Below, one piece after another: positions 1-64,000 of a stretch of 64,000 nt of DNA. Under the pieces are notes generated by a model, which had not been told where the DNA came from, ran no database searches, and saw only the letters and a list, made by a program, of their open reading frames with translations. Origin of the DNA: Bacteroidales bacterium (GTDB lineage Bacteria; Bacteroidota; Bacteroidia; Bacteroidales; VadinHA17); NCBI GenBank assembly GCA_016715075.1, contig JADKBK010000042.1, positions 5,710-69,709 on the forward strand, written 5' to 3'. Numbering within the stretch: the stretch's first letter is position 1; every line of letters begins with the position of its first letter. The translations under genes were made by a program, and so were the position numbers.

Positions 1-194
1 GTTCCTGCTGAGTGAAAATTTACTTCTAAAAGAACAGATACCTAACCATGAAAAATCACACAATACTAGCAGAAAAGCATTAGAAATTGTTTGATATTTA
101 TTGTGAAATAATTAACAATAAAGCTGGTTTAATTAACAAATCATTAAGGTAATTCCTCTTAAATTTGATTTTAATAATCTTTAAATAATACAAT

Positions 195-755
195 ATGAAG
201 AACTTATCAATTCTACTTTGCTTCACATGTCTGATTTTTTTTGTTGCTCCTGTTCAGGCTCAGGATAACACTAAGAATAGTTCAATTGGGATTCAATTCA
301 ACCCTTACCTGGATTCATATTTTTTTGACGGGATATACACAAAATGGGTGTTTGCCATCAGATATGGATTTAATATTAATGACCACATATCGTTTGGACC
401 TGAGTTTTCAGGGTTTTATCTGGATCATACAATTACGAAATTTACTGATTTCAACTTTGGTGGCTTCGTGAGATATGCACTATTGCCAGCTTCCAGAATT
501 AAGCCATTTCTTGAGTTCAGCCCTTATTACAGTATTTATCATTATAAGATTGATCCCAGTCCAAATTGGGAAGGATTTGATAAAGAATCTACCTATTTTA
601 GTGGTTATCTGAGTCCGGGAATTTCTTTATACACAAAAAAACGTAAGTTCAGCTTGGATTTAATGTATAAATTCTCAATCACGAATAAACCAGAAGCACC
701 TTTTGCAAATAGCAATAAATCCGTATTTTCTTACAGATTAAATTTTAATTTTTAA
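195..755 (+). CDS. Hypothetical outer-membrane beta-barrel-like protein
   Basis: 186-aa ORF with signal peptide MKNLSILLCFTCLIFFVAPVQAQ. Aromatic-rich alternating strands and a C-terminal ...YRLNFNF ending in Phe, as in OM beta-barrels. Stop overlaps the next start (TAATG at 753-757). Confidence 0.5.
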   Translation: MKNLSILLCFTCLIFFVAPVQAQDNTKNSSIGIQFNPYLDSYFFDGIYTKWVFAIRYGFNINDHISFGPEFSGFYLDHTITKFTDFNFGGFVRYALLPASRIKPFLEFSPYYSIYHYKIDPSPNWEGFDKESTYFSGYLSPGISLYTKKRKFSLDLMYKFSITNKPEAPFANSNKSVFSYRLNFNF

Positions 756-1627
756 TGAGTCATTTGCTAAAAATCCTCGCTTTTATTATTTTTTTCTCTG
801 CTTCTCTGTCGTGTAAGAAGGTTATCGATATAGAGCTGCCTCAGCCAGATCCTAAAATAGTTGTAAACAGCTTTTTTACCGAGGATTCAAGGATAAAAGT
901 CCATTTATCAAAAACCATTGGAATACTGGAAAGTATACCTCCCGATATTACAGATGCGTCGGTTATGGTGAGGGAAAATGGCGTCATCATTGATACAATG
1001 TACCTGGAATCCGGATATTACTATTCACACATTCTGGCTGAAAGAAATAATAATTATTCCCTGGAGGTCATCGCTCCAGGTTTGGAAAGCATTTTTTGTG
1101 AGGATATAATTCCGGAGAAAACAGTGCTACAAAGCTATATATGTACTGATTCAGTTCTAATTGATGAGGATGGATTGACAATAAATGAACTTAAACTGGA
1201 TTTCCAGGATTTATCCGGGCCATCCTTTTATGAAGTAGAACTGGAAACACACGATGTTATCTATAACTATAACATGGGGGTCTGGTTTGAGAAAAACTCT
1301 GACCCTATAATAACATCAACTGGACTGCTTGATTATAATCCCCAGACTCTGGTTTTCACAGATAAAATGTTTGATGGAAAACATTGTTCAGTAAAAATTT
1401 ATTTTGCTACTGATCCGTGGTCAGATTATAACCTGAAGATCAGTTTCAGGTCAGTTTCAGAATCTTATTATAAATACAAAGAAAAGCAGTTTGCATATTT
1501 ATTCAGCCTTCATAATGATATTTTCTCCGGTATGAGTGAGCCAATAAATCTTTATTCGAATATTACAGGTGGATATGGAATCTTTGCAGGCTATTCATCA
1601 GATGAAAAAGTAATAATCGTACGGTAA
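755..1627 (+). CDS. DUF4249-like lipoprotein (partner of the TonB-dependent receptor)
   Basis: 290-aa ORF with lipoprotein signal ...FFSASLSCKK. C-terminal ...NITGGYGIFAGYSS motif as I remember it for DUF4249. Abuts the receptor gene (stop 1627, next start 1628). Confidence 0.55.
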   Translation: MSHLLKILAFIIFFSASLSCKKVIDIELPQPDPKIVVNSFFTEDSRIKVHLSKTIGILESIPPDITDASVMVRENGVIIDTMYLESGYYYSHILAERNNNYSLEVIAPGLESIFCEDIIPEKTVLQSYICTDSVLIDEDGLTINELKLDFQDLSGPSFYEVELETHDVIYNYNMGVWFEKNSDPIITSTGLLDYNPQTLVFTDKMFDGKHCSVKIYFATDPWSDYNLKISFRSVSESYYKYKEKQFAYLFSLHNDIFSGMSEPINLYSNITGGYGIFAGYSSDEKVIIVR

Positions 1628-3994
1628 ATGATTAAAAGGTTCATATTTTTCCTTTCTCTTCTGGCATTTTATACTAACGGGTATTCTCAGAAGATATCCA
1701 TTAATGGTTATGTCAGGGATTCAGCATCAGCTGAAGTAATTTCCGGCGCTACAATAGTTACATCAGACCATTTAAATTATGCGATATCAAATAGCTATGG
1801 TTATTATATCCTAACCCTGAATCCATCAGAAGATTCAGTTATAATTCAGGCTTCTTTTGTTGGATATTCTCCCTCATCCTTATTAGTTAAATCTAATCTG
1901 AGTCAAAAGCTTAATTTTGCCTTGAAAAGCAGGAATATACTTGACGAAGTAATTGTAAGCGCTGAAAAAGAAGTTACTTATGAAAGGAGAAAGGAAATGA
2001 GTGTCGTTTCTGTGCCCGTTTCAAAAGTTACTGCCATGCCTGCTCTCGGAGGTGAATCTGACATATTAAAATCACTGCAACTAATGCCCGGGATTCAGTC
2101 CGGGAATGAGGCATCCAGCGGCTTATATGTCCGTGGTGGAAGCCCCGATCAGAATCTGATGGTCATTGATGACGTTCCGGTGTATTATGTAAACCACCTG
2201 GGAGGGTTTGTTTCAACCTTTAATTCTGATGCAATTAACAGCATGAAGCTTGTTAAAGGCGGGTTCCCTGCTCATTACGGAAGCAGATTATCTTCTGTTG
2301 TGGATGTCAAAATGAAGGAAGGAAATATGAAAGAGTTCCACGGGAATGGAATGATTGGAATAATTTCCTCAAAGATTATGGTTGAAGGTCCAATTAAAAA
2401 AGACACTTCTTCATATATGCTTTCGGTTCGCAGATTCATGTACGATCTCATTACAAGACCATTAACCAGATTAACTTCAATTAATGGCACATCATTCGGA
2501 TACAACTTTTATGACCTGAATGCGAAAATAAACCATATATTCTCACCAAAGGACAGGCTCTATTTAAGTTTTTATTCCGGCGGGGATAAGATATTAACTA
2601 AGCAAAAAATTCATGGCGACTTAAATAAACAGATTCTTGAATGGGGTAATATTCTTGGATCATTCCGGTGGAATCATCTTTATGGAAACAAGCTCTTTTC
2701 CAATCTTACTATTTATTCAACCAGGTACCGTCTTGCTAATGATTTTTCAAGCACATATACCATCAACGATGTAAAGAGAGAGGTATCAGCCAGTTACTGG
2801 TCTGGGATTGTTGACCTGTCATTAAAGGCTGATTTCGATTATTATTTTAATCAGAATTACAAGGTGAAATTTGGAGGTGCTTCCATTTATCATCATTTCA
2901 ATCCTAATACAACATCATACAAATCTTTCGAAAACAACGCTGTAATTGACACCAGTTTTGGGAGTAAAAAGCAGAATGGTATGGAGAATGCGATATATCT
3001 TGAAAATGAGATTTCAATCGGTACCAGGTTATTTACAAATTTCGGTTTTAGAGTCACTAATTATCAGATATCAAACCAGAATTATAATTCATTTGAACCA
3101 CGTTTTCTTGCAACCTACATGGTAAGTAAAAACACTCTGCTAAAAGCTTCTTATTCTTTAATGAATCAGTATATTCATTTACTTACAGGCTCAGGTCCGA
3201 ATATGCAGAATGATATCTGGGTTCCTGTAACTGATACAATTTCGCCTTCCCTATCAAAACAATATGCAATTGGGGCTGAAAGAACTTTCAGGAACGGAAT
3301 GTATGAGGTAAGCCTTGAAGCCTATTATAAAACCATGAATAATCTTATCACCTACAAAGATGGAGTTGCAACACTTCCATCCGGATCCGACTGGCAAACC
3401 CAGGTCGCAACAAATGGTAAGGGCAAGTCTTACGGTCTGGAATGTCTTCTTCAAAAAACAAGAGGTTCTGTAACAGGCTGGGTAGCATATACCTATTCTA
3501 AATCGACGCGTAAGTTTGAGAATAAAAATAATGGGAATTCATATCCTTTCAAGTATGACAGGACACATGATATTAGCATTGTCTATCTTCAGAAAATAAA
3601 AAGTAATATTCAGTTTTCAGCTACATGGGTTTATGGAACAGGCAATCCATATACTCTTGCGGACGCTAAATATAAAATGATTCCTGGTGTAAATACTGAT
3701 TTAAATACGTATGTTAACTTTGGACAGGTATATAATGATCTTAACTCATACAGGATGCGATCTTATCATAAACTTGATATCGGGATTAATTTTAATAAAA
3801 CAAAGAAATGGGGTGAAAGAACCTGGAGCATAAATATCTACAACCTTTACAACCGTCAGAATCCTTACTACTATTATCTTGATACAACTTATAAATTTGA
3901 TCAGCATGGTGTAGCAATCCCAGCAAAAACAGTATTAAAACAGCAAAGCTATTTTCCTATTATTCCTTCAATTAGTTATAGTTTAAAATTCTAA
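1628..3994 (+). CDS. TonB-dependent receptor with N-terminal carboxypeptidase-regulatory-like domain
   Basis: 788 aa with a signal peptide. CarbopepD_reg-like ISINGYVRDSASAEVISGATI and plug region DILKSLQLMPGIQSGNEASSGLYVRGGSPDQNLMVIDDVPVY. Long beta-barrel ending ...ISYSLKF. Confidence 0.85.
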   Translation: MIKRFIFFLSLLAFYTNGYSQKISINGYVRDSASAEVISGATIVTSDHLNYAISNSYGYYILTLNPSEDSVIIQASFVGYSPSSLLVKSNLSQKLNFALKSRNILDEVIVSAEKEVTYERRKEMSVVSVPVSKVTAMPALGGESDILKSLQLMPGIQSGNEASSGLYVRGGSPDQNLMVIDDVPVYYVNHLGGFVSTFNSDAINSMKLVKGGFPAHYGSRLSSVVDVKMKEGNMKEFHGNGMIGIISSKIMVEGPIKKDTSSYMLSVRRFMYDLITRPLTRLTSINGTSFGYNFYDLNAKINHIFSPKDRLYLSFYSGGDKILTKQKIHGDLNKQILEWGNILGSFRWNHLYGNKLFSNLTIYSTRYRLANDFSSTYTINDVKREVSASYWSGIVDLSLKADFDYYFNQNYKVKFGGASIYHHFNPNTTSYKSFENNAVIDTSFGSKKQNGMENAIYLENEISIGTRLFTNFGFRVTNYQISNQNYNSFEPRFLATYMVSKNTLLKASYSLMNQYIHLLTGSGPNMQNDIWVPVTDTISPSLSKQYAIGAERTFRNGMYEVSLEAYYKTMNNLITYKDGVATLPSGSDWQTQVATNGKGKSYGLECLLQKTRGSVTGWVAYTYSKSTRKFENKNNGNSYPFKYDRTHDISIVYLQKIKSNIQFSATWVYGTGNPYTLADAKYKMIPGVNTDLNTYVNFGQVYNDLNSYRMRSYHKLDIGINFNKTKKWGERTWSINIYNLYNRQNPYYYYLDTTYKFDQHGVAIPAKTVLKQQSYFPIIPSISYSLKF

Positions 3995-4267
3995 ATACAA
4001 ATTTGACTAATAATAAATAACTATGTGAAACAGGCGGTATATGTAATCGCCTTCCCGCTTCGCCTACTTTCACAAGATAAATTCCCTATATCATGACAAC
4101 TCCTGCAGCTTGACAACAAATTGAAGACCCGGAATCAAAAAGCCGGTTTTTTTGTTTATCAACAGTCGTAGTTCAGATTATTATATTGGATTGAACTACA
4201 TGAAAATTTAATGAAATATACAAAATAAGAAAGGAGCTAAATTTCTCTAACTCCTTAATCTTCTTTG

Positions 4268-4341
4268 TGATTCCGGTGCGACTCGAACGCACGACCCACA
4301 GCTTAGAAGGCTGTTGCTCTATCCAACTGAGCTACGGAACC
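4268..4341 (-). tRNA. tRNA-Arg (anticodon UCU)
   Basis: The minus strand reads GGTTCCGTAGCTCAGTTGGATAGAGCAACAGCCTTCTAAGCTGTGGGTCGTGCGTTCGAGTCGCACCGGAATCA (74 nt). Acceptor stem 7 bp, D stem GCTC/GAGC, anticodon stem ACAGC/GCTGT with loop CTTCTAA, T stem GTGCG/CGCAC with loop TTCGAGT. No encoded CCA. Confidence 0.85.
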
Positions 4342-4365
4342 AAAATATTACTTTAAAACTCTTCC

Positions 4366-4411
4366 CTGTTGCTCTATCCTCCCGATTGCTATCGGGATGA
4401 GCTACGGAACC
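4366..4411 (-). other. Partial duplicate of the tRNA-Arg 5' half, with the D-loop replaced by a perfect hairpin
   Basis: Plus-strand ctgttgctctatcc (4366-4379) and tgagctacggaacc (4398-4411) are identical to the tRNA gene. Between them, tcccgattgctatcggga (7-bp stem, 4-nt loop) replaces the D-loop. No anticodon loop or T arm follows. Confidence 0.6.
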
Positions 4412-4538
4412 AAATCAGCCGCAAAATTACATTTTTTTTCTATTCCTGCAACCTCAATTTCAAAATGTGTAGAGAAAGATGGATTAAGCCATTTTAACAC
4501 GTAGGACTCTAAGGTTGCTCAAAGGACACAAAGGATCT

Positions 4539-6312
4539 TCAAAGTGCTCTCATATAGTTGACAAGGCCTTTCATATCGATAATCTGCTTCAGCTTTTCAG
4601 GCAGCGGTTCAAAGGTAAATTTTGCAGTTCCAATAGTTATTACGGCATTATTAAAATCAATATCTGCCACATCACCCGGTTTGTACGCTTCAACAGCCTC
4701 TCTGTGAACGATAAGTGCAAGGCCCTGGTTAATTGACGAGCGATAGAAGATCCTGTTTACCGATTTAACAATTATAGCTTTTATCCCGATATAGGCAAGT
4801 CCTACAGAAGGATGTTCCCTGGAGCTGCCGCATCCGAAATTCTCACCGGCAATAATTATATCGCCTTTACCTGCATTCTTGCTGAATCCGGGATCAAAAT
4901 CTTCAAACAGCAGTGGAATAATAGCTGCCGGGTCAGAACTGAGAACATTATATGTATGTTTTCCGGCAAACATCTGATCGGTATTGAGATTATCCACATC
5001 CGAATAATTCCAGACATTCCCCCGTTTCCTGTTTTCACCCTGCTTAATCTCAGATGTTTTACTCTGAACTGCAGTGAAAGGAAAGATCTCATCCCCATGA
5101 CTATTTTCCGGGTGGGTAATCTTACCCGACAGGGCAGAAATTGCCACAGTTGCAGGTGATGCCAGATATATCTGAGCAGCTTTATTTCCCATTCTACCGG
5201 GGAAATTGCGATTGGCAGTCGATATTACGGTATGTCCGTTTGCAGGGATACCCTGACCGGTACCCAGGCAGGGCCCGCAGGAAGGAGTAAGTACGTTTGC
5301 TCCCGCCTTAATAAAATCTGCGATTATCCCCTCCTCCATCGCCTGAAGATAAATTTTTGCTGAAGCAGGAATGATATTAAGCTGAAAATATTCCTTTATA
5401 GTTTTTCCTTTTAATATAGCTGCAGCAATTCTCAAATCCTCTATCCTGCCGTTTGTACATGTTCCAATCAGACCTTCCTGAACTACCGTTCCTTCAACAT
5501 CTGCCACTGATTTTACATTATCCACATTATGCGGAGCTGATACAACCGGAAATATTTCATTCAGATCAATATTTATCTCCCTGAAATATGTGGCACCTTC
5601 ATCGGCCCATACTCCTGCAACAGGCTCGTTATAGAACCACGAAAGGATATCATCTGCGGGAAATACAGCATTTTTTGCACCCATTTCAGAAGCAAGATTT
5701 GCCAGTGTCATACGGTCTGAAATATCGAGAGATTGAAGTCCGTCACCATGATATTCCACCGACATATAATTTGCGCCATCTGATCCCAGCATTCCAATTA
5801 TCCATAAAGCAAGATCCTTGGCGCTTACATTTGCCCTTAATCGTCCGGAAAGGTTTATTTTTATTGATTCAGGCACTCTGAACCATGTCTCTCCTCTCTT
5901 CCATATTCCTGCGGATTCCGTACGATCAATGCCGGCCGCCAGAGCATTGAATGCTCCGGCAGTGGATGTATGACTGTCACTCCCCACAATCAGCATTCCG
6001 GGTCTGGCATGGTATGACATTACCTGGTGACAGATCCCTTTCCCTGCGTCATAAAACTTTTTTATTCCGTGACGTACAACAATATTCCTGATATCCTGGT
6101 ACTGTGTTGCAAGCTTTGCATCGGCCGGGGTGCATTATGATCAAGGACAACAAGCATCTGATCAGCATCCGCAACCTCCTTCCTCCCATTTTCTGAAAAG
6201 TCTGGTAGATACTGGAGGTATTGTCGTGTGTCAGAATAATATCAGGTTGTGCAAAGACAATGGCGCCAGCAGGTGCATTAAATATTTTTTCGGCAAAGGT
6301 CAGCGGTTTCAT
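4539..6312 (-). pseudogene. Aconitase / 3-isopropylmalate dehydratase family protein, fused large and swivel (small) domains, with two frameshifts near the 5' end
   Basis: The 493-aa ORF has SDSHT, Fe-S ligand regions GTCTNGR and SCGPCLG, and the LeuD-type motif GENFGCGSSREHP. The N-terminus is in the 87-aa ORF 6049-6312 (MKPLTFAEKIF...DIILTHDNTSS). The connecting sequence KEVADADQMLVVLDHNAP, then PPADAKLATQYQDIRNIVVRHGIKKFYDAGKGICHQV, reads in the other two frames. Shifts are near 6180 and at the G4 run 6127-6130. Confidence 0.75.
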
Positions 6313-6355
6313 GTGTGGGATGGTTTTAGGGTTTTACGGCATCTGAATTTTCAGT

Positions 6356-8066
6356 TTACTTTCCAAGTAAGCCTCCGCGCCGGTAGACTTTCAGCTGAAC
6401 ATCAGAAAAGGGTAATGTCTTATATACTTCACTATTATTCAGATTCACAATTTCACCCGTTTTAAGATTTAGCCTTATCTGGTCGCCGTCGGCGATATTC
6501 ATCTCATTGAGGGCAGGGGCAGAAATTACGGGAAAAGCGGCGTTTATTGCATTTCTTTCGTATATAACACCGAATGACTCCGCTATAACTGCCTGTATAC
6601 CAAGTGAAACAAAACAATCCACAGCTTGTTGCCTGGAGCTTCCGCAGCCAAAATTCTTGCCGGCAATAACTATATCTCCCTTTCCTGCTTTTTTTGAAAA
6701 GTCCTCGAATCCCTTCAGATTGTCAAAAGTATACTGGCCCATCTCCCTGATATCTGTAATTGCAAGGTACCTGTTATGAAAGATCATATCTGTATCGATG
6801 TTGTCCTTACTGATTATCCAGACTCGTCCTTCAAGTATCTCTTCCCTTGTTTCGGGAGTACTCTGACCCTGAGCTTGCTTTTCACTCTTTTCTCCTTTTT
6901 TAATAACTGAAAACAGGGCTGGTGAATCGGGGATATTGTCAGGCGTGGTTATGAAGCCTGCAACTGCAGATGCAGCAACTACCGCCGGAGATGCAAGGTA
7001 TACGCTGCCCTTACCCTGCTTGCCGGGGAAATTTCTGTTTCCCGTGCTTATTGTTATCTCACCTGCTCCGTTCTGTCCAACCTGTCCGGCAGCACAGCCG
7101 GCACAGCCGGCATTTGATACGAGTGCACCTGCATCCTTGAATATGGTGATTAATCCTTCGTCGAGGCATTGTTTCCAAATAGAATCGGTTGAGGGAACTA
7201 TTTTAAGAACAACAGCCGGAGCTACCTTCCTTCCTCTCAGTATTTCTGCCGCACTGTACATGTCGCTCATTCTTCCGTTGGTGCAGCTGCCTATAAAAGC
7301 CGAGTCGATTTTAGTTCCGGTAACATCAGTGATATCAACAGTATCGTGGGGTTCTCCCGGCCTTGCCACCATAGGTCTGAATCTGGTGACGTCAATACGG
7401 AAGGTTTTAAGATATTCTGCATCCTTGTCAGCAAAGAGTGGTTTAAGCTCTTTACCGGTTATTTTGGAACAATAATCAATTATTTCAGCAGATGGTGCAA
7501 ACAGGATTATAATAGCGCCCATTTCTGTTGCCATTGATGAAACAGTGATCCTGTCATCGAGGCTCATTCTTTCGGCAGCTGGTCCTTCCATTTCGATTGA
7601 ATAACCCAGCAACGAATTGGCGCCAAATATCTTAAGAAGGTTAAGTACAATATCTTTTGAAGTTACATTTTCCGGTACCGACCCTTCCAATATAATTTTC
7701 ACCGAATGAGGTACCTTGAACCATACTTTTCCTTCATGCCATGCGGCAGATATATCCATATCGCCCATTCCCTGACCGAAGGCGCCGATTGCACCAAGGA
7801 TATTTGCATGAGAATCTCAAACGGCATAAATGTTGATTTACAGCATATTTCTGATCAGAACCGGTTGGGTTGCAGTCAAAAGTAAAAAGTGTTTTTACAG
7901 GATTTTCAACATTTAACCCGAAATCCCTGAGATTCTTTACAACATTTGCACCGCCAAAGTCGCGTGCAACTCTGGCATCAATTTCAACATCAACAATTTC
8001 ATCCGGATGAACGACCTCATAATTCGAATGTGAAGCAAGTATTTTCTCAAGCAATGTCATTGCCAT
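6356..8066 (-). pseudogene. Second aconitase / isopropylmalate dehydratase family paralog (fused large and swivel domains), with an internal deletion plus frameshift
   Basis: The 470-aa ORF has GSCTNGR, GCAGCAAG and GKNFGCGSSRQQA. The N-terminal 110-aa ORF (7734-8066) runs correctly to ...AVNQHLCR, then jumps directly into DSHANILGAIGAFGQGMG in another frame. The roughly 33 residues that in paralog 1 carry the GKGICHQ...PG segment are absent. Confidence 0.7.
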
Positions 8067-8117
8067 ATATTTATGATTTTAAGTGTAAATATATAATTCT
8101 GTGAGCAATTCACGCAC

Positions 8118-8966
8118 TTATTTAAACTGGGCTCTGTAATCTCTCGGGGAGATGCCTTCAGTTTTTCTGAATTGCTTATTGAAATTGGAGATGCTGGCAA
8201 AGCCGCATTCAGATGCAATATCCTGAACCTGGTATTCCGTTTCCCTTAAAAGGTAGCAGGCTTTGTTAGTTCTTACCCTGTTCAGGTATTCAACGAACCC
8301 TGCTCCGCAGTTTTTCTTGAAGTATCTGCTGAAGGAAAACGGGCTCATCTTTGCAATTTTTGCTATTTTTTCCAGAGATATCTGCTTAAAATAGTTTTCC
8401 CTTATGTAAGTATAAACATCCGTCATCCGTTTATTGCCTCTTTCATCGAAAGCAAGCTTGTAATTTTCTGAACAGATATATCCTTTTCTTTCGGAATTTG
8501 ATAAAATTCTGACAGTATGAAAGAAATCAATCATCTTATCAATTCCTTTATTCATTACCATTTGTTCGAGGTGAACGGCGGCCATCTTTGCATCTTCCAC
8601 TGAATACACTATACCTCTTTCAGCCTCATTGAGAAGGTCTTTAAGGCTATGCATTTCATGTTGTGACAAAAGCGATTCCCCTATTGAATCAGGTTTAAAA
8701 TGGACAATTATCCCATGTTTTTCAGGCAGGTTACTCTCTGTTTTGTAATAATTCCAGCAATGCGGAATATTCCCGGCTATCAAGACCATATCATAACGGT
8801 CAAAGAGTTCCACGCTATCCCCAATTATCCTTGTGCCATTGCATTTTATATTCAATACCCGCTCAAATTCAGGATGAAAGTGCCAGAATCCTCCCGAGTC
8901 GGTGATATATGATGCCCTGAATCCGCCTCCGTCGTCGTATAATATTTTTTCAAGTTCTGCAACCAT
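8118..8966 (-). CDS. AraC family transcriptional regulator (cupin-like N-domain plus HTH)
   Basis: C-terminal AraC HTH: ISLEKIAKIAKMSPFSFSRYFKKNCGAGFVEYLNRVRTNKACYLLRETEYQVQDIASECGFASISNFNKQFRKTEGISPRDYR. I prefer the ATG at 8966 (MVAELEKILYDD...) over the upstream start at 9068. Confidence 0.8.
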   Translation of the reverse strand: MVAELEKILYDDGGGFRASYITDSGGFWHFHPEFERVLNIKCNGTRIIGDSVELFDRYDMVLIAGNIPHCWNYYKTESNLPEKHGIIVHFKPDSIGESLLSQHEMHSLKDLLNEAERGIVYSVEDAKMAAVHLEQMVMNKGIDKMIDFFHTVRILSNSERKGYICSENYKLAFDERGNKRMTDVYTYIRENYFKQISLEKIAKIAKMSPFSFSRYFKKNCGAGFVEYLNRVRTNKACYLLRETEYQVQDIASECGFASISNFNKQFRKTEGISPRDYRAQFK

Positions 8967-9444
8967 GGTATTATCAGTATTTTGTGACCTGATTCTACCA
9001 AAATTAAGTAAAATTTTATCATTTATAACACAGGTATATGATAAATATTTTAGATAAATATTTGACAAACCAATATTTATTTTATACTTTTGTTACCAAG
9101 CTCATGCTATTGGTATTAAGAGGAGTTGAGCAAGGGTTGTGAGTGAAAATCAACAGGATTGTATTGCAGACATTGACTTTCACATCAGGAGCCTTCAGGA
9201 CTAGCGCCAGCTTTCCTTGGTTCCATCCTTTTATCAGACAGTAGACACGGGAATTATCTAATAATAAAGCCCGCTCTCTGATTTTCACAACCACCCTTTC
9301 TCCTCTTTTTTTTTGTCCGTATGTCAACTTAAACCCTTGGATTTTTATATTAAGGGCAGCAAAAATGGCACAATTAATAATTTTCTTTGTTTTTTTGGGG
9401 GGAATTGGGGATTCCTAAACGTATTTTAAGCCTGTATAGAGTAT

Positions 9445-10176
9445 ATGAAGACCTATATCAGCAGACGAGAGAAGAATAACAGACTGATTGTTGTATATGG
9501 AGGATGGGGTACTGATGAAAATGTTTTCATTCCCCTTTGCAATGATGATTTTGATTTCATACTTTTTTACAATTATTCTGCCGATGAGGCTTTCGTCCTG
9601 CCGGAAATCAAAACATATGAGAAGATAACGCTTATTGGATGGTCAATGGGCGTATGGGCCGCTGAATATCTATCACTCAAGACAGGTATTAAACCCGATG
9701 TGACAATTGCCGTAAATGGTACGCCGATTCCTGCTGACGACCATTATGGCATACCTCTTAATATACTCGAATCTACCCTGAACAATATAAGCGAGGAAAA
9801 TATGGAGAACTTTTATATCCGGATGTTCGGGGACAAAAGAACCTATAAAACAAATATCGACAGGGTACCTGTGAGAACGGTCAAATCACTTCATGATGAA
9901 CTGCGATGGTTATATAACAGGATAATGGAACAGAAAGAACCTGGCTTCAGATGGGATTATGCCGTTATAAGTTCAAACGACAAGGTATTTCCGACCGGGA
10001 ATCTCATCGGCTATTGGACGAAGGAAAAGGAGACAATGAAGATTGTTGTAAATCTTTCTCACTACTTATTTCATAAATGGAAATCATGGTCAGATTTCAT
10101 AAGTTTTGTTGAGAACTATGAAGTACAACCTTTAAAAATAAAGAAAAGTGCAGGCCATAAGATCAAAGATCTTTAA
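9445..10176 (+). CDS. DUF452 / BioG-like alpha/beta hydrolase (pimeloyl-ACP methyl ester esterase family)
   Basis: 243 aa. N-terminus RLIVVYGGWGTDENVF and nucleophile elbow LIGWSMGVWAA, as I remember them for DUF452/BioG proteins. Confidence 0.5.
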   Translation: MKTYISRREKNNRLIVVYGGWGTDENVFIPLCNDDFDFILFYNYSADEAFVLPEIKTYEKITLIGWSMGVWAAEYLSLKTGIKPDVTIAVNGTPIPADDHYGIPLNILESTLNNISEENMENFYIRMFGDKRTYKTNIDRVPVRTVKSLHDELRWLYNRIMEQKEPGFRWDYAVISSNDKVFPTGNLIGYWTKEKETMKIVVNLSHYLFHKWKSWSDFISFVENYEVQPLKIKKSAGHKIKDL

Positions 10177-11500
10177 TCAGAATATTCGAATCTGATTTTG
10201 CTATAACCCTGTCAAACTTATCAAGGATAGCAATTACCTTAGTGTAATCCCTGTTTTTGCTGACAAAAATCTGTCCGATACCCCTCTTGTCAAGTTTCGA
10301 GAAGACAAAGCTTATACTCATAATATTAATATCCATTGCAGGTTGGTATAATCTCTCCTTATGCTCATTTTCATGAAGAACGGAAACAAGCTGTGCATTT
10401 GTTAGATCCTGAAGGACATCCCTGGCCAGGCGTACTGGAATTTTAAGCGAATGAGCTATCGTTTCGGCGCTGATAGGCTTTTCGCCGATCGCAAAATTGC
10501 GGATGATCATATGAAGGACCATTATCACAACAGCCCGTTTCTGATAGTTGCTTATATTCAGTGATAATGATTCAAGCTCATAGTGAGCAAAATTCTGATT
10601 TGCAAAGGTAAGCTCCGCACCAAGTAAAACTACGATCCAGCTGGACTGTAATAATATCAGCAATAACGGAACTGCGGCAAAGCTTCCGTATATGGCGCTA
10701 AGTTTTGCTATTCCGAACTGAAGATCAAGATATACCCATAGCAATATCTGCAGAATCGTTCCGGCAATAATACCTGATATCATCGCTGGAACAAACTTAA
10801 CCTTTGCATTAGGCATAATAATGAATAATATAGTCAGAATAGTCCAACTGATAAGATAGGGTGTGAATTTGATGAGAGAACTGATTACCGGCTTGAAAAA
10901 ATCAAGTATAGGTGCCCTTACCATAAATTCGGCAAGTTCTGTACTTATAAAAACTTTTATGCTGCTTGAGAGGATAATAAATACAGGAGCAATGAGCATA
11001 ATAGTGAGATAATCTGTAAATTTTCTGTACCATGGACGTGAGGATCTGACCTGCCAGATGTGATTGAATGAAGTTTCGATACGATTCAGCAATGACATCA
11101 CAGACCAGAAAAGCACTACCACTCCAACACCTGCTATTGGTCCTCCCCGTGTTTCTTCAATGGCACTCATGGCATTTTTCAATACCCAGTTAAGAACTTC
11201 CTGCTGCGCCTGAAATTTATCTGTTATCAGCTCCTTCAGATTCTCATCCAGTGAAAAGCCCTTAGCAATTGCAAAAGCAATAGCTGCTACAGGTATTATG
11301 GAGAGAAGTGAATAAAATGTAAGCGCTGAAGCTCTGAGCTGTACTTTATCGTTAAGAAATCCCCGTGCAGCGAGCATCAGAATTTTCAGCTGTTTAAAAA
11401 GAAATGTTTTCCCTCTGGAGATTTCTGATAGCGGGGTATGCCAGATAATATAATTTAAACGTTTTATCTGCTCCATAACCCATAATACAGGATTTGCCAT
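10163..11500 (-). CDS. YihY / virulence factor BrkB family membrane protein
   Basis: 445 aa. LRASALTFYSLLSIIPVAAIAF signature, six predicted TM segments, and a C-terminal soluble extension. Confidence 0.75.
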   Translation of the reverse strand: MANPVLWVMEQIKRLNYIIWHTPLSEISRGKTFLFKQLKILMLAARGFLNDKVQLRASALTFYSLLSIIPVAAIAFAIAKGFSLDENLKELITDKFQAQQEVLNWVLKNAMSAIEETRGGPIAGVGVVVLFWSVMSLLNRIETSFNHIWQVRSSRPWYRKFTDYLTIMLIAPVFIILSSSIKVFISTELAEFMVRAPILDFFKPVISSLIKFTPYLISWTILTILFIIMPNAKVKFVPAMISGIIAGTILQILLWVYLDLQFGIAKLSAIYGSFAAVPLLLILLQSSWIVVLLGAELTFANQNFAHYELESLSLNISNYQKRAVVIMVLHMIIRNFAIGEKPISAETIAHSLKIPVRLARDVLQDLTNAQLVSVLHENEHKERLYQPAMDINIMSISFVFSKLDKRGIGQIFVSKNRDYTKVIAILDKFDRVIAKSDSNILIKDL

Positions 11501-11628
11501 AATTTTTTGCTCCTTTTAACAATTAAGGGATTTAAACAACTACAAGTATCAAATATACAAAATACAGTAGGGTGTGAAATATTAACAGGCAAATAATTAC
11601 TATTTTCACCTGTTAAAGCTCAAAAAAT

Positions 11629-12324
11629 ATGAAGGTTGAAATTCTTGAATTTGTGGAAGGAGCACGAAAGGCAAGGGGAATAACTGTAATAATTGATGTA
11701 TTCAGAGCCTTTTCTGTAGGCTGCTATGCTTATGATTCAGGTGCCGAGAGAATTATTGCCACCGGGGATGTTGAAGCAGCATTTAATTTAAGGAAAATAT
11801 ATTCAAATGCTCTCCTTGTTGGTGAACGGGATGAAAAGATGATTCCTGGTTTTGACCTTGGAAACAGTCCGACTGAAATAATGCAGGCTGATCTTCATGG
11901 AAAAACTGTAATCCACACCACAACAGCCGGCACCCAGGGGCTGATAAACGCATCATTGGCCGACGTTGTCATCACAGGAAGTCTTGTAAACTCAGGTGCT
12001 GTTGTAAGATTCATTCAGGCGATGAAGCCAGATCATGTATCGCTTGTTGCCATGGGATACCGGGCCACTCAGTCGGCAGAGGAGGACCTTCTTTGTGCGC
12101 ACTTTATAAAAGATGGACTTCTGGGCGAAAACAGTGCATCTGATGAGATGATAACAGCTCTCATGGAGACCTCCGGAAAGAGATTTTTTAATCAGGATAA
12201 TATAAGATTCTCCCCTCCTTCAGATTTTTTCCTCTGTACAATGAAGGATCGCTTTAATTTCATACTCAGGGCTGAAACCCGGGAAGACGGAAATATTGCC
12301 CTTATTAAAACGGAGGTGTTTTAG
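11629..12324 (+). CDS. 2-phosphosulfolactate phosphatase (ComB) family protein
   Basis: VIIDVFRAFSVG..., VGERDEKMIPGFDLGNSPTE, HTTTAGTQG and AEEDLLCAHFI match the ComB family pattern as I recall it. Confidence 0.7.
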   Translation: MKVEILEFVEGARKARGITVIIDVFRAFSVGCYAYDSGAERIIATGDVEAAFNLRKIYSNALLVGERDEKMIPGFDLGNSPTEIMQADLHGKTVIHTTTAGTQGLINASLADVVITGSLVNSGAVVRFIQAMKPDHVSLVAMGYRATQSAEEDLLCAHFIKDGLLGENSASDEMITALMETSGKRFFNQDNIRFSPPSDFFLCTMKDRFNFILRAETREDGNIALIKTEVF

Positions 12325-12423
12325 AATGTATTTAACTACTATATAGCAGATTAAACAACTGCGAATATTATCTTTAAAATACCTATAGAATAAGCTTCGC
12401 ACAATAAATTAAGTTGAGAAGTA

Positions 12424-13359
12424 TCAGAAAATAGGATTAACCTTTTTTCGCTTATGGATCTCCCTGTAGGTGCAGAACATTGCCTCTTTATAAAACCTGA
12501 ACAGCAGAAGTGAAATATTGCCGGAATCGAGCCTGATCTCCATCCTGTCCCTGTACCTGATATAAAATCTGGCCAGGAGACCTGTCAATCTGAAGAACCT
12601 AAGTGAATTATATGTTCTGAGAACTTTAGCATTCCGTGAGAATGTCCGTTTATCTGTCACATTATCATACAGCCTGCTCAGGTTTTCAATTCCGAGCTTA
12701 GTCTTATTCAGGAACTCTTTATTTGTTTCAAGCCCTTCGTGAACGAGTCCGTTATCGATATGAAGCACATCGATCCCGGCTTTCTTAAGCTGGTAGCCCA
12801 TAAGAGTGTCCTCATAACCGTATTGTTTCAGACCTTCATTGAACCTGATCTTTGAAAAGACAGATTTCTCTATCATTACATTAAAAGTAGTGAACCATTC
12901 ATGAGGGTTCTTATTCTTTTCAGAAGCCTTACGTTGTTCGTACCACTTTCCGTATGTCCACCTCAGGAGCTTATCCGGGTCTCCGGGAGGTGCATCATGG
13001 TATAAAACTCCGCCGCAGATTACTTTGTAGACTGACATCATTGAAAGCCAGTTACGAAAATATGTTTCTGATGTGCCCTGCAGAACGGTATCAGCATCAA
13101 TAAAAAGGAGATAATCTCCTGATGCCTCCATCGCCAGTTTATTGCGGATAGCGGCCCTGCCAATATTCTTTTCAGAGGATATAAGCCTTACTCCTTCCCC
13201 TTCGATAGCTCGGTATTTCTCTTTAAATTCGGCGGATGAACCATCATCACCGATCAGTATTTCAATGAATTCAGGCACTTTTCCCAGTCCGCTTTTCATT
13301 CCATGAACAAGCGCTATGATATCATAATCATACACAGGAACAAGAAGAGAGATCTTCAT
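12424..13359 (-). CDS. Glycosyltransferase family 2
   Basis: ISLLVPVYDYD, DDGS and the FIDAD (DxD) motif; 311 aa. Confidence 0.75.
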   Translation of the reverse strand: MKISLLVPVYDYDIIALVHGMKSGLGKVPEFIEILIGDDGSSAEFKEKYRAIEGEGVRLISSEKNIGRAAIRNKLAMEASGDYLLFIDADTVLQGTSETYFRNWLSMMSVYKVICGGVLYHDAPPGDPDKLLRWTYGKWYEQRKASEKNKNPHEWFTTFNVMIEKSVFSKIRFNEGLKQYGYEDTLMGYQLKKAGIDVLHIDNGLVHEGLETNKEFLNKTKLGIENLSRLYDNVTDKRTFSRNAKVLRTYNSLRFFRLTGLLARFYIRYRDRMEIRLDSGNISLLLFRFYKEAMFCTYREIHKRKKVNPIF

Positions 13360-13479
13360 TTCAGGTTATAGGTTGATAAACAAAAGTACAATATATTTTA
13401 TTAATATTTACCTATTCAAACTTTGGCAGAGAAATTGCATTAGCTAATTTTGTCAGATTCAATAAATTCTGATTTGCAA

Positions 13480-14901
13480 ATGGGAAAGTATTTCATAGTT
13501 GTTCTGTTGTCGATATTTCCGGCAATACTCTTCGGTCAGTTAAAAACCGGTTATGAGATCGAGGTTACTCTTGATGGACTATCTGATTCGACAGTTTTCA
13601 TGGCTTACCATCTCGGTGACAAGCAATACATTAAGGATACTTTAAAACTTGACAGGTCGGCCCACGGGATTTTCAGGGGAAAAGAAACATTACCTCAGGG
13701 TATATATATGATCGTTCTTCCAGGAAGGAAGTATTTTGAAATACTTATAGCCGCTGACCAGTATTTTTCACTTCGCTGTGTTTATAATGATTATTTCAAT
13801 ACCCTTAAATTTATCGGTTCTGATGAAAACAGCGCTTTCATAACTTATCAGAAAAACTGGATGTCTATGCAGCAAAAGTCTGCGGAACTCCAGAAAAGGG
13901 TCCAGAATAACAAACATAACAACGACTCTGTGAAAATTCTGACAGCTGAACAAAAATCACTGGAGGCAAGAATGATGAAATATCTGAAGTCTGTGATAGA
14001 GGTGAATAATGGAAACCTTCTCTCAGGGCTCGTCAAAGCTATGCTGCCACCAGAGATCCCTAATTTCACCATACCCGCTGTTGTTGCTAATCCCGATTCA
14101 ATAAGATGGATTCTGAATTATAATTATAATAAGGATCATTACTTTGATAATATCGACTTCACTGATGAGAGATTATTGAGGACACCTATTATATATAGTC
14201 GTCTCAATACCTTTTTTACAAATGTTGTAATTCAGGCACCAGATTCAATAAACAGGGAGATCGATAAGCTTGTTAAAAAGTGCGAAGGCAATAACAAGGT
14301 CTATCAGTTTGTAGCAGTCTATTTATTCAACCACTTCAGGGAGAGTGAAATAATGGGCCATGATGCTGTGATGGTAAAATTGGCCGATGATATATATCTT
14401 TCAGGGAAGGCAGACTGGGTATCAAAGGAGTTTAAGGACGACCTGAGGAAGCAAATTGAGCTTCTTCGCCCCAATCTCATCGGCAAAAAAGCCCGTGATC
14501 TTGTAATGGATTCATACAGCGGGATACCTGTTTCCCTTTACGATGTGCAGAAGGATTTTACGATTCTCTATTTTTGGGAGCCTAACTGTGGCCATTGTAA
14601 AGAAACAACACCTAAGCTGAAGGCCTACTATGACAAGGCCAAAAATAAAAATATAGAGATATTTGCTGTTTGCACACAGTCGGATAAGCAGAAATGGACA
14701 CAGTACATTGAAGAGAACCAGATTACATGGATAAACGGATGGGATCCCAGGAGAAGTTCTCATTTTGATTCCTATTACAATGTACAATCCACTCCGCTGA
14801 TCTATATCCTTGATAAAAACAAGGTTATTATAGCGAAAAAATTATCGGTTGAGGATATTGGTCCCTTTATAGAAAACTACAGAAAGATGAAAGTCAGGTA
14901 G
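13480..14901 (+). CDS. Thioredoxin-fold (TlpA/redoxin-like) protein with a long N-terminal domain
   Basis: C-terminal YFWEPNCGHCKETTPKL (CxxC) and FAVCTQSDKQKW...STPLIYILD. Signal sequence after the ATG at 13480 (MGKYFIVVLLSIFPAILFG). The track start at 13450 is a TTG. Confidence 0.75.
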   Translation: MGKYFIVVLLSIFPAILFGQLKTGYEIEVTLDGLSDSTVFMAYHLGDKQYIKDTLKLDRSAHGIFRGKETLPQGIYMIVLPGRKYFEILIAADQYFSLRCVYNDYFNTLKFIGSDENSAFITYQKNWMSMQQKSAELQKRVQNNKHNNDSVKILTAEQKSLEARMMKYLKSVIEVNNGNLLSGLVKAMLPPEIPNFTIPAVVANPDSIRWILNYNYNKDHYFDNIDFTDERLLRTPIIYSRLNTFFTNVVIQAPDSINREIDKLVKKCEGNNKVYQFVAVYLFNHFRESEIMGHDAVMVKLADDIYLSGKADWVSKEFKDDLRKQIELLRPNLIGKKARDLVMDSYSGIPVSLYDVQKDFTILYFWEPNCGHCKETTPKLKAYYDKAKNKNIEIFAVCTQSDKQKWTQYIEENQITWINGWDPRRSSHFDSYYNVQSTPLIYILDKNKVIIAKKLSVEDIGPFIENYRKMKVR

Positions 14902-15917
14902 TCGAAGGGGGATAATCAATTATCCGGTTCACAAACTCGTAGAGTGATCCGAATTCGGTTACTGAATTGCTCTCGATCAGCTGCCAGCATCTGCAACTGC
15001 CGGAAGGGAGTTTTAAATATGGCAGCACCTCCCCTTCGGTGACTGAAAAGCCGGCCCTGTTAATTGCTTTTTTTGTATAATGAAGCATTATTCCTTCACC
15101 TGAAACGTTTATCTCTCCCCTGTTCTCTGTAATGAATGAATAAGTTCCATCCTCTGAGTTATACTGAAAAGCTGATGAATCGAACAGATGATCAAATGCA
15201 CCCTGAAGCATCAGATCCTCCGGAGCTCCTTCCAGAAGATGGTCATCAATTATAAGCCATATTTTATCTGCCTGGCTCATAGCCACGTTAAGGTCATGAG
15301 TCGAGAAGATAATTGTCTTACCGCTATTCTGGGATAGAAGATGCATAAGATGCAGGATTTCAAATTTACTCCCTATATCAAGAAATGCCGTTGGCTCATC
15401 CATAACCAGGATCCCGGTGTCTTGTGCTAAAATCCTGGCTATCATAGCTTTTTGTCGTTCACCATCAGAAAGTTCAGAGATAAACCTCCATGAAAGAGAT
15501 GCCATTCCCGTCTTTTCAATTGCATCAGTTATAATATCATGATTGTATTTATCGATTTTCCCGAACCAATTGGTATAAGGAAATCTCCCAAGCGCTACCA
15601 GGTCATAAACTCTCATATTACTTACCTTCACGATCTCGGTAGAGATATACCCTATCGTTCTGGCGAGATCAGTTCTGGAATATTCCTGTATACTTCTTCC
15701 TCCATAGGTGATATCACCTCCCCAGAGATGGCTGTAGCCCTGCAAGTGTTCTGAGAAGAGTACTCTTGCCTATGCCATTCTTTCCAATGACTGCGATCAT
15801 TTCTCCTCTTCTTGCAGTGGCAGAAAGAGGCGGAAGAAGAACTTTTTCATTCCTCCCGTCTGCATACCCTATTCTCAGTGAGCCGATTGATAATATTTCT
15901 TCCGAATCTCTTGTCAT
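14894..15917 (-). CDS. btuD: ABC transporter ATP-binding protein (BtuD/FepC type), split by a homopolymer frameshift, with a C-terminal extension
   Basis: Walker [10 protein letters not shown] in ORF 15714-15959. LSDGERQ, Walker B ILVMDEP and H-loop STHD in ORF 14894-15745. The frames meet at the C4 run 15720-15723. The ATG at 15917 overlaps the permease stop (TAATG). Confidence 0.8.
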
Positions 15918-16984
15918 TAAAATACTCCTGAATATTTGCGGTTTCTGAAAATCACCCATATTACTACCGGAATCCCAATCAATGAAGTAACCGAATTAAC
16001 AGGAAGAACACTCTCTGAGCCCGGTAATTGTGAAATAATATCGCTAATGAGCATAATTATTCCTCCTGTGAGTATTGTTCCGGGAATCAGGATCCGGTGA
16101 TCAGAAGTCCTGAGCAGGATCCTTGAAATATGTGGCACTGCGATTCCAATGAAGCCTATCGGGCCGCAAAACGCTGTCACGCTCCCGGTAAGTATGCTCG
16201 TGGAGGCAAATATAACTGCCCTTGAAAACCTGACATTTAATCCAATGCTTGTTGCATAGTTTTCCCCAAGGGATATGGCATTTAGCATTTTTGAAGAGGC
16301 CAGACTCAGCAGAATACCGCCTGATATACAGATAAATAATACATTAAGCTGGGCTGAAGTAAGATTTCCCAGGCTGCCCATCGTCCAGATAACATATGCT
16401 TTAAGCATTGATTCGGCGCTGAAATACTGCATGATCGTGACAATTGCCGATATCCCGCTTGCCAGCATAATGCCTATTATCAGAATAGTCATTATCTCTC
16501 TCACACGTGTAGAAATCGACATTATTAGGATCATAACAGCCCCGGCGCCTACCCACGATGCTGCTATAAGTATCCAGTTCCCCAAACCATGCAATCCGGC
16601 CGCAGTTATATTGCCTGAAAACCCAAGTATTACAAATGCTACTCCAAGGCTTGCGCCAGAACTTATTCCAAGAACATCAGGACCGGCCATTGGATTACGG
16701 AATAGTGTCTGCATCTGTAATCCACTTAATGAAAGTGCAATTCCAACGATCAGAGCAGTTAATGCCTTTGGAATTCTGAACTGATATATAATTGTCCTGA
16801 GAGGGCTCTCATTGTCCTGAAAAAGAACTTTCATAACATCTGAAGCCTTTATGCTAACCGAACCAAAGAAAATATCCAGTAGAAGAAATAGTGCAACAAG
16901 CAAAAGAAGACAGATAAAAACAATTTGTTGTCTCCTGCCAGTGGCCAGAAAGGAATTCTTCATTATGTGGTTACTGCTTCCCAA
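15917..16984 (-). CDS. btuC: FecCD/BtuC family ABC transporter permease
   Basis: 355 aa, polytopic. Family-like segments such as [14 protein letters not shown] and [15 protein letters not shown]. An alternative ATG start at 16963. Confidence 0.85.
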
Positions 16985-16995
16985 GGCTTTATTCT

Positions 16996-18173
16996 TTAAT
17001 TGACTTTCCTGTAAAAAGTAAGATTATTATCGGGGAAAATTTCAGGATGAAGTATAGAGGCAATATCCTGAAGTATAAGATGGGGATAAACCGCTCCGCT
17101 TTCCCAGAAATCATTTCCACCAGCTTCAGTTATGCGGTTATTGTTATTATATAATTTGCCGCTTTTATAGCATGGCAAATCAGTGAGCCTCGGATCAACA
17201 GCAGGGATCTCACTAATTGTCTTAACTGTACCTATATTTAACCAGTAGTCAGCATTCACAGCTTTCAGGTAGACATTTTCCAGTCCTAAAGGCATTGAAA
17301 CAGAAGATTTAGTATCCTTCCAGAGATATTCACCTCCCGCATCAGCTATCAGCTTGCTGACAAAAGAGTTACCCGGAGAAATAAACCAGGTATCCTTAAA
17401 GGGAAGTCCGAGAAGCACTATAGGATTAACTGAAGATCTTTCAGCTACAAACGACTTCAGTTTATTATATTCATCAACTTCTTTGCTGAAAATACTGTCT
17501 GCCATCTGCTCTCTGCAATAAAGAGCTCCAAACAACTTAATCCATTCAGCTTTTCCCAGGGGATCAGTTTCCAGGTAGTCAGCATTATAAACAACTTTTA
17601 TTCCGAGTTCCTCTATTTTACCAACATAACCTGATGATTCACTGCCAACACCATAAATCATTGTCAGGTCAGGCATGATCTTAAGGATAAGTTCCTTATT
17701 CAGATTTGCCTCATAACCGACATCTTTTATCAATCCGGCATCGGCCATTGATCGCAGCTCAGGTGAGTACATAAATCCTGTACCTGACATGCCTGCAATG
17801 GATTTCCCTTCCCCAGAGCAGATATCATTGCAATATGAGTGGTTGACATGCATACAATCTTTACGACAGGTACCCGGATTACAGAGGAACTATCGATCTC
17901 AGGCGGTAACTCAGATCCTCTCTTCACAAGATAGTAGACCATATTTATATTGTCGGCCCCCTGCCATGGATTTTTGATAGTTACTTTCGTGTAGCCTGAA
18001 TACCTCTCAATAGCGATCCTCTGAGCGATTGAAATTATATTTGTTCCGGATGTGTTTTCAGCATTTCTGACTCCTCTTTTCTCATTGCATGATATTACAG
18101 CCGTCAGGTAAAGAATTATCAAAATCCGGCTCGCACAGTTTTTTTGAAATGAAATGATAGAAGAAGAGGCCAT
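16996..18173 (-). CDS. btuF: ABC transporter periplasmic substrate-binding lipoprotein (BtuF / siderophore-binding type), split by a homopolymer frameshift
   Basis: Lipobox LTAVISC in ORF 17730-18173. ...KIVCMSTTHIAMISALG continues as KSIAGMSGTGFMYSPEL in ORF 16996-17853. The shift is at the C4 run 17811-17814. Confidence 0.75.
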
Positions 18174-18182
18174 TAGAGATTA

Positions 18183-19220
18183 TTAATTATCCGAAAGTTT
18201 GAAACACATTGAACCCGGAATTATATCGGTCTGCTGGTCAGATACCAAGGAGCCTTCTGAATTATAATGAAGGAGATGTCCATTCTGCTGATAATCGACA
18301 GCATCGGTTGTAAAAATATCTCCATTTACAGGGTTTATACCAAGCTTATAGTAGTAGTGGCCTGACTGAGCAATTAATGGTTCGGATGGTAATTCCTGAG
18401 AAGAGATACTCATCCGGTGAACTCCGTTTTCAAGATAGAATAAAGTCTCACCGTTTCCGTCTATCCGGAGACAGCCAGGAGATGCCTCTTTGGTAGGAAA
18501 TTGAATATGTTTTTCAATCGTATTTGTCACGGTATTAATTCCGTCAAGCTCTGCAAAATTTTCACGCATCCAGCCGCCGTTGCAAAGCACCCAGAGCATA
18601 TTATTCCTGTCAACGACCATACTCTCAGGCTCAATTCCTACTTCAACAGAGTCAATAACTTCATCGGTAAGTGTATTAATTACCATGACTTCATTTCCTC
18701 CCACCCAATTTGCAACAAAGGCTTTATCATCCAAAACAACAATTGATTCGGATGATCTCCTCAGATTAATGTATCCCGATACTGAGAAGTTATTCAGGTT
18801 TATTACTATCAAAGAATCGGAATACATACTTGTTACATAAGCTTTGGAGGAATTGACAAATCCCATATTTCTTGGTGAAATAAGTCCTGTTATTGTTGTT
18901 ACCGACTGAAGTGAAGATTTTTTTACGACCTCTATCTTTCCTGAATTATTGACAACAATATAAGCCATTTCACCATATAATTCCATCGAATTCGGAACAT
19001 CACCCAATGGCCGTCCATTGACTTCAGTGAACAGATCATTATAAATTTTTGAAGAATCATATGAATAGTATGATAATGAGCCATTTCCTCCCATGAAATT
19101 GCCTTCATTTATTAAGAACACACCATCACCTGTAAGGAATGAGCCCCTCTTTGGCTCTTCATTTTTTTTGCATGCAATAATCATTGTCAGGAAAAAAATA
19201 ATAACTGGAATTTTCTTCAT
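18183..19220 (-). CDS. Surface beta-propeller lipoprotein (YncE-family-like); BtuG-like by position
   Basis: Lipoprotein signal MKKIPVIIFFLTMIIACKK. Repeated propeller-blade-like strands. Sits between the btuB-like receptor and btuF, under the B12 riboswitch. Confidence 0.55.
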   Translation of the reverse strand: MKKIPVIIFFLTMIIACKKNEEPKRGSFLTGDGVFLINEGNFMGGNGSLSYYSYDSSKIYNDLFTEVNGRPLGDVPNSMELYGEMAYIVVNNSGKIEVVKKSSLQSVTTITGLISPRNMGFVNSSKAYVTSMYSDSLIVINLNNFSVSGYINLRRSSESIVVLDDKAFVANWVGGNEVMVINTLTDEVIDSVEVGIEPESMVVDRNNMLWVLCNGGWMRENFAELDGINTVTNTIEKHIQFPTKEASPGCLRIDGNGETLFYLENGVHRMSISSQELPSEPLIAQSGHYYYKLGINPVNGDIFTTDAVDYQQNGHLLHYNSEGSLVSDQQTDIIPGSMCFKLSDN

Positions 19221-19226
19221 TTAGCT

Positions 19227-21158
19227 CTATTTAAATATTTGTATCAGTAATTTTAATGAATAGGATCTTCCGGGCAGAGGATAATATGCTATTGTCTGGT
19301 AATTTACATTGAAAATATTCTCAATCTGAAAATTGAGATCCAGAACAGTACCCTTAAGATGGAGTCTGTATCCGGTAATCAGGTCATTAAGCATATATCC
19401 TGGAAGATATTCTGAATTATCAACTTTTAAAAATCTTTTACCAACTGCAGACATTGTCCAGGATGAATATAACATTTTGTAATTCAGAAGAAGAGAGCAG
19501 TTTGCCTTATTAACCGGAATATAAATCAGCTGCCTGCCTATTGAAGCGTCACCTGTGATATTTGATTTTGCCGTTGTTGCCCTGGTATAGACGTAAGCAG
19601 CACGCAACCGGGCTGCAAAACTATTTTCAGAATAGTCGAGTGAGAAGGATGATTCGATTCCAGCTGTATTTACACCCTTTATATTTCCTGCTGTCCAATA
19701 GGAATATTCACCCTGATACCATTGAATCATATCCTTAATATTGTTTCTGTAAAGCGATAAATCATAATTCATTGTAATGGGTGCGGAGAGTTTATGATTC
19801 ATCTCATATGTAATCTCATAAATAAATGCATATTCATTCTTCAGATCCGGATTTCCGCCCGGGATCCAGAACATGTCATTCATAGAAGGGATTTTTGAAT
19901 TCCTTGACAAATTGGCTTTCAGATAGTATTCTTTTCCGGCAAGCAGCCGGTATTGAAGACCTGCTGAGAAATCAGGAATGAGAAAATTTCGTGTATCCAG
20001 AATCTCTCTTACAAGAAGAAGTGAAGTGAACCTGCCACCGGAATTGCGTTCGGCAGTTGCAGTAAGAGAGACTGTATTCCTTGTGGTGTTATCATTATAG
20101 TTATTCGAATTTATCCTGCATACTTCCTCATTCAAAGCAATCTTCAGATTGGTAAAAGCATCAACCTTACGCTCCATTGTCCCCTTCAGGATGAATGTCC
20201 CGGAATTGTTGCGGGAGTCAATAGAAGCGAGTGAGTTGGTGTAATTAAGCTTAGTCATCATCCATGCCCCTGTAACGCTGAATTTATTTGAACCGCCAAA
20301 ATGATCCCAGTTCAGCATTGTACGGAGGGATTCATCGGACTGGGTCTCTCTTAGCTTTGGCTGCTGAATGAGCATTGATGATGGCAGGTTTCTGTTTGTC
20401 GACTCATACCACAACCTTGCGGAGGTAACACTCTTATTCTGTCTGAGATAGAACTCCTGAACAAATCCTCTCTGGTTGAACTGGCTGTTTGTTCTTTTCT
20501 GCCATACGGGCTCATTACTGATTCCGGTATTAAGGTACCGGAAATCGTTTTCGGATGATTGAAAAAAACCTTTTGTAACGGATTGGAAAGCTGAATTTCC
20601 GGTCCGCAACTTAATAAGTCCGGTGTATTGTCCGAAGCTGGCTATGCCGGGATTAACCGACATGAGGGTTTCTTTTTTCCAGACTGGTCTGGTCTCAAGA
20701 TTTATTGTGCCTCCAATACCCCCACTATTAAGAGGCATTGAAGCTCCTCCATAATAGATCTGTATATCGTCGATCAGGCCTGCAGGAATGAGTGAGAGGT
20801 CTGATTGTCCCAGCATAGGGTGATTAATATTTATTTCATTCCATGTAAGCAGTGTATGACCAGCTCCTGTCCCTCTGAAGGATGGTGAAGTGCTTCCGCC
20901 CATACCATAGCTTTTTACCGACACGCCTGAAAAGTGAGAAAGAAGATATGCGACTGAATTGTGGCTATTCAACTTTAATATTGTGGTGTCGATTGAAGAT
21001 GTTTTAAAGCCGGGTGCATCAGAATTTGCTTTTTTGCTGCTTATTACTACCTCCCCGATATTTATAGTATCATTCGAAAATGACGACTGTCCGTGCAGAG
21101 GATAAGCCAGTAAAAAGGCAATATATAATAAGGTATATCTCAAGGTTCTGCTGCTCAT
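19227..21158 (-). CDS. btuB: TonB-dependent receptor, vitamin B12/corrinoid type
   Basis: 643 aa. Signal peptide, plug (GVSVKSYGMGGSTSPSFRGTGAGHTLLTWNEININ) and a barrel ending ...LLIQIFK. First gene downstream of a cobalamin riboswitch. Confidence 0.8.
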   Translation of the reverse strand: MSSRTLRYTLLYIAFLLAYPLHGQSSFSNDTINIGEVVISSKKANSDAPGFKTSSIDTTILKLNSHNSVAYLLSHFSGVSVKSYGMGGSTSPSFRGTGAGHTLLTWNEININHPMLGQSDLSLIPAGLIDDIQIYYGGASMPLNSGGIGGTINLETRPVWKKETLMSVNPGIASFGQYTGLIKLRTGNSAFQSVTKGFFQSSENDFRYLNTGISNEPVWQKRTNSQFNQRGFVQEFYLRQNKSVTSARLWYESTNRNLPSSMLIQQPKLRETQSDESLRTMLNWDHFGGSNKFSVTGAWMMTKLNYTNSLASIDSRNNSGTFILKGTMERKVDAFTNLKIALNEEVCRINSNNYNDNTTRNTVSLTATAERNSGGRFTSLLLVREILDTRNFLIPDFSAGLQYRLLAGKEYYLKANLSRNSKIPSMNDMFWIPGGNPDLKNEYAFIYEITYEMNHKLSAPITMNYDLSLYRNNIKDMIQWYQGEYSYWTAGNIKGVNTAGIESSFSLDYSENSFAARLRAAYVYTRATTAKSNITGDASIGRQLIYIPVNKANCSLLLNYKMLYSSWTMSAVGKRFLKVDNSEYLPGYMLNDLITGYRLHLKGTVLDLNFQIENIFNVNYQTIAYYPLPGRSYSLKLLIQIFK

Positions 21159-21289
21159 TCAATAATATGAAACTAATCCGGTATCATGTATTAAACATTA
21201 TCATATGACCTGATATTGAATGCAGAGGGGAATAAGTTCAAGTGGGAATCAATATGTGATCCTGCGCTTTTCTTCCCGAAAGCATTGAA

Positions 21290-21490
21290 TATTTGTTTGT
21301 ATGGCAGGTCTTCTGACTTATCCCGGTTTTATGAAGCCTTCCCATCCCAGAAAACGGAACAGTGGCAGGTATTTCATAAAACCATCATCACGTAAACGTG
21401 ACCGGGTTTCACAGCAGCGGGTACTGTTGCGGATTCTAACCGCATTCCCTTTTCATTGCAATGAAAGTTTTCCATTGCAACACCAAAACA
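21290..21490 (-). promoter_or_regulatory. Cobalamin (B12) riboswitch
   Basis: The minus strand reads ...TTGCAATGgaaaactttCATTGCAATGAAAAGGGAATGCGGTTAGAATCCGCAACAGTACCCGCTGCTGTGAAACC... (conserved core 21409-21453). The B12 box AGTCAGAAGACCTGCCAT is the complement of 21301-21318. It lies about 140 nt upstream of btuB. Confidence 0.85.
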
Positions 21491-21493
21491 TTA

Positions 21494-21501
21494 CAAAGTT
21501 A
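21494..21501 (-). promoter_or_regulatory. Candidate Bacteroidetes -7 promoter box (TAACTTTG) for the riboswitch and btuB operon
   Basis: Minus-strand TAACTTTG matches the TAnnTTTG consensus directly upstream of the riboswitch. No good -33 TTTG was seen. Confidence 0.35.
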
Positions 21502-21589
21502 AAAAAAAATCGAAACGGAGTAGCGTTAAATAGTATTTCAGATATGAACAGTTATTAACATTTTGAAAAGGAAGGTTGATAAGAACTTA

Positions 21590-21627
21590 CACAGAGGACA
21601 CAGAGGCTGCACAGAGTTTCACAGAGG
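21590..21627. repeat. Four direct CACAGAG(G) repeats at about 10-bp phasing
   Basis: cacagagg a cacagagg ctg cacagag ttt cacagagg; copies start at 21590, 21599, 21610 and 21620. Confidence 0.8.
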
Positions 21628-21743
21628 ATTTTTTACAACATCCCAAACTAATTCTATGTCCGTATTCACAATTTGAATATTAGATTACGGATGTGCCCTT
21701 ATGAGGTTTGGAGGTAAAAACAACGCTTAAGACAGCTTTCTGA

Positions 21744-24368
21744 TTATCGGGCATATTTCAGGATCTGCTCTCCAAGACCTATTCTGTATCCTGACGAACA
21801 GTAGAGGATATTCCCGCTTTTGTCAGTCATAACAACAAATGGCAGCCGTATCCCAGTCGGATCAAGTGGGAGGAGTGCACTGTTCAGAGCAGCATTATCG
21901 TTTCCGAAGAGCAGGTTAGAAGGCAATAAGTTCAAAAGCTCATCAGAAAAACCTTTCCACTTAAGTGAAGCATCAGTCAGAAAAATAAAGCATCCGCCCC
22001 ATTCATCAAGTTCTTTTTTAAGATGTGGCAGATCATTGAATATGTGCTTTGTTGGTTCCTTTTCAGGGTCGATCCAGATAATTGCAGCTCCCTTTTCTGA
22101 TAAACTGTCAGGATTCTGCACATCACGATCCAGTAGTTTAAATATGCTCCGGAGGTCAATTTTTCCTAGGATCTTAGCTTCAGTCAGCTCTTTTCTGATT
22201 TTTACTTCCACAGTTTTATGCTCACCAGCTTTCAGGTCGAAGAAGCTTAGTGCTGATAATATCCTGCCCCCTGATAACCTGTTTCCTGTAACCAGCATAT
22301 AGCTTCCAGGAGAGAGAGAAAGCTCTTCTTTAAAATCGGTGACCTTCTTATTATAGTCATATTCAAGTGTTGTATAGCGTCCATTTTCAAACCTTGCAAG
22401 AGTAAAATGGCTGTAATATTCAGGAACTGTTTTGCTTTCTGCTGAAATGAGCCTTATATACCCTTTGATACCAGAAGGTTTGGGCTGATCAGAAAAGAAA
22501 AGGTCGTTCCATACAGAATTGAGAAAATATTGCGGCACATTGCTCCCGGGCTCCAATCTGGAGGGTATTCCCAGGCTTCTGCATATTGCAACAAAGCAGA
22601 TATCCCTTGAAAATGAGTCAGAAACTTTTAATTCATTGACACCTTTTGGAGTAATTGGTGTATTGTAGTAGTTTTCACCATCAGCTATACTGATATTCTT
22701 TTCCAGGTATTGTGAGATAAGGAGTGGATTTGACGGGGCGCCATTAATCAGTTCAGAGGGCAGTTCATTCCTGAAATAACTTCTCCATGGCGTTAATAAT
22801 TCATTTGCGACTCTGGGATTCAATACATTTTCCAGAAACAGTTTATTATCGTTTTCAGCTATTCCTGCATTGCAGACAATATTAAGAAGATGATCTGACA
22901 GAATCACAGCTTTTGTATCTCTCAGATCCTTATCAGGAAGTATTTCGAGCAATGACAGGGCCATGCTAACCAGAGAATCAGGTGTCACTGAAAGGAAAGA
23001 ACTTATCTCTTTATAGTTGCCCATACTTCGGGCAATGATACTCATTACTCCTGATGTGTCAGCATTCAGACTTACAGCTAAAGATTTTGCGTCAACAGGA
23101 GTCATCCAGGTATCAATATACTTCTGGCGGATTTCATTTTCAGCATTGAATCTTTTTGTATTGTTTTCTATCATCGCCTGCGAGGGACCGGGCAATGGAG
23201 ACAGAGCCAGAGGAACATCAAGATCAAGTTCAATATTGTCACTGCCACCTGCTTTTTTATTCAGGACCATTGTCAGAGTATCTGTTTCTGCGACTGAGAT
23301 CTTCGTATAATTGAATCCGTTTTTACCATAGGCCCAAACAAGGAGGTCGCCAAGTCCTGTTTCAAACTGACTAATCCCGCCGGCATCAGCAGGAACAACA
23401 GCCAGTGGATAGAATTCAGCATAATTGAAAAGCTGATATTCCACTCTGGCATCTTTTACAGGCAATCCGTCAGCGTCAATGACTTTCACAAATATCCTTT
23501 TTGTAACTGCATATTTTGAGAGGGTATTTACTTCAGAATAGTTTTTATACCTGTTAACACTGTTTTCGTCTTTAAGAGAGGCTCCAAATGATTTTGTATG
23601 TATGAGCATAGCCCGACGTGCAGGTTCAGTAAACCAGCCCCTGTCGATAACAGGTTCAGGTTCGCATGCACCCATATAATACCATTTACCGGCTGACCAG
23701 ACCTCTACCCATGCATGATTATCATCAGTATGTGCCCAGCGTGGTGTATAGACCTGTCGGGCAGGAATCCCTGCTGTCCTGAGGGCTGATACGGTAAAAG
23801 TCGACTCTTCTCCGCATCTCCCCCTTGCTGAAAGAATTGTACTCAGCGGAGCGGAGGTCCTTATGTCTGCAGGCTGATAAGCTACTTTCTCATGGCACCA
23901 GTGATTAATCTCCAGAGCTGCATCAAGGATGGACATATTTCTAATTCTGCCGACAATTTCGTCATAGCAGACAATTCTGAAAGAGTCAGGGTTTTCGTTG
24001 TTTATCCTGTATGGGAGTACATAATGCAGGAAGATCTCTTCCGGTATATCTTTGCCCCAGGGCGATTCTTCCCTGGCACGCAATGCGACATTGACGTTTG
24101 CAAGAAAAAAATCTCCGCTGTAATCAGCCAGATCATTAAGTGGCATAAATGCATAAAGGAATTTAAGAGCTTCTTTCTGACTGGTTTTCAGTGGCCGGTT
24201 TAAAACATCAAACAATTCTCCGGATCTGTTTGCTGCAAGCTCTTTCCTTTTATTAAAAGAGCTGTCGACAAGGTTCCTGTATTCGCTGTCATTTATCAGG
24301 TGTCTGCCGGAACAAGCGGATAACAGTGGTATTATTACCGCCAGAAGAAATTTTGCAGACATTTTCAT
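21744..24368 (-). CDS. Transglutaminase-like domain lipoprotein
   Basis: 874 aa with lipobox LLSACSG. Transglutaminase core GRCGEESTFTVSALRTAGIPARQVYTPRWAHTDDNHAWVEVW (Cys/His/Asp). C-terminal thioredoxin-fold-like region without CxxC. Confidence 0.8.
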   Translation of the reverse strand: MKMSAKFLLAVIIPLLSACSGRHLINDSEYRNLVDSSFNKRKELAANRSGELFDVLNRPLKTSQKEALKFLYAFMPLNDLADYSGDFFLANVNVALRAREESPWGKDIPEEIFLHYVLPYRINNENPDSFRIVCYDEIVGRIRNMSILDAALEINHWCHEKVAYQPADIRTSAPLSTILSARGRCGEESTFTVSALRTAGIPARQVYTPRWAHTDDNHAWVEVWSAGKWYYMGACEPEPVIDRGWFTEPARRAMLIHTKSFGASLKDENSVNRYKNYSEVNTLSKYAVTKRIFVKVIDADGLPVKDARVEYQLFNYAEFYPLAVVPADAGGISQFETGLGDLLVWAYGKNGFNYTKISVAETDTLTMVLNKKAGGSDNIELDLDVPLALSPLPGPSQAMIENNTKRFNAENEIRQKYIDTWMTPVDAKSLAVSLNADTSGVMSIIARSMGNYKEISSFLSVTPDSLVSMALSLLEILPDKDLRDTKAVILSDHLLNIVCNAGIAENDNKLFLENVLNPRVANELLTPWRSYFRNELPSELINGAPSNPLLISQYLEKNISIADGENYYNTPITPKGVNELKVSDSFSRDICFVAICRSLGIPSRLEPGSNVPQYFLNSVWNDLFFSDQPKPSGIKGYIRLISAESKTVPEYYSHFTLARFENGRYTTLEYDYNKKVTDFKEELSLSPGSYMLVTGNRLSGGRILSALSFFDLKAGEHKTVEVKIRKELTEAKILGKIDLRSIFKLLDRDVQNPDSLSEKGAAIIWIDPEKEPTKHIFNDLPHLKKELDEWGGCFIFLTDASLKWKGFSDELLNLLPSNLLFGNDNAALNSALLPLDPTGIRLPFVVMTDKSGNILYCSSGYRIGLGEQILKYAR

Positions 24369-24380
24369 AATGATCCAGAT

Positions 24381-25412
24381 CTATATAGTCCCGCAGGAGG
24401 CTCTTACCACAAGTTCCGGAGTAATATTCACCTGCCTTTTGAATTTTCCCTTGCCTGAATTTTTAACCTCTGACCAGATCATATTTACCACCTTTACAGA
24501 AAGGTTTGCGAGAGGCTTTCGCAAACAGGTCACCGGAGAGTACATCAGATCAAAACCAACTCCCTCCTCCATTGAAATAACTGCAATATCCTGCGGAATC
24601 CGTATATTTTTTGTCCTGAGGAACTTCATAATCGGGTAAACCTGACGTGCGGTCATAATAATCATTACGTCAGCTCTGTAAGGAGGACGAAGAAATTTCT
24701 CAAATTGCACAGGGTTGATCTCATCTGGTGAACTTTGTTTCTCCAGCTCTATAATAACCGGCTTATTCATTGAAGTTTTTTGAGCTATCGCATCAACCAG
24801 ATCACTGATATCAGGAGTATCCAGCCCTGATGGCTTGTTGTCAGCAATTATCAGTACATTACGGTATCCAAGTTTATCTATATGATTGATGACCAGACTG
24901 GCACCTGCACCGGAATCAGTAATCACAGTGTTCAGCCGAAGGGATCTTACATGCCTCTCGAGCAGTATAAAGGGATAGTCAGTAGCTTTCAGAGTCCGTA
25001 TAGTACTGTCATCGGCTGCATCTCCAAGAAGGATCATGCCGCTGTAGAATTTTTTAAAGGCTCCCACTAGCCTGTCATACCTGACATCATCTGATTCTTT
25101 TGTTATTATGGAGAATCCTACACCTATACTGGAGAATGCCTTTTGAAGATATGGTGCAATCTGAATTACAAACGGATCATTAAGAGAAGGAACCAGCATT
25201 CCGAGTATTCCCGGCTTCTCTTCAACCGGCGATATTTCATGCCGCTCACCAAGAGATTCAAAATAACCCATTTGTCTGGCCAGCGAAAGTACTTTTTCCT
25301 GAGTTTCTTTCCTGATACCCTGTTGATAGTCTTTATTATTAAGCACGAGTGATACTAATGTACCTGATACGCCTAAACGTGTAGCTAAATCTTTATTTCT
25401 AAATTTTTTCAC
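24381..25412 (-). CDS. LacI family transcriptional regulator
   Basis: N-terminal HTH KDLATRLGVSGTLVSLVLNN followed by a periplasmic-binding-protein-like effector domain; 343 aa. Confidence 0.85.
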   Translation of the reverse strand: MKKFRNKDLATRLGVSGTLVSLVLNNKDYQQGIRKETQEKVLSLARQMGYFESLGERHEISPVEEKPGILGMLVPSLNDPFVIQIAPYLQKAFSSIGVGFSIITKESDDVRYDRLVGAFKKFYSGMILLGDAADDSTIRTLKATDYPFILLERHVRSLRLNTVITDSGAGASLVINHIDKLGYRNVLIIADNKPSGLDTPDISDLVDAIAQKTSMNKPVIIELEKQSSPDEINPVQFEKFLRPPYRADVMIIMTARQVYPIMKFLRTKNIRIPQDIAVISMEEGVGFDLMYSPVTCLRKPLANLSVKVVNMIWSEVKNSGKGKFKRQVNITPELVVRASCGTI

Positions 25413-25489
25413 CTTTTCCCCTTGGTAATAGATGAAATAAATTTAGTAATTTTTTGTTACGCCGTGAGGAATTTAAAGATTTTTAACTT

Positions 25490-27454
25490 TTATTTTTTAG
25501 GAGGATTAATTCCTCTCTGTTTGGCTGCACTCTCCAGTCGCTGCTGCCATTTGGATTTTTTAAGTGGTTTCTTTTTATTCTCCTCCAGAGTGGCAAGCAC
25601 AGCATCTGCATTAATGAACCGTTTGGATATTATGTTCTGTCCATAGGTAATCATGTTTGCCAGGAAATAGTAATATGTAAGGCCCGCTGAGAAGTTATTC
25701 AGAATAAGCATGAACATCACAGGCATCATATACATCATCAGTTTCATTCCAGGCTGGTCGGAACCAGGAGAGGAACCTGTCATCTTCATTGTAAGCAAAG
25801 TAGATGCTGTCATCAGCAGGGTAAAGAGGCTGACATGGCTACCATACATTGGAATAGTGAACGGAAGGGTTAGTATGGAATCATAGGTTGAAAGGTCGGT
25901 TGCCCAGAGAAAATGTTCCTGTCTCAATTCAATTGATACCGGAAAGAACCTGAACATAGCAAACAATATTGGCATCTGAAGCAACATAGGAAGACATCCT
26001 CCCATTGGGTTCACCCCTGCCCTCTTGTACAGATCCATTGTTGCCTGCTGCTTCTTCATTGCATCCTCTTTCTTTGGGAATTTCTTTCCCAATTCTTCAA
26101 CCATAGGTTTCAGTACCTGCATTTTTGCCGTCGACTGGTAGGACTTGAAAGTAAGCGGAAACAATATAACTTTGATGATCAGTGTCAGAATGAGGATAAT
26201 AATTCCATAGTTTCCAATATAATTATCAAGCCAGTTAAAGATTGGAATTATCGCGAATCTGTTTATCCAGCCGATTATATTTTTCCCCAGAAAAACGATC
26301 TTCTCAAGCTGAAGTCCTTCTTTTCTCAGGGTGGTAAATGAATTAGGCCCGTAATAAAGCTTAAGGTTCAGTGCAGTGGAACTGCCCGGATTATAAGGAA
26401 CACCCAGCTCGGAGGAATAGTAACGCATGTATTTTTGTGATTCAGGAGTCCTGGTGGAGGTTATTGAACCATTCAGGAAGAAATCATTAGTCACTATAAC
26501 AGAAGAAAAGAACTGATCCTGAAAAGCGATCCAGCTCAGCTTGGTTGTAATATCCACCTTCTCATCCTTGGTGGATCTGAGCTTAAGCCCGTCTACATCA
26601 TCCTGATAGTATTTATAGTTGATTGTTGAATAATTCTCTTCATTCTGCCTTCCTTTTTCCTGCTGGGGAATATACATTTTCCAGTCAAGGGTAAGACTAT
26701 TCTGATTCGAAGCAATAATGCCATCCATTGATTTGAATGTGACATCAAAGTCAACCATATATTTATCCGGGGCAAGGGTATATTTATACTCAATATATTT
26801 ATTGTTGTCGGCCATCAGTCTGAGTGCAACACTCTGAGCAGTTGTTCCGGCATTAAAAGATTTCTGGTCAGATACAGGCGTAAAATAGAGGTTTGTTGTC
26901 TGAACTGCTTTATTATCCGCAGTAAAAAAATTGAATCCAAAAATGGTAGAGTCACCTGAAAATAATATCAGTGGCAGGGAATCATAGGTCCTGTAATCCT
27001 TCAATCTTGCTGAATAGACGCGGCCACCCTTGCGTGCAATTTTAAGTTCAACTTTATTATTTTCAAGGGTGATAAATTCATTTTCCCCTGTTGCTGCTGA
27101 GGCAAAAGCGCCATATTGATTTGAGTCAGAAGCTGCTGTCTGTTTTCCTGGAGCGGGTGTTTCAGCTCTGGCTGTTACATTATTCAGTGTATCTTTTTTT
27201 ACTATGTCGGTAGCGATTCCAAGTTTAAGATTAATTTCATTGACCCTGGCAATGGCATCCGGCTGATTTGGCTTGAATCTGAGGGCATTCATAAATTCCG
27301 CCCTGGCATTCTCAAATTCCCCTTTGGCGTAATAAGATTCCGCAACCTGAACAGCTTTCTCAAATTGCTTGTTCATCCGGCTGTTGTTAAATACGCTGAA
27401 TCCAATAAAGATTGCAAAAATCAGGATAATTCCTGTTATTGTATTTCTATCCAT
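25490..27454 (-). CDS. yidC: Membrane protein insertase YidC (long Bacteroidetes form)
   Basis: 654 aa. N-terminal TM, a large periplasmic domain, then the conserved core GIIILILTLIIKVILFPLT...MQVLKPMVEEL...KQQATMDLYKRAGVNPMGGCLPMLLQMPILFAMF. Confidence 0.9.
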   Translation of the reverse strand: MDRNTITGIILIFAIFIGFSVFNNSRMNKQFEKAVQVAESYYAKGEFENARAEFMNALRFKPNQPDAIARVNEINLKLGIATDIVKKDTLNNVTARAETPAPGKQTAASDSNQYGAFASAATGENEFITLENNKVELKIARKGGRVYSARLKDYRTYDSLPLILFSGDSTIFGFNFFTADNKAVQTTNLYFTPVSDQKSFNAGTTAQSVALRLMADNNKYIEYKYTLAPDKYMVDFDVTFKSMDGIIASNQNSLTLDWKMYIPQQEKGRQNEENYSTINYKYYQDDVDGLKLRSTKDEKVDITTKLSWIAFQDQFFSSVIVTNDFFLNGSITSTRTPESQKYMRYYSSELGVPYNPGSSTALNLKLYYGPNSFTTLRKEGLQLEKIVFLGKNIIGWINRFAIIPIFNWLDNYIGNYGIIILILTLIIKVILFPLTFKSYQSTAKMQVLKPMVEELGKKFPKKEDAMKKQQATMDLYKRAGVNPMGGCLPMLLQMPILFAMFRFFPVSIELRQEHFLWATDLSTYDSILTLPFTIPMYGSHVSLFTLLMTASTLLTMKMTGSSPGSDQPGMKLMMYMMPVMFMLILNNFSAGLTYYYFLANMITYGQNIISKRFINADAVLATLEENKKKPLKKSKWQQRLESAAKQRGINPPKK

Positions 27455-27541
27455 TCTTACAGGTGAGTTTAATTAAAGTGCAATGGTAATATTAAATTTC
27501 TGAATATAAAGATTTATAAGGATAACGGTGTGCAGTTTTTC

Positions 27542-29173
<1,632 letters not shown>

Positions 29174-29182
29174 TCAAAGCAA

Positions 29183-31180
29183 TTAGTCATCAAGTCCCGA
29201 TTGATCAATCATCTTGACCTTCTCCTCAAGTGTCTTGATCAGTTTCTTTGCACTTTCAATTTTATCTTCAACCTCTCGTATCATAGTGGTTGCATTAGTT
29301 GATTTTGCAAAAAAGCCGATATTATTCTCCCATAAGACTATATCACTCTCAAGCTGTTTGATTTTCGTAAAAAACTTATCCCGTTCATTCCTTACTTTAC
29401 GTGAGGCTTTAGGATTTGCTTTAAGATTATCGAGCTTAGTCCTGTATTTAAGGATACTTTTATCATCATCACCAATTTTCAGCTTGTCAAATTCTTTATT
29501 AAGAGCATTACGGTATTTATTGGTGATCTCATCCTTCATATTAAACGGCACAAAACCGATGTCTGTCCATTTTCTCTGTAGTTCCTTAAGTCTTTCGAAA
29601 GCAGCCTGAACATCAGAACCGGGTTCAAATTTTTCAAGCTCCTCAATTATAGCCAGTTTAGCCTTAAGGTTATCTTCATAAGAAGTATCGAGGTCGGTGA
29701 AGAATTCTGTTTTCCGGTTAAAGAAGTGGTCGCAAGCTTTTCTGAACCGTTTCCAGCTTCTTTCAGATTGTTTTCGTGGGACAGGTCCAATCTCCTTCCA
29801 CTCTTTCTGAAGTTTGATCAGAGCATCGGAGGTAGCTTTCCATTCGGTACTCTCCTGCAGCGCTTCGGCCTGAACACATAATTCTGTTTTTCTCAGAAGG
29901 TTATTAAGCTGAATCTCTTTATTATCAGCATAAAATGTTCTTTTCTTTTCAAAAAAAGCATCACAGGCTTCACGGAACCTCTGGTAGACCTTATTATTTT
30001 GTTTTTTCGGTGCAAAACCTATTGTTCGCCATATTTTCTGTAACTCAACAACCTTGTCAGCTTTCTCATCAAAATCCCTGAAATTCTTTACTTCAAGCTT
30101 ATTAATGGCTTCCACCTCTTCACAGAGAGCGATCTTTGCATCAAGATTGGTGCGTTGTTCATCTTTCTGTTTCTCAAAATATTCGTGGTGCCTTTTATTT
30201 ATCTGTGCAGTTGCTTCCTTGAATCTCTCCCATATATCGTTTTTTGATTCAATAGGAACCGGGCCTATTTCACGCCACTGGTTATGAAAGTCCTGCAGCG
30301 CCCTGAAAGCATTAACAGGATTAGGCTCAAGAAGAAGTTCTTCAGCTCTTTCACATAACCTGATCTTTACTTCAAGATTTTTTTTCAGATCAAGATCTCT
30401 CAGCTCTTTATTGATCTTAATATAGTCGTAGAAGATCTCAACGTAATGATGATAATTTTCCCACAGGTCCTTCAGGGCAGTCTGAGGTACAACACCAACT
30501 GAATGCCAGTCGTTCTGAAGGGCTCTGAATTCGTGAAAAGTTTTATTTATTGATTCCTCACGGTTGACAAGATCCTTAATCTTATCAATAATATCGTATT
30601 TCTTTTTAAGATTATCGTATTTTTCAGCCTCCTGAACCTTATTGTAATCAGTTCGTTTCTCACGATATTTTTCAAGGAGATGTTTTACCCTGGCATCATC
30701 AGGATCAACCCATGCCCTGTACTCTTCTATTTTACCACCGCCACTGAGAAATTTGTTTTTTCTTTCCTCTGATTCAAGCTTTAACTTTTTATAGAACAGA
30801 ATTCTGAGCCTGTCGATATCATCCCTGATCTCGGCCGGTGGACGGTTTTCGATCAGAAGAACTAATGTGTCCAGAAGTTCATGTTTACTGTAACCGGAAT
30901 AATCGACCTGAGGAAGTTCGAGATCATCAAAGGTATGTTCTTCCTCCGCTTTTGGATTATCATGTTCATCCGGAACAGGTGTAACTTCAGCTAAAATCTT
31001 CTCCTCCTTTTCAGTTACATCCATTTGTTGATTATTTTCTGTTTCAACGGATTCATTGGGAGAATCTTGTTCAGGCGTTTCTTGTGCAACAGTGGCATCC
31101 TCAGTTCCGGCAGCAAAATCATTTGCCCCGAATTGTTCTTCACGAACAGAGTCATCCGGATTTTTTTTTGTCATAATCAA
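29183..31180 (-). CDS. DUF349 domain-containing protein
   Basis: 665 aa. Acidic N-terminus, then repeated units of the W..IG.VP......W.RF..A.D.FF type (for example WRTIGFAPKKQNNKVYQRFREACDAFFEKK and WKEIGPVPRKQSERSWKRFRKACDHFFNRK). Confidence 0.8.
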   Translation of the reverse strand: MIMTKKNPDDSVREEQFGANDFAAGTEDATVAQETPEQDSPNESVETENNQQMDVTEKEEKILAEVTPVPDEHDNPKAEEEHTFDDLELPQVDYSGYSKHELLDTLVLLIENRPPAEIRDDIDRLRILFYKKLKLESEERKNKFLSGGGKIEEYRAWVDPDDARVKHLLEKYREKRTDYNKVQEAEKYDNLKKKYDIIDKIKDLVNREESINKTFHEFRALQNDWHSVGVVPQTALKDLWENYHHYVEIFYDYIKINKELRDLDLKKNLEVKIRLCERAEELLLEPNPVNAFRALQDFHNQWREIGPVPIESKNDIWERFKEATAQINKRHHEYFEKQKDEQRTNLDAKIALCEEVEAINKLEVKNFRDFDEKADKVVELQKIWRTIGFAPKKQNNKVYQRFREACDAFFEKKRTFYADNKEIQLNNLLRKTELCVQAEALQESTEWKATSDALIKLQKEWKEIGPVPRKQSERSWKRFRKACDHFFNRKTEFFTDLDTSYEDNLKAKLAIIEELEKFEPGSDVQAAFERLKELQRKWTDIGFVPFNMKDEITNKYRNALNKEFDKLKIGDDDKSILKYRTKLDNLKANPKASRKVRNERDKFFTKIKQLESDIVLWENNIGFFAKSTNATTMIREVEDKIESAKKLIKTLEEKVKMIDQSGLDD

Positions 31181-31437
31181 TCCTTTAATGGTTCAGCATG
31201 TTATCAGAAATCAGCGTCATGGCAATCCATGAATATTTCAGGATACGAAAATATTGAAATATTTAATAAAACTCAAGGGTTTGGCATAAATAAATATGAG
31301 AATCAGTTATTAAGAGGCTGCCGGTTCAAATGAAATCCGCACTCTGATGAGACTTTTAGGTACAGATTTTTGACATACTTCTGAGATGGATATTTAAATG
31401 GTCAGCCTTATAAAAATCATTAATAAAACAGGGCAAA

Positions 31438-32745
31438 TCACTCTTTCAGGGCAGCATAACTTTTATTTCTTGAAATCATATACCTGAACGGATTGATAAT
31501 CTTCTGCAGGAGCCTTATATCTTCTGTGATGATTTCAGCTGTTCCCTGCATATTCTGTGTAAAATCAAGTTTCAATCCATAGAGTGTTGTAAGTCCATCC
31601 GGCAGATCAATCTCAATAATATATGAATCCAGTGAAGGAACAAGTGATATTGATTTGATAATACCTCTTACCATTCCGTATTCGAGATAAGGATAACCAC
31701 TGAGCTTAATATTAACCTTTTGACCAGGCTTCACTTTTCCGGAACGCTGCATTTTCAGATTTATCCTTCCCAGGTAATTACCAGTTTCAAGTGGTACTAC
31801 AGTCATTACGGGTTCATCTTTCACTACCGACTGATTTGCGTTCCAGAATCTGGTAAAGGAAACTGTTCCGGCTACCGGTGATATGAGTGTATAGGTATTT
31901 TCCCAGATTTTCAGCCTGGCATTAAGATTCATAAAAGATTCATTCAGAACAGAGACAAGTTTCTCCTTCTCTTCGATCTTTTTAATATTATAATCCTGCA
32001 GCAGCTGACGTTTTTCGGACATCTCTATTGATTTTTGGGAGTGGTCGAGCCGTACCTGCTGCAGTTCAATATCCTGGCGGATTAGTAACTGATGTGACCT
32101 TTCAAGTTCGCTTTCGGGTATTACCTTGCTAACAAAAAGCAGAGAGTCTCTCCTGAATTTTCTGTATTCAAGCTTCTGATTCTCAGAGAACAATTTCTCC
32201 TTTACTACCAGCCGGTTGATATACTCCTGTATTCCTCTGATCTCTGCAGTAAGGGAGGCAATCTTATTTCCGTAAAAATCATTGGTGATATAGTTATTCA
32301 GATCTGAAAGATTCTTAAGAAACAATCCGTAAACCTCCTGAAGTTCACCGAGCTGCGAAAAGCCCGGCAGTGATTTTGAGATCATTATTTCCGGTGTCCG
32401 GATAGTATCCACTGTTTGTTTCAGAAGCTTTATCTGATCAATAGAGGCAGTAGTTTCCATAACTGCCAGCAATTGACCGGCGGAGACATTCTCCTTCTCT
32501 TTGACATAAATATATTTTATGTTACCTGTTATCTTTGTTACAAGTGTTACAGGAGGATTAGAGGTTGTAATCTCGACAGGAGCGGGAATTGTATCAGGGT
32601 ACCTGATAAGCCAGGCAAAAAGTATGAACAGGACGAAGACAGCTACCATAACACCTGTTCCCCATCTGAGTATCCTGCGCGGAGGATTTCCCATGATCTC
32701 TTTAACAGGATCGGAATATAGTATTTCAGGTTTCCGGCTATTCAT
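31438..32745 (-). CDS. HlyD family secretion (membrane fusion) protein
   Basis: 435 aa. N-terminal TM (WGTGVMVAVFVLFILFAWLI), a long coiled-coil middle and a C-terminal beta-barrel domain. 8 nt downstream of the C39-ABC gene. Confidence 0.8.
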   Translation of the reverse strand: MNSRKPEILYSDPVKEIMGNPPRRILRWGTGVMVAVFVLFILFAWLIRYPDTIPAPVEITTSNPPVTLVTKITGNIKYIYVKEKENVSAGQLLAVMETTASIDQIKLLKQTVDTIRTPEIMISKSLPGFSQLGELQEVYGLFLKNLSDLNNYITNDFYGNKIASLTAEIRGIQEYINRLVVKEKLFSENQKLEYRKFRRDSLLFVSKVIPESELERSHQLLIRQDIELQQVRLDHSQKSIEMSEKRQLLQDYNIKKIEEKEKLVSVLNESFMNLNARLKIWENTYTLISPVAGTVSFTRFWNANQSVVKDEPVMTVVPLETGNYLGRINLKMQRSGKVKPGQKVNIKLSGYPYLEYGMVRGIIKSISLVPSLDSYIIEIDLPDGLTTLYGLKLDFTQNMQGTAEIITEDIRLLQKIINPFRYMISRNKSYAALKE

Positions 32746-32753
32746 TTGTGTTT

Positions 32754-34940
32754 TCAGTTTCCCAGTTCAAGCTGATTCTTAACAAGATTAAAATATGAGC
32801 CGTTTTTCCGTATAAGCGATTCATGGGTTCCTGTTTCAACTATTCTTCCTCCATCGAGTACAACGATTTTATCAGCATTTCTCACAGTGCTTAAACGGTG
32901 TGCCACTACAAGGACTGTTTTACCTTCAAAAAAATCTGACAGGTTTTCCACAATTACCTTCTCGTTATTGGCATCAAGAGAGTTTGTGGCTTCATCAAAG
33001 ATGATTATTTCAGGATTTTTATAGACTACGCGGGCAATGAGCAGGCGTTGTTTCTGTCCTTCACTCAGGCCATGGCCGCTGGCTCCTATTTTCGTATTAT
33101 AACTGAGAGGAAGCGACTCAATAAATCCTTTTATATTAGCAGTTTCAGCTGCTTTCAACAGTCTGTCTATGTCAATCTCTTCAGTTCCCGGGGCAATATT
33201 GAATGCTATTGTATCCGGAAACAGAAATCCATCCTGCATTACAGCTCCTACCTTTTCCCTCCATATTCTGAGACTGAGATTTGTCAGTCTTGTATCTCCT
33301 ATAAGGATCTCTCCCGTCACAGGCTTATAAAATCCAAGAAGCATTTTCAGAAGTGTCGTTTTTCCGCTACCGCTGGTACCGACTATTGCAGTTATTTTAT
33401 TCTCTTCAATAAATAAGTCTATATCCTTAAGGGCGTATGGTGATCTGGGGCCTTCATACTGATAGGACAGGTTATTTATATAGATATCTTTCTTGTCGGG
33501 CAGTTTGCGGACTTTCATCTCAGGATCGGGCTCTTCGTTATCCATATGGTGCACTTCAGCAAGGCGATCCAGACTCATTTTGGCATCCTGGGCAATGCGG
33601 AAGAAACCAATGATCTGACTTACAGGAACATTTATCTGGCCTATTATGAACTGAACTGCCAGCATCATACCAAGGGTCATAGTCCCATTAAGTACCGATG
33701 TAGCAGCCATTATTGTTATAAGGACATTGGTTATTTCATTAATAAAGGTCGCACCGGCTGACTGGTACTGAATCAGTCCCAATCCCCTTACTTTAAGACC
33801 GAAAAGCGAAGCCTGGATCTTTTCCCAATCCCATCTCATTGCGACCTCACTCTGTGTAAGTTTGATCTCCTGCATGCCATTCACAATGTTGATCAGCTTG
33901 CTGCCAGAGAGTGACATCTTCCGGAAACGCTCCTGATCCAGTCTTCCCCTTGCTTTCATAAAGAGGGAAACCCAAATAATATAGAGTATTGTCCCGGCCA
34001 GAAATAATCCAAGTATCTTAATACTGAATATTGCAAGGACAATACCGAAAACGACCATATTAAAAAATGAGAATAAGATTGAAAGACTGGCTGAGGTAAG
34101 GAAATCCTCAATCCTGTTATTATCCTCAATCCGCTGAAGTATATCTCCTGTCAGTTTGGTATCAAAAAATGCGACAGGCAATGACATAAGTTTCTGAAGA
34201 AAGCCTGAGATTATTGCCACGTTAACCCTGGAACCTATATGCAGAAGCAGCCAGCTTCGTATAAACTCGACTGACATTCTGCCAAAAACAAGTGCAAGCT
34301 GGGCAAAGAGTATAAGGTAAATAAAGCCTATATCATTATTATTCAAACCTATATCAACAATTGACTGGGTAAGGAAAGGTATTAAAAGCTGAATACAGCT
34401 TCCCAGCAGCAACCCAAGAATTAGCTGCAGGAAATATTTCCTGTACAAGTGGAAATATTTAAAGAGGAATCTGAATCCATTTGCAGCATCCTGATCACTA
34501 TCTTCGTCATACAGTGCAGGTGTAGGCTCAATAATAAGAACAAGGCCAACAGGCTTTCCATCAGCCATTGTGGATGCCCAGTTTCTTATGAATTCTTCAT
34601 GACTGTATTTTACATGTCCCACGGCCGGATCGGCAACCCATATCTTGTCTGCGCTTATTTTGTAAACAACTATAAAATGTTTTTGCCTCCAGAACACAAT
34701 ACATGGCAAAGGAACATTCTCACTGAGCATTTCAAATGGAATTTTCACTCCTATGGTATGGAACCCGAGGGAGTCGGCTGCTTCAGACAAACCAAGAAAT
34801 GATACCCCTTCCCTGGTGATATAACATCTCTTCCTGAGTGATTCCAGTGAAAAACTCTTTTTGTAATATGCTGCAATCATCTTTAGACAGGATGGACCGC
34901 AGTCCATTCCATCAGGTTGTTTCACAAAGGGGAAAGACAT
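32754..34940 (-). CDS. Peptidase C39 domain-containing ABC transporter (double-glycine peptide cleavage and export)
   Basis: 728 aa. N-terminal C39 domain with QPDGMDCGPSCLKMIAAY (catalytic Cys) and KHFIVVYK...VADPA (His/Asp region). Six-TM domain. NBD with GTSGSGKTT, LSEGQKQR and IIIFDEATNSLD. Confidence 0.9.
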   Translation of the reverse strand: MSFPFVKQPDGMDCGPSCLKMIAAYYKKSFSLESLRKRCYITREGVSFLGLSEAADSLGFHTIGVKIPFEMLSENVPLPCIVFWRQKHFIVVYKISADKIWVADPAVGHVKYSHEEFIRNWASTMADGKPVGLVLIIEPTPALYDEDSDQDAANGFRFLFKYFHLYRKYFLQLILGLLLGSCIQLLIPFLTQSIVDIGLNNNDIGFIYLILFAQLALVFGRMSVEFIRSWLLLHIGSRVNVAIISGFLQKLMSLPVAFFDTKLTGDILQRIEDNNRIEDFLTSASLSILFSFFNMVVFGIVLAIFSIKILGLFLAGTILYIIWVSLFMKARGRLDQERFRKMSLSGSKLINIVNGMQEIKLTQSEVAMRWDWEKIQASLFGLKVRGLGLIQYQSAGATFINEITNVLITIMAATSVLNGTMTLGMMLAVQFIIGQINVPVSQIIGFFRIAQDAKMSLDRLAEVHHMDNEEPDPEMKVRKLPDKKDIYINNLSYQYEGPRSPYALKDIDLFIEENKITAIVGTSGSGKTTLLKMLLGFYKPVTGEILIGDTRLTNLSLRIWREKVGAVMQDGFLFPDTIAFNIAPGTEEIDIDRLLKAAETANIKGFIESLPLSYNTKIGASGHGLSEGQKQRLLIARVVYKNPEIIIFDEATNSLDANNEKVIVENLSDFFEGKTVLVVAHRLSTVRNADKIVVLDGGRIVETGTHESLIRKNGSYFNLVKNQLELGN

Positions 34941-35062
34941 TTTATTTTCCGGAAATATATATTTTGCAGGTAAAGATATTTATATTTTTAGTTAAGAATT
35001 GTGAAGTCATGATAAAATCACAACATGGCAAACTATTAACCGGTTTTGGATCAGGGAAATAT

Positions 35063-35070
35063 TATATTTG
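35063..35070 (+). promoter_or_regulatory. Candidate -7 promoter box (TATATTTG) for the sigma-factor gene
   Basis: Matches TAnnTTTG, 22 nt upstream of the ATG at 35092. A TTTG lies at 35045-35048, but the spacing is shorter than I recall for the consensus. Confidence 0.4.
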
Positions 35071-35091
35071 CCAATTGATTCTTACTGTCGG

Positions 35092-35661
35092 ATGAGTATT
35101 TTCAGAAAAATACCGGATTCAAAAATAATTGAAGGCATACGGCTTCAGGATGATAAGATCCTGAACTGGTTATATGACAGCTATTTGCCTGCAATAAAGA
35201 ATCATGTGTTAAAGAACAGCGGTTCTATTGATGATGTTTCTGATGTATTTCAGGATTCAATAATTGTTCTCTACAGGCAGATAACTGAAGAAAATCTTAA
35301 TCTTACAACCGACCTGAAAGGTTATTTCTTCGGCATTGCACGTAATGTCTGGAGTGCCCAGTTAAGAAAAAATCAAAAAAGTACCGCACTGGATATTGAT
35401 ATTCCGGATGATGAACCCGATGAATATTCAGACCCTTTGATGGAAAGGGTGGTGAGCAGGGCGTTTGAGAAACTCAAGCCTGATCAGCAGCTGATTCTGA
35501 GTCTGTTTTCTGAGGGCTATTCTTATGAAGATATTGCAGTTAAGATGAATCTTAAGAATGAATTATACGCACGAAGGAAAAAATATCTTTGCAAGGAGGC
35601 TCTGCTTGATCTTGTAAAGGGTGATGAGGAATATCAGGAATTTCTGCGCCTCCAGAAATAA
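35092..35661 (+). CDS. Sigma-70 family (ECF-like) RNA polymerase sigma factor
   Basis: Region 2-like DDVSDVFQDSIIVLYRQI...YFFGIARNVWSAQLRK. Region 4 HTH DQQLILSLFSEGYSYEDIAVKMNLKNELYARRKKYLCKEAL. The ATG at 35092 is preferred because the TTG at 35068 lies inside the putative -7 box. Confidence 0.8.
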   Translation: MSIFRKIPDSKIIEGIRLQDDKILNWLYDSYLPAIKNHVLKNSGSIDDVSDVFQDSIIVLYRQITEENLNLTTDLKGYFFGIARNVWSAQLRKNQKSTALDIDIPDDEPDEYSDPLMERVVSRAFEKLKPDQQLILSLFSEGYSYEDIAVKMNLKNELYARRKKYLCKEALLDLVKGDEEYQEFLRLQK

Positions 35662-37469
35662 ACTAAAACCACTGCAGATATAGCTGTTACTGCCAGAGCA
35701 AGTAAAATGTATGAATGTCTTGAATAATATAATGGACGGTTGTCACCATAAACAACAAGCGACGACCAGAAATAGGGATGTGACCTAAGCTGGTCTGCAT
35801 TGTGAAGATAACTCAACCTGGCTCGCCTCAGTGCTGCGCTTTTGGTGTATCCGGCTTTAAGGTTATCATAAAATCTTTTGACAATGTCTGTGCCCGACTT
35901 ATCTTCAATTTCCCACATAGCCATAACTACCGATTCACTGCCTGAATACATAAATCCGCGTGCAAGGCTTAAGATACCCTCCCCGGAAGACAGAAAACCC
36001 GCTCCTGAGTTGCATGAACTCAGGACCACCATTTTTGCCTTCAGAGGAATACTGTAGACCTCATAGGTTTTAAGAAATCTGTCATCGGCGGTATCATTTT
36101 CTGAACTGAATATCAATGTGGAATACATTGGATCCTTATCGTTCAAAACAGTATGCATTGCAAGATGGATAATATCGTATTTCCCTGATTCATTTTTATA
36201 GACGGCTTCCTTAGCTTCCTCGTTCTCGTATAATGTCCCGTTTGTCAGATCAGAAACATATTCTGCCTCCTGCTTGGCATAAGGAAGATCAGGAAGCATC
36301 CCGTTAGTCATCTGTCGGTTCATCAGCACTGATCCAATATTGATTGGTTCAGAATAACTAGGAGCAAAAGCTATCAGCCGGTTACTTATGCTTCTCACCT
36401 TTTTCATGGATTCTGCCATAAAAGTAACAGAATAGGTATATGAAATATCAAATTCATTCATCAGATAATTAATCTGATTATACAGCATCCTGTCGTTTGC
36501 GGAGGGAGATGCTGGAATAGTTTCGAAAGGAATATAGGAAAGAATATTATCAGGAGAGATCAATAGTTTTCTGGAGATAAGGAAAGGTCTGATTGGTTCG
36601 ACGATCTTACGATACAAACGATAGCCAATCTGCTGAAAATTCTCAAATGCCACCCTTGCATTTCCGGAGGAAGAGGGCATTGCAAGCAGAGCCCTGAATT
36701 CCCTTATATCAGCATAAAAATTGCTGTCAACCGGAATTACAAGAAGTTCCCTGTTTTTTCTGTTGGCCACAAAAATATATAACAGAGTGTCCGAAGCAAC
36801 ATAATTTATATAGTTGCCATTTCTTCCTATCACACCTGATATCTCATCCAATTTTGTTACTGTTGTATTATATTTTAGTGCAAAATAATCGGGGTATTTT
36901 TTTTCAAAAACATTCACCAGCGAATCTTTCATCAAAGTAGTTGCAAGTATTTTCTCACTCCATGTTTTTATCAGGATTGTATCAGGCCTGTCCTCCTGTA
37001 CCTCTTCATCTATCTTTGCATTCATGAGATTAATTTCGCTCCTGAGTTTCTTTTCCAGATTGGCAAGATCAAAAGGAATACTAAACTGTGAAGCGTTTAA
37101 TTCCCTTGTAGCAGCAAGCAAACCTGCTACCTTACTCTTTTCGAGATACTCAAAGGCCTCTTCAAGATAATCTCTATTGCCGGAGATATTATACAGAAGA
37201 TTAAAATCCCTTATGGCATTAAGATAAGAAATGCGGTAGTTATCGCCCAGAATAAGCCTGCTGTCGTCTTCACTTATATTAATACGTAACTTTTCAAGTA
37301 CTCCTACTATCAGTTTTGCAGTAGATGATGCAGTCTTAAGAATTTCGGTATCCTGAGTTTTATTGTATATATTCCACAAAACCAGATATTTCAACTGCAC
37401 GAATTTAAGAGAAGTTTTTTCCACTTTAATTGACTCCAAAGGTGGATTCATTAAAAAGATCTTTTTCAA
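35634..37469 (-). CDS. CHAT domain (caspase-like protease) protein with a C-terminal TM anchor
   Basis: 611 aa. Catalytic dyad contexts YDIIHLAMHTVLND (His) and KMVVLSSCNSGAGFL (Cys). C-terminal TM YILLALAVTAISAVVLVYFW followed by RRRNS. Overlaps the upstream TPR ORF by 44 nt. Confidence 0.85.
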   Translation of the reverse strand: MKKIFLMNPPLESIKVEKTSLKFVQLKYLVLWNIYNKTQDTEILKTASSTAKLIVGVLEKLRINISEDDSRLILGDNYRISYLNAIRDFNLLYNISGNRDYLEEAFEYLEKSKVAGLLAATRELNASQFSIPFDLANLEKKLRSEINLMNAKIDEEVQEDRPDTILIKTWSEKILATTLMKDSLVNVFEKKYPDYFALKYNTTVTKLDEISGVIGRNGNYINYVASDTLLYIFVANRKNRELLVIPVDSNFYADIREFRALLAMPSSSGNARVAFENFQQIGYRLYRKIVEPIRPFLISRKLLISPDNILSYIPFETIPASPSANDRMLYNQINYLMNEFDISYTYSVTFMAESMKKVRSISNRLIAFAPSYSEPINIGSVLMNRQMTNGMLPDLPYAKQEAEYVSDLTNGTLYENEEAKEAVYKNESGKYDIIHLAMHTVLNDKDPMYSTLIFSSENDTADDRFLKTYEVYSIPLKAKMVVLSSCNSGAGFLSSGEGILSLARGFMYSGSESVVMAMWEIEDKSGTDIVKRFYDNLKAGYTKSAALRRARLSYLHNADQLRSHPYFWSSLVVYGDNRPLYYSRHSYILLALAVTAISAVVLVYFWRRRNS

Positions 37470-38754
37470 TCAATTCCTTTCCTCCCATTTCCCTGCCGGC
37501 GAATAAAATAGATTGTATTACGTCAAGGGCTTTGTAATTGTCACCATTATCCGCAAGAGCTGTTGCATACCCTAGATACAGAGGCACTTTAAGGAACAGA
37601 TTGGTGTGATTTTTATTGAGATAATCAAGACAGAGAGTAAAATATTCGAGTGATTTTTTGTTGGTAATATTAAATTCCCGCAGATATTCGGCGTAATTAA
37701 ACAGCGCAATAAAATATAAAGGAGATTCTTCTCCGTTATGTTCACGTGCTCTTATCACAGCCTGTCTCAGCAAATATTCCCCTCTCATTTTACTGCCATC
37801 CAATGCAAGGATAATGGCATAGTTGTTGATAAAACTATATGCCGGCTCAGAATTAGTTGACAGGGCCATATCAAGTCCTTTCTGATAAAATTCTGCCGAT
37901 TTTGTAAGTAATCCAAGGTATCGGTAAGTCATTGCCAGGTTACCCAAAACAGCGGAGTAGTTCTCATCTTTCTGAAGCCTGCTGTCACTGTAAACTGACA
38001 CAAATTTTTCCAGGTAGACTTTAGCTTTTGTATAGTCCGCGGTACGAAGGTACAATACGCCAAGGTTGCTATAAAATCCTGCCAGGTCAGCCTGGTCAAT
38101 TGTCCCGGGATTTTTTCCTGAAATATTCAGAGCAACATTTGAATATTCAATTGCTTTTTCATAATCAAGAAGACCGATGCAGGCTGTGGTTAGATTAAAA
38201 TATGTCTGGATCGACAATGGGCTCATTTCTCCATAAATCTTTTTTTCTACTTCAAGTGAGCTTTCAGAATAACGTCTCTGCCCTTCATAATCTCCAATTC
38301 CAAAATATGCTATTCCCAGATTATAAAGTGTTTTTGCATATCTCTCATCTGATTCATTATGGCTCTCCTTATAGGCAGCAGTAGATTCAAGGAATTTAAT
38401 TGCCTCACCAAATCTTTTTTCCTTCAGACAGTAGACTCCGAGCAGATAAGTTGCTGTTGATAACTGCTCACTATCGGCATTTCCTGCTGATTTTACGCTG
38501 CGGTCCAGTTTCTCTGCAACAATTTTGGTTTTAACCGGATCACCTGTGATAAGAGAGCTAAGCATTGCTTTATTCAGCGCATCCATTGATTCATGGTCTG
38601 CATCAATATACTTACTGTCATTGCTGTCAAAAAGAGTTAAAGAACAAGTCGTTACAGAGCACAGATATCCACTGTTGCCTGCCAGTGAAAATATAGGACC
38701 GGCAAACAGTACTAAAATAAATGTCATTCTTACAATAAGACAATACTTACTCAT
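37426..38754 (-). CDS. Tetratricopeptide-repeat protein with an N-terminal signal peptide; may be the N-terminal part of one TPR-CHAT protein
   Basis: Signal MSKYCLIVRMTFILVLFAGPIFSLAG. Repeated TPR units (AKTLYNLGIAYFGIGDYEGQRRY..., AGFYSNLGVLYLRTADYTKAKVY..., SAVLGNLAMTYRYLGLLTKSAEFY...). The junction with the CHAT ORF contains A5/T5 runs. Confidence 0.8.
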   Translation of the reverse strand: MSKYCLIVRMTFILVLFAGPIFSLAGNSGYLCSVTTCSLTLFDSNDSKYIDADHESMDALNKAMLSSLITGDPVKTKIVAEKLDRSVKSAGNADSEQLSTATYLLGVYCLKEKRFGEAIKFLESTAAYKESHNESDERYAKTLYNLGIAYFGIGDYEGQRRYSESSLEVEKKIYGEMSPLSIQTYFNLTTACIGLLDYEKAIEYSNVALNISGKNPGTIDQADLAGFYSNLGVLYLRTADYTKAKVYLEKFVSVYSDSRLQKDENYSAVLGNLAMTYRYLGLLTKSAEFYQKGLDMALSTNSEPAYSFINNYAIILALDGSKMRGEYLLRQAVIRAREHNGEESPLYFIALFNYAEYLREFNITNKKSLEYFTLCLDYLNKNHTNLFLKVPLYLGYATALADNGDNYKALDVIQSILFAGREMGGKELIEKDLFNESTFGVN

Positions 38755-38810
38755 GGAAATTGTGGGCTGCATTCCAAAAGACAAAACTAACGATTTTTCA
38801 AATTACAGGG

Positions 38811-38818
38811 CAAAAATA
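38811..38818 (-). promoter_or_regulatory. Candidate -7 box (TATTTTTG on the minus strand) for the TPR-CHAT operon
   Basis: Plus-strand caaaaata at 38811-38818 is the complement of a TAnnTTTG match, 57 nt upstream of the ATG at 38754. Confidence 0.3.
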
Positions 38819-38999
38819 AAAATCATTAGTTCAAAATAATTCACTTTATATCTGCATGATAATCAGGCATTGTGAAAATATTTTAAAAATATTTGATTTT
38901 TCCGTGTCACAAAACGACAGGGATCGACATGTAACAAGGTAAATGATAAATGAACGAAGAATTACCCTGAATTAGTATAAATATAAAAAAAAGAAAATT

Positions 39000-39134
39000 A
39001 TGAAAGCCCTGAATTTCGAATCGACAAAAAGCATTTTTGATGAGTTTGTACTTACAAATGAAGAGATGATAACAGTACGTGGCGGAGATAAAGATCCAAC
39101 TCCGATGCCTGCAACACCTCCCATTAAAATCTGA
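39000..39134 (+). CDS. Small precursor peptide with a double-glycine (GG) leader; 15-aa proline-rich core
   Basis: My own translation gives MKALNFESTKSIFDEFVLTNEEMITVRGG|DKDPTPMPATPPIKI* (44 aa, too short for the ORF track). The L..EEM....GG leader is typical of Bacteroidetes GG-type precursors. It has an A-rich leader (aaaaaaaagaaaatt), and a C39-ABC/HlyD exporter lies 4 kb away in the same block. Confidence 0.7.
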   Translation: MKALNFESTKSIFDEFVLTNEEMITVRGGDKDPTPMPATPPIKI

Positions 39135-39300
39135 TTTTTTAAGCAAACATCATATTTACGCCAACGCGTCAGTGGCGGATTTGTCTGACAATATTTTTAT
39201 ATATTTATTGCACTTGGCATGATTAATCTGCAAGCCTGGATTTAAGTGACTGGCAGCCGGTTAATCAAACGAAATGAACTTCATGAAGTTTTAAATCGGA

Positions 39301-39360
39301 GGGTTTTGCATCCTGACCGTCCACTCCCGGATTTTTCCGGGATGGATAAATGCAAAACCC
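39301..39360. repeat. Nested inverted repeat (60-nt stem-loop within a stem-loop)
   Basis: Outer arms gggttttgcat (39301-39311) and atgcaaaaccc (39350-39360) are perfect 11-bp complements. Inner hairpin tcccgg (39325-39330) / ccggga (39337-39342) has a 6-nt loop. Confidence 0.8.
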
Positions 39361-39389
39361 GGGGTTAAAACAGATTGAAATGCAATTGA

Positions 39390-39600
39390 GGGAATATGAA
39401 TTCTCATTTTGTGGGAATTATAATTTCTTAATAGTCGGGATGATGAATTCTCATTTTGGGGAATTATCATTTCTTGATAGACGGGATGATGAATTCTCAT
39501 TTTGGGGAATTATCATTTCTTGATAGACGGGAATATAACTTCTCATTCTGAGGAATTATAATTTCTCAATGGACGGGAATTTGAATTCTCAATAATTGTC
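39390..39600. repeat. 46-bp tandem direct repeat array (about 4.6 copies) carrying 8-9 copies of GAATTnT(C/A)ATTT
   Basis: Units are 39390-39436, 39437-39482, 39483-39528, 39529-39574 and the partial 39575-39600. Units 2 and 3 are identical. The array ends 18 nt before the ATG at 39619. Confidence 0.9.
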
Positions 39601-39618
39601 AACTATATTATAATACAT

Positions 39619-40364
39619 ATGAAAACAATCGATTTTTCACATTTCATTGAAAAGTATATTGCCGGCGAGATGGGAGAAGATGAGAAGCAATGGTTCGAAA
39701 AAGAACTCGAGGGCAATGCAAATCTCCGTGCTGAGGTTGATCTCAGAAAAAAAACAGATCTGGTACTTAAGAACCAGAATATAATCACATTAAGGAATAA
39801 GCTTTCAGTTATTGAAAACAACGTCGTGAAGCTGAAATTAGTGTTACCTCTTCATCACGACCTCTTTATTTCAGATATGCGGCAGCACTGGCGGTAATGG
39901 CAGTGATCGGAGGTACATTCCTTTACTCAGGTAAAAACCAGGGAGGTGATGTGATCGACCGGTACTATAAAATTTATGAACCACCTACAAGTCAAAGGTC
40001 AGGAATTATTGAAGCGAATGCAGATTTCACTCTTGCATTGGAATTTTACAATACTAATGACTTTGCCAATGCTGCACTGTTTTTCAGCAAAGTTGTAGAG
40101 AGCAATCCAAAAGATATGCAATCTGTTCTGCTGAACGGAGTATCAAACTTTGAGGATAAGAAATATCCGGAGGCAAAACTATCATTTTCGACTGTAATTG
40201 CTGATAACAACAACCTTTTCATAGAGACAGCCAAATGGTACCTGGCACTCTGCTACGTAAAAACGAATGAAAAAGAGAAGGCAATAAATCAGTTGCAGAT
40301 CATTACCAGGGAGGATGGCATTTACAGCAAAGATGCCGGAAAGATCTTAAGAAAACTTAAATAA
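39619..40364 (+). CDS. Anti-sigma-like single-pass membrane protein with a periplasmic TPR domain (homopolymer frameshift at 39815-39818)
   Basis: N-terminus FIEKYIAGEMGEDEKQWFEKELEGNANLRAEVDL resembles anti-sigma N-domains. Reading one frame over from 39816 gives KQRREAEISVTSSSRPLYFRYAAALAVMAVIGGTFLY (TM), which joins ORF 39897-40364 (TPR: ...ALEFYNTNDFANAALFFSKVVESNP...). Confidence 0.7.
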
Positions 40365-40384
40365 ACAGACAGAGGCTGTACATT

Positions 40385-41221
40385 ATGTTTGACTTGTCAA
40401 TATCGGAGAATTGTGCTGGGGAGAATTCCAGGATCAACAAGATTGATTCCGGAACGGAGAAGGATACATTGAGGAATATTACGATAAATTGTCCGTCACT
40501 CATAACCGGGATGTCTCATGAGATGCGAACTCATATGAATGCCGTTGTTGCTTTTTCCTACCTGATGAAAGACAGTTGCTGCAGCAACTCAGACAGAGAG
40601 GAATTCAGCAATCAGATTCTGAGTTCATGTGAACAACTTATAGGGCTTTTTGACAGTTTCCTTGATTCAGCAATCATTGATTTGGGTAATTCAAAGAGTG
40701 ATTCAAGGATATGCAAACTCAATAACATGCTTGACGACCTTCTTTCCGAATTCAGGGAAATACTAAGGAGGGAAGGTCAGAAGGAACTGGAACTCATTAA
40801 TGAGGGCCAGGTTTCGGATATCTCCGAAGTTTTTCTGGACAAACACCGGGTTTTCAGGGTTATCCGGAGTTTATTCCAGAATGCTGTAAAGAACACAAAA
40901 TCTGGTTATATTAAAGTCGGTTACCATTTCAGGGATGACACTATAACCTTTTTTGTACTCGATTCCGGCCAGGGTTACTTTAAATGCAAAGAATTTCTTC
41001 ACACTGAGGATCTGAATGACTCGCTAGTCCAGCACAATGACATGTATACAGCGATCAACCTTACCCTGGCCAAGAAGCTTATTCATATGTTGGGTGGTAC
41101 AATCTGGATAGAATGCAACGGACTCACAGGGTCCGCAGTCTATTTCTCCGTTCCTGCAAAGGCGGCGGGCGCCACCGACATTAAAATTAATAAATACATT
41201 AATACCGTGATTGCTATCTGA
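40385..41221 (+). CDS. Histidine kinase core (HisKA plus HATPase_c) without TM or sensor domain
   Basis: H-box ITGMSHEMRTHMNAVVAF, N-box RSLFQNAVKNT, G1 VLDSGQG, G2-like GLTGSAVYF; 278 aa. 20 nt downstream of the anti-sigma-like gene. Confidence 0.75.
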   Translation: MFDLSISENCAGENSRINKIDSGTEKDTLRNITINCPSLITGMSHEMRTHMNAVVAFSYLMKDSCCSNSDREEFSNQILSSCEQLIGLFDSFLDSAIIDLGNSKSDSRICKLNNMLDDLLSEFREILRREGQKELELINEGQVSDISEVFLDKHRVFRVIRSLFQNAVKNTKSGYIKVGYHFRDDTITFFVLDSGQGYFKCKEFLHTEDLNDSLVQHNDMYTAINLTLAKKLIHMLGGTIWIECNGLTGSAVYFSVPAKAAGATDIKINKYINTVIAI

Positions 41222-41267
41222 AAAAGCAATAATTTATTTCAATGTCTGCGTGAATCTAATTTCACAA

Positions 41268-41297
41268 AATGGTCACTTTTATAAGTGGCCATTTTTC
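41268..41297. terminator. Bidirectional hairpin terminator between convergent genes
   Basis: aatggtcactt (41268-41278) / aagtggccatt (41283-41293): 11-bp stem with one G-U pair and a 4-nt loop. T-run after it on the plus strand, A-run before it. Confidence 0.5.
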
Positions 41298-43232
41298 ATT
41301 TTACGCTCTGGATTATCTTTGCTTCTGTGCGCCGGTTAAGTCTTCTGCCCTCTTCAGTAATATTATCACCAATAGGAGAAGTATTACCATATCCTTTCGA
41401 TTTCAGTCTGTCAGCTGAAATGCCCCTGTTTATGAGATAGCTTACGACCGACATAGCTCTTTTTTCTGAAAGTGAAAGATTATATTCCTTTGATCCGGTT
41501 GCATCAGTATACCCCCCTATTTCAATCAGCAGCCCTTTATTATCGATAAGAAGGTCGGCAAGTGTATTAAGTTCTGACATTGATTCCTTTTTCAGTTCCC
41601 AGGAGTCGATCTCATAAAATACATTCGTAAGCAGCATCGTCTCCCCCACTTTTAAGGGGCTGAGGCTAATCTTTTTGACATAAGGCTGGATAGCAGGATG
41701 CTCTCCTTCAAACATAAAATTTTCCGAATAGAACAGATAACCTGCCTTGCTTACATTTATCCCGTAATTATATCCCGACGGAAGACAGACAAGAAAATTA
41801 CCATTTCCATCTGTCGAACTTCTGATAGTTACTTTATTCGTTGAAAGATTTATTAATTCATATTTAGCTTTCAATAATCTGCCCGATTCCTTATCATATA
41901 CTTTCCCCTTAAGATAGGAGACAGCAGCAGGCCTGACAGATTCATAAAGGTCGAAATAGAATATATCTTTTCCGTTAATTTTATCCCGGATTGAAGAAAA
42001 ATAGGCTTTCTGCCCTCCGGATTCAATGACAAGTCCCATCTCATCATTGTATGTATTAATAGGATAGCCCAGATTTTGCGGATCTGACCACGAGCTATCA
42101 CTGTTCATCCTGGTCATGAAAATATCAAAGCCGCCAAGCCCGGTTCTGCCATCAGATGCAAAATAGAGGGTTTTTCCATCAAAATGAATAAAGGGAGACA
42201 TTTCATCGCCATCAGTATTTATTTTATCACCCATATTTACAGGAGTCATCCATTCATTCTTTTCATTCATGAGTGAATACCAAAGATCTTTGGCACCTAT
42301 CCCACCCGGTCTGCTACTGGAGAAAAAGAGTATTTTTCCATCGGCGCTTATTGAAGGCTGTGACTCCCAGTAGGATGAGTTTACAGGAGAACGGAGGTTA
42401 TAAGGCTCTGTCCATTTTCCGTCATTGAATGAGGAGAAATATATATCGCAGCTACCCACCCCTCCGGGTCTGTCACAGGCTGTAAAATACATATATCTTC
42501 CGTTGGATGAAAGTGTCTGGGCTCCTTCATTCTGCCTGGTATTCAGTGGAGTACCAGCATTAACTGATTTTTGCCAGGCATCATCAGTATAATAACTTAA
42601 AAGAAATCTTCCTGGAGGAATTCCTTGGAGGAGGAACCGCTATGAGAGACAGGCTGCCTCGTAAACATAAGGGTCTGTCCATCCGCTGTTATTGAAGGCC
42701 AATACTCATCATCAGTGGTATTTATTGCACCTCCGATATTAACCGGATTAAAAGGGACTGGGTTCTTCAGCGCATTAATTGAAAATTCACAATTTCTGAC
42801 ATTCTTAAGTGCAACAGTTCTGTTTTTCTCAGACATCCCCTTCTGCCAGAGGTATACATTAAAATGTACCAGGGCTCCTGCATATTCGCCGGATTTCATT
42901 TCAGCCATGCCCAGACTGAAAAAAACCTGTTTGAAGAACATTGAATCAAGCTTAACGGCTTTTCTGTAATTCGCAACAGCTTCAGTGTATCTTCGTTGTT
43001 TTGCCATTAATTCCCCGAGCATAATATATGCTTCAAAGAACTCCCCGTCGGCAGAGATAGCCTCCTTAAAAGATAATTCAGCCTTCGCAAAGTCGAAATA
43101 ATCATAAGAGGTAACACCCTCATTATACATTTTCAGAGCCTTGTTTGACCTGGTATGGAAGCTCTGGGAATAAGATATGCCTGATGCAGCAAAAAAAGTA
43201 ATCAGTATAAATATTGCAGTCAGCTGTTTCAT
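41296..43232 (-). CDS. OmpA family protein with N-terminal TPR and TolB-like (PD40) beta-propeller repeats, split by a homopolymer frameshift
   Basis: ORF 42597-43232 has a signal peptide, TPR and ...WPSITADGQTLMFT. ORF 41296-42492 has PD40-like repeats and the OmpA domain IEIGGYTDATGSKEYNLSLSEKRAMSVVSYL...NRRTE. The linking sequence SYYTDDAWQKSVNAGTPLNTRQNEGAQTLSSNGRYMYF is open one frame over. The shift is at 42597-42602. Confidence 0.8.
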
Positions 43233-43239
43233 CTAAGCC

Positions 43240-43851
43240 TCAGGGTATATGCATATATTTGTGGACCTGAAGGGAAATTCGCCATTTCGGATTTGCCTTT
43301 ATATATTCCACAATCTCCGGAATAATTATACCGAACCTGCTCCATTCCGGTTGAAGATATAAGCGACATGTGTCCGTTACCATACTCCTGTATTTCTCAG
43401 CCCAGTCAAAATCACTTTCGTCCTGAATAATAACCTTCAACTCATCAGCCCTGCCGCAAATATCATCCACAGGAGGCATATTCTTTTTCGGTGAAAGACA
43501 TATCCAGTCCCACATTCCACTCAGCGGATACGCTCCGGAAGTTTCAATAAAGGTATTAATTTTATTTTTCTTCAATCCGTTACACAGATAATCAAGATTC
43601 CACATAAGGGGCTCTCCGCCTGTAACAACTACAGAATCTGTGCCGGATTTTAACACATTTCCGATAATCTCATCAGTATGGATCATCGGATGGATTTCCT
43701 GATTCCATGAGAATCTTGAATCGCACCAGCTGCAACCAACATCACATCCACCCAGTCGTACAAAATATGCAGCCCTGCCTGTATGATAACCTTCTCCCTG
43801 TAATGAAAAGAATTCTTCAACAAGCGGCAGCCTGATTCCTTCTGTTGTCAT
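43240..43851 (-). CDS. queE: 7-carboxy-7-deazaguanine synthase (radical SAM)
   Basis: EEFFSLQGEGYHTGRAAYFVRLGGCDVGCSWCDS... gives the QueE-type N-terminus and CxxxCxxC cluster; 203 aa. Confidence 0.85.
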   Translation of the reverse strand: MTTEGIRLPLVEEFFSLQGEGYHTGRAAYFVRLGGCDVGCSWCDSRFSWNQEIHPMIHTDEIIGNVLKSGTDSVVVTGGEPLMWNLDYLCNGLKKNKINTFIETSGAYPLSGMWDWICLSPKKNMPPVDDICGRADELKVIIQDESDFDWAEKYRSMVTDTCRLYLQPEWSRFGIIIPEIVEYIKANPKWRISLQVHKYMHIP

Positions 43852-43920
43852 ATCCCAAATTTAGCAATTTTGTTTAACAGGATAGTATTTTGATTATTAC
43901 ATAAAACCTGAGCGACCTGA

Positions 43921-45037
43921 TCACTTAACAGGTTGTGACAATTGAATCTTCATAAGGTTCAAAAATTCTTCGTAAAAAAAAGTATTATCGTGAATGCCTG
44001 AGAATTTTTCCGCACCGGGTCCAAAAGAAAATATGGGTACCATAACAGCTGTATGATCACCATCGGTAAATTTCACTTCAACTTTATGGTCAGTCATACT
44101 TCCGCCTGTAAGTGCGATACCTCCAGTCTCATGATCAGCAGTTACAACTATCAGTGTATTCTTATTTCCGGATGCAAAATTCGCAGCAACTCCAATAGCA
44201 TTATCAAGATCCATCATCTCTGTTACCACATATTCAATATTTTGTGCATGGCCTCCCCAGTCGATCTGTGATCCTTCAACCATCAGGAAAAAAGCCCTTG
44301 TCATTTTTACTCAGAGTCTCTATTGCTTTTCGTGTCATTTCAGCCAGTGCTCCTGTCCGTCCAGCTGTAACCGGAGGCATATGTTCTTTAGCCAGCAGGG
44401 CGGCAAGTTTTTTTGATTCAGACTTCTTCATATCCTCAAGTGTATAAACCACATCAAAACCCTGCTGTTTCAGGTTAATAGTGAGGTCAGCGCTGTCCTT
44501 TCTGACCCTGAAATGGTTCTCTCCACCACCGATAAAGACGTCGACAGTCCCATTCAGAAAATCCCTGGCAATATCTTCGTAGTTCCCTCTCCCCGCGTTA
44601 TGTGCGACAAAGGATGCCGGCGTTGCATGTGTTATTGCGCTGGTACTTACAACTCCTGTGGCATAACCATTTTTATGGGCTAATTCCAATATTGAATTCA
44701 CGACTGAACTGTCAGGCCTTACTCCTATCATTCCGTTATTTGTTTTCGTTCCGCAGGCAATTGCAGTGCCACCTGCACCGGAATCTGTTATGTAGCTGTC
44801 GGCTGAATAGGTTTTGGAAAATCCGGAGTAGGGAAATGTTTCCAGATAAAAAGGTACCTGACTGACAGTCATGCCCGCGTAGACCTGGGAGACCCCCATT
44901 CCATCACCAATAAAAAGAATAATATTTTTTAATGATTTAACTTTTCCGGTCTTTTCCGTCCTGCCATTCCATTCGAATCCGGTTAGCATTACTACAGATA
45001 TCATGAGCAATGCATGAAGAGTGTTCTTTTTAATCAT
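43921..45037 (-). CDS. Alkaline phosphatase (PhoA family), split by a homopolymer frameshift
   Basis: NIILFIGDGMGVSQ, DSGAGGTA, ...KGFF|LMVEGSQIDWGGH, VTADHETGG and GDHT. The frames meet at 44286-44293 (GG plus A6 on the plus strand). The ATG at 45037 is preferred. Confidence 0.85.
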
Positions 45038-45218
45038 ACCTGGTTTTAAAATTAAAATTACAGACTGCAAAGATATTTATTTAATCCTCCGATATAAAAG
45101 ATTTGTTGTCAGGATTTGCAAAACCAAACTTATGAAAGAATAATATCATTTTATATAATCAGTGCCATATATTGATCAATCCTGTCTGTTAATTATATTT
45201 GCCTTTAAATACAGAAAT

Positions 45219-46394
45219 ATGGTAATAACAGGTCTTGAGGCTTTTCTTGACAGATTTCCCGTGGAATTGAAAGGGAAGAGGATTGGAATTTTATGTCATG
45301 CCCCGAGCATTACAAGGAAATTTGATCACATTACCGAAATTTTTCACCGCTCTTCCGAGTGCAGGATGACAGCGATCTTTGGTCCCCAGCACGGAATTCA
45401 TGGCCAGACTCAGGATAACATGATAGAGTGGCAGAGTATAAGGCATCCTGAATTTGACATACCTGTTTTCAGCCTGTATGGGGAGCACCGGAAACCAACT
45501 GCCCTGATGCTTGAGGAGATTGATGCCCTGGTAATTGATCTTCAGGATGTCGGGACAAGGATATATACCTATGTATGGACAATGAAGCTCTGTATGGAAG
45601 CCTGTTCTGAAGCCGGTATACCTGTCTGGATACTTGACCGTCCCAATCCTGCAGGTTCTCTTCCTTTTGACGGACCAGTACTGAAGAAGGATTATTTCAC
45701 ATTTGTGGGCGGAGCTTCAATTCCACTATGTCACAGGATGACCTTAGGGGAAATAGCATTATGGTTAAATGAAGAATACTACCCCCGGGCACGGGTTCAT
45801 ATAGTCTGGATGAAAAACTGGAAAAGAACTCTGCAATATGGAGATACAGGGCTTCCCTGGGTCTTGCCATCACCAAATATGCCCTCACCACAGACTACCA
45901 TTGTATATCCTGGCACAGTTCTTATTGAGGCCTTAAATTTGTCAGAAGGAAGAGGAACAACAATTCCCTTTGAGCTCTTCGGGGCTCCGTTCATTAATGC
46001 TGATAAGCTTAAGAATAATCTTCAGCAAAGGGCATTAAAAGGATGCAGCTTCAGAATACATAACTTCATACCAACATTTCACAAATTTGCCGGAGAGCTA
46101 TGCAACGGACTTCAGTTGCATGTCACTGATATCAGTCAATTCAGGCCTGTAGAAACAGGGCTTGAGATATTTGATGCCATCATTGAGACAACACCTGAGG
46201 GTTCACTCACCTTCAACCCTCCTCCTTACGAATATGAGAATCATCTTATGCCTTTTGATATTCTGGCGGGCGACTCAGGAATGAGAGAATGTCTTGTAAA
46301 CAGAAAGGATCTCAGGATTGAAACAGAGAGATGGAAAAGTGAAACAGAACTATTCAGAAGTGAATTCAGCCGCAGAGCATATTACCAGGAGTGA
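45219..46394 (+). CDS. DUF1343 family protein (NamZ-like exo-beta-N-acetylmuramidase family)
   Basis: MVITGLEAFLDRFPVELKGKRIGILCHAPSI..., FGPQHG and DLQDVGTRIYTY are family-typical as I recall. Start at the ATG at 45219. Confidence 0.65.
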   Translation: MVITGLEAFLDRFPVELKGKRIGILCHAPSITRKFDHITEIFHRSSECRMTAIFGPQHGIHGQTQDNMIEWQSIRHPEFDIPVFSLYGEHRKPTALMLEEIDALVIDLQDVGTRIYTYVWTMKLCMEACSEAGIPVWILDRPNPAGSLPFDGPVLKKDYFTFVGGASIPLCHRMTLGEIALWLNEEYYPRARVHIVWMKNWKRTLQYGDTGLPWVLPSPNMPSPQTTIVYPGTVLIEALNLSEGRGTTIPFELFGAPFINADKLKNNLQQRALKGCSFRIHNFIPTFHKFAGELCNGLQLHVTDISQFRPVETGLEIFDAIIETTPEGSLTFNPPPYEYENHLMPFDILAGDSGMRECLVNRKDLRIETERWKSETELFRSEFSRRAYYQE

Positions 46395-46410
46395 GATTCT
46401 GAATATCAGT

Positions 46411-46806
46411 TCACAGTCTTCGCTTCCTGAAAATATTTGATTTCAGTTTATCTACAAGGACTTGTGAGATTATCGGTTTGATCATATAATCGTCGAAGCC
46501 TGATTCCAGTATCTTTTCCTTTTCGTCCATCAGTCCGTAGGCTGTCTGGGCAATAATGATCACATCTTCCCTGAATTGACGTATTCTGCGGGCTGTTGCA
46601 TAGCCATCCAATACAGGAAGCTGTATGTCCATGAGAATAACATCTATATCAGGATTTTCCATTGCAATGTCAATTGCCTCCTGTCCGTCACCGGCATTAA
46701 GAGCTATCACTTCTGATTTTTCAAGTATCTTATTCAGATATAACCTGCTGGAGAAATCATCTTCAACAATAAGTATTTTTATTCCTTTCAGCGATTCATT
46801 TATCAT
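46411..46806 (-). CDS. Single-domain response regulator (receiver only)
   Basis: KILIVEDD..., phospho-acceptor context VILMDIQLPVLDG, ...IIAQTA..., ...DDYMIKP; 131 aa. Confidence 0.85.
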   Translation of the reverse strand: MINESLKGIKILIVEDDFSSRLYLNKILEKSEVIALNAGDGQEAIDIAMENPDIDVILMDIQLPVLDGYATARRIRQFREDVIIIAQTAYGLMDEKEKILESGFDDYMIKPIISQVLVDKLKSNIFRKRRL

Positions 46807-46817
46807 TCAGGATGTGT

Positions 46818-47201
46818 TTATTCAAAAAGTCCGTTATCTCTTAAAAGTAGTAGTATTGCAGAGTGAGATACCACAACATATTTCTCACTATTGAATTCGA
46901 TCTCAATGGCGCTGTTTTGCAAATATACAGCCTGATCACCTGCCTTAGGCTGAAGTGGAACATATTTTGGCTCATCCGATCTGTTTTTCCATGGTTCATC
47001 CACATCATTGACAGACGGAATAGGATAACCAGGTCCAACTTTCATCACATAGCCTATCTGCACTTTTTCATTCTCATTCACTCCGGGAGGAAGTAATAAA
47101 CCGCTTTTGGTCTTTGACTGCGGAACTTTTGGCCTGATAAGTATCCTGTCGCCGATTACAATAAGTTTATCCAAATCCTTCTCATCTAACAATACGCTCA
47201 T
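46818..47201 (-). CDS. GroES (Cpn10)-like family protein, long variant
   Basis: IVIGDRILIRP...SKTKSGLLLP......GYVMKVGPG......GDQAVY........F......YVVV....ILLLL follows the Cpn10 pattern with an inserted loop. The ATG at 47201 is preferred. Confidence 0.6.
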   Translation of the reverse strand: MSVLLDEKDLDKLIVIGDRILIRPKVPQSKTKSGLLLPPGVNENEKVQIGYVMKVGPGYPIPSVNDVDEPWKNRSDEPKYVPLQPKAGDQAVYLQNSAIEIEFNSEKYVVVSHSAILLLLRDNGLFE

Positions 47202-47315
47202 GTCTAATGTCAATTATCAACAAAATTATCATTTTTTACTTTAATCACTCACCTGAAGAAGAGTTTTAATTAATATTGTACCCGCAGGCAGAGATAAAAA
47301 CTGTCGTTCAGTTAA

Positions 47316-47927
47316 ATGGAATCAGATAATTATTTGACCATAAAATCATCATCCAGTGGGCTTTACAAGGAAAAAGGAAGCAGGTTCCTTTCGTTTGCCT
47401 TTCCGGTAGTACACCAGGATGAGGTAAAACCCATAATTGAAGGCATACGCAAGGATTATCACGATGCAAGACATCACTGCTATGCGTATATGATTGGAAG
47501 AGAAAGGGTGAACTGGAGGATAAATGATGACGGGGAACCGTCGGGAACAGCTGGACGTCCTATCCTGGGACAGATAAATTCTTCCGGACTTACGAATATA
47601 CTTATTGTTGTAACAAGATATTTCGGAGGGACCCTGCTGGGAGTAAGCGGACTGATAAATGCTTACAAATCAGCTGCTGCAGATGCAATTGGAAATGCAG
47701 AGATTATAGAAAAAACACTCCATGAGTATTATGCTATTGATTTTCCGTATATATCAATGAATGATATTATGAAAATCATGAAAGAGGAAGATATTCATCA
47801 GTCTGACCAGTCATTTGGGCTTGAATGTTCAATAATAATTGATTTCAGAGTAAATGCCAGGGAGAAAATAATGCGCCGGCTATCACGGGTTGAAGGGCTG
47901 ACTTACAAGTATATTGAGACCAGATGA
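47316..47927 (+). CDS. YigZ / IMPACT family protein
   Basis: KGSRFLSFAFPV..., DARHHCYAYMIG, DDGEPSGTAGRPIL and VVVTRYFGGTLLG. Confidence 0.85.
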   Translation: MESDNYLTIKSSSSGLYKEKGSRFLSFAFPVVHQDEVKPIIEGIRKDYHDARHHCYAYMIGRERVNWRINDDGEPSGTAGRPILGQINSSGLTNILIVVTRYFGGTLLGVSGLINAYKSAAADAIGNAEIIEKTLHEYYAIDFPYISMNDIMKIMKEEDIHQSDQSFGLECSIIIDFRVNAREKIMRRLSRVEGLTYKYIETR

Positions 47928-47994
47928 GTTAGTCTGAAGGGGTAAAAGTTTTTAGTAAATTATCAACACATTTCATAGTTCGATAATTCTTACT

Positions 47995-48002
47995 TAACTT
48001 TG
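47995..48002 (+). promoter_or_regulatory. Candidate -7 promoter box (TAACTTTG) for pyrBI
   Basis: Matches TAnnTTTG, 41 nt upstream of the pyrB ATG. Confidence 0.4.
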
Positions 48003-48042
48003 AATGTAAGTCCGGATATTATCCTGGTAATGTGCCAAACCA

Positions 48043-48951
48043 ATGAAAAACAGAAGCTTAGTCTCAATTGATGATTTTTCGACAGATGAGATAATCAAAA
48101 TTCTTGATCTGACTGAAGAATTTGAAAAACAACCCACCAGTAAATTACTCGAGGGGAAAGTAATAGCAACACTATTCTTTGAACCTTCCACCCGAACACG
48201 ATTAAGTTTTGAAAGTGCCATAAACAGGCTGGGAGGAAAAATCGTTGGATTTTCAGATGCGGCAAATTCCAGTGTCTCGAAGGGAGAGACACTGAACGAC
48301 ACAATAAGGACTGTGACAAATTACTGCGATCTGATTGTAATGAGACATCCCATTGAGGGAAGTGCCAGGTTTGCAAGCGAGATAGCCACGGTACCTGTTA
48401 TTAACGCAGGCGATGGAGCTAACCAGCACCCTACACAAACATTGCTGGATCTCTATTCAATACGCAAAACGCAGGGAAGGTTAAATGACCTCAATATTTT
48501 CCTTGTAGGGGACCTGAAATACGGCAGGACTGTCCATTCACTGATGATGGCAATGTCGAGATGGAAGGCAACCTTTAATTTTATCTCTCCTGAAGAGCTG
48601 AAGATGCCTGATGAATTTAAATATTATCTCGACAACCTGGGGCTCAAATATTATGAACATAATGACTTCACCGAAATTATATCACGGGCCGATATCATAT
48701 ACATGACACGTGTTCAGAAAGAAAGATTTTCTGATCCTATTGAATATGAAAAAGTGAAGAATGTCTATGTACTCAGGGATGCGATGCTAAAAAACACAAA
48801 GCCAAATATGAAGATCCTCCATCCTCTTCCAAGGGTTAATGAGATCCATCCCGATGTTGACAGCAACCCTAAGGCCTATTATTTTGAACAGGCGCTTAAC
48901 GGGGTCTATACACGTCAGGCCATACTATGTTCATTATTAGGAATCAAATAA
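48043..48951 (+). CDS. pyrB: Aspartate carbamoyltransferase catalytic subunit
   Basis: [19 protein letters not shown] and HPLPRV motifs; 302 aa. Confidence 0.95.
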
Positions 48952-48964
48952 GGAGACAAGAGCC

Positions 48965-49423
48965 ATGAAGGAACCTAAACAGATGAGCGTAAGCGCTATT
49001 GAGAACGGAACGGTAATTGACCATGTTCCTGCTAAAAATCTTTTTAAAGTCATCCAGATCCTCGGACTTGATAAAATAGACAACCAGATAACCTTCGGAA
49101 CCAACCTGGAAAGCAAAAAGCTTGGAAGAAAGTCAATTATAAAGATCTCCGGCCTCTTTTTCCAGGATGAGGATATCAACAGGATAGCTCTTGTTGCACC
49201 CGATGCAAAACTGAATATAATCAGGGATTATGAGGTAGTTGAAAAAAAGGTCGTCGAGGTTCCTGATTCAATCACCGGAATAGCAAAATGCATGAATCCT
49301 AAATGCATAACCAACTATGAAACAGTGACAACCCGTTTCAAGGTAATGTCAAAGAAGAATGTTTCACTGAAATGTCATTACTGCGAAAAAATCACCAATC
49401 AGGAGAACATGCATATAATTTAG
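48965..49423 (+). CDS. pyrI: Aspartate carbamoyltransferase regulatory subunit
   Basis: VSAIENGTVIDH..., and a C-terminal zinc site CMNPKCIT...LKCHYCEK. Immediately downstream of pyrB. Confidence 0.9.
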   Translation: MKEPKQMSVSAIENGTVIDHVPAKNLFKVIQILGLDKIDNQITFGTNLESKKLGRKSIIKISGLFFQDEDINRIALVAPDAKLNIIRDYEVVEKKVVEVPDSITGIAKCMNPKCITNYETVTTRFKVMSKKNVSLKCHYCEKITNQENMHII

Positions 49424-49432
49424 GGTTCCTCT

Positions 49433-49900
49433 TCAGCGCAGCCTGTCATAAGATTTTACAAGTCGATCATCCTTCAGGATTCCCCTGTAAGCTAAAAACG
49501 AGAACAGCAGTATCAGCACAGGAAGTCCCATATTTAATCCGGGAATCACATTCATGCTGAAAGCAGCTTTCATACTGAAAGCATACCATAACAATAATGC
49601 GATGAGTCCAGTTGATAGTATTATCAACACTCCTGTAAGAAGAAGCTGTTTCTTCCTTTTCCTGAATAACAGGATGGTGATGATTGAAATCAAACAGATA
49701 AGTATCAGAATAGCCATCACTGACAAGGTACCTTCAGCCTTTTGAATGACCTGGCCGGTCTGATCGGTGAGATTGCCGTTAATTAAGAGCTTCAGTATTC
49801 TTCCGGATTCATCACTGAAGCGCAACAGGTTCCCTGTTAATAACAGCAGTGAAACAATAATTACTGCTGAGAGATATAGTGATTGTATTCGTTGTATCAT
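49433..49900 (-). CDS. DUF4293-like integral membrane protein
   Basis: MIQRIQSLYLSAVII... N-terminus and four or five TM segments; 155 aa. Confidence 0.55.
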   Translation of the reverse strand: MIQRIQSLYLSAVIIVSLLLLTGNLLRFSDESGRILKLLINGNLTDQTGQVIQKAEGTLSVMAILILICLISIITILLFRKRKKQLLLTGVLIILSTGLIALLLWYAFSMKAAFSMNVIPGLNMGLPVLILLFSFLAYRGILKDDRLVKSYDRLR

Positions 49901-50071
49901 TTTTTCACATATTTTATGTCTTTGTAAAAATACGTCTTTTCATTAATTTTTAAAACTCAAATAAATCAGCTTATGCAAAATGAAATTCAACCGGTTAATC
50001 AATGATTCAGATATTCTCAATATTTAACATATTTTAATGTTTGCAATAATCTTGGTCATCTGCAAATTAGC

Positions 50072-50079
50072 TACTTTTG
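50072..50079 (+). promoter_or_regulatory. Candidate -7 promoter box (TACTTTTG) for the RND efflux operon
   Basis: Matches TAnnTTTG, about 100 nt upstream of the ATG at 50182, in a long AT-rich intergenic region. Confidence 0.3.
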
Positions 50080-50181
50080 TATTTTCTTGTCAAACATGTT
50101 TCTCCTGAAAAATATTTATTACGTACAGGGTTAAAAAAATTGCGGGAGCATGAGAGTTACATTAATATTTATGATTGTCGT

Positions 50182-51276
50182 ATGAAGAGCAGATTTAACC
50201 TGGTATCAACTATACTCCTGTTAATTGTAATTACAGCCATTATTGCCTATCCAAAGCTAAAACCGCTTATTGCTTCATTATCTGGCAGCAAGAACAAAGG
50301 TGGTATGCTTATGGGGACGGGTCAGCAGGTTCTGAATGTAAGTGGTTATCTTATCAAACCTGAGAAGTTCAGCGAAATTGTAAAATCGACCGGAACTTTA
50401 CGACCAGATGAAGAGGTAGATCTCTCATTCGAAGCCTCCGGTAAAATCGTCAGTATAAAATTTACTGAAGGTACCCGTGTAAAAAAGGGAGATCTCCTGG
50501 CAAAGATAAATGACAGACCATTGCAGGCACAGTTGCAAAAGCTTCTGGCACAAAAAAAACTGACAGAGGCCAAGGAATACCGGGAGCGCAGCCTTCTTGA
50601 AAAAGATGCAATCAGTCAGGAGAGTTATGATCAGATTGTTACTGAGCTTCAGACGATAGAAGCTGATATAAGTCTTATAGAGGCCAGGATCTCAGAAACT
50701 GAGCTTCGGGCGCCATTCGACGGTATAATTGGATTAAGATATCTTAGTGAAGGCTTTTTTGCCACTCCTTCAACAAAGATTGCAAAGCTCATCAAGATCA
50801 GTCCTTTGAAGATTGAATTCTCCATTCCTGAACGATATGCTTCTGAAATCAGGATAGGTTACCCTGTTACCTTCATGGTAGATGGGATAAATAAGAGTTT
50901 CGAAGCATCAGTTTATGCTGTGGATCCAAAAATCGATATTGAGACAAGGACAATTGTAATACGTGCTCTTTATCCAAACAGGAATGAGGAGTTGAAATCG
51001 GGAAGATATGCATCCATCACACTTGTCATGTCACAGATAGAAAATGCGGCATCAATACCAACGGAGGCTCTTATTCCTGAAATGGAAGGAGAAAAGGTAT
51101 TCATATATAAAACAGGGAAGGCCTCCTCCCAAAAAGTCGAGATTGGAATCAGGACAGAATCAAGGATACAGATAACTGCCGGCTTAAACTTCGGGGATAC
51201 AGTTCTGACGACAGGTATTCTTCAGCTAAGGCAGAATCTTCCTGTTGTCCTCGATACTCTTTTTAACATTCAATAG
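50182..51276 (+). CDS. Efflux RND transporter periplasmic adaptor subunit
   Basis: N-terminal TM after MKSRFNLVSTILLLIVITAII. Lipoyl, hairpin and beta-barrel pattern (SGKIVSIKFTEGTRVKKGDLLAKIND...LRAPFDGIIG...). The upstream part of the track ORF is unlikely to be coding. Confidence 0.85.
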   Translation: MKSRFNLVSTILLLIVITAIIAYPKLKPLIASLSGSKNKGGMLMGTGQQVLNVSGYLIKPEKFSEIVKSTGTLRPDEEVDLSFEASGKIVSIKFTEGTRVKKGDLLAKINDRPLQAQLQKLLAQKKLTEAKEYRERSLLEKDAISQESYDQIVTELQTIEADISLIEARISETELRAPFDGIIGLRYLSEGFFATPSTKIAKLIKISPLKIEFSIPERYASEIRIGYPVTFMVDGINKSFEASVYAVDPKIDIETRTIVIRALYPNRNEELKSGRYASITLVMSQIENAASIPTEALIPEMEGEKVFIYKTGKASSQKVEIGIRTESRIQITAGLNFGDTVLTTGILQLRQNLPVVLDTLFNIQ

Positions 51277-51294
51277 CACTGAAAAGTAAATAAT

Positions 51295-54200
51295 ATGAGT
51301 CTCTCATCAGTCAGTATAAACAGACCGGTTCTGGCAACTGTGATGGCGATAGTGATCCTGCTCTTCGGAATTGTGGGATTGACTTTCCTCGGAATTCGCG
51401 AGTTCCCGAGTGTCGACCCTCCCATCATTTCAGTTGATACTCAATATCCGGGTGCAAACTCGGATGTTATTGAGACGCAGATAACCGAGCCTCTGGAGCA
51501 ATCAATTAATGGTATACAGGGAATCAGGTCACTTACAAGCGTTAGCCGCCAGGGAGGCAGCAGCATAACTGTTGAATTCGAGCTATCTGTTGATATGGAA
51601 TCGGCTGCCAACGATGTGCGTGACAAGGTATCGCAGGCAATCAGGATGCTGCCCCGCGATTGCGATCCTCCTATTGTGGCCAAGGCAGATGCGGATGCCA
51701 ATCCGATAATGTTCATAACTGTGGAAAGCAAGAAAAGATCATTGCTTGAGATTTCGGAGATTGCTGAGCTGACACTTAAGGAACAACTTCAGACAATTAA
51801 GGGGGTAAGCGCTGTCGGCATCTGGGGGCAAAAAAGATATGCTATGCGTTTATGGCTGGATCCGGTTAAGCTTGCAGGTTATAAGCTGACTCCCATGGAT
51901 GTGAGAAATGCCATCTCTCGCGAGAATGTCGAACTCCCGTCAGGATCAATAGAAGGAACAAATACAGAGCTGACTATCAGAACGTTAGGATTAATGAGCA
52001 CCCCGAAAGAGTTCAACGATCTTATAATAAAGCAATCAGGTGATCAGATAGTCAGGTTTCAGGATATAGGCAGGGCAGAACTGGGTCCTGAAGATATAAG
52101 GGGAATTCTAAAAAGAGATGGCGTTCCAATGGTTGGGATTGCCATGATACCGCAGCCTGGATCAAACCATATTGAGATTGTTGATGAAGTATACAAACGT
52201 CTTGATTTCATCAGGAAGGATCTTGCAGAGGATGTGGTTCTGAAAATAGGATTTGATAACACCCAATATATAAGATCGTCAATCAAGGAAGTGGAGGATA
52301 CGATTTATATAGCCTTCTTTCTCGTAGTTGTAATTATATATTTCTTCCTTAGAAGCTGGAGGGCAACACTCATACCGATAATGGTAATTCCCGTCTCCCT
52401 TATCGGGGCTTTCTTTATAATGTACCTCGCCGGATACACAATAAATGTACTTACCCTGCTTGCCATTGTCCTTTCAATAGGCATAGTGGTTGATGACGCC
52501 ATTGTCGTTATGGAAAACATTTATGTAAAAGTGGAGCAGGGAATGGACCCTGTTGAGGCAGGTTTGCAGGGATCAAAAGAGATATATTTTGCAATTATTG
52601 CGACAACAATTACCCTTATTTCAGTATTTTTTCCGATAGTTTTTCTACAGGGAATAACGGGAAGACTCTTCAGGGAGTTCAGTATTGTGATGGCCGGGGC
52701 GGTAGCAATCTCGGCATTTCTGGCATTATCGCTCACCCCAATGGTTTGTACTAAAATCCTGCGTCATGAGAGTAAACACAGCTGGTTCTACAGAAAGACT
52801 GAACATTTTTTCACAAATCTGAACAATGCATACCAGGGGTCTCTTGATAATTTCCTGAAAAGACGATGGATCTCTGTCATAATAGTTGTGGCATCATTTG
52901 CCCTTATCATTCTCTTGTGGAAAGTAATACCGGCAGAGATGGCTCCCCTTGAAGACCGCTCTCAGGTCACAATAAATGCCTCGGCAGTTCAGGGTGCCAC
53001 CTATGACTTCATGTATGATTACCTGGATGATGTGGCAAAAACAGTCGAGAAAAATGTACAAGAACGTGATGGGTATGTAATGATGGTCAGAGGCGGAGGC
53101 TTTGGATTTGTACGAATTATGCTCAAGAACACCGATGAGAGAGACCGTTCACAGCAGGAAATTGCTGATGATCTGACAGGAATCCTGAGGACAAAGACAA
53201 AAGCAAGATCATTTGTAATGCAACAGTCAACATTTGGAGGCAGAAGGGCAGGGATGCCGGTACAGTATGTTCTCCAGGCCACTTCTATAGACAAACTGAA
53301 AAAAGTACTTCCGGAGTTTATGGCCAGGGTAATGGATAACCCTACCTTTGCAATGGCTGATGTCAATCTCAAATTCACCAAACCGGAACTGAGGATACAT
53401 ATCAGCAGGGAGAAGGCAACATCACTGGGAGTCTCAACCCAGAATATAGGACAGACACTGCAGCTTGCCCTTAGTGGACAGCGCTTCGGTTATTTCTTCA
53501 TGAACGGAAAACAATACCAGATCTTTGGGGAACTTGCAAGAGGCGACCGTAACAAGCCTCTGGATCTTAAATCCTTGTATGTCAGGAATAATGACGGGAA
53601 TATGATACAGTTTGATAACCTTGTAACACTGTCTGAAGAGACAGCTCCGCCCCAGCTCTACCGTTATAACAGGTTTGTTGCAGCAACAATCTCAGCAGGA
53701 CTGGCTAAAGGAAAAACAATTGGAGAAGGACTGGAAGAGATGGATAAGATTGCAGCTGAAGTGCTTGATGATACCTTCAGGACCGCACTTGCCGGGGATT
53801 CCAAGGATTTCAGGGAAAGTTCCTCAAGTCTTATGTTTGCCTTCATGCTGGCTCTGATACTTATATTCCTGGTACTTTCAGCACAGTTTGAAAGTTTCAA
53901 GGATCCCCTGATCGTGATGATGACAGTACCGCTTGCACTCACCGGAGCTTTGCTGTTTATGTGGTACTTCAACATAACAATGAATATCTTCAGCCAGATT
54001 GGTATTATAATGCTTATCGGACTTGTTTCGAAGAACGGGATACTTATAGTTGAGTTTGCCAACCAGAGGAAACAGGCTGGTTTGTCAAAATGGAAGCTAT
54101 CAGAGTGGCCGCATCATCACGTTTAAGACCCATTCTTATGACAAGTCTCTCTACAATACTGGGGATAGCACCTCTGGCCCTTGGATTCGGAGAAGGAGCT

Positions 54201-54347
54201 CAAAGCCGCGTTGCGATGTGTACTGCAGTAATCGGCGGATTAATCATCTCAACATTTCTGACCCTCTATGTTGTACCTGCTATTTATTCCTTCATCTCCA
54301 GTGAAACAAAAAAATCTGAAAATGAGAATCAGCTTGCTAATCCTTAG
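51295..54347 (+). CDS. Efflux RND transporter permease (AcrB/HAE1 type), split by a homopolymer frameshift near the 3' end
   Basis: MSLSSVSINRPVLATVMAIVILLFG..., and 12-TM architecture. ...FANQRKQAGLSK continues as MEAIRVAASSRLRPILMTSLSTILG in ORF 54090-54347. The shift is at the A4 run 54087-54090. Confidence 0.9.
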
Positions 54348-55644
54348 TCTTTTTATTATTTCACTTTCTCAACCCTCCGGTGCTCAGTCAGTTTATGGCC
54401 TGAACGATTGCATCGCAATAGGTCTCGAGAAGAACTTTTCAATTCTGGTCGCAAGGAATAATGAGAGCATTTCAAATAACAATCATACACTGGGCAATGC
54501 AGGGTATCTTCCTTCAATTGATCTCTCCGGAAGCTTCAATGGGGTTTCAAATAATACAACCCAGAATCTCGCAGACGGCAGTCAGAATAAATCAAGCATT
54601 GCACTTAACACTACTGCAAATGCCGGCTTAAACCTTGAGTGGACTATCTTCAACGGTTTTAATGTAAGCACCACATACAAGAAGCTTGGTGAATTAAAAC
54701 AGATTGGTGCACTAAATACACAGCTTTCTGTTGAAAACCTTGTTACGGATATAGTCCTTGGCTATTATGCCTATATTCAGCAGGTACAGATGATGAAAAA
54801 TCTTGAATATGCCGTTACGCTTTCAAAAGAGAGGTTAAGAATTGATGAGGACAGGTATCTTCTTGGCTCCAGCTCCAAGCTCCAGGTCCTTCAATCGCGG
54901 GTTTATCTGAATGCCGACAGCTCAAGACTATCGAAGCAGTTCGAAGTTGTGAGAGCAGCCGAAGTAAATCTGAATGAGCTCATGGCTCTGGATGACCTGA
55001 CAAAATCATTTGCAGCAAAGGATTCCGCTGTGGATGTAAACCCGGCCCTTATCTATGAGAAGCTGCTGGAAGAGACTATGGCAGACAATACCACACTGAA
55101 TATAGCGGCAAGGAATAAGACAATCTCTGAATATGATTCCAGGATAATTGCTTCCCGATCCTACCCTTATCTTAACTTATCAACGGGATACGACTATAAT
55201 CTTTTAAATTACTCTGAAGGCACATATAAAAATCAGAAAATATCAGGAATGAACTATGGCCTTACCTTCGGAGTTAACCTTTTTGACGGACTCAACCAAC
55301 GGAGAAGCATACATAATTCACGTATAGAAATTGAAAACAAGGAACTTCACTATCGTGAGATAGAACAGGGGATCAAAGCTGATCTCATAACAATTTACAG
55401 CGGCTACAGCAACAACCTCAGGCTTATAAGGCTCGAGGAACAGAACCTGCAGACTGCAGGGGAAAACCTTGAAATAGCACTTGAGAGATATAAACTTGGA
55501 AGTTTGTCAGGTATTGATCTCAGGGAAGTGCAAAAAAGTTATCTTGATGCGAAGGAGAGGTTATTACTGATCCAGTCACAGGCTAAGCTTGCGGAAGTAT
55601 CACTCCGGCTTATCTCCGGAAAAATAATGGAATACTATAAATAA
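54322..55644 (+). CDS. TolC family outer-membrane efflux protein
   Basis: Signal MRISLLILSLFIISLSQPSGA. Two TolC-type repeats. Third gene of the RND operon. The ATG at 54322 is preferred. Confidence 0.85.
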   Translation: MRISLLILSLFIISLSQPSGAQSVYGLNDCIAIGLEKNFSILVARNNESISNNNHTLGNAGYLPSIDLSGSFNGVSNNTTQNLADGSQNKSSIALNTTANAGLNLEWTIFNGFNVSTTYKKLGELKQIGALNTQLSVENLVTDIVLGYYAYIQQVQMMKNLEYAVTLSKERLRIDEDRYLLGSSSKLQVLQSRVYLNADSSRLSKQFEVVRAAEVNLNELMALDDLTKSFAAKDSAVDVNPALIYEKLLEETMADNTTLNIAARNKTISEYDSRIIASRSYPYLNLSTGYDYNLLNYSEGTYKNQKISGMNYGLTFGVNLFDGLNQRRSIHNSRIEIENKELHYREIEQGIKADLITIYSGYSNNLRLIRLEEQNLQTAGENLEIALERYKLGSLSGIDLREVQKSYLDAKERLLLIQSQAKLAEVSLRLISGKIMEYYK

Positions 55645-55653
55645 TTATCGTTT

Positions 55654-56517
55654 ATGCAGAAGAAGACGGAACTGATTATCAACGGCGATGGAAGTATCTA
55701 TCATCTTGGCCTCCTTCCCGGTGATATTGCCGAAAAGATCCTTATTGTCGGCGATCCGGGGCGCGTGGATATGCTGGCAGGATTATTAAAAGATGTCCGG
55801 GTAAAAAAAGAAAACCGGGAGTTTCATACTGTTACCGGCACATTCGACACCGGTGAAATAACAATTATCTCCTCCGGAATAGGAACAGACAATATTGATA
55901 TTCTGGTAAATGAACTGGATGCGCTTGTAAATATTGATCTTAACACAGGAACCATCAATGAAGAACCTGTATCGCTGACATTTATAAGACTTGGTACATC
56001 GGGAGCGCTTAGGGAGGATATTCCGGCAGGATCAGTCGTGGTTGCAGATACTGCAATTGGCTTTGACGGCCTGCTGCACTTTTATGAAGGCTACGACTGG
56101 ATTCTGGATACTCCTCTGTCTGATACTCTTGTTGAATATCTTGAATGGCCCGATACACTTGCCTATCCGTATGCTGTAAAAGCAAATAAAGATCTTATTG
56201 AACAATTCAATGACAGCAGCTTTCTTCATGGAATAACAATATCAACACCAGGCTTCTATGCCCCTCAGGGAAGAAAGCTCAGGCTGCTCTCCTTCGACGA
56301 TGAACTGAATGAGAAGCTTTCCGGATTTGTTTTCAGGGGAAGAGCTGTATGCAATTATGAAATGGAGAGTTCGGCTTTGTATGCACTTTCTGCACTATTG
56401 GGTCACAGGGCACTCTCAATATGCCTTGTACCGGGTAACAGGATAACCGGTGAATTCATGCACGATTATAATCCGCTCATGAAAGAGCTCGCTCTCAAAA
56501 TTCTGAAAAAACTTTAA
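55654..56517 (+). CDS. Nucleoside phosphorylase (PNP/UDP family 1)
   Basis: VGDPGRV, RLGTSGAL and YEMESSALY motifs; 287 aa. Confidence 0.7.
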   Translation: MQKKTELIINGDGSIYHLGLLPGDIAEKILIVGDPGRVDMLAGLLKDVRVKKENREFHTVTGTFDTGEITIISSGIGTDNIDILVNELDALVNIDLNTGTINEEPVSLTFIRLGTSGALREDIPAGSVVVADTAIGFDGLLHFYEGYDWILDTPLSDTLVEYLEWPDTLAYPYAVKANKDLIEQFNDSSFLHGITISTPGFYAPQGRKLRLLSFDDELNEKLSGFVFRGRAVCNYEMESSALYALSALLGHRALSICLVPGNRITGEFMHDYNPLMKELALKILKKL

Positions 56518-56545
56518 GTACATTACTCTTAGCTTTCATGGTCGG

Positions 56546-56599
56546 AAATTGATTTTCTTCGTTTACCCCGACCCCAGGGGGAGCGAAGAAAATCAATTT
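56546..56599. repeat. Perfect 16-bp inverted repeat (hairpin) between convergent genes
   Basis: aaattgattttcttcg (56546-56561) / cgaagaaaatcaattt (56584-56599) with a 22-nt loop. It is followed by a second small hairpin, tgccgc ctaa gcggca (56602-56617), and a third direct copy of gaaattgattttcg (56627-56640). Confidence 0.85.
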
Positions 56600-56709
56600 A
56601 CTGCCGCCTAAGCGGCATGGGGTAAAGAAATTGATTTTCGAGCGGCGGTTGGCCGGGGTGGTTGATTATGAATCCTCACTATAACACATAAAGTTAATGA
56701 GATAATCAA

Positions 56710-57806
56710 TCAGGAGATATACTTTTCGTATACCATGGATATGCCCTTCTCAAGGGAAATTTTTTCTTTCCATCCAAGACGATTGATCTTTGATACATCG
56801 AGTAACTTTCTGAAAGTCCCGTCAGGTTTTGAACTGTCCCAGCTAAGCGTACCTTTGAAATTCACAATTCCCGCAATCAGCTCAGCCAGCTCCTTAATCC
56901 TGAGGTCGCGGCCTGTACCTATATTAATATGGGTATTGATAGCCGGTTTTCCTTCAGTTACAAGGTCTTTAAAATCAACATTCTGCAAAGCATAAACACA
57001 GGCTGCTGCAAGATCGTCGACATACAGGAATTCGCGATACGGACTTCCTGTTCCCCAAAGGTTTATTGTGATCTCCGTTTTACCGGAAGTTTCCTTTAAT
57101 GAAGATACAATACCGAATTTAGCAAGTTTAGCAATTACTTCTCCTTCTGATGAAGAATCGTTTATTCCTTCAACAGGGTATTTTTTCAGATCTTTTCTGA
57201 TGGCAGTCCAATCCTGGTTCCCGAGACATTTTCCGAGGTGCATCTTTCTGATCAGTGCCGGCAGGACATGAGATGTTTCCAGATTATAATTATCATTCGG
57301 ACCGTAAAGATTTGTTGGCATTACAGAAATGTAATTCGTACCATACTGAAGATTATATGATTCGCACATTTTAATTCCTGCAATTTTCGCCACGGCGTAA
57401 GGTTCATTGGTATATTCCAGTTCACCTGTCAAAAGGTATTCCTCCTTAATTGGCTGAGGGCATTCCCTGGGATAAATGCATGAACTGCCAAGAAATAACA
57501 ATTTTTAACTCCATTCAGATAGCTCTGATGGATGATATTGTTCTGAATCATCAGGTTCTCATATATAAACTGAGCCCTGAATTTATTATTTGAGAGTATC
57601 CCTCCTACCTTGGCTGCAGCCAGAACAACATATTCCGGCTTCTCCTGCTCAAAAAAACCGGCTACAATTTTCTGGTTGGTCAGGTCATAGGGAGGAAATG
57701 GAGTAAATACAAAATTCGTGTATCCCTGATCAGTCAGATTTCTTGTTATCGCGCTGCCAACCATTCCATTATGTCCTGCAATATATATCTTACTGTTCTT
57801 CTCCAT
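56710..57806 (-). CDS. fcl: GDP-L-fucose synthase, split by a homopolymer frameshift
   Basis: KIYIAGHNGMVGSAI... in ORF 57429-57806. ...LNGVK(K)LLFLGSSCIYPRECPQPIKE continues in ORF 56710-57501. The shift is at the T5 run 57502-57506. Confidence 0.9.
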
Positions 57807-57818
57807 TTTAATAGGTAA

Positions 57819-58862
57819 TTATTCAGAACGCTTTTTGGCTTTTTCGAAATCTGAGGCAACCATGATCTTTACAAGATCCCTGAAAGTTGTTTTTGGCTGC
57901 CAGCCAAGTATTTCCTTTGCTTTAGCAGGATTTCCAACGAGGAGATCCACTTCTGTAGGACGGAAATATCTTGGATCGATTCTCACTACCTCCTTACCTG
58001 AAGATTTCAGGAATCCTTTTTCATCAACTCCATTTCCTTTCCAGACAATCTCCTCACCAAGGTTCATAAAGGTCTCTTCAACAAATTCCCTGATAGAGTG
58101 TGTCTCATTGGTGGCAAGAACAAAATCGTCAGGCCTGTCAGCCTGGAGAATACGCCACATACCCTCCACATATTCAGGAGCATAACCCCAGTCTCTTTTT
58201 GCATCGAGGTTACCGAGGGAAAGCATATCCTGCTGGCCCAGAATAATTTTTGAGGCAGCTACTGTGATTTTGCGTGTGACAAATGTTTTACCCCTCCTTT
58301 CGCTTTCATGATTAAAGAGGATGCCATTACTGGCAAAAACGTTATATCCTTCGCGATAGTTAACCACTATCCAGTATGAATACAGCTTGGCGGCAGCATA
58401 AGGGCTCCTTGGATAAAAAGGAGTTTTTTCAGTCTGAGGTATCTCCTGCACTTTGCCGTACAGCTCGGATGTTGAAGCCTGGTAAAAGCGTGTTTTAACG
58501 CCTGTCTCCTTTATAGCATCCAGAAAGCGAAGTGTGCCGATACCGTCAACTTCAGCAGTATATTCAGGCACTTCAAATGAGACCTGGACATGTGACTGAG
58601 CTCCAAGGTTATAAATCTCAGTAGGCTGGATCTTTTCAACCAGCCTGTTCAGGTTGCTTGAATCCGTAAGGTCGCCATAGTGAAGGAAAAACCTGCTGTT
58701 AAGGTAATCCGGATTATTGTAAATATGGTCTATTCTGAATGTATTAAAGGAACTAGAACGACGGATTATACCGTGAACTATATAACCTTTTTCCAGTAGC
58801 ATTTCTGTAAGGTAGGAGCCATCCTGACCTGTAATACCTGATATCAAAGCGATTTTTTTCAT
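57819..58862 (-). CDS. gmd: GDP-mannose 4,6-dehydratase
   Basis: [46 protein letters not shown]..., SPYAAAKLY and NHESERRG. Confidence 0.95.
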
Positions 58863-58880
58863 ACTATTTCTCAAATTTCA

Positions 58881-60043
58881 TTAAATCCAATAGTCTTTTA
58901 TCCTGATCCTGACACGAATTGCATTTTGTATCTCTTTTTCACTGATGAGTATCAGATACCCCCCCCACCAGCGCCCGATAGTTTCCACGACAGAGCAGTA
59001 TCCCTGTAAGAATCGATAACACCGGCAATTTTGTCGTTCATCATCCTGGGAAACATTGTCACCTGTGCATTGAAAGATTCAGTGAAACCCCTGGCAAAAA
59101 GAGATATATCTTTTTTTAACATTCCATCCCATACCTTTTCAGCACCTCCTGTAAGCTTTTTCACATTATCCTCAGTTACATTAGTATCCTCAAGCACAAC
59201 GAAGCCAGCCGGACGAGGCCAGAGAGTGACCATATAAAGCCTTTCTTCAAGCCACTTAATTATCGATAAATCAGAAATAGTCTCAATTTTGGAAGGCCAG
59301 TATTTCTCCCTGTCATAATAGAACCTGTTTATTCCCGGAATTGTAATTCCTATTGAATCCTGGGAACCGCTTACGTCTTTTGTACCCGGGTCATTATCAT
59401 ATCTGAATAGAATTTTAGCAAGCTTTTCCGGGTTTTCCATTGGCAGCTGGTCGTTCCAGAGTTCGATAGCCTTCTTGCGGGTGGAAGTAGCCATTCCTGA
59501 GCGTTCATTGAATTCCAAAGTGGGTTCGATGGAGGTGGTAATTGCCCAACCCGGGTGATATTTGGACACATAAGGCTGGTCGATCCAGGTTCCTGCAAGG
59601 TCAATCCTGTAAGGGATCGGTGTCTCCTTACGCAGAGTGGTTGTTGATCGCACAGGTAAATTGGCATGAGGAATTCTCCTCAAAACCTTATATTCTATTC
59701 CCAGCTCCTGACAGATCCTCTCCTTATCGTGTGTATGCCCATCCTCATTTACTACAAAAACGTCGGGCCGGAGATCCTTCATATCGTCGAGGAAATCGAG
59801 AATTCCACTTCCCCTGTTGATTTTCACCTGGTGAACGCACGACAGTGCTTTTATCATATACAGCCTCTCCTCTTCCGAGTTCACTGTCATTCGTCCCTTA
59901 AGATCAGAAACAGTCTTATCTGATCCAAGTCCCACATAGAGATCACCAAACTGGGAGGCTTCCTGCAGGAAGGCAATGTGTCCGGAATGGAGAATGTCAA
60001 AACAACCGCTGACAAAGACCTTTTTTCCGTTATTAACTGGCAT
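58881..60043 (-). CDS. Cytidylyl/adenylyltransferase-like domain fused to a GHMP-kinase-like domain; 3' end displaced by a frameshift in a C8 run
   Basis: N-terminus KVFVSGCFDILHSGHIAFLQEA (HxGH nucleotidyltransferase). C-terminus ...SGMATST... and KLSGAGGGG. After the C8 run 58959-58966 another frame reads YLILISEKEIQNAIRVRIRIKDYWI*, a typical GHMP C-terminal continuation ending at 58881. Confidence 0.7.
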
Positions 60044-60152
60044 AGTTTTTAATTTTAATCGGATAATATCTGAAAACTAAATTACTATTTATAATGACAA
60101 TTGGAATATGCTGAAATCTACAGATGGATGTTGATGTGGATTGAATACTATA

Positions 60153-61136
60153 TTACATGTTGGTTATGAACCATTTCACATATTCTTCAAGACCCTCTAC
60201 GACATTATGAGTCGGTTTATATCCCAGTAGTTTTGATGCTTTATCAATTGAAGCAAGGGAATGCTGTATATCCCCTGCCCTGTCAGGCCCGTAAACAGGT
60301 TCGACAGTTAGTATGGAACTGTCATATTTACCGGCGAACTCCCGCAGATAGAAAAACAGCTGATTAAGGGTTGTCCTCTCGCCATGAGCAACATTATATA
60401 CCTGATTAAGGGCTGCCTTATTTTCAGTAATGCCGGCAAGGTGGTTTGCCTGAACAACATTTTTAACATAAGTAAAATCTCTCGAGACAGATCCGTCACC
60501 ATTTATCAGAGGAATTTCATGCCTGATCAGCATCTTAAGAAATTTAGGAATTACAGCGGCATATGCACCATCAGGGTCTTGTCTTTTACCATACACATTG
60601 AAATATCTCAGTCCAATTACATCTATTCCATAACTCTTAGAGAAGTTCGTTGCAAAAAGCTCATTTACATATTTTGTTATTGCATAAGGAGAAAGGGGTG
60701 CTCCGATCTTGTCTTCCACTTTTGGAAGGTCAGGGTGATCACCATAGGTTGAAGAACTCGCTGCATAAACAAAGCGTTTTACCTTTGCCTCCTTGGCTGC
60801 AAAAAGGATTTTAACAAATCCTCCGATATTAACATCTGTTGATGTAACAGGATCTTTTATTGATCGCGGCACTGAGCCAAGAGCCGCTTCATGAAACACA
60901 ATATCAATATCTCTGACAGCTGTTTCGCAATCACTTATATTCCTTATATCTCCTTCAATAAGGCGAAAATCAGGATTATCTATAAATCCCTTCAGGTTTT
61001 CTCTCTTACCTGTTGAAAAGTTATCGAGACAGGTAACCTGATTACCATTCAAAAGAAGCGATTCAATCAGGTTAGAACCGATAAAACCGGCTCCCCCGGT
61101 TACCAGAATTTTGCGATTCTTTAATATTTTTTCCAT
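60153..61136 (-). CDS. NAD-dependent sugar-nucleotide epimerase (SDR; WbpP/TviC-like UDP-GlcNAc(A) 4-epimerase family)
   Basis: [20 protein letters not shown] and [11 protein letters not shown] (YxxxK); 327 aa. Confidence 0.8.
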
Positions 61137-61195
61137 CTACCTCAGTTATAAAAAGATAATTCTCCAATGTAACTATTTTATCATTCAGATGAATG

Positions 61196-62356
61196 CTATT
61201 TTTCAAACAGCAGCAATATTTCTTTAAGAATGAATTCTGCAGCCTTTCCATCGCCGTAGAATCCAGGGTATTCAAGTTCGGAGTGCGAATCCATCAACCG
61301 TAGAAACTCATCTCTCAGCAGATCAGGATCGGCATCAACAAGTACTGAAGTACGGTTATTTACCAGTTCAATCCATTCAGTTTCCTTACGGAGAACAATA
61401 CTTGGTTTCCTGAAGAAATGGGATTCTTTCTGAACACCTCCGGAATCAGTAACTATCATTTTACAGTTCTTTTCAAGAAGAATCATTTCAAGGTATGAAA
61501 CGGGAGGTATTATTTTAATCAGGCGTGAATCGCACAGCTCATTATAGAGGCTGTTGAGCTTTGTTTTAAGAGATATAATGGTACGCGGATGCAGTGGCAT
61601 CACGAGGGTTATATTACATGATTCAGAGAGGTTTTTCAGAGTAACAAGGATATTCTGCAATCTGGTAATGTCATCAGTGTTTATATCCCTGTGAATAGTG
61701 GCAAGTACGAAGTTGTTCCGATCCACAGACAGCCGGTCCAGAAATTTATTTTTCTTTTTTTCCGCCAGTTCAGCAAAGAAAAGGCTGTTGTCATACATTA
61801 TATCGCCTGTGAGGTAGATCTTCGGATTATCTATTGAATAAGGGGGACTGTTCTCAGGGCGGAACCCCTCATGTACAAGGTTCTTAAAGGCAGAATTTGT
61901 AGGTGCAAAGAGAAGTGTTGAAGAGTGGTCGCTTATTATCCTGTTGAGCTCTTCAGGCATTGTCTTGTTGAATGAACGGAGGCCTGCTTCGATATGGATA
62001 ACCGGGAAATGGAGTTTAGAGGCGGCAAGCGAACCGGCAAGTGTCGAATTTGTATCACCGTAAACAACTACACAGTCGGGCTTTTCACTGATCAAAACCT
62101 CTTCAATGCCTGTGATCATCATAGCAGTCTGTTTACCATGGCCGGCTGACCCCACTCCAAGATTAAAATCGGGTTCAGGTATTTCAAGCTCATCAAAAAA
62201 CACATCAGATAACTCTTTATCATAGTGCTGGCCTGTATGTACAAGTATTTCGGTAATATCTTCTGTGAAACTCGTCCGGATAGCTCTGCTGATTGCTGAA
62301 GCCTTAATGATCTGTGGCCTGGCACCAACAAGACTCAGGAGTTTTATATGTGGCAT
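61196..62356 (-). CDS. wecB: UDP-N-acetylglucosamine 2-epimerase (non-hydrolysing)
   Basis: LSLVGARPQIIKA..., HTGQHYD, VVVYGDTNSTLAG, HIEAGLRS and DSGGVQKE. Confidence 0.9.
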   Translation of the reverse strand: MPHIKLLSLVGARPQIIKASAISRAIRTSFTEDITEILVHTGQHYDKELSDVFFDELEIPEPDFNLGVGSAGHGKQTAMMITGIEEVLISEKPDCVVVYGDTNSTLAGSLAASKLHFPVIHIEAGLRSFNKTMPEELNRIISDHSSTLLFAPTNSAFKNLVHEGFRPENSPPYSIDNPKIYLTGDIMYDNSLFFAELAEKKKNKFLDRLSVDRNNFVLATIHRDINTDDITRLQNILVTLKNLSESCNITLVMPLHPRTIISLKTKLNSLYNELCDSRLIKIIPPVSYLEMILLEKNCKMIVTDSGGVQKESHFFRKPSIVLRKETEWIELVNNRTSVLVDADPDLLRDEFLRLMDSHSELEYPGFYGDGKAAEFILKEILLLFEK

Positions 62357-62416
62357 CGATGTTGGTAATTATTAACTGCAATAAAGATAAAAAATATTCA
62401 TTTCCTGAAACCCTGA

Positions 62417-62451
62417 TAATAAAGAAGGGCATCCAATTATTCAGATGCCCT
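62417..62451 (-). terminator. Rho-independent-type terminator downstream of rny
   Basis: The minus strand gives stem AGGGCATC / GATGCCCT (plus-strand 62426-62433 and 62444-62451), a 10-nt loop, then TCTTTATTA. Confidence 0.5.
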
Positions 62452-62469
62452 CCTTTATATTACATCATT

Positions 62470-64000
62470 TTATTTTGCATAGTTTACGGATCTGGTCTCT
62501 CTGATAACCGTAATTTTTATCTGTCCGGGATATGTCATTTCATTCTGAATCTTCCTGGCTATTTCAAATGAAAGGCCTTCTGCTTCCTTATCGGTGACTT
62601 TTTCTGCACCGACAATGACGCGAAGTTCCCTACCAGCCTGAATTGCGTATGTTTTCATTACACCCGGATACTGAAGTGCAAGGGATTCGAGTTCCTTCAA
62701 TCTCTTGATATATGATTCAACAACCTCCCTACGCGCTCCGGGGCGGGCTCCTGAAATTGCATCGCAGACCTGTACAATGGGTGCAATAAGGGTTGTCATC
62801 TCTGTTTCATCATGGTGAGAACCTATTGCATTGCAAATCTCAGGTTTCTCCTTATATTTTTCAGCCATTTTCATTCCGAGGATTGCATGTGGCAATTCCG
62901 GCTCATCATCGGGTACTTTGCCAATATCGTGGAGTAGCCCAGCCCTTTTTGCAAGCTTCGGGTTCAAACCAAGTTCAGCAGCCATAATGGAACAGAGGTT
63001 TGCCACTTCACGTGAATGCATTAGCAGGTTCTGTCCATATGATGATCTGTATTTCATCTTCCCAATAAGCCTTATCAGTTCAGGGTGCAAACCATGAATT
63101 CCAAGATCAATTGTAGTTCTTTTTCCCACTTCAAGTATCTCTTCTTCAACTTGTTTCCTTGTTTTCTCCACCATCTCTTCAATTCTGGCGGGGTGAATTC
63201 GGCCGTCAGTCACAAGCTGATGCAACGCGAGTCTGGCAACTTCCCTTCTGACAGGGTCAAAAGCGGAGAGCACGATGGCTTCGGGTGTATCATCCACGAT
63301 AATTTCAACGCCGGTGGCTGCCTCAAGGGCGCGTATGTTCCTGCCTTCACGTCCTATGATTCGTCCCTTCATTTCATCAGATTCGATATGGAAGACAGTC
63401 ACTGCGTTTTCAATGGCATTTTCAGCAGCGACTCTCTGAATGGTCTGAATGACAATTCGTTTAGCTTCTTTATTGGCAGTCATCTTGGCTTCATCCAGAA
63501 TCTCATTCACATATGACATAGCCCCGGTTTTGGCCTCTTCTTTCAGAGATTCAATAAGATGATTTTTAGCCTCCTCGGCAGAAAAACCGGAAATGGCTTC
63601 AAGTTGTTCCACCTGTTGTTTATGGAGTCTTGCGACTTCTTCAGATTTCTTGTCAACAAGTTCAAGCTGTGAAGTAAGATTTTCGCGTATTGCATCTGCC
63701 TCATTCTTTTTCCTCTGAGTCTCTTCAATTTTCTGTGAGAGGGTTTGTTCCTTCTGTTTGATCCTGTTTTCAGCCTGTCCTATCCAGTTATTCTTTTCAT
63801 TGATAACCTTTTCGTGTTCTGTTTTTAGCTGAAGGAATCGCTCTTTAGCCTGGAGGATCTTTTCTTTTCTTGTGACCTCTGCTTCGGCTTCAGCCTCACT
63901 AATAATTTTACGGCTCTTGTTTTTGAGTACCAGCTGCCAGACCAGATAAGAGGCTCCGAAACCTAATACCAGACCAGACAGGCAGAAGACTATCAAAAGT
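62470..64000 (-). CDS. rny: Ribonuclease Y (5' end probably just beyond the window edge)
   Basis: N-terminal [20 protein letters not shown], a coiled coil, KH domain ([26 protein letters not shown]) and HD domain ([13 protein letters not shown]...LLHDIGK). The frame stays open to position 64000. Confidence 0.9.

Follow-up and report, generated by a model that had tools for sequence, protein, structure and literature searches.

The window (the whole 64-kb stretch of DNA that was analysed) carries a block of genes in which all six elements proposed by an earlier sequence-only reading, viz., a C39-ABC/HlyD exporter, an ECF-like sigma factor, TPR and CHAT coding regions, a Gly-Gly (GG)-leader peptide, a structured element with a repeat array, and an anti-sigma-like protein with a histidine kinase, were recovered where it had placed them (Table 1). 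As for its interpretation, the conserved module held up, and the division of TPR and CHAT into two proteins, the kinase as sensor, and a role for the array and hairpin did not.

Table 1. Features of the block and its flanks, in window coordinates
Feature	Position	Strand	Details
pyrG and DUF349 gene			Flank, one side of block
HlyD-family membrane-fusion (periplasmic adaptor) protein	31438..32745	-	435 aa; ABC exporter partner; HlyD_3 E=1e-10 (Pfam), TIGR01843 E=6e-25 (NCBIfam)
Peptidase-containing ABC transporter (PCAT)	32754..34940	-	728 aa; C39 double-glycine peptidase, transmembrane domain, ATPase
TATATTTG box	35063..35070	+	22 nt upstream of sigma start codon
ECF-type (group IV) sigma-70 factor	35092..35661	+	189 aa from ATG
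TPR-CHAT protease, one gene	35634..38754	-	~1,039 aa; frameshift in A5 run near 37447-37462
CHAT ORF	35634..37469	-	CHAT E=1e-54 (Pfam)
Predicted catalytic Cys codon	36012..36014	-	In TPR-CHAT
Predicted catalytic His codon	36153..36155	-	In TPR-CHAT
TPR ORF	37426..38784	-	Overlaps CHAT ORF
Two-block ECF-type promoter of peptide gene	38904..38933	+	GTGTCACAAA, 12-nt spacer, GACATGTA
5'-UTR element	38958..38979	+	GAATTACCCTGAATTAGTAT; between promoter and peptide start codon
GG-leader peptide gene	39000..39134	+	44 codons; MKALNFESTKSIFDEFVLTNEEMITVRGG, then DKDPTPMPATPPIKI
Small hairpin	39159..39177	+	CGCCA...TGGCG; directly 3' of peptide stop codon
Strong extended hairpin	39301..39361	+	GGGTTTTGCAT...ATGCAAAACCC; fold z=-3.1
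46-bp tandem repeat, x4.4	39390..39591	+	Each unit comprises two 23-bp halves; directly before anti-sigma start codon
Anti-sigma-like single-pass membrane protein	39619..40364	+	~248 aa; frameshift near 39825
Soluble DHp/CA-only histidine-kinase-like protein	40385..41221	+	278 aa; 20 nt downstream of anti-sigma gene
PorE-like OmpA-family gene and QueE gene			Flank, opposite side of block

The domain assignments for which profile searches had been suggested were borne out for the C39 peptidase, CHAT, sigma-70 regions 2 and 4, HisKA and HATPase_c. The exporter matches Peptidase_C39 (E=9e-36), ABC_membrane and ABC_tran in Pfam and TIGR01193/TIGR03796 in NCBIfam (E about 1e-121 to 1e-128), with intact Q8...C14 (KQPDGMDCGPSC), H88 (KHFIVVY), D104 (VADPAVG), Walker A and signature motifs. 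The sigma factor matches Sigma70_r2 (E=2e-6), r4_2 (E=3e-5) and TIGR02937 (56.9 bits, cut-off 42.9), and its gene is convergent with that of the TPR-CHAT protease, the two overlapping at their 3' ends. The kinase-like protein matches HisKA (E=1.5e-8) and HATPase_c (E=5e-8).

The overlapping TPR and CHAT ORFs, previously read as two proteins, are a single gene interrupted by a homopolymer frameshift, with the repaired 1,039-aa product aligning end to end with ~70 single proteins of 1,020-1,045 aa (50-70% identity, 93-100% coverage). Likewise, the repaired 248-aa anti-sigma-like protein matches 249-aa proteins across 100% of its length. These frameshifts are most likely long-read assembly errors, given that the genes for the PorE-like protein and for an alkaline phosphatase are similarly split and that a second assembly, 98-100% identical, shows homopolymer indels relative to the window at the TPR/CHAT junction; were they real, this particular copy of the module would be dead.

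The TPR-CHAT protein comprises an N-terminal signal/anchor helix, a disordered linker, a TPR array, a helical scaffold, the caspase-like CHAT domain, and a C-terminal TM helix followed by an RRRNS tail. The same succession of signal helix, linker, TPR, scaffold, CHAT and TM helix is seen in the AF2 model of an orthologue, P0018 (pLDDT 81), and the hydrophobic ends together with the positive-inside rule point to a periplasmic location. His867 and Cys914, the predicted active-site residues, are invariant in 28 sequences. The best Foldseek matches are DdvA, separase and the Craspase protease Csx29 (E about 1e-12). Sequence change is fastest in the TPR part (48% identity vs 76% for CHAT), as would be expected of a ligand-specificity domain.

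The anti-sigma-like protein combines an N-terminal helical domain, a TM helix, a conserved periplasmic YYxPY...RS motif and about three TPR repeats, with a nearly invariant periplasmic Arg128. Its N-terminal domain lacks Zn ligands and the Zn-binding HxxxCxxC motif. Of 38 family members, 17, 7 and 4 are matched by NCBIfam anti-sigma models, never above the model cut-off (best E=3e-7), Pfam zf-HC2 matches 7 of 29 N-terminal domains, and a Foldseek search with the model (pLDDT 67) returned nothing significant; these sub-threshold profile matches weakly suggest an anti-sigma function.

Among the close loci (~34, defined by a TPR-CHAT at least 33% identical and sufficient flanking DNA), the order queE-PorE-kinase-anti-sigma-peptide-TPR-CHAT-sigma-C39ABC(-HlyD)-DUF349-pyrG is kept in all, at the same chromosomal site. 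The exporter is 54-86% identical across them, and the HlyD gene adjoins the ABC gene in 24 and was not detected in a subclade of ten or in L083; its lack in these ten indicates that release outside the cell would not be universal. A core comprising TPR-CHAT, the ECF sigma factor, the TM-TPR anti-sigma-like protein and the divergent GG-leader mini-gene extends to ~40 more distant Bacteroidia loci. The sigma factor adjoins TPR-CHAT in all the close loci and is kept beside it in 32 of 41 distant ones; 27 of the 41 retain the anti-sigma-like gene. Two different gene orders occur among the distant loci, one being the classic sigma-then-anti-sigma operon (anti-sigma-like gene directly downstream of the sigma gene in ~14), and five show a co-directional string of peptide, anti-sigma-like, kinase, C39-ABC and HlyD genes.

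The leader of the 44-codon peptide gene ends in ...FVLTNEEMITVRGG, and Gly-Gly processing would yield the 15-mer DKDPTPMPATPPIKI; this leader pattern occurs once in the entire window, both strands considered. Orthologues, always adjoining TPR-CHAT and divergent from it, are found in 33 close and ~21 distant loci (~21 of the 28 distant ones with enough DNA), most of the latter having no local ABC exporter. Metagenomes add 73 more copies preceded by the same promoter; these have cores of 12-22 aa, a net charge of about -1, a Pro content of 24%, Cys in no more than two copies, and a PP[IV]x[ILV] C-terminal end. Conserved synteny and conservation of the small ORF had been named as points on which the sequence-only reading should be judged: gene order is kept across dozens of genomes, and the ORF is conserved with the third-position variation (26/24/40 variable codon positions of 44) that is a coding signature. 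Both support a real conserved module and, at the level of comparative genomics, show that its parts belong together. The module is conserved in Bacteroidia and apparently undescribed; no publication on it was found among the papers searched.

A promoter of ECF type devoted to the peptide gene, with a conserved A/T-rich run (TTGATTTTTyC) ahead of it, independently strengthens the link between the sigma factor and the peptide. This promoter is invariant. Its motif occurs once in the window (0.01 expected), 32 of the 41 close loci (828 kb) contain exactly one copy each, and all 73 peptide loci from metagenomes share a spacer of precisely 12 nt. In the distant loci the blocks change to GGGT(T/A)ACCTTTT-N11-GAAT(A/T)AA, the motif shifting together with the module, and this form also precedes the sigma/anti-sigma operon at a distance of ~40 nt (L048, L050, L053, L056, L065, L075, L077, L080). 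These comparisons show a predicted sigma-type promoter before the peptide gene that relatives also possess ahead of the sigma operon. Transcription of its own gene in this way typically marks an ECF sigma factor. In the window's clade, the ECF-type motif is absent upstream of the sigma gene, so autoregulation is seen only in the distant relatives; here the TATATTTG box, which we take from general knowledge of Bacteroides promoters to fit the Bacteroidetes housekeeping -7 consensus TAnnTTTG, suggests constitutive expression. The box is supported by a block, GGAAATAyTATATTTGCC, conserved between the sigma and ABC genes of ~35 loci. Beyond the peptide gene, the motif lies upstream of an HTH, Cys-rich GG peptide and radical-SAM cluster ~6 kb away in Labilibaculum (L053), and of HTH, HlyD, C39ABC and bacteriocin-like GG-peptide genes in the metagenomic locus L151, with only L053 assignable to a module-carrying genome among such non-peptide cases.

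Downstream of this promoter, the GAATTACCCTGAATTAGTAT element is conserved across the close loci (58 of the 73 metagenomic peptide loci have an ACCCTGA-like core). The small hairpin, kept in L002 and with a short counterpart at the equivalent place in most close loci, may act as an attenuator ahead of the anti-sigma gene; terminator calling gave no canonical intrinsic terminator. The strong hairpin (lacking from L002 and the other loci, no Rfam match) and the 46-bp array (TRF score 276, 87% matches; absent from orthologous loci including the intact L002, with no other copy in the window) are lineage-specific rather than parts of the module, and the intergenic length is 171-406 nt in orthologous loci vs 487 nt here. 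The 39.3-39.6 kb region earlier suggested for a reporter is thus the wrong target, the conserved promoter lying at 38904-38933.

The kinase-like protein, earlier cast as the peptide sensor, cannot fill that role: it is soluble, with no TM or sensor domain, and while the H-box (His45), N and G1 boxes are present, the G2 box is lost, GLGLGL having become AINLTL throughout the window's clade (alignment of 44 orthologues). In L011, L013 and L033, Arg takes the place of the phospho-acceptor His. Several distant loci have canonical motifs, and the gene is present in only 11 of 41. By these alignments the protein is degenerate in the window's clade and is accessory to the module, in which any role for it would be hypothetical.

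The closest precedent, absent from the earlier reading, is DdvA/DdvS of Myxococcus: DdvA, the closest structural match of TPR-CHAT, unites an anti-sigma factor and a periplasmic TPR-CHAT domain in one protein and has been proposed to act as its own site-1 protease (PMC11506125). The fusion provides a Rosetta-stone type link between the anti-sigma and TPR-CHAT functions.

We propose, at somewhat less than even confidence, that these genes make up a single regulatory module centred on the ECF sigma factor and operating as a pheromone-like chain. The sigma factor would be made from its housekeeping-type promoter, and the anti-sigma-like protein, whose small TPR domain is predicted to be periplasmic, would tether it to the inner membrane. 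Once released, the sigma factor would transcribe the peptide gene, and the exporter would cut the precursor after Gly-Gly and export a short acidic, proline-rich, cysteine-free peptide with the conserved hydrophobic C-terminus. TPR-CHAT, attached to the inner membrane and lying mostly in the periplasm, would be a signal-responsive site-1 protease: the peptide, plausibly its ligand and the input signal, might lodge in the TPR groove and activate the His-Cys site, which would clip the hypothetical substrate, the anti-sigma factor, in the juxtamembrane YYxPY...RS segment. Intramembrane proteolysis would then free the sigma factor, closing a positive-feedback loop. Wider outputs would be other genes with the same promoter, i.e., bacteriocin/RiPP-type GG-peptide loci and secreted proteins.

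The sequence-only reading had also offered a conflict system with CHAT as the effector; an arms race would equally predict the faster divergence of the TPR part, and this alternative gained no support from the analysis. Within the pheromone-like chain, the step in which the peptide binds the TPR and CHAT cuts the anti-sigma factor is conjectural. In coupling a sigma/anti-sigma pair with a small exported peptide and a membrane-anchored caspase-like protease, the module may represent a type of peptide-signalling switch that is new to the phylum.

ORF listing and profile searches (for C39, CHAT, the sigma regions and HisKA/HATPase_c) recovered every protein that an initial reading of the DNA without database searches (the sequence-only reading) had named in the block, and the catalytic Cys, His and Asp and the oxyanion Gln of the exporter's C39 domain are all in place (see the table). 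However, the TPR and CHAT ORFs, taken there for two proteins, belong to one gene: they overlap by 44 nt in different frames, and with one A taken out of a GAAAAAG run they read through as a single 1,039-aa protein, which aligns with ~70 single proteins of 1,020–1,045 aa (50–70% identity, 93–100% of the length). The anti-sigma-like gene is frameshifted near 39825, and its repaired 248-aa product matches 249-aa proteins at ≤79% identity and 100% length. Four genes of the window are split by frameshifts, several of them at short homopolymers, namely those for TPR-CHAT (37447–37462), the anti-sigma-like protein (~39825), the PorE-like protein (~42500–42600) and an alkaline phosphatase (44276–44304); the deposited annotation holds a truncated 155-aa product (database protein P0212, 'IPN67_21530, Bacteroidales bacterium'). 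Because genes besides those of the block are split, and because a second assembly, 98–100% identical to the window (L001, GCA_016709425.1), shows one- and two-base homopolymer indels relative to it exactly at the TPR/CHAT junction, we read these frameshifts as long-read assembly errors, the alternative being genuine decay of the window's copy. The window thus probably derives from an error-prone long-read MAG, which makes its ORF-based annotation unreliable. The 46-bp repeat array and the hairpin that the sequence-only reading had counted among the parts of its module do exist, but both are missing from orthologues and were rejected as components; the array has no second copy in the window and no counterpart at orthologous loci, and may be an expansion of the local promoter region, while an Rfam search of 31–42 kb gave nothing relevant, the hairpin (the 'structured element') fitting no Rfam family.

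Features of the block and of related loci (window positions unless another locus is named)
Feature	Coordinates	Strand	Basis or remark
HlyD-family adaptor	31438-32745	-	ORF listing and profile search
C39-peptidase ABC exporter	32754-34940	-	Peptidase_C39 E=9e-36; Gln8, Cys14, His88 and Asp104 in canonical motifs; ATPase intact
Housekeeping-type box of the sigma gene	35063-35070		TATATTTG
ECF-type sigma factor, 189 aa	35092-35661	+	Sigma70_r2 and Sigma70_r4_2; TIGR02937 56.9 bits vs cut-off 42.9; two-region build and size as in group IV (ECF) factors of ~170-200 aa
CHAT ORF	35634-37469	-	PF12770 E=1e-54
TPR ORF	37426-38784	-	ORF listing and profile search
Peptide promoter motif	38904-38933	+	two-block ECF-type motif
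Element in the peptide 5'-UTR	38958-38979		conserved, non-coding
44-codon ORF (GG-leader peptide)	39000-39134	+	ORF listing
Strong hairpin	~39301-39361		fold z=-3.1
46-bp tandem repeat, x4.4	39390-39591		each unit built from a pair of 23-bp half-units; array end ~28 nt upstream of the anti-sigma start codon
Anti-sigma-like ORF pair	39619-40364	+	ORF listing and profile search
HisKA/HATPase_c (kinase-like) protein, 278 aa	40385-41221	+	profile search; DHp without preceding domain
Flanking genes			to one side, pyrG and a DUF349 gene; to the other, genes for a PorE-like OmpA protein and a QueE-type radical-SAM enzyme of 203 aa
Anti-sigma-like gene, triplicated domain, locus L067	6937-8244
Anti-sigma-like gene, triplicated domain, locus L068	7725-9041
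Anti-sigma-like gene, triplicated domain, locus L069	6736-8286
Anti-sigma-like gene, triplicated domain, locus L071	6718-8256
Anti-sigma-like gene, triplicated domain, locus L075	11805-13313

A TPR-CHAT profile scan over one genome per species returned 80 loci, all in Bacteroidia, which were compared with the window proteins by tblastn and scanned by pattern for GG-leader mini-ORFs. The close loci, whose TPR-CHAT is at least 33% identical to the window's, all show the order queE-PorE-HK-antisigma-peptide-TPRCHAT-sigma-C39ABC(-HlyD)-DUF349-pyrG where enough flank is available (~34 loci), and since this order is kept in every one of them the locus is taken to be vertically inherited at a single chromosomal site and not mobile. 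Conservation within one syntenic clade is weak functional evidence, and for this reason more weight falls on the more diverged loci. In this distant set of 41 loci (TPR-CHAT 28–33% identical, surrounding ORFs clustered; many of the remaining loci are truncated contigs), sigma genes occur in 32, anti-sigma-like genes in 27, kinase-like genes in 11, and C39-ABC with HlyD in five, in one of two arrangements: the window's order, or TPR-CHAT followed by a convergent sigma-then-anti-sigma pair organized as a classic ECF operon. A GG-leader ORF of 35–70 codons lies divergently just upstream of TPR-CHAT in ~21 of the 28 distant loci with enough DNA, sometimes in duplicate and mostly without a local exporter; in the five exporter-bearing loci, peptide, anti-sigma-like, kinase-like, C39-ABC and HlyD genes form one co-directional string. 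The GG pattern has a single match in 128 kb (the window on both strands), and the position of the ORF is therefore not explicable by chance. TPR-CHAT relatives at ~27% identity lack all of the partners, which makes the association specific to the module's TPR-CHAT family. The synteny that the candidate module presupposed was hence found both as the full order in the close clade and as a core in distant genomes, and on these comparisons we define that core as TPR-CHAT, the GG peptide, the ECF sigma factor and the anti-sigma-like TM-TPR protein, with exporter and kinase-like genes as frequent accessories. HlyD has been lost and the ABC gene kept in ten close loci and L083, where the peptide may be released to the periplasm only, the signaling then being autocrine. 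The HlyD-less subclade (L025–L029, L031, L032, L035, L040, L070, L083) has a longer, distinct peptide type ending in PT[RK]PP[IV]IIE[ILF]. Three neighbors were tried as further partners and rejected, all being unlinked to the module in distant loci: the PorE-like gene, a nearby receiver-domain gene in the close locus L002, and the 203-aa radical-SAM gene, which matches five QueE models and, as a QueE-type enzyme, is not a hidden peptide maturase. As it is the sole nearby radical-SAM gene, the module has, as originally stated, no peptide-modifying enzyme.

The TPR-CHAT protein has a CHAT fold with a His-Cys dyad (PF12770), whose His867 and Cys914 are invariant across the alignment, and is predicted to be an active protease. 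The AlphaFold model of an intact orthologue (P0018; pLDDT 81, pTM 0.76) comprises a hydrophobic helix (residues 6–20), a disordered linker (21–55), a TPR array (57–417), a helical scaffold (445–641), the CHAT domain (645–1002) and a TM helix (1012–1037). Only ~9 residues precede the first hydrophobic helix; with Lys and Arg before it and RRRNS after the last helix, the bulk of the protein should, by the positive-inside rule, be periplasmic. The TPR array diverges fastest, with 48% identity to the L002 orthologue versus 62% for the scaffold and 76% for CHAT. A sequence search of the PDB with the CHAT ORF found no match, and that with the full TPR-CHAT profile was dominated by generic TPR matches, those to NprR and Rap (E ~1e-12 to 1e-14) not being specific; structure-based comparison alone succeeded, with Foldseek placing DdvA first for the P0018 model (8rw5/8rot, E=2e-12), followed by separases and Craspase Csx29. 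Two loci (L050, L072) have a tandem TPR-CHAT pair.

The anti-sigma-like protein begins with a ~65-aa helical domain (IERYLxGEMxxxExxxFEKELxxNxxL...LRxxL in the family alignment). Behind this domain come a TM helix, a conserved motif on the periplasmic side (YYxPY...RS, its Arg almost invariant) and about three TPRs. NCBIfam anti-sigma models match 17, 7 and 4 of the 38 family members (best E=3e-7, all below the cut-offs), and Pfam zf-HC2 is the only family matched by several of the N-terminal domains (7/29), the Zn ligands (HxxxCxxC) being missing from the family. Against the PDB, the N-terminal domain retrieves RsrA only at E=0.94, and an AF2 model (pLDDT 67) gave nothing significant in Foldseek; public names go no further than 'TPR protein' and 'TolA-binding protein'. 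Unexpectedly, the PDB sequence that the N-terminal domain profile (window 39619–39820) matches best is a Nif11 domain protein (9zn4_A, E=0.002, 34 residues). Some precursors of GG-cleaved peptides have a Nif11 domain for a leader; the match may be a mere helical low-complexity resemblance. In Prolixibacteraceae-type loci the protein reaches 435–515 aa and has the helical domain in three tandem copies before the TM helix, and locus L044 encodes two anti-sigma-like proteins. The kinase-like protein keeps its H (SHEMRT), N and G1 boxes, while all members of the window's clade have AINLTL where the G2 (ATP-lid) box should read GLGLGL, and the phospho-acceptor His is replaced by Arg (SREMRT) in three orthologues (L011, L013, L033); its motifs are canonical in several distant loci. 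It has neither TM nor sensor domain, and no receiver domain is encoded within the block. Being soluble and devoid of a sensor domain, it cannot be the peptide receptor, and it may be a pseudokinase or scaffold rather than a working kinase.

The small ORF holds up as a gene: 14 orthologues are of exactly 44 codons, and of the 44 columns 26 vary at the first codon position, 24 at the second and 40 at the third, a coding signature. The leaders of 73 metagenomic copies follow the consensus F-[AV]-L-[ST]-N-E-E-M-I-x-V-R-G-G, in which Glu-8, Gly-2 and Gly-1 never vary; it fits the criteria for PCAT double-glycine substrates (hydrophobic residues at -4, -7 and -12, an acidic one at -8 or -9), and cleavage after the GG is predicted. 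The cores of the same copies are 12–22 aa long, most often 15 as in the window, with a net side-chain charge of about -1 that is never positive, a Pro content of 24%, and Cys in only 2 of the 73; they consist of an acidic start, [DE]-G/x-[DE]-P, a variable middle and a conserved end, P-P-[IV]-[KEI]-[ILV]. The peptide is in these respects unlike a bacteriocin and looks like a linear ligand with a defined C-terminus. A class II bacteriocin, expected to be cationic or amphiphilic and of ~25–60 aa, was rejected on core length, charge and Pro content, and there is no adjacent small membrane-protein gene of the immunity type; a RiPP precursor was rejected since no modifying enzyme accompanies it. 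A homologue search with the 44-aa peptide, which requires shared words, gave only six near-identical matches, all 'hypothetical', and the family has no name in the public sources searched; regular-expression scans of the collected loci told much more. Three loci (L039, L045, L050) have two tandem peptide genes with identical predicted mature peptides and slightly different leaders. The 5'-UTR contains a conserved non-coding element, GAATTACCCTGAATTAGTAT, whose ACCCTGA-like core occurs in 58 of the 73 metagenomic copies and which is missing from the other gene families behind the peptide promoter; roles as a further regulatory site or in translation are both conceivable. A scan for a canonical terminator downstream of the peptide gene found none.

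Upstream of the peptide gene, the close loci have TTGATTTTTyGTGTCACAAA, a 12-nt spacer, and GACATGTA common to all. The 64-kb window holds a single copy of this motif, where 0.01 would be expected, and 32 of the 41 close loci (828 kb) have exactly one, the nine exceptions being truncated or one-base variants. The corresponding blocks are GGGT(T/A)ACCTTTT-N11-GAAT(A/T)AA in distant loci, and GGTGACATTT and GGAAC in the three distant loci whose sigma factor is most like the window's; from general knowledge of ECF promoters we take these for -35 and -10 elements of the ordinary ECF kind. At eight loci (L048, L050, L053, L056, L065, L075, L077, L080) the motif also stands ~40 nt upstream of the sigma/anti-sigma operon beside TPR-CHAT; in the window's clade, GTGTCACAAA-N12-GACATGTA precedes the peptide gene only, not the sigma gene. 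An ECF sigma factor normally transcribes its own operon. Since the motif is common to the sigma operon and the peptide gene and changes in step with the module, there is good comparative evidence that the module's sigma factor would transcribe the peptide gene. In the window 4 kb separate the sigma gene from the co-oriented anti-sigma-like gene; in ~14 distant loci the latter directly follows the former. The sigma and ABC genes of the window's clade have conserved boxes matching the Bacteroidetes housekeeping -7 consensus, from which we infer that the sensor and exporter are probably constitutive and the peptide gene the inducible element.

A scan of metagenomes for the window-type motif returned at least 120 stretches, 110 of them evaluable. 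Among the matches listed, ~74 of the 110 have a GG-leader ORF of the module's peptide family 45–65 nt after the motif, and TPR-CHAT is present on 59 of the 120 loci listed, many of the others being short. Further families follow the motif, its 12-nt spacer kept, among these listed matches: a ~320-aa secreted protein rich in Gly and Tyr that bears a Peptidase_S74 ('tail-fibre chaperone') domain (seven loci: L093, L096, L107, L121, L131, L133, L169); a 247-aa family without Pfam match (MASxSETGHAKNVANFD...; six loci: L095, L117, L135, L138, L192, L195); a small HTH_11 protein (five loci: L089, L092, L112, L151, L158); and an M4 protease with a type-IX secretion (T9SS) tail (two loci: L165, L200). 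In L151, the HTH gene is followed by HlyD, C39-ABC, a second HTH gene and two bacteriocin-like GG peptides. The locus of the isolate Labilibaculum manganireducens (L053) has its local form of the motif ahead of the peptide gene and the sigma operon, and again ~6 kb off, past housekeeping genes (10954–12942 of that locus), ahead of genes for a homologous HTH_11 protein, a Cys-rich GG-leader peptide (MNTIKLTELTVRELEDVKGG|IHDRDASPDDHCLCNGNDIDGCIKSADA) and a radical-SAM protein of 408 aa, a set that looks like a RiPP cluster under the module's sigma factor in a cultured organism. The regulon view is drawn from genome fragments, with L053 the one locus in which other motif-bearing genes could be placed in a genome with the module, and the metagenomic motif-linked genes are accordingly possible regulon members. 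The overall picture suggests antagonism and secretion as the module's output.

The closest characterized system is that of DdvA from Myxococcus, an anti-sigma factor with a TPR-CHAT protease for its periplasmic part, which is proposed to cut its own linker, with CHAT as the site-1 protease, and so to bring about RseP-dependent release of the ECF sigma factor DdvS (PMC11506125). The DdvA/DdvS pair controls a CBASS-CRISPR island; its trigger is not established, a phage-associated protein being thought likely, and DdvA-like proteins have been reported only in Myxococcota and one Comamonas species (PMC11506125). Like DdvA/DdvS, the module is predicted to combine an ECF sigma factor controlled at the inner membrane with a periplasmic TPR-scaffold-CHAT unit that has a His-Cys dyad and a flexible linker to a TM helix, and DdvA is the best structural match of the modeled orthologue; the module resembles a DdvA divided over two polypeptides, a link between the two functions being given by their fusion in another phylum. 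DdvA unites a cytoplasmic zinc-binding anti-sigma domain, a TM helix and the periplasmic TPR-CHAT in a single polypeptide; in the module the anti-sigma-like and TPR-CHAT parts are separate membrane proteins, TPR-CHAT with an extra C-terminal TM anchor and the anti-sigma protein with a small TPR region of its own and without Zn ligands. The module further differs in its sigma-dependent GG-leader peptide gene, often with C39-ABC/HlyD and kinase-like genes, in a sequence identity to DdvA of only ~11%, in its occurrence in Bacteroidia, and in the absence of CBASS or CRISPR genes within 10 kb at any locus (PADLOC being negative).

Other comparisons bear on single aspects. The Gram-positive GG-pheromone circuits (ComC/ComAB/ComDE-SigX, BlpC/BlpAB/BlpHR and the plantaricin-type three-component systems) share with the predicted scheme a C39-ABC transporter that, aided by an accessory protein, cleaves and exports a short GG-leader peptide, a peptide gene lying under its own pathway so that autoinduction is possible, bacteriocin-type GG outputs and an alternative sigma factor. 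Unlike them, the module has no membrane sensor kinase or response regulator, its kinase-like protein being soluble, sensor-less and degenerate; transduction would instead occur by caspase-like cleavage of an anti-sigma protein, and its Gram-negative envelope would permit periplasmic sensing. In the DegS/RseA/RseP/sigma-E pathway of E. coli, an anchored periplasmic protease composed of PDZ and trypsin-like domains is switched on by hydrophobic peptides that form the C-terminal ends of misfolded porins, and makes the site-1 cut in a single-pass anti-sigma factor, freeing an ECF sigma factor. By this analogy from general knowledge, the module would work alike, as a peptide-gated periplasmic site-1 protease that frees an ECF sigma factor, though with TPR and CHAT domains, a dedicated peptide gene and a non-homologous protease. 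The type III-E Craspase (Cas7-11, Csx29 TPR-CHAT, Csx30, Csx31, RpoE) has a TPR-CHAT protease whose substrate controls an ECF-like sigma factor, and is among the Foldseek neighbors (7zoq, 8d9f and others); unlike the module, it is cytoplasmic, RNA-activated, bound to Cas7-11, and without membrane anchors, peptide or exporter, and none of its partners (Cas7-11/gRAMP, Csx30/31, a CRISPR array) is found at the module. Lastly, the RRNPP receptors (Rap, NprR, PlcR, PrgX) use TPR arrays to bind short unmodified peptides encoded beside the receptor gene, the match of the module's TPR profile to NprR and Rap reflecting generic TPR similarity; they differ in being cytoplasmic, in re-importing the peptide, in acting as transcription factors or phosphatases, and in having peptides that use Sec or PptAB rather than GG/C39 export.

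We consider it likely that the module is an ECF sigma/anti-sigma switch with periplasmic TPR-CHAT as its gatekeeper, whose local target would be a PCAT-exported peptide and whose wider targets would include GG-peptide/RiPP loci and secreted proteins. More tentatively, and with somewhat less than even confidence, we propose that these components close a loop. The PCAT would process and export the unmodified GG-leader peptide; the TPR array of the membrane-anchored TPR-CHAT protein would sense it in the periplasm by binding it in its groove; the activated CHAT domain would cut the juxtamembrane segment of the anti-sigma protein; and the freed sigma factor would amplify the peptide and switch on bacteriocin/RiPP and secreted-protein genes. 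Such a loop is consistent with a layout that would put receptor and ligand genes side by side, with the ligand-like character of the peptide and the fast evolution of the TPR array, and with the precedent of DdvA and the working analogy with DegS. The main rival, possible but clearly less probable than the loop, is a peptide that is output only, in which case TPR-CHAT and the anti-sigma protein would respond to another input (envelope perturbation, a competitor's or phage protein, foreign peptides) and there would be no autoinduction: the promoter evidence places the peptide gene merely downstream of the sigma factor, the motif also precedes bacteriocin-like, RiPP-like and secreted-protein genes, fast TPR divergence suits recognition of foreign ligands, and ECF systems usually sense envelope cues. 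The thought that a phage-associated protein triggers the TPR-CHAT of DdvA points the same way (PMC11506125). Against a pure output, the cores are acidic, Pro-rich, Cys-free, neither amphipathic nor cationic, and have no immunity gene near them, unlike known bacteriocins; the peptide gene keeps its divergent place beside TPR-CHAT in either gene order, also at loci without a local exporter, as is usual for receptor and pheromone; and a conserved C-terminal motif with a variable middle suits a ligand.

A third possibility, which we regard as improbable, is that the peptide is a substrate or pseudo-substrate of CHAT, trimmed of its acidic N-terminal part in a second round of maturation, or holding the protease inactive by blocking the active site in the manner of securin. 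The acidic stretch that begins the cores, the membership of CHAT in the caspase clan, the separase-securin complexes among the structural neighbors, and the two-step leader removal known for other GG-peptides all speak for it; yet it leaves unexplained both the constant sigma/anti-sigma company of the protease and the DdvA fusion, and a 360-residue TPR array exceeds the needs of a trimming protease. The alternative raised by the sequence-only reading, an anti-phage or inter-bacterial conflict system with CHAT as a toxic effector, now seems very unlikely. It could draw on the TPR-CHAT protease of type III-E CRISPR (Craspase), the control of a CBASS-CRISPR island by DdvA/DdvS, and weak NCBIfam matches to Csx29 (E=0.04; 12.8 bits vs a cut-off of 300) and a type III-E sigma factor (E=0.0014), but PADLOC matched only generic ABC ATPases, no relative was found on viral contigs, the 10 kb around the module are free of cas, CBASS and toxin genes, a periplasmic orientation is predicted for the protease, and the fixed pyrG-queE chromosomal site, inherited vertically over a wide clade, is no variable island. 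Least credible of all is a bacteriocin export locus that chanced to lie beside an ECF sigma/anti-sigma pair and a TPR-CHAT gene: the window's clade is syntenic including its housekeeping genes, so that order conservation there is no proof of function, but the recurrence of the core quartet in distant genomes with other flanks and two gene orders, the promoter common to the peptide gene and sigma operon, and the partnerless ~27%-identity relatives, which mark the association as family-specific, contradict it.

The module is not categorically new, since all its parts come from known families and regulated anti-sigma proteolysis is a known principle. What appears new is a TPR-CHAT that stands alone, is predicted to be periplasmic with two anchors, and has a distinct anti-sigma protein with TPRs of its own as partner, the predicted sigma-dependent, PCAT-exported mini-peptide as a fixed component, and the occurrence across Bacteroidia including culturable isolates. 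A full-text literature search found no description of it, in keeping with the original remark that no characterized system has this composition, and public records label the parts only 'TPR protein', 'CHAT domain protein' or 'hypothetical'. Peptide-based cell-cell signaling is textbook knowledge for Firmicutes and, to our knowledge, essentially without precedent in Bacteroidota, which dominate guts, sediments and wastewater. That Bacteroidia possess a peptide-pheromone system of their own design, in which a PCAT-exported peptide would be sensed by TPRs and CHAT cleavage of the anti-sigma protein would release the sigma factor for amplification, is a possibility to which we give rather less than even weight; if true, the phylum would gain its first described circuit of quorum or autocrine sensing by peptides, and TPR-CHAT would be the first ligand-gated CHAT protease to act as site-1 protease of a separate anti-sigma factor. 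TPR-CHAT proteases are widespread and poorly understood, DdvA being the one characterized membrane example, and the circuit would hint at the kind of signal that DdvA-type proteins may sense. By pairing TPR-CHAT with a linked, sigma-controlled, exported peptide, the module offers a candidate ligand, with synthetic 12–22-mers and one promoter as the handle, and its presence in at least dozens of species-level genomes, many metagenomes, and the isolates Labilibaculum manganireducens and Sunxiuqinia dokdonensis makes the model testable. The promoter common to bacteriocin- and RiPP-like loci suggests that the module controls antagonism in these communities.

Follow-up and report, generated by a model that had tools for sequence, protein, structure and literature searches.

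Sequence comparisons strongly support the conclusion that a 44-codon open reading frame (ORF) in the 64-kb window analyzed here, i.e., the whole stretch of Bacteroidales DNA under study, is a real, translated gene that belongs to a conserved family confined to a clade of uncultured Bacteroidales/Bacteroidia. It is very probable both that the gene is real and that its product is exported. The peptide gene is always embedded in a module of regulatory genes, suggesting a signaling peptide of a kind undescribed in the phylum. The explanation that best accounts for the data as a whole is that an exported, unmodified, acidic 15-mer signals to a module built around a TPR-CHAT protease and an ECF sigma factor, and we give this reading about an even chance of being correct.

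The precursor gene and its family

The peptide ORF (39000..39134, plus strand) runs from an ATG at 39000 to a TGA at 39132-39134 and comprises 44 codons plus the stop, exactly as delimited and translated in the initial annotation of this DNA. The leader, MKALNFESTKSIFDEFVLTNEEMITVRGG, is encoded at 39000-39086 on the plus strand and ends in GG. The core, DKDPTPMPATPPIKI, is encoded at 39087-39131 on the same strand; its 15 residues include five Pro and no Cys, as had been described, and Cys occurs in just 8 of 269 distinct cores. No other ORF of the 64-kb window matches the leader pattern [LIVMF]..[EDQ][EDQ][LIVM]...GG. A profile search with the peptide revealed a family without a name, which comprises 358 clusters when grouped at 90% identity and 105 when grouped at 50%. 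The length is 44 aa in nearly all of the 358 matching clusters, and the GG is at residues 28-29 in 117 of 120 members among the matches listed, including 112/112 of the 44-mers.

Stops or frameshifts in orthologous ORFs, which the initial annotation had named as evidence against a gene, were found at none of the 90 loci examined; the ORF is intact in all 90, with a shortened core in one (L070). In an alignment of the peptide ORF, third codon positions are ~2 times as variable as first and second positions. The ratio dN/dS comes to 0.25 in the leader, 0.15 at the fixed core positions, and 0.96 (i.e., ~1) at the six variable core positions. The peptide gene is single-copy at each locus.

A 79-aa ORF with a TTG start (38907-39146) does overlap the peptide gene on the minus strand, as reported previously. 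We rejected this antisense ORF as a gene because it lacks conservation across 72 distinct loci: stretches of at least 75 antisense codons are open in only 7–33% of them, depending on the frame. The suggestion that the overlap would mask the peptide gene in automated annotation holds only in part, since homologues carry the label “hypothetical protein” from JGI and in NCBI MAG annotations, meaning that automated annotation does not always overlook the gene. The family is a case of a small ORF with inconsistent calls among annotation pipelines.

The reading of the ORF as a double-glycine-leader precursor is borne out by motif, conservation, and context. The leader residues L18, E22, M23, V26, and G28-G29 correspond to positions −12, −8, −7, −4, and −2/−1. 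Among the listed 44-mers, L18, E22, and M23 are each found in 112/112 members, and V26 in 111/112. The published recognition rule for C39 peptidases is Leu(−12)-X3-Glu(−8)-Leu(−7), with a hydrophobic residue at −4; the peptide leader satisfies this rule, and agrees with the ComA consensus and with the contacts seen in the LahT150 co-crystal (PMC6363468). The assignment as a canonical double-glycine leader is well supported by these motif matches. Near-invariance spans all 29 leader residues, beyond the last 12–15 needed by C39. In an exhaustive family search, the cores behind this leader proved to be nearly all short and Pro-rich, with a hydrophobic C-terminus.

One element of the initial annotation did not survive. 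It had tentatively placed the leader in a Bacteroidetes GG-leader family of TIGRFAMs/NCBIfam, and had listed the lack of a leader-family HMM hit as evidence against its proposal; neither NCBIfam nor Pfam contained a family that matched the peptide, even at E ≤ 10. On this result, we left the peptide out of the TIGR04149-like families and rejected membership in TIGR04149, TIGR04139, or PF14406. It has in common with the Bacteroidetes GG-leader precursors (TIGR04149/TIGR04139, and the bacteroidetocins, PMC6671954) the phylum, a GG-type leader, and C39-type export. Precursors of the NCBIfam Bacteroidetes GG-leader families adjoin a SPASM/radical-SAM peptide maturase (PMC8939145), whereas the present locus has no SPASM or rSAM maturase. 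The bacteroidetocins are described as class IIa-like toxins (PMC6671954). Compared with Bacteroidetes GG-leader precursors, the present core is distinguished by being Cys-free, 15 aa long, and not cationic.

The transporter and the regulatory genes

A C39-ABC transporter and an HlyD adaptor are encoded 4 kb from the peptide gene, a pair that the initial annotation overlooked. The transporter (PCAT; 32754..34940, minus strand) consists of a C39 peptidase, an ABC membrane domain, and an ABC ATPase (Pfam C39 9e-36, ABC_tran, and ABC_membrane; NCBIfam bacteriocin_ABC and NHLM). The catalytic residues Q8, C14, H88, and D104 are all there; the best PDB matches are LahT150, PCAT1, and ComA, with aligned catalytic Cys/His columns. 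The HlyD-family periplasmic adaptor (31438..32745, minus strand; Pfam HlyD_3, TIGR01843) is encoded directly downstream of the PCAT gene. PCAT was found in 30/30 observable loci with the peptide, and the adaptor in 25/25 observable loci. No outer-membrane factor is encoded within the module. In some loci, but not in the window, a gene for a 55–59-aa TM protein adjoins HlyD. The prediction that the C39 domain of PCAT cleaves after G29, and that PCAT and HlyD export the 15-residue core, is well supported by sequence.

The ECF sigma factor, TPR-CHAT protease, membrane TPR protein, and histidine kinase genes around the peptide gene were also missed in the initial annotation. Wherever it can be observed, gene order is constant: HlyD, C39-ABC, ECF sigma factor, TPR-CHAT, peptide, 249-aa TPR protein, histidine kinase. 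The ECF-type sigma-70 factor (35068..35661, plus strand; Sigma70_r2, Sigma70_r4_2, TIGR02937) is present in 34/34 loci. Its gene is divergent from the PCAT operon, with its own housekeeping-type promoter in a promoter alignment, and convergent with the TPR-CHAT gene, with which it has a conserved 28-nt overlap at the 3′ ends.

The TPR-CHAT caspase-like protease (35634..38784, minus strand; Pfam CHAT 1e-54, TPR) is ~1,030 aa long and encoded by a single gene in relatives. The copy in the window is broken by a frameshift near 37454-37498, giving a TPR part (37426-38784) and a CHAT part (35634-37469). A signal/TM segment is located at the N-terminus and a TM anchor at the C-terminus; with membrane segments at both termini, the protein is expected to be periplasmic. 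The motifs of the His/Cys dyad, IHLAMHT and VVLSSCNS, are intact in the window and in 34/34 loci. TPR-CHAT was detected in 59 of 69 loci, the misses being apparently at contig ends. The CHAT protein had no match among PDB sequences, and a single-sequence AF2 model of the CHAT region of the window was unusable (pLDDT 36.5).

The 249-aa membrane TPR protein (39619..40364, plus strand) belongs to a family of 285 clusters, is present in 69/69 loci, and in the window is broken by a frameshift near 39849-39861 (39619-39897 and 39897-40364). In an AF2 model, a cytoplasmic helical N-domain of three to four helices leads into a single TM helix and a disordered linker with an invariant YYKxYEPPxSQRS, beyond which lies a periplasmic 3-TPR module. 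This predicted topology is anti-sigma-like, and a Cys/His zinc motif is absent. Pfam, a PDB profile search, and Foldseek at E ≤ 1e-3 found no anti-sigma domain in the N-domain. Foldseek with the full model returned weak, generic 3-TPR matches to peptide-binding modules (e.g., Hop, CHIP, PP5, and SycD; best E 0.025). We regard the protein as a candidate anti-sigma factor or receptor. Just downstream, a soluble histidine kinase (40385..41221, plus strand; HisKA and HATPase_c, no TM segment) is present in 51/51 loci, with no response regulator gene adjacent to it. PADLOC found no defense-system match save a generic ABC ATPase similarity, and on this result we rejected a reading of the locus as a defense island.

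The predicted product and its possible roles

The core follows the scaffold [DE]x[DE]PxxxPxxPP[IV][KR][IVL]. The initial annotation had expected the GG position to be conserved while the core varies. The first expectation is borne out and the second applies to part of the core: six positions are hypervariable and nine are fixed. Pro accounts for 29% of core residues; given this richness in Pro, a polyproline-II-like shape is likely.

The initial annotation had also favored a pheromone-like role over that of a bacteriocin. Such a role would better suit the short length, the charge of −1 or 0, the single gene copy, the lack of a visible immunity gene, and the regulatory neighbors, and we judge a signaling function for the exported 15-mer to be evenly balanced between right and wrong. 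It is unlikely that the peptide and PCAT/HlyD instead form a stand-alone secretion pair, for an unmodified antimicrobial or competition peptide or for another extracellular role, with the regulatory neighbors explained by frozen gene order. All loci examined belong to one syntenic clade, and the housekeeping flanks (DUF349, PorE-like, and QueE-like) are as syntenic as the module itself, so adjacency alone does not prove that the peptide and PCAT work with the TPR-CHAT/ECF genes. Many bacteriocins and microcins are found among PCAT-exported GG-leader peptides (PMC6363468; for bacteroidetocins, PMC6671954). A stand-alone pair fits less well with the position of the peptide gene, which is outside the transporter operon, between the TPR-CHAT and membrane-TPR genes, and has its own cis element. 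It also leaves aside that the 249-aa family (285 clusters) is close in size to the peptide family (358 clusters).

Size and charge bear on the same choice. Unmodified class II-like bacteriocins and microcins are typically tens of residues long, and cationic and/or amphiphilic-hydrophobic. The present peptides differ on both counts, with a core of 15 aa in 167/269 distinct cores, and a net side-chain charge of −1 in 135, 0 in 65, and −2 in 48 of the 269 (248/269 together). No small membrane-protein gene of the immunity type was seen adjoining the peptide gene. Covariation, by contrast, gave no receptor signal, which favors a stand-alone pair. We used Mantel and partial-Mantel tests with n = 41 and n = 20, an earlier run with n ~10 having been under-powered. 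Once the cytoplasmic domain was taken into account, no covariation was seen between the variable core positions and the 249-aa protein's periplasmic TPR domain (partial r −0.03, p 0.72). Only marginal covariation was seen with the linker (p 0.011) and the middle region of TPR-CHAT (p 0.04), and these uncorrected p-values would fail multiple testing.

The exported product is probably a linear, unmodified, acidic-to-neutral, Pro-rich 15-mer. The opposing possibility, that the peptide is a RiPP precursor with a core modified before or after export by an unlinked or unrecognized enzyme, is decidedly unlikely. Two examples can be envisaged: the TPR-CHAT clan-CD protease could process or transpeptidate (cyclize) the core, or an isopeptide between Lys and Asp/Glu could be introduced elsewhere. 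Some clan-CD proteases are peptide ligases. A lactam between the conserved acidic residues (D/E at +1 and +3) and the K/R at +14 is conceivable in principle; however, the K/R at +14 is swapped for I, A, or L in ~10 of 112 listed members. Similarly, near-invariance of the whole 29-residue leader would suit a second recognition partner, but conservation of its N-terminal part is partly at the nucleotide level. At its invariant positions the core has Pro, Asp/Glu, Ile/Val, and Lys/Arg, and not Cys, Ser, or Thr, which argues against modification, as does the lack of a match to TIGR04149-type models.

The surrounding genes point the same way. The initial annotation had stated that no maturase gene is adjacent, and this stands: no ATP-grasp, rSAM/SPASM, LanM, YcaO, or other maturase was recognized within ~10 kb of the peptide gene. 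The sole radical-SAM gene within 10 kb (43240-43851) was ruled out as a maturase because it is QueE-like. The flanking genes, which encode the QueE-like protein, YidC, PyrG, a DUF349 protein, a PorE-like protein, and an alkaline phosphatase, are of a housekeeping kind. Like the TPR-CHAT and 249-aa genes, the PorE-like and phosphatase genes are frameshifted in the window, and these breaks may be assembly errors.

Cis elements and a proposed signaling circuit

A bipartite cis element, GTGTCACAAAA-N11-GACATGTA, is located upstream of the peptide gene (38904..38933, plus strand), with fixed spacing in 58/60 distinct upstream regions. It contains an imperfect inverted repeat, TGTCA...TGACA. Across 758 kb of loci, the element was matched 84 times ahead of the peptide gene, and a convincing second site was not seen; the window has one site, versus 0.04 expected. 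A housekeeping TAnnTTTG box is found on the peptide-gene strand in only 9/82 loci, and a scan for sigma-70 promoters and intrinsic terminators was uninformative for this organism. For the peptide gene, the bipartite element may act as an alternative-sigma (ECF-type) promoter or as the operator of a regulator, and the element could also serve the divergent TPR-CHAT gene.

Closer to the start codon is a conserved 5′-UTR block, GAATTACCCTGAATTAGTATAAAT (38959..38982, plus strand), 24–31 nt before the ATG. A 10-mer of this block, ACCCTGAATT, is repeated at codons 3-6 of the ORF, and synonymous-site constraint is strong in codons 2-19. An Rfam search of 38700-39700 gave only a sub-threshold chance match to a snoRNA. 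No consistent 5′-UTR structure was found, MFE folds giving a hairpin at the conserved block in only ~10 loci. It is very improbable that the ORF is mainly cis-regulatory, i.e., a uORF or leader transcript through whose translation or RNA the 249-aa/kinase operon downstream is controlled, the peptide being secondary: the synonymous constraint, the repeated block, and a same-strand location 130–480 nt ahead of the 249-aa gene, with no terminator-like site in the window, would all fit, but purifying selection on the amino acids continues through the core to the last residue (dN/dS 0.15 at fixed positions), the GG leader is perfect and an apparently active PCAT is conserved nearby, and the spacer leading to the next gene varies and shows little conservation.

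For the reading that we prefer, signaling to the TPR-CHAT/ECF module, a series of steps can be proposed, although their exact form is improbable in our estimation. The exported 15-mer would be a self-made signal for the surrounding regulatory module. In the periplasm, it would be bound by the TPR domain of the membrane-anchored TPR-CHAT or of the 249-aa protein. The bound peptide would activate the CHAT protease to cut within the conserved linker of the 249-aa protein, and this cut would free the ECF sigma factor. The free sigma factor would then transcribe the peptide gene from the unique TGTCACAAA-N12-GACATGTA element, creating positive feedback. Overall, such a circuit would amount to a proteolytic switch of the DegS/RseA or DdvA type, with an exported peptide rather than a stress cue as the trigger. 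Counting against it are the absence of a recognizable anti-sigma domain in the 249-aa protein, the negative covariation test, the lack of an outer-membrane factor gene in the module, and the frameshifts in the TPR-CHAT and 249-aa genes of the window.

Parts of this scheme resemble known systems. The streptococcal ComC/CSP-ComAB and BlpC-BlpAB systems also have a short precursor with an LxxxE[LM]xxVxGG-type leader, encoded amid regulatory genes. They have in common with the proposed pathway cleavage and export by a C39-ABC protein, the C39 domain of the window matching ComA structures. By analogy, the proposed 15-mer would, like the streptococcal pheromones, be linear and unmodified and combine a conserved scaffold with variable, “pherotype-like” positions. 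The differences are considerable: the present locus is from a Gram-negative member of the Bacteroidales, with an HlyD adaptor and a Pro-rich, acidic core. It has no membrane histidine-kinase receptor, since the adjacent kinase lacks a TM segment; instead, sensing would fall to periplasmic TPR proteins and a CHAT protease, with an ECF sigma factor as the candidate output.

Control of an ECF sigma factor by a TPR-CHAT protein has a precedent in DdvA/DdvS, where signal-induced CHAT cleavage of a flexible juxtamembrane linker has been proposed as the site-1 step, and the activating signal is unknown (PMC11506125). In both cases, the ECF gene adjoins a gene for a periplasmic TPR-CHAT protein that is anchored in the membrane and has a His-Cys dyad (found in 34/34 loci here). 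The TPR-CHAT protein described here differs from DdvA in having no cytoplasmic (zinc) anti-sigma domain, the anti-sigma-like topology being on the separate 249-aa protein, and it has no detectable sequence similarity to solved structures. Relative to DdvA/DdvS, the present locus also lacks a zinc motif and a defense island (by PADLOC), and has a GG peptide and a PCAT in the block.

A second parallel is conceptual. In the DegS-RseA-sigmaE pathway, a periplasmic protease activated by the free hydrophobic C-terminus of a peptide cleaves a single-pass anti-sigma factor, releasing an ECF sigma factor. By analogy, the invariant hydrophobic PP[IV][KR][IVL]-COOH end of the peptide family would suit such a ligand. 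DegS, however, is a serine HtrA protease with a PDZ domain, and its ligand is a misfolded outer-membrane protein, whereas the present locus would pair a cysteine CHAT protease carrying TPRs with a dedicated exported peptide. The DegS pathway has also been cited as a parallel for the type III-E CRISPR craspase, in which Csx29, a TPR-CHAT protein, relieves inhibition of the ECF-like CASP-sigma by cleaving the inhibitor Csx30 (PMC10028731). The logic of inhibitor cleavage by TPR-CHAT would be shared with the proposed circuit. Craspase differs in that it works in the cytoplasm, is activated by RNA, and is associated with CRISPR; the present locus has no CRISPR genes. The link of TPR-CHAT proteases to ECF sigma factors (DdvA, craspase) is a recent discovery.

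Peptide-based cell-cell signaling is textbook knowledge for Firmicutes. To our knowledge, it is essentially undescribed in Bacteroidota; our literature searches found nothing comparable, and no described combination of CHAT, C39, and a precursor peptide. It is possible, if doubtful, that the locus encodes the first peptide-pheromone (quorum-sensing-like) circuit in Bacteroidota, with the 15-mer read by TPR-CHAT, the TPR anti-sigma factor cleaved at YYKxYEPPxSQRS, and the ECF sigma factor auto-inducing the peptide gene. Even if the idea of signaling fails, the peptides constitute a new GG-leader family outside the coverage of current HMM libraries. With 358 unnamed clusters and a defined 15-mer that is cheap to synthesize, the proposal is testable, and an active-looking TPR-CHAT, an ECF sigma factor, and a dedicated exported peptide make up a testable candidate ligand-protease-sigma pathway. 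If the circuit is real, the six hypervariable core positions would define strain-specific “pherotypes,” and the peptide would provide a concrete ligand for an otherwise signal-less class of periplasmic TPR-CHAT sigma regulators.

A conserved GG-leader precursor gene

The peptide gene occupies positions 39000-39134 of the forward strand and runs from ATG to TGA over 44 codons, encoding MKALNFESTKSIFDEFVLTNEEMITVRGGDKDPTPMPATPPIKI, i.e., a 29-residue leader ending in GG and a 15-residue core. The initial annotation had proposed this ORF with the same translation, together with a 79-aa minus-strand ORF (38907-39146) that overlaps it; both are present in the window. No second ORF with a [LIVMF]..[EDQ][EDQ][LIVM]...GG leader was found among all ATG-started ORFs of 20-110 aa in the window. 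A 44-codon ORF in DNA of 40% G+C is little evidence by itself, so the case depends on comparative data.

A collection of 5.8 billion proteins holds six close relatives of the peptide (82-93% identity). A ten-sequence profile matched 358 clusters (90% identity), of which almost every one is exactly 44 aa long; all are unnamed or annotated “hypothetical”, with no Pfam domain in any. Among 1.84 billion representatives at 50% identity, an exhaustive HMMER scan yielded 105 that belong to the family. We compared 89 related loci in addition to the window: three from GTDB genomes (Bacteroidia/Bacteroidales MAGs), six identified by exact-protein look-up, and 80 in JGI metagenomes. The ORF is intact at every locus collected, clearly not the pattern of stops and frameshifts that the initial annotation had said would count against a gene. 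The core is shortened at a single locus, L070 (249-362), where the ORF ends early with the core EGDQIVLN* (37 aa in total); either a premature stop or a sequencing error could explain this. Across 57 distinct 135-nt sequences, codon position 3 is about twice as variable as positions 1 and 2. Estimated by Nei-Gojobori, dN/dS is 0.25 in the leader; within the core it is 0.15 at the nine fixed positions and 0.96 at the six variable ones. Open reading in the antisense frames across the gene is not maintained among loci. Judging from these sequence comparisons, the ORF is a real, conserved protein-coding gene.

The leader, with the consensus MKTLNFELTKxIFDEFALSNEEMIxVRGG, is almost invariant along all 29 residues (112 distinct 44-mers). 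Counting G29 as position -1, L18 (-12), E22 (-8), M23 (-7) and V26 (-4) are invariant in the family. ComA recognizes Leu(-12)-X3-Glu(-8)-Leu(-7) before GG (PMC6363468), and the match of the leader to this consensus is exact. Conservation of the N-terminal leader is partly at the nucleotide level, since synonymous sites in codons 2-19 are constrained far above the prediction from codon usage (80 distinct sequences); for example, 61 of 67 sequences use ACC for Thr3 (26% background) and 70 of 71 use CTG for Leu4 (30% background). The TIGRFAMs/NCBIfam leader family that the initial annotation suggested proved to be wrong: NCBIfam release 20 and Pfam gave zero matches at E <= 10. TIGR04149 and TIGR04139 describe precursors that adjoin SPASM maturases (PMC8939145), whereas the window peptide has no such enzyme next to it.

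Core length is fixed (167 of the 269 distinct cores have 15 aa), and the scaffold reads [DE]x[DE]PxxxPxxPP[IV][KR][IVL]. The prolines at +4, +11 and +12 never vary, and the one at +8 occurs in 110 of 112 sequences; the hypervariable positions are +2, +5 to +7, +9 and +10. Pro makes up 29% of core residues, Cys occurs in 8 of the 269 cores, and Ile is the last residue in 217. Cores are anionic or neutral, with a net charge of -1 in 135, 0 in 65 and -2 in 48 of the 269. The most distant representatives have the same core design or a variant ending in PPV(V/I)IIEI or PPVTxPEI. Distant subfamilies that keep the leader have C-termini of the ...PP(V/I)(V/I)IIEI or ...PPVTxPEI type (P0292, P0294, P0311, P0313, P0324-P0327, P0331, P0335; P0260, P0285, P0290, P0298, P0301, P0342). 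Unrelated cores behind this leader are limited to a few outliers (P0336, P0269, P0321); the P0336 core is Gly-rich and contains Cys.

The probable exporter and the surrounding module

Domain matches identify a 728-aa C39-peptidase ABC transporter (PCAT) at 32754-34940 and its HlyD adaptor at 31438-32745, both on the reverse strand. The C39 domain carries Q8, C14 (GMDCGPSCL), H88 (KHFIVV) and D104, and aligns along its length with LahT150 (6mpz, 8e-21), PCAT1 and ComA. These features suggest an active peptidase rather than a degenerate C39-like domain. We infer that the leader would be cleaved after G29 and the 15-mer exported unmodified, and we regard a real, exported GG peptide as very probable. 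No outer-membrane factor is encoded in the block. In several loci, a gene for a 55-59-aa single-TM protein (METKDIVLLIVVAAATGFSLWRKF...) lies between the DUF349 and HlyD genes (L007 2323-2502; L008 2258-2437; L009 2284-2451); the window has no counterpart ORF at 31181-31437.

An ECF sigma gene (35068-35661, forward strand) is followed by a reverse-strand TPR-CHAT gene, which lies between it and the peptide gene. TPR-CHAT is a single gene of ~1030 aa in relatives, with a signal/TM segment at the N-terminus and a TM anchor at the C-terminus. The window and 34 of 34 loci retain the protein's dyad motifs, IHLAMHT and VVLSSCN[TS], intact. The two genes converge with a 3' overlap of exactly 28 nt (window 35634-35661; L002 6666-6693; L007 6687-6714), which could couple their expression via antisense or termination effects.

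Downstream of the peptide gene is the gene for a 249-aa membrane TPR protein whose family comprises 285 clusters, every one annotated merely as a TPR protein. Its AF2 model (mean pLDDT 69.6) has three to four N-terminal helices, a TM helix (84-102), a disordered linker and a 3-TPR module. The linker motif YYKxYEPPxSQRS is invariant (residues ~117-130, window ~39960-40010, past the frameshift); in alignment A3, R128 and S129 are invariant, and Y118, Y121 and P123 are conserved at 90% or more. This motif is a candidate site for cleavage or docking by a protease. A soluble HisKA/HATPase histidine kinase (40385-41221) follows, with no TM segment or recognizable sensor domain and, in the window, no adjoining response regulator; a stand-alone receiver gene occurs ~8 kb away in L007.

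The flanking genes are housekeeping genes (YidC, CTP synthase, DUF349, a PorE-like OmpA protein, a QueE-like radical-SAM protein and alkaline phosphatase), and PADLOC found no known defence system. The initial annotation was correct that no maturase is adjacent, and its reading of a pheromone-like GG precursor is reasonable; it missed the transporter and the regulatory module.

Counting only contigs that reach far enough, PCAT is present in 30/30 loci, HlyD in 25/25, the ECF sigma in 34/34, the 249-aa protein in 69/69, the kinase in 51/51 and TPR-CHAT in 59/69, the misses seeming to fall at contig ends. The flanks are as syntenic as the module (DUF349 23/24, PorE-like 40/40), so all the genomes belong to one clade, and conserved adjacency alone is no proof of functional linkage. 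Within the block, evolution is fastest in TPR-CHAT and the 249-aa protein (41-62% identity to L002; flanks 61-85%). In the window, four genes are each broken into two ORFs: TPR-CHAT (37454-37498), the 249-aa protein (39849-39861), the PorE-like TPR-PD40-OmpA protein (~42600) and alkaline phosphatase (43921-45070). All four are unbroken in relatives such as L002 and L007, and L003 (a 3.18-Mb contig) has similar splits. This suggests indel errors of long-read assembly, the alternative being real pseudogenes.

Conserved DNA upstream of the peptide gene

Conservation is unusually high in the 100 nt that precede the peptide ATG. This stretch includes a bipartite element, GTGTCACAAAA-N11-GACATGTA (38904-38933), with fixed spacing in 58 of 60 distinct sequences and an imperfect inverted repeat, TGTCA...TGACA. 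Essentially every locus has the element ahead of its peptide gene (84 matches), and no second convincing copy occurs in 758 kb of loci or in the window. The Bacteroidota housekeeping box TAnnTTTG occurs upstream of the peptide gene on the forward strand in only 9 of 82 loci. In our reading, the peptide gene probably has a dedicated promoter or operator. TGTCACA is presumably an ECF -35 element (ECF41), and we infer that the locus's own ECF sigma would use the bipartite element; alternatively, it may act as an operator or serve the divergent TPR-CHAT gene. The ECF gene itself is preceded by a clear TTTG...TAtaTTTG promoter. The blocks GTAAAGATATTTATATTTT, ATAAAAT and GTTTTGGAT...GGAAATAtTATATTTG are strongly conserved in the divergent PCAT/ECF intergenic region (34941-35067); the third looks like a Bacteroidota -33 TTTG / -7 TAnnTTTG housekeeping promoter of the ECF gene.

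A second conserved block, GAATTACCCTGAAttAGTATcAAt (38959-38982), lies in the 5'-UTR at a distance of 24-31 nt from the ATG. The 10-mer ACCCTGAATT within it is repeated in the ORF at codons 3-6 (39006-39015; GCCCTGAATT in the window). Together with the synonymous constraint, this repeat is a nucleotide-level signal overlapping the gene start. An Rfam search of 38700-39700 returned nothing above threshold. Further downstream, the spacer between the peptide and 249-aa genes is longest in the window (484 nt; median ~237) and contains window-specific 23/46-nt tandem repeats (GGGAATTATnATTTCTnnATnGAC..., 39390-39607); about ten other loci have their own unrelated short tandem repeats in this spacer.

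A possible signalling role

We give roughly even odds to the peptide being a signal for the adjacent module. In a specific mechanism, which we consider unlikely in its details, the peptide would bind a TPR domain, the CHAT protease would then cut the linker of the 249-aa protein, the ECF sigma would be set free, and the peptide gene would be induced. The invariant hydrophobic free C-terminus and the Pro-rich, extended shape would suit a TPR ligand. Fold matches of the 3-TPR module to C-terminal-peptide-binding TPRs, for example those of Hop, CHIP and PP5, are weak, none being significant, and for the N-terminal domain of the 249-aa protein no match turned up among known anti-sigma domains. The variable positions of the core show no co-variation with the periplasmic TPR domain of this protein (partial Mantel r -0.03, p 0.72); co-variation with its linker (p 0.011) and with the middle region of TPR-CHAT (p 0.04) is marginal and uncorrected.

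Control of ECF sigma factors by TPR-CHAT proteases is known from two published systems. [quoted passage not shown] In type III-E CRISPR systems, Csx29 cleaves Csx30, relieving inhibition of an ECF-like sigma, a route that its authors explicitly liken to DegS-RseA (PMC10028731). The TPR-CHAT/ECF arrangement of DdvA/DdvS resembles the module; here, however, the anti-sigma-like topology is found in a protein separate from TPR-CHAT, both proteins facing the periplasm, and the module is not tied to defence genes. We found no description in the literature searched of a module combining CHAT, a C39 transporter and a precursor. Closest to the proposed working of the peptide are the streptococcal double-glycine pheromones ComC and BlpC. 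In contrast to these, the window peptide occurs in a Gram-negative phylum, with a Pro-rich acidic core and no membrane-kinase receptor. Among GG-leader PCAT substrates, it is a new family.
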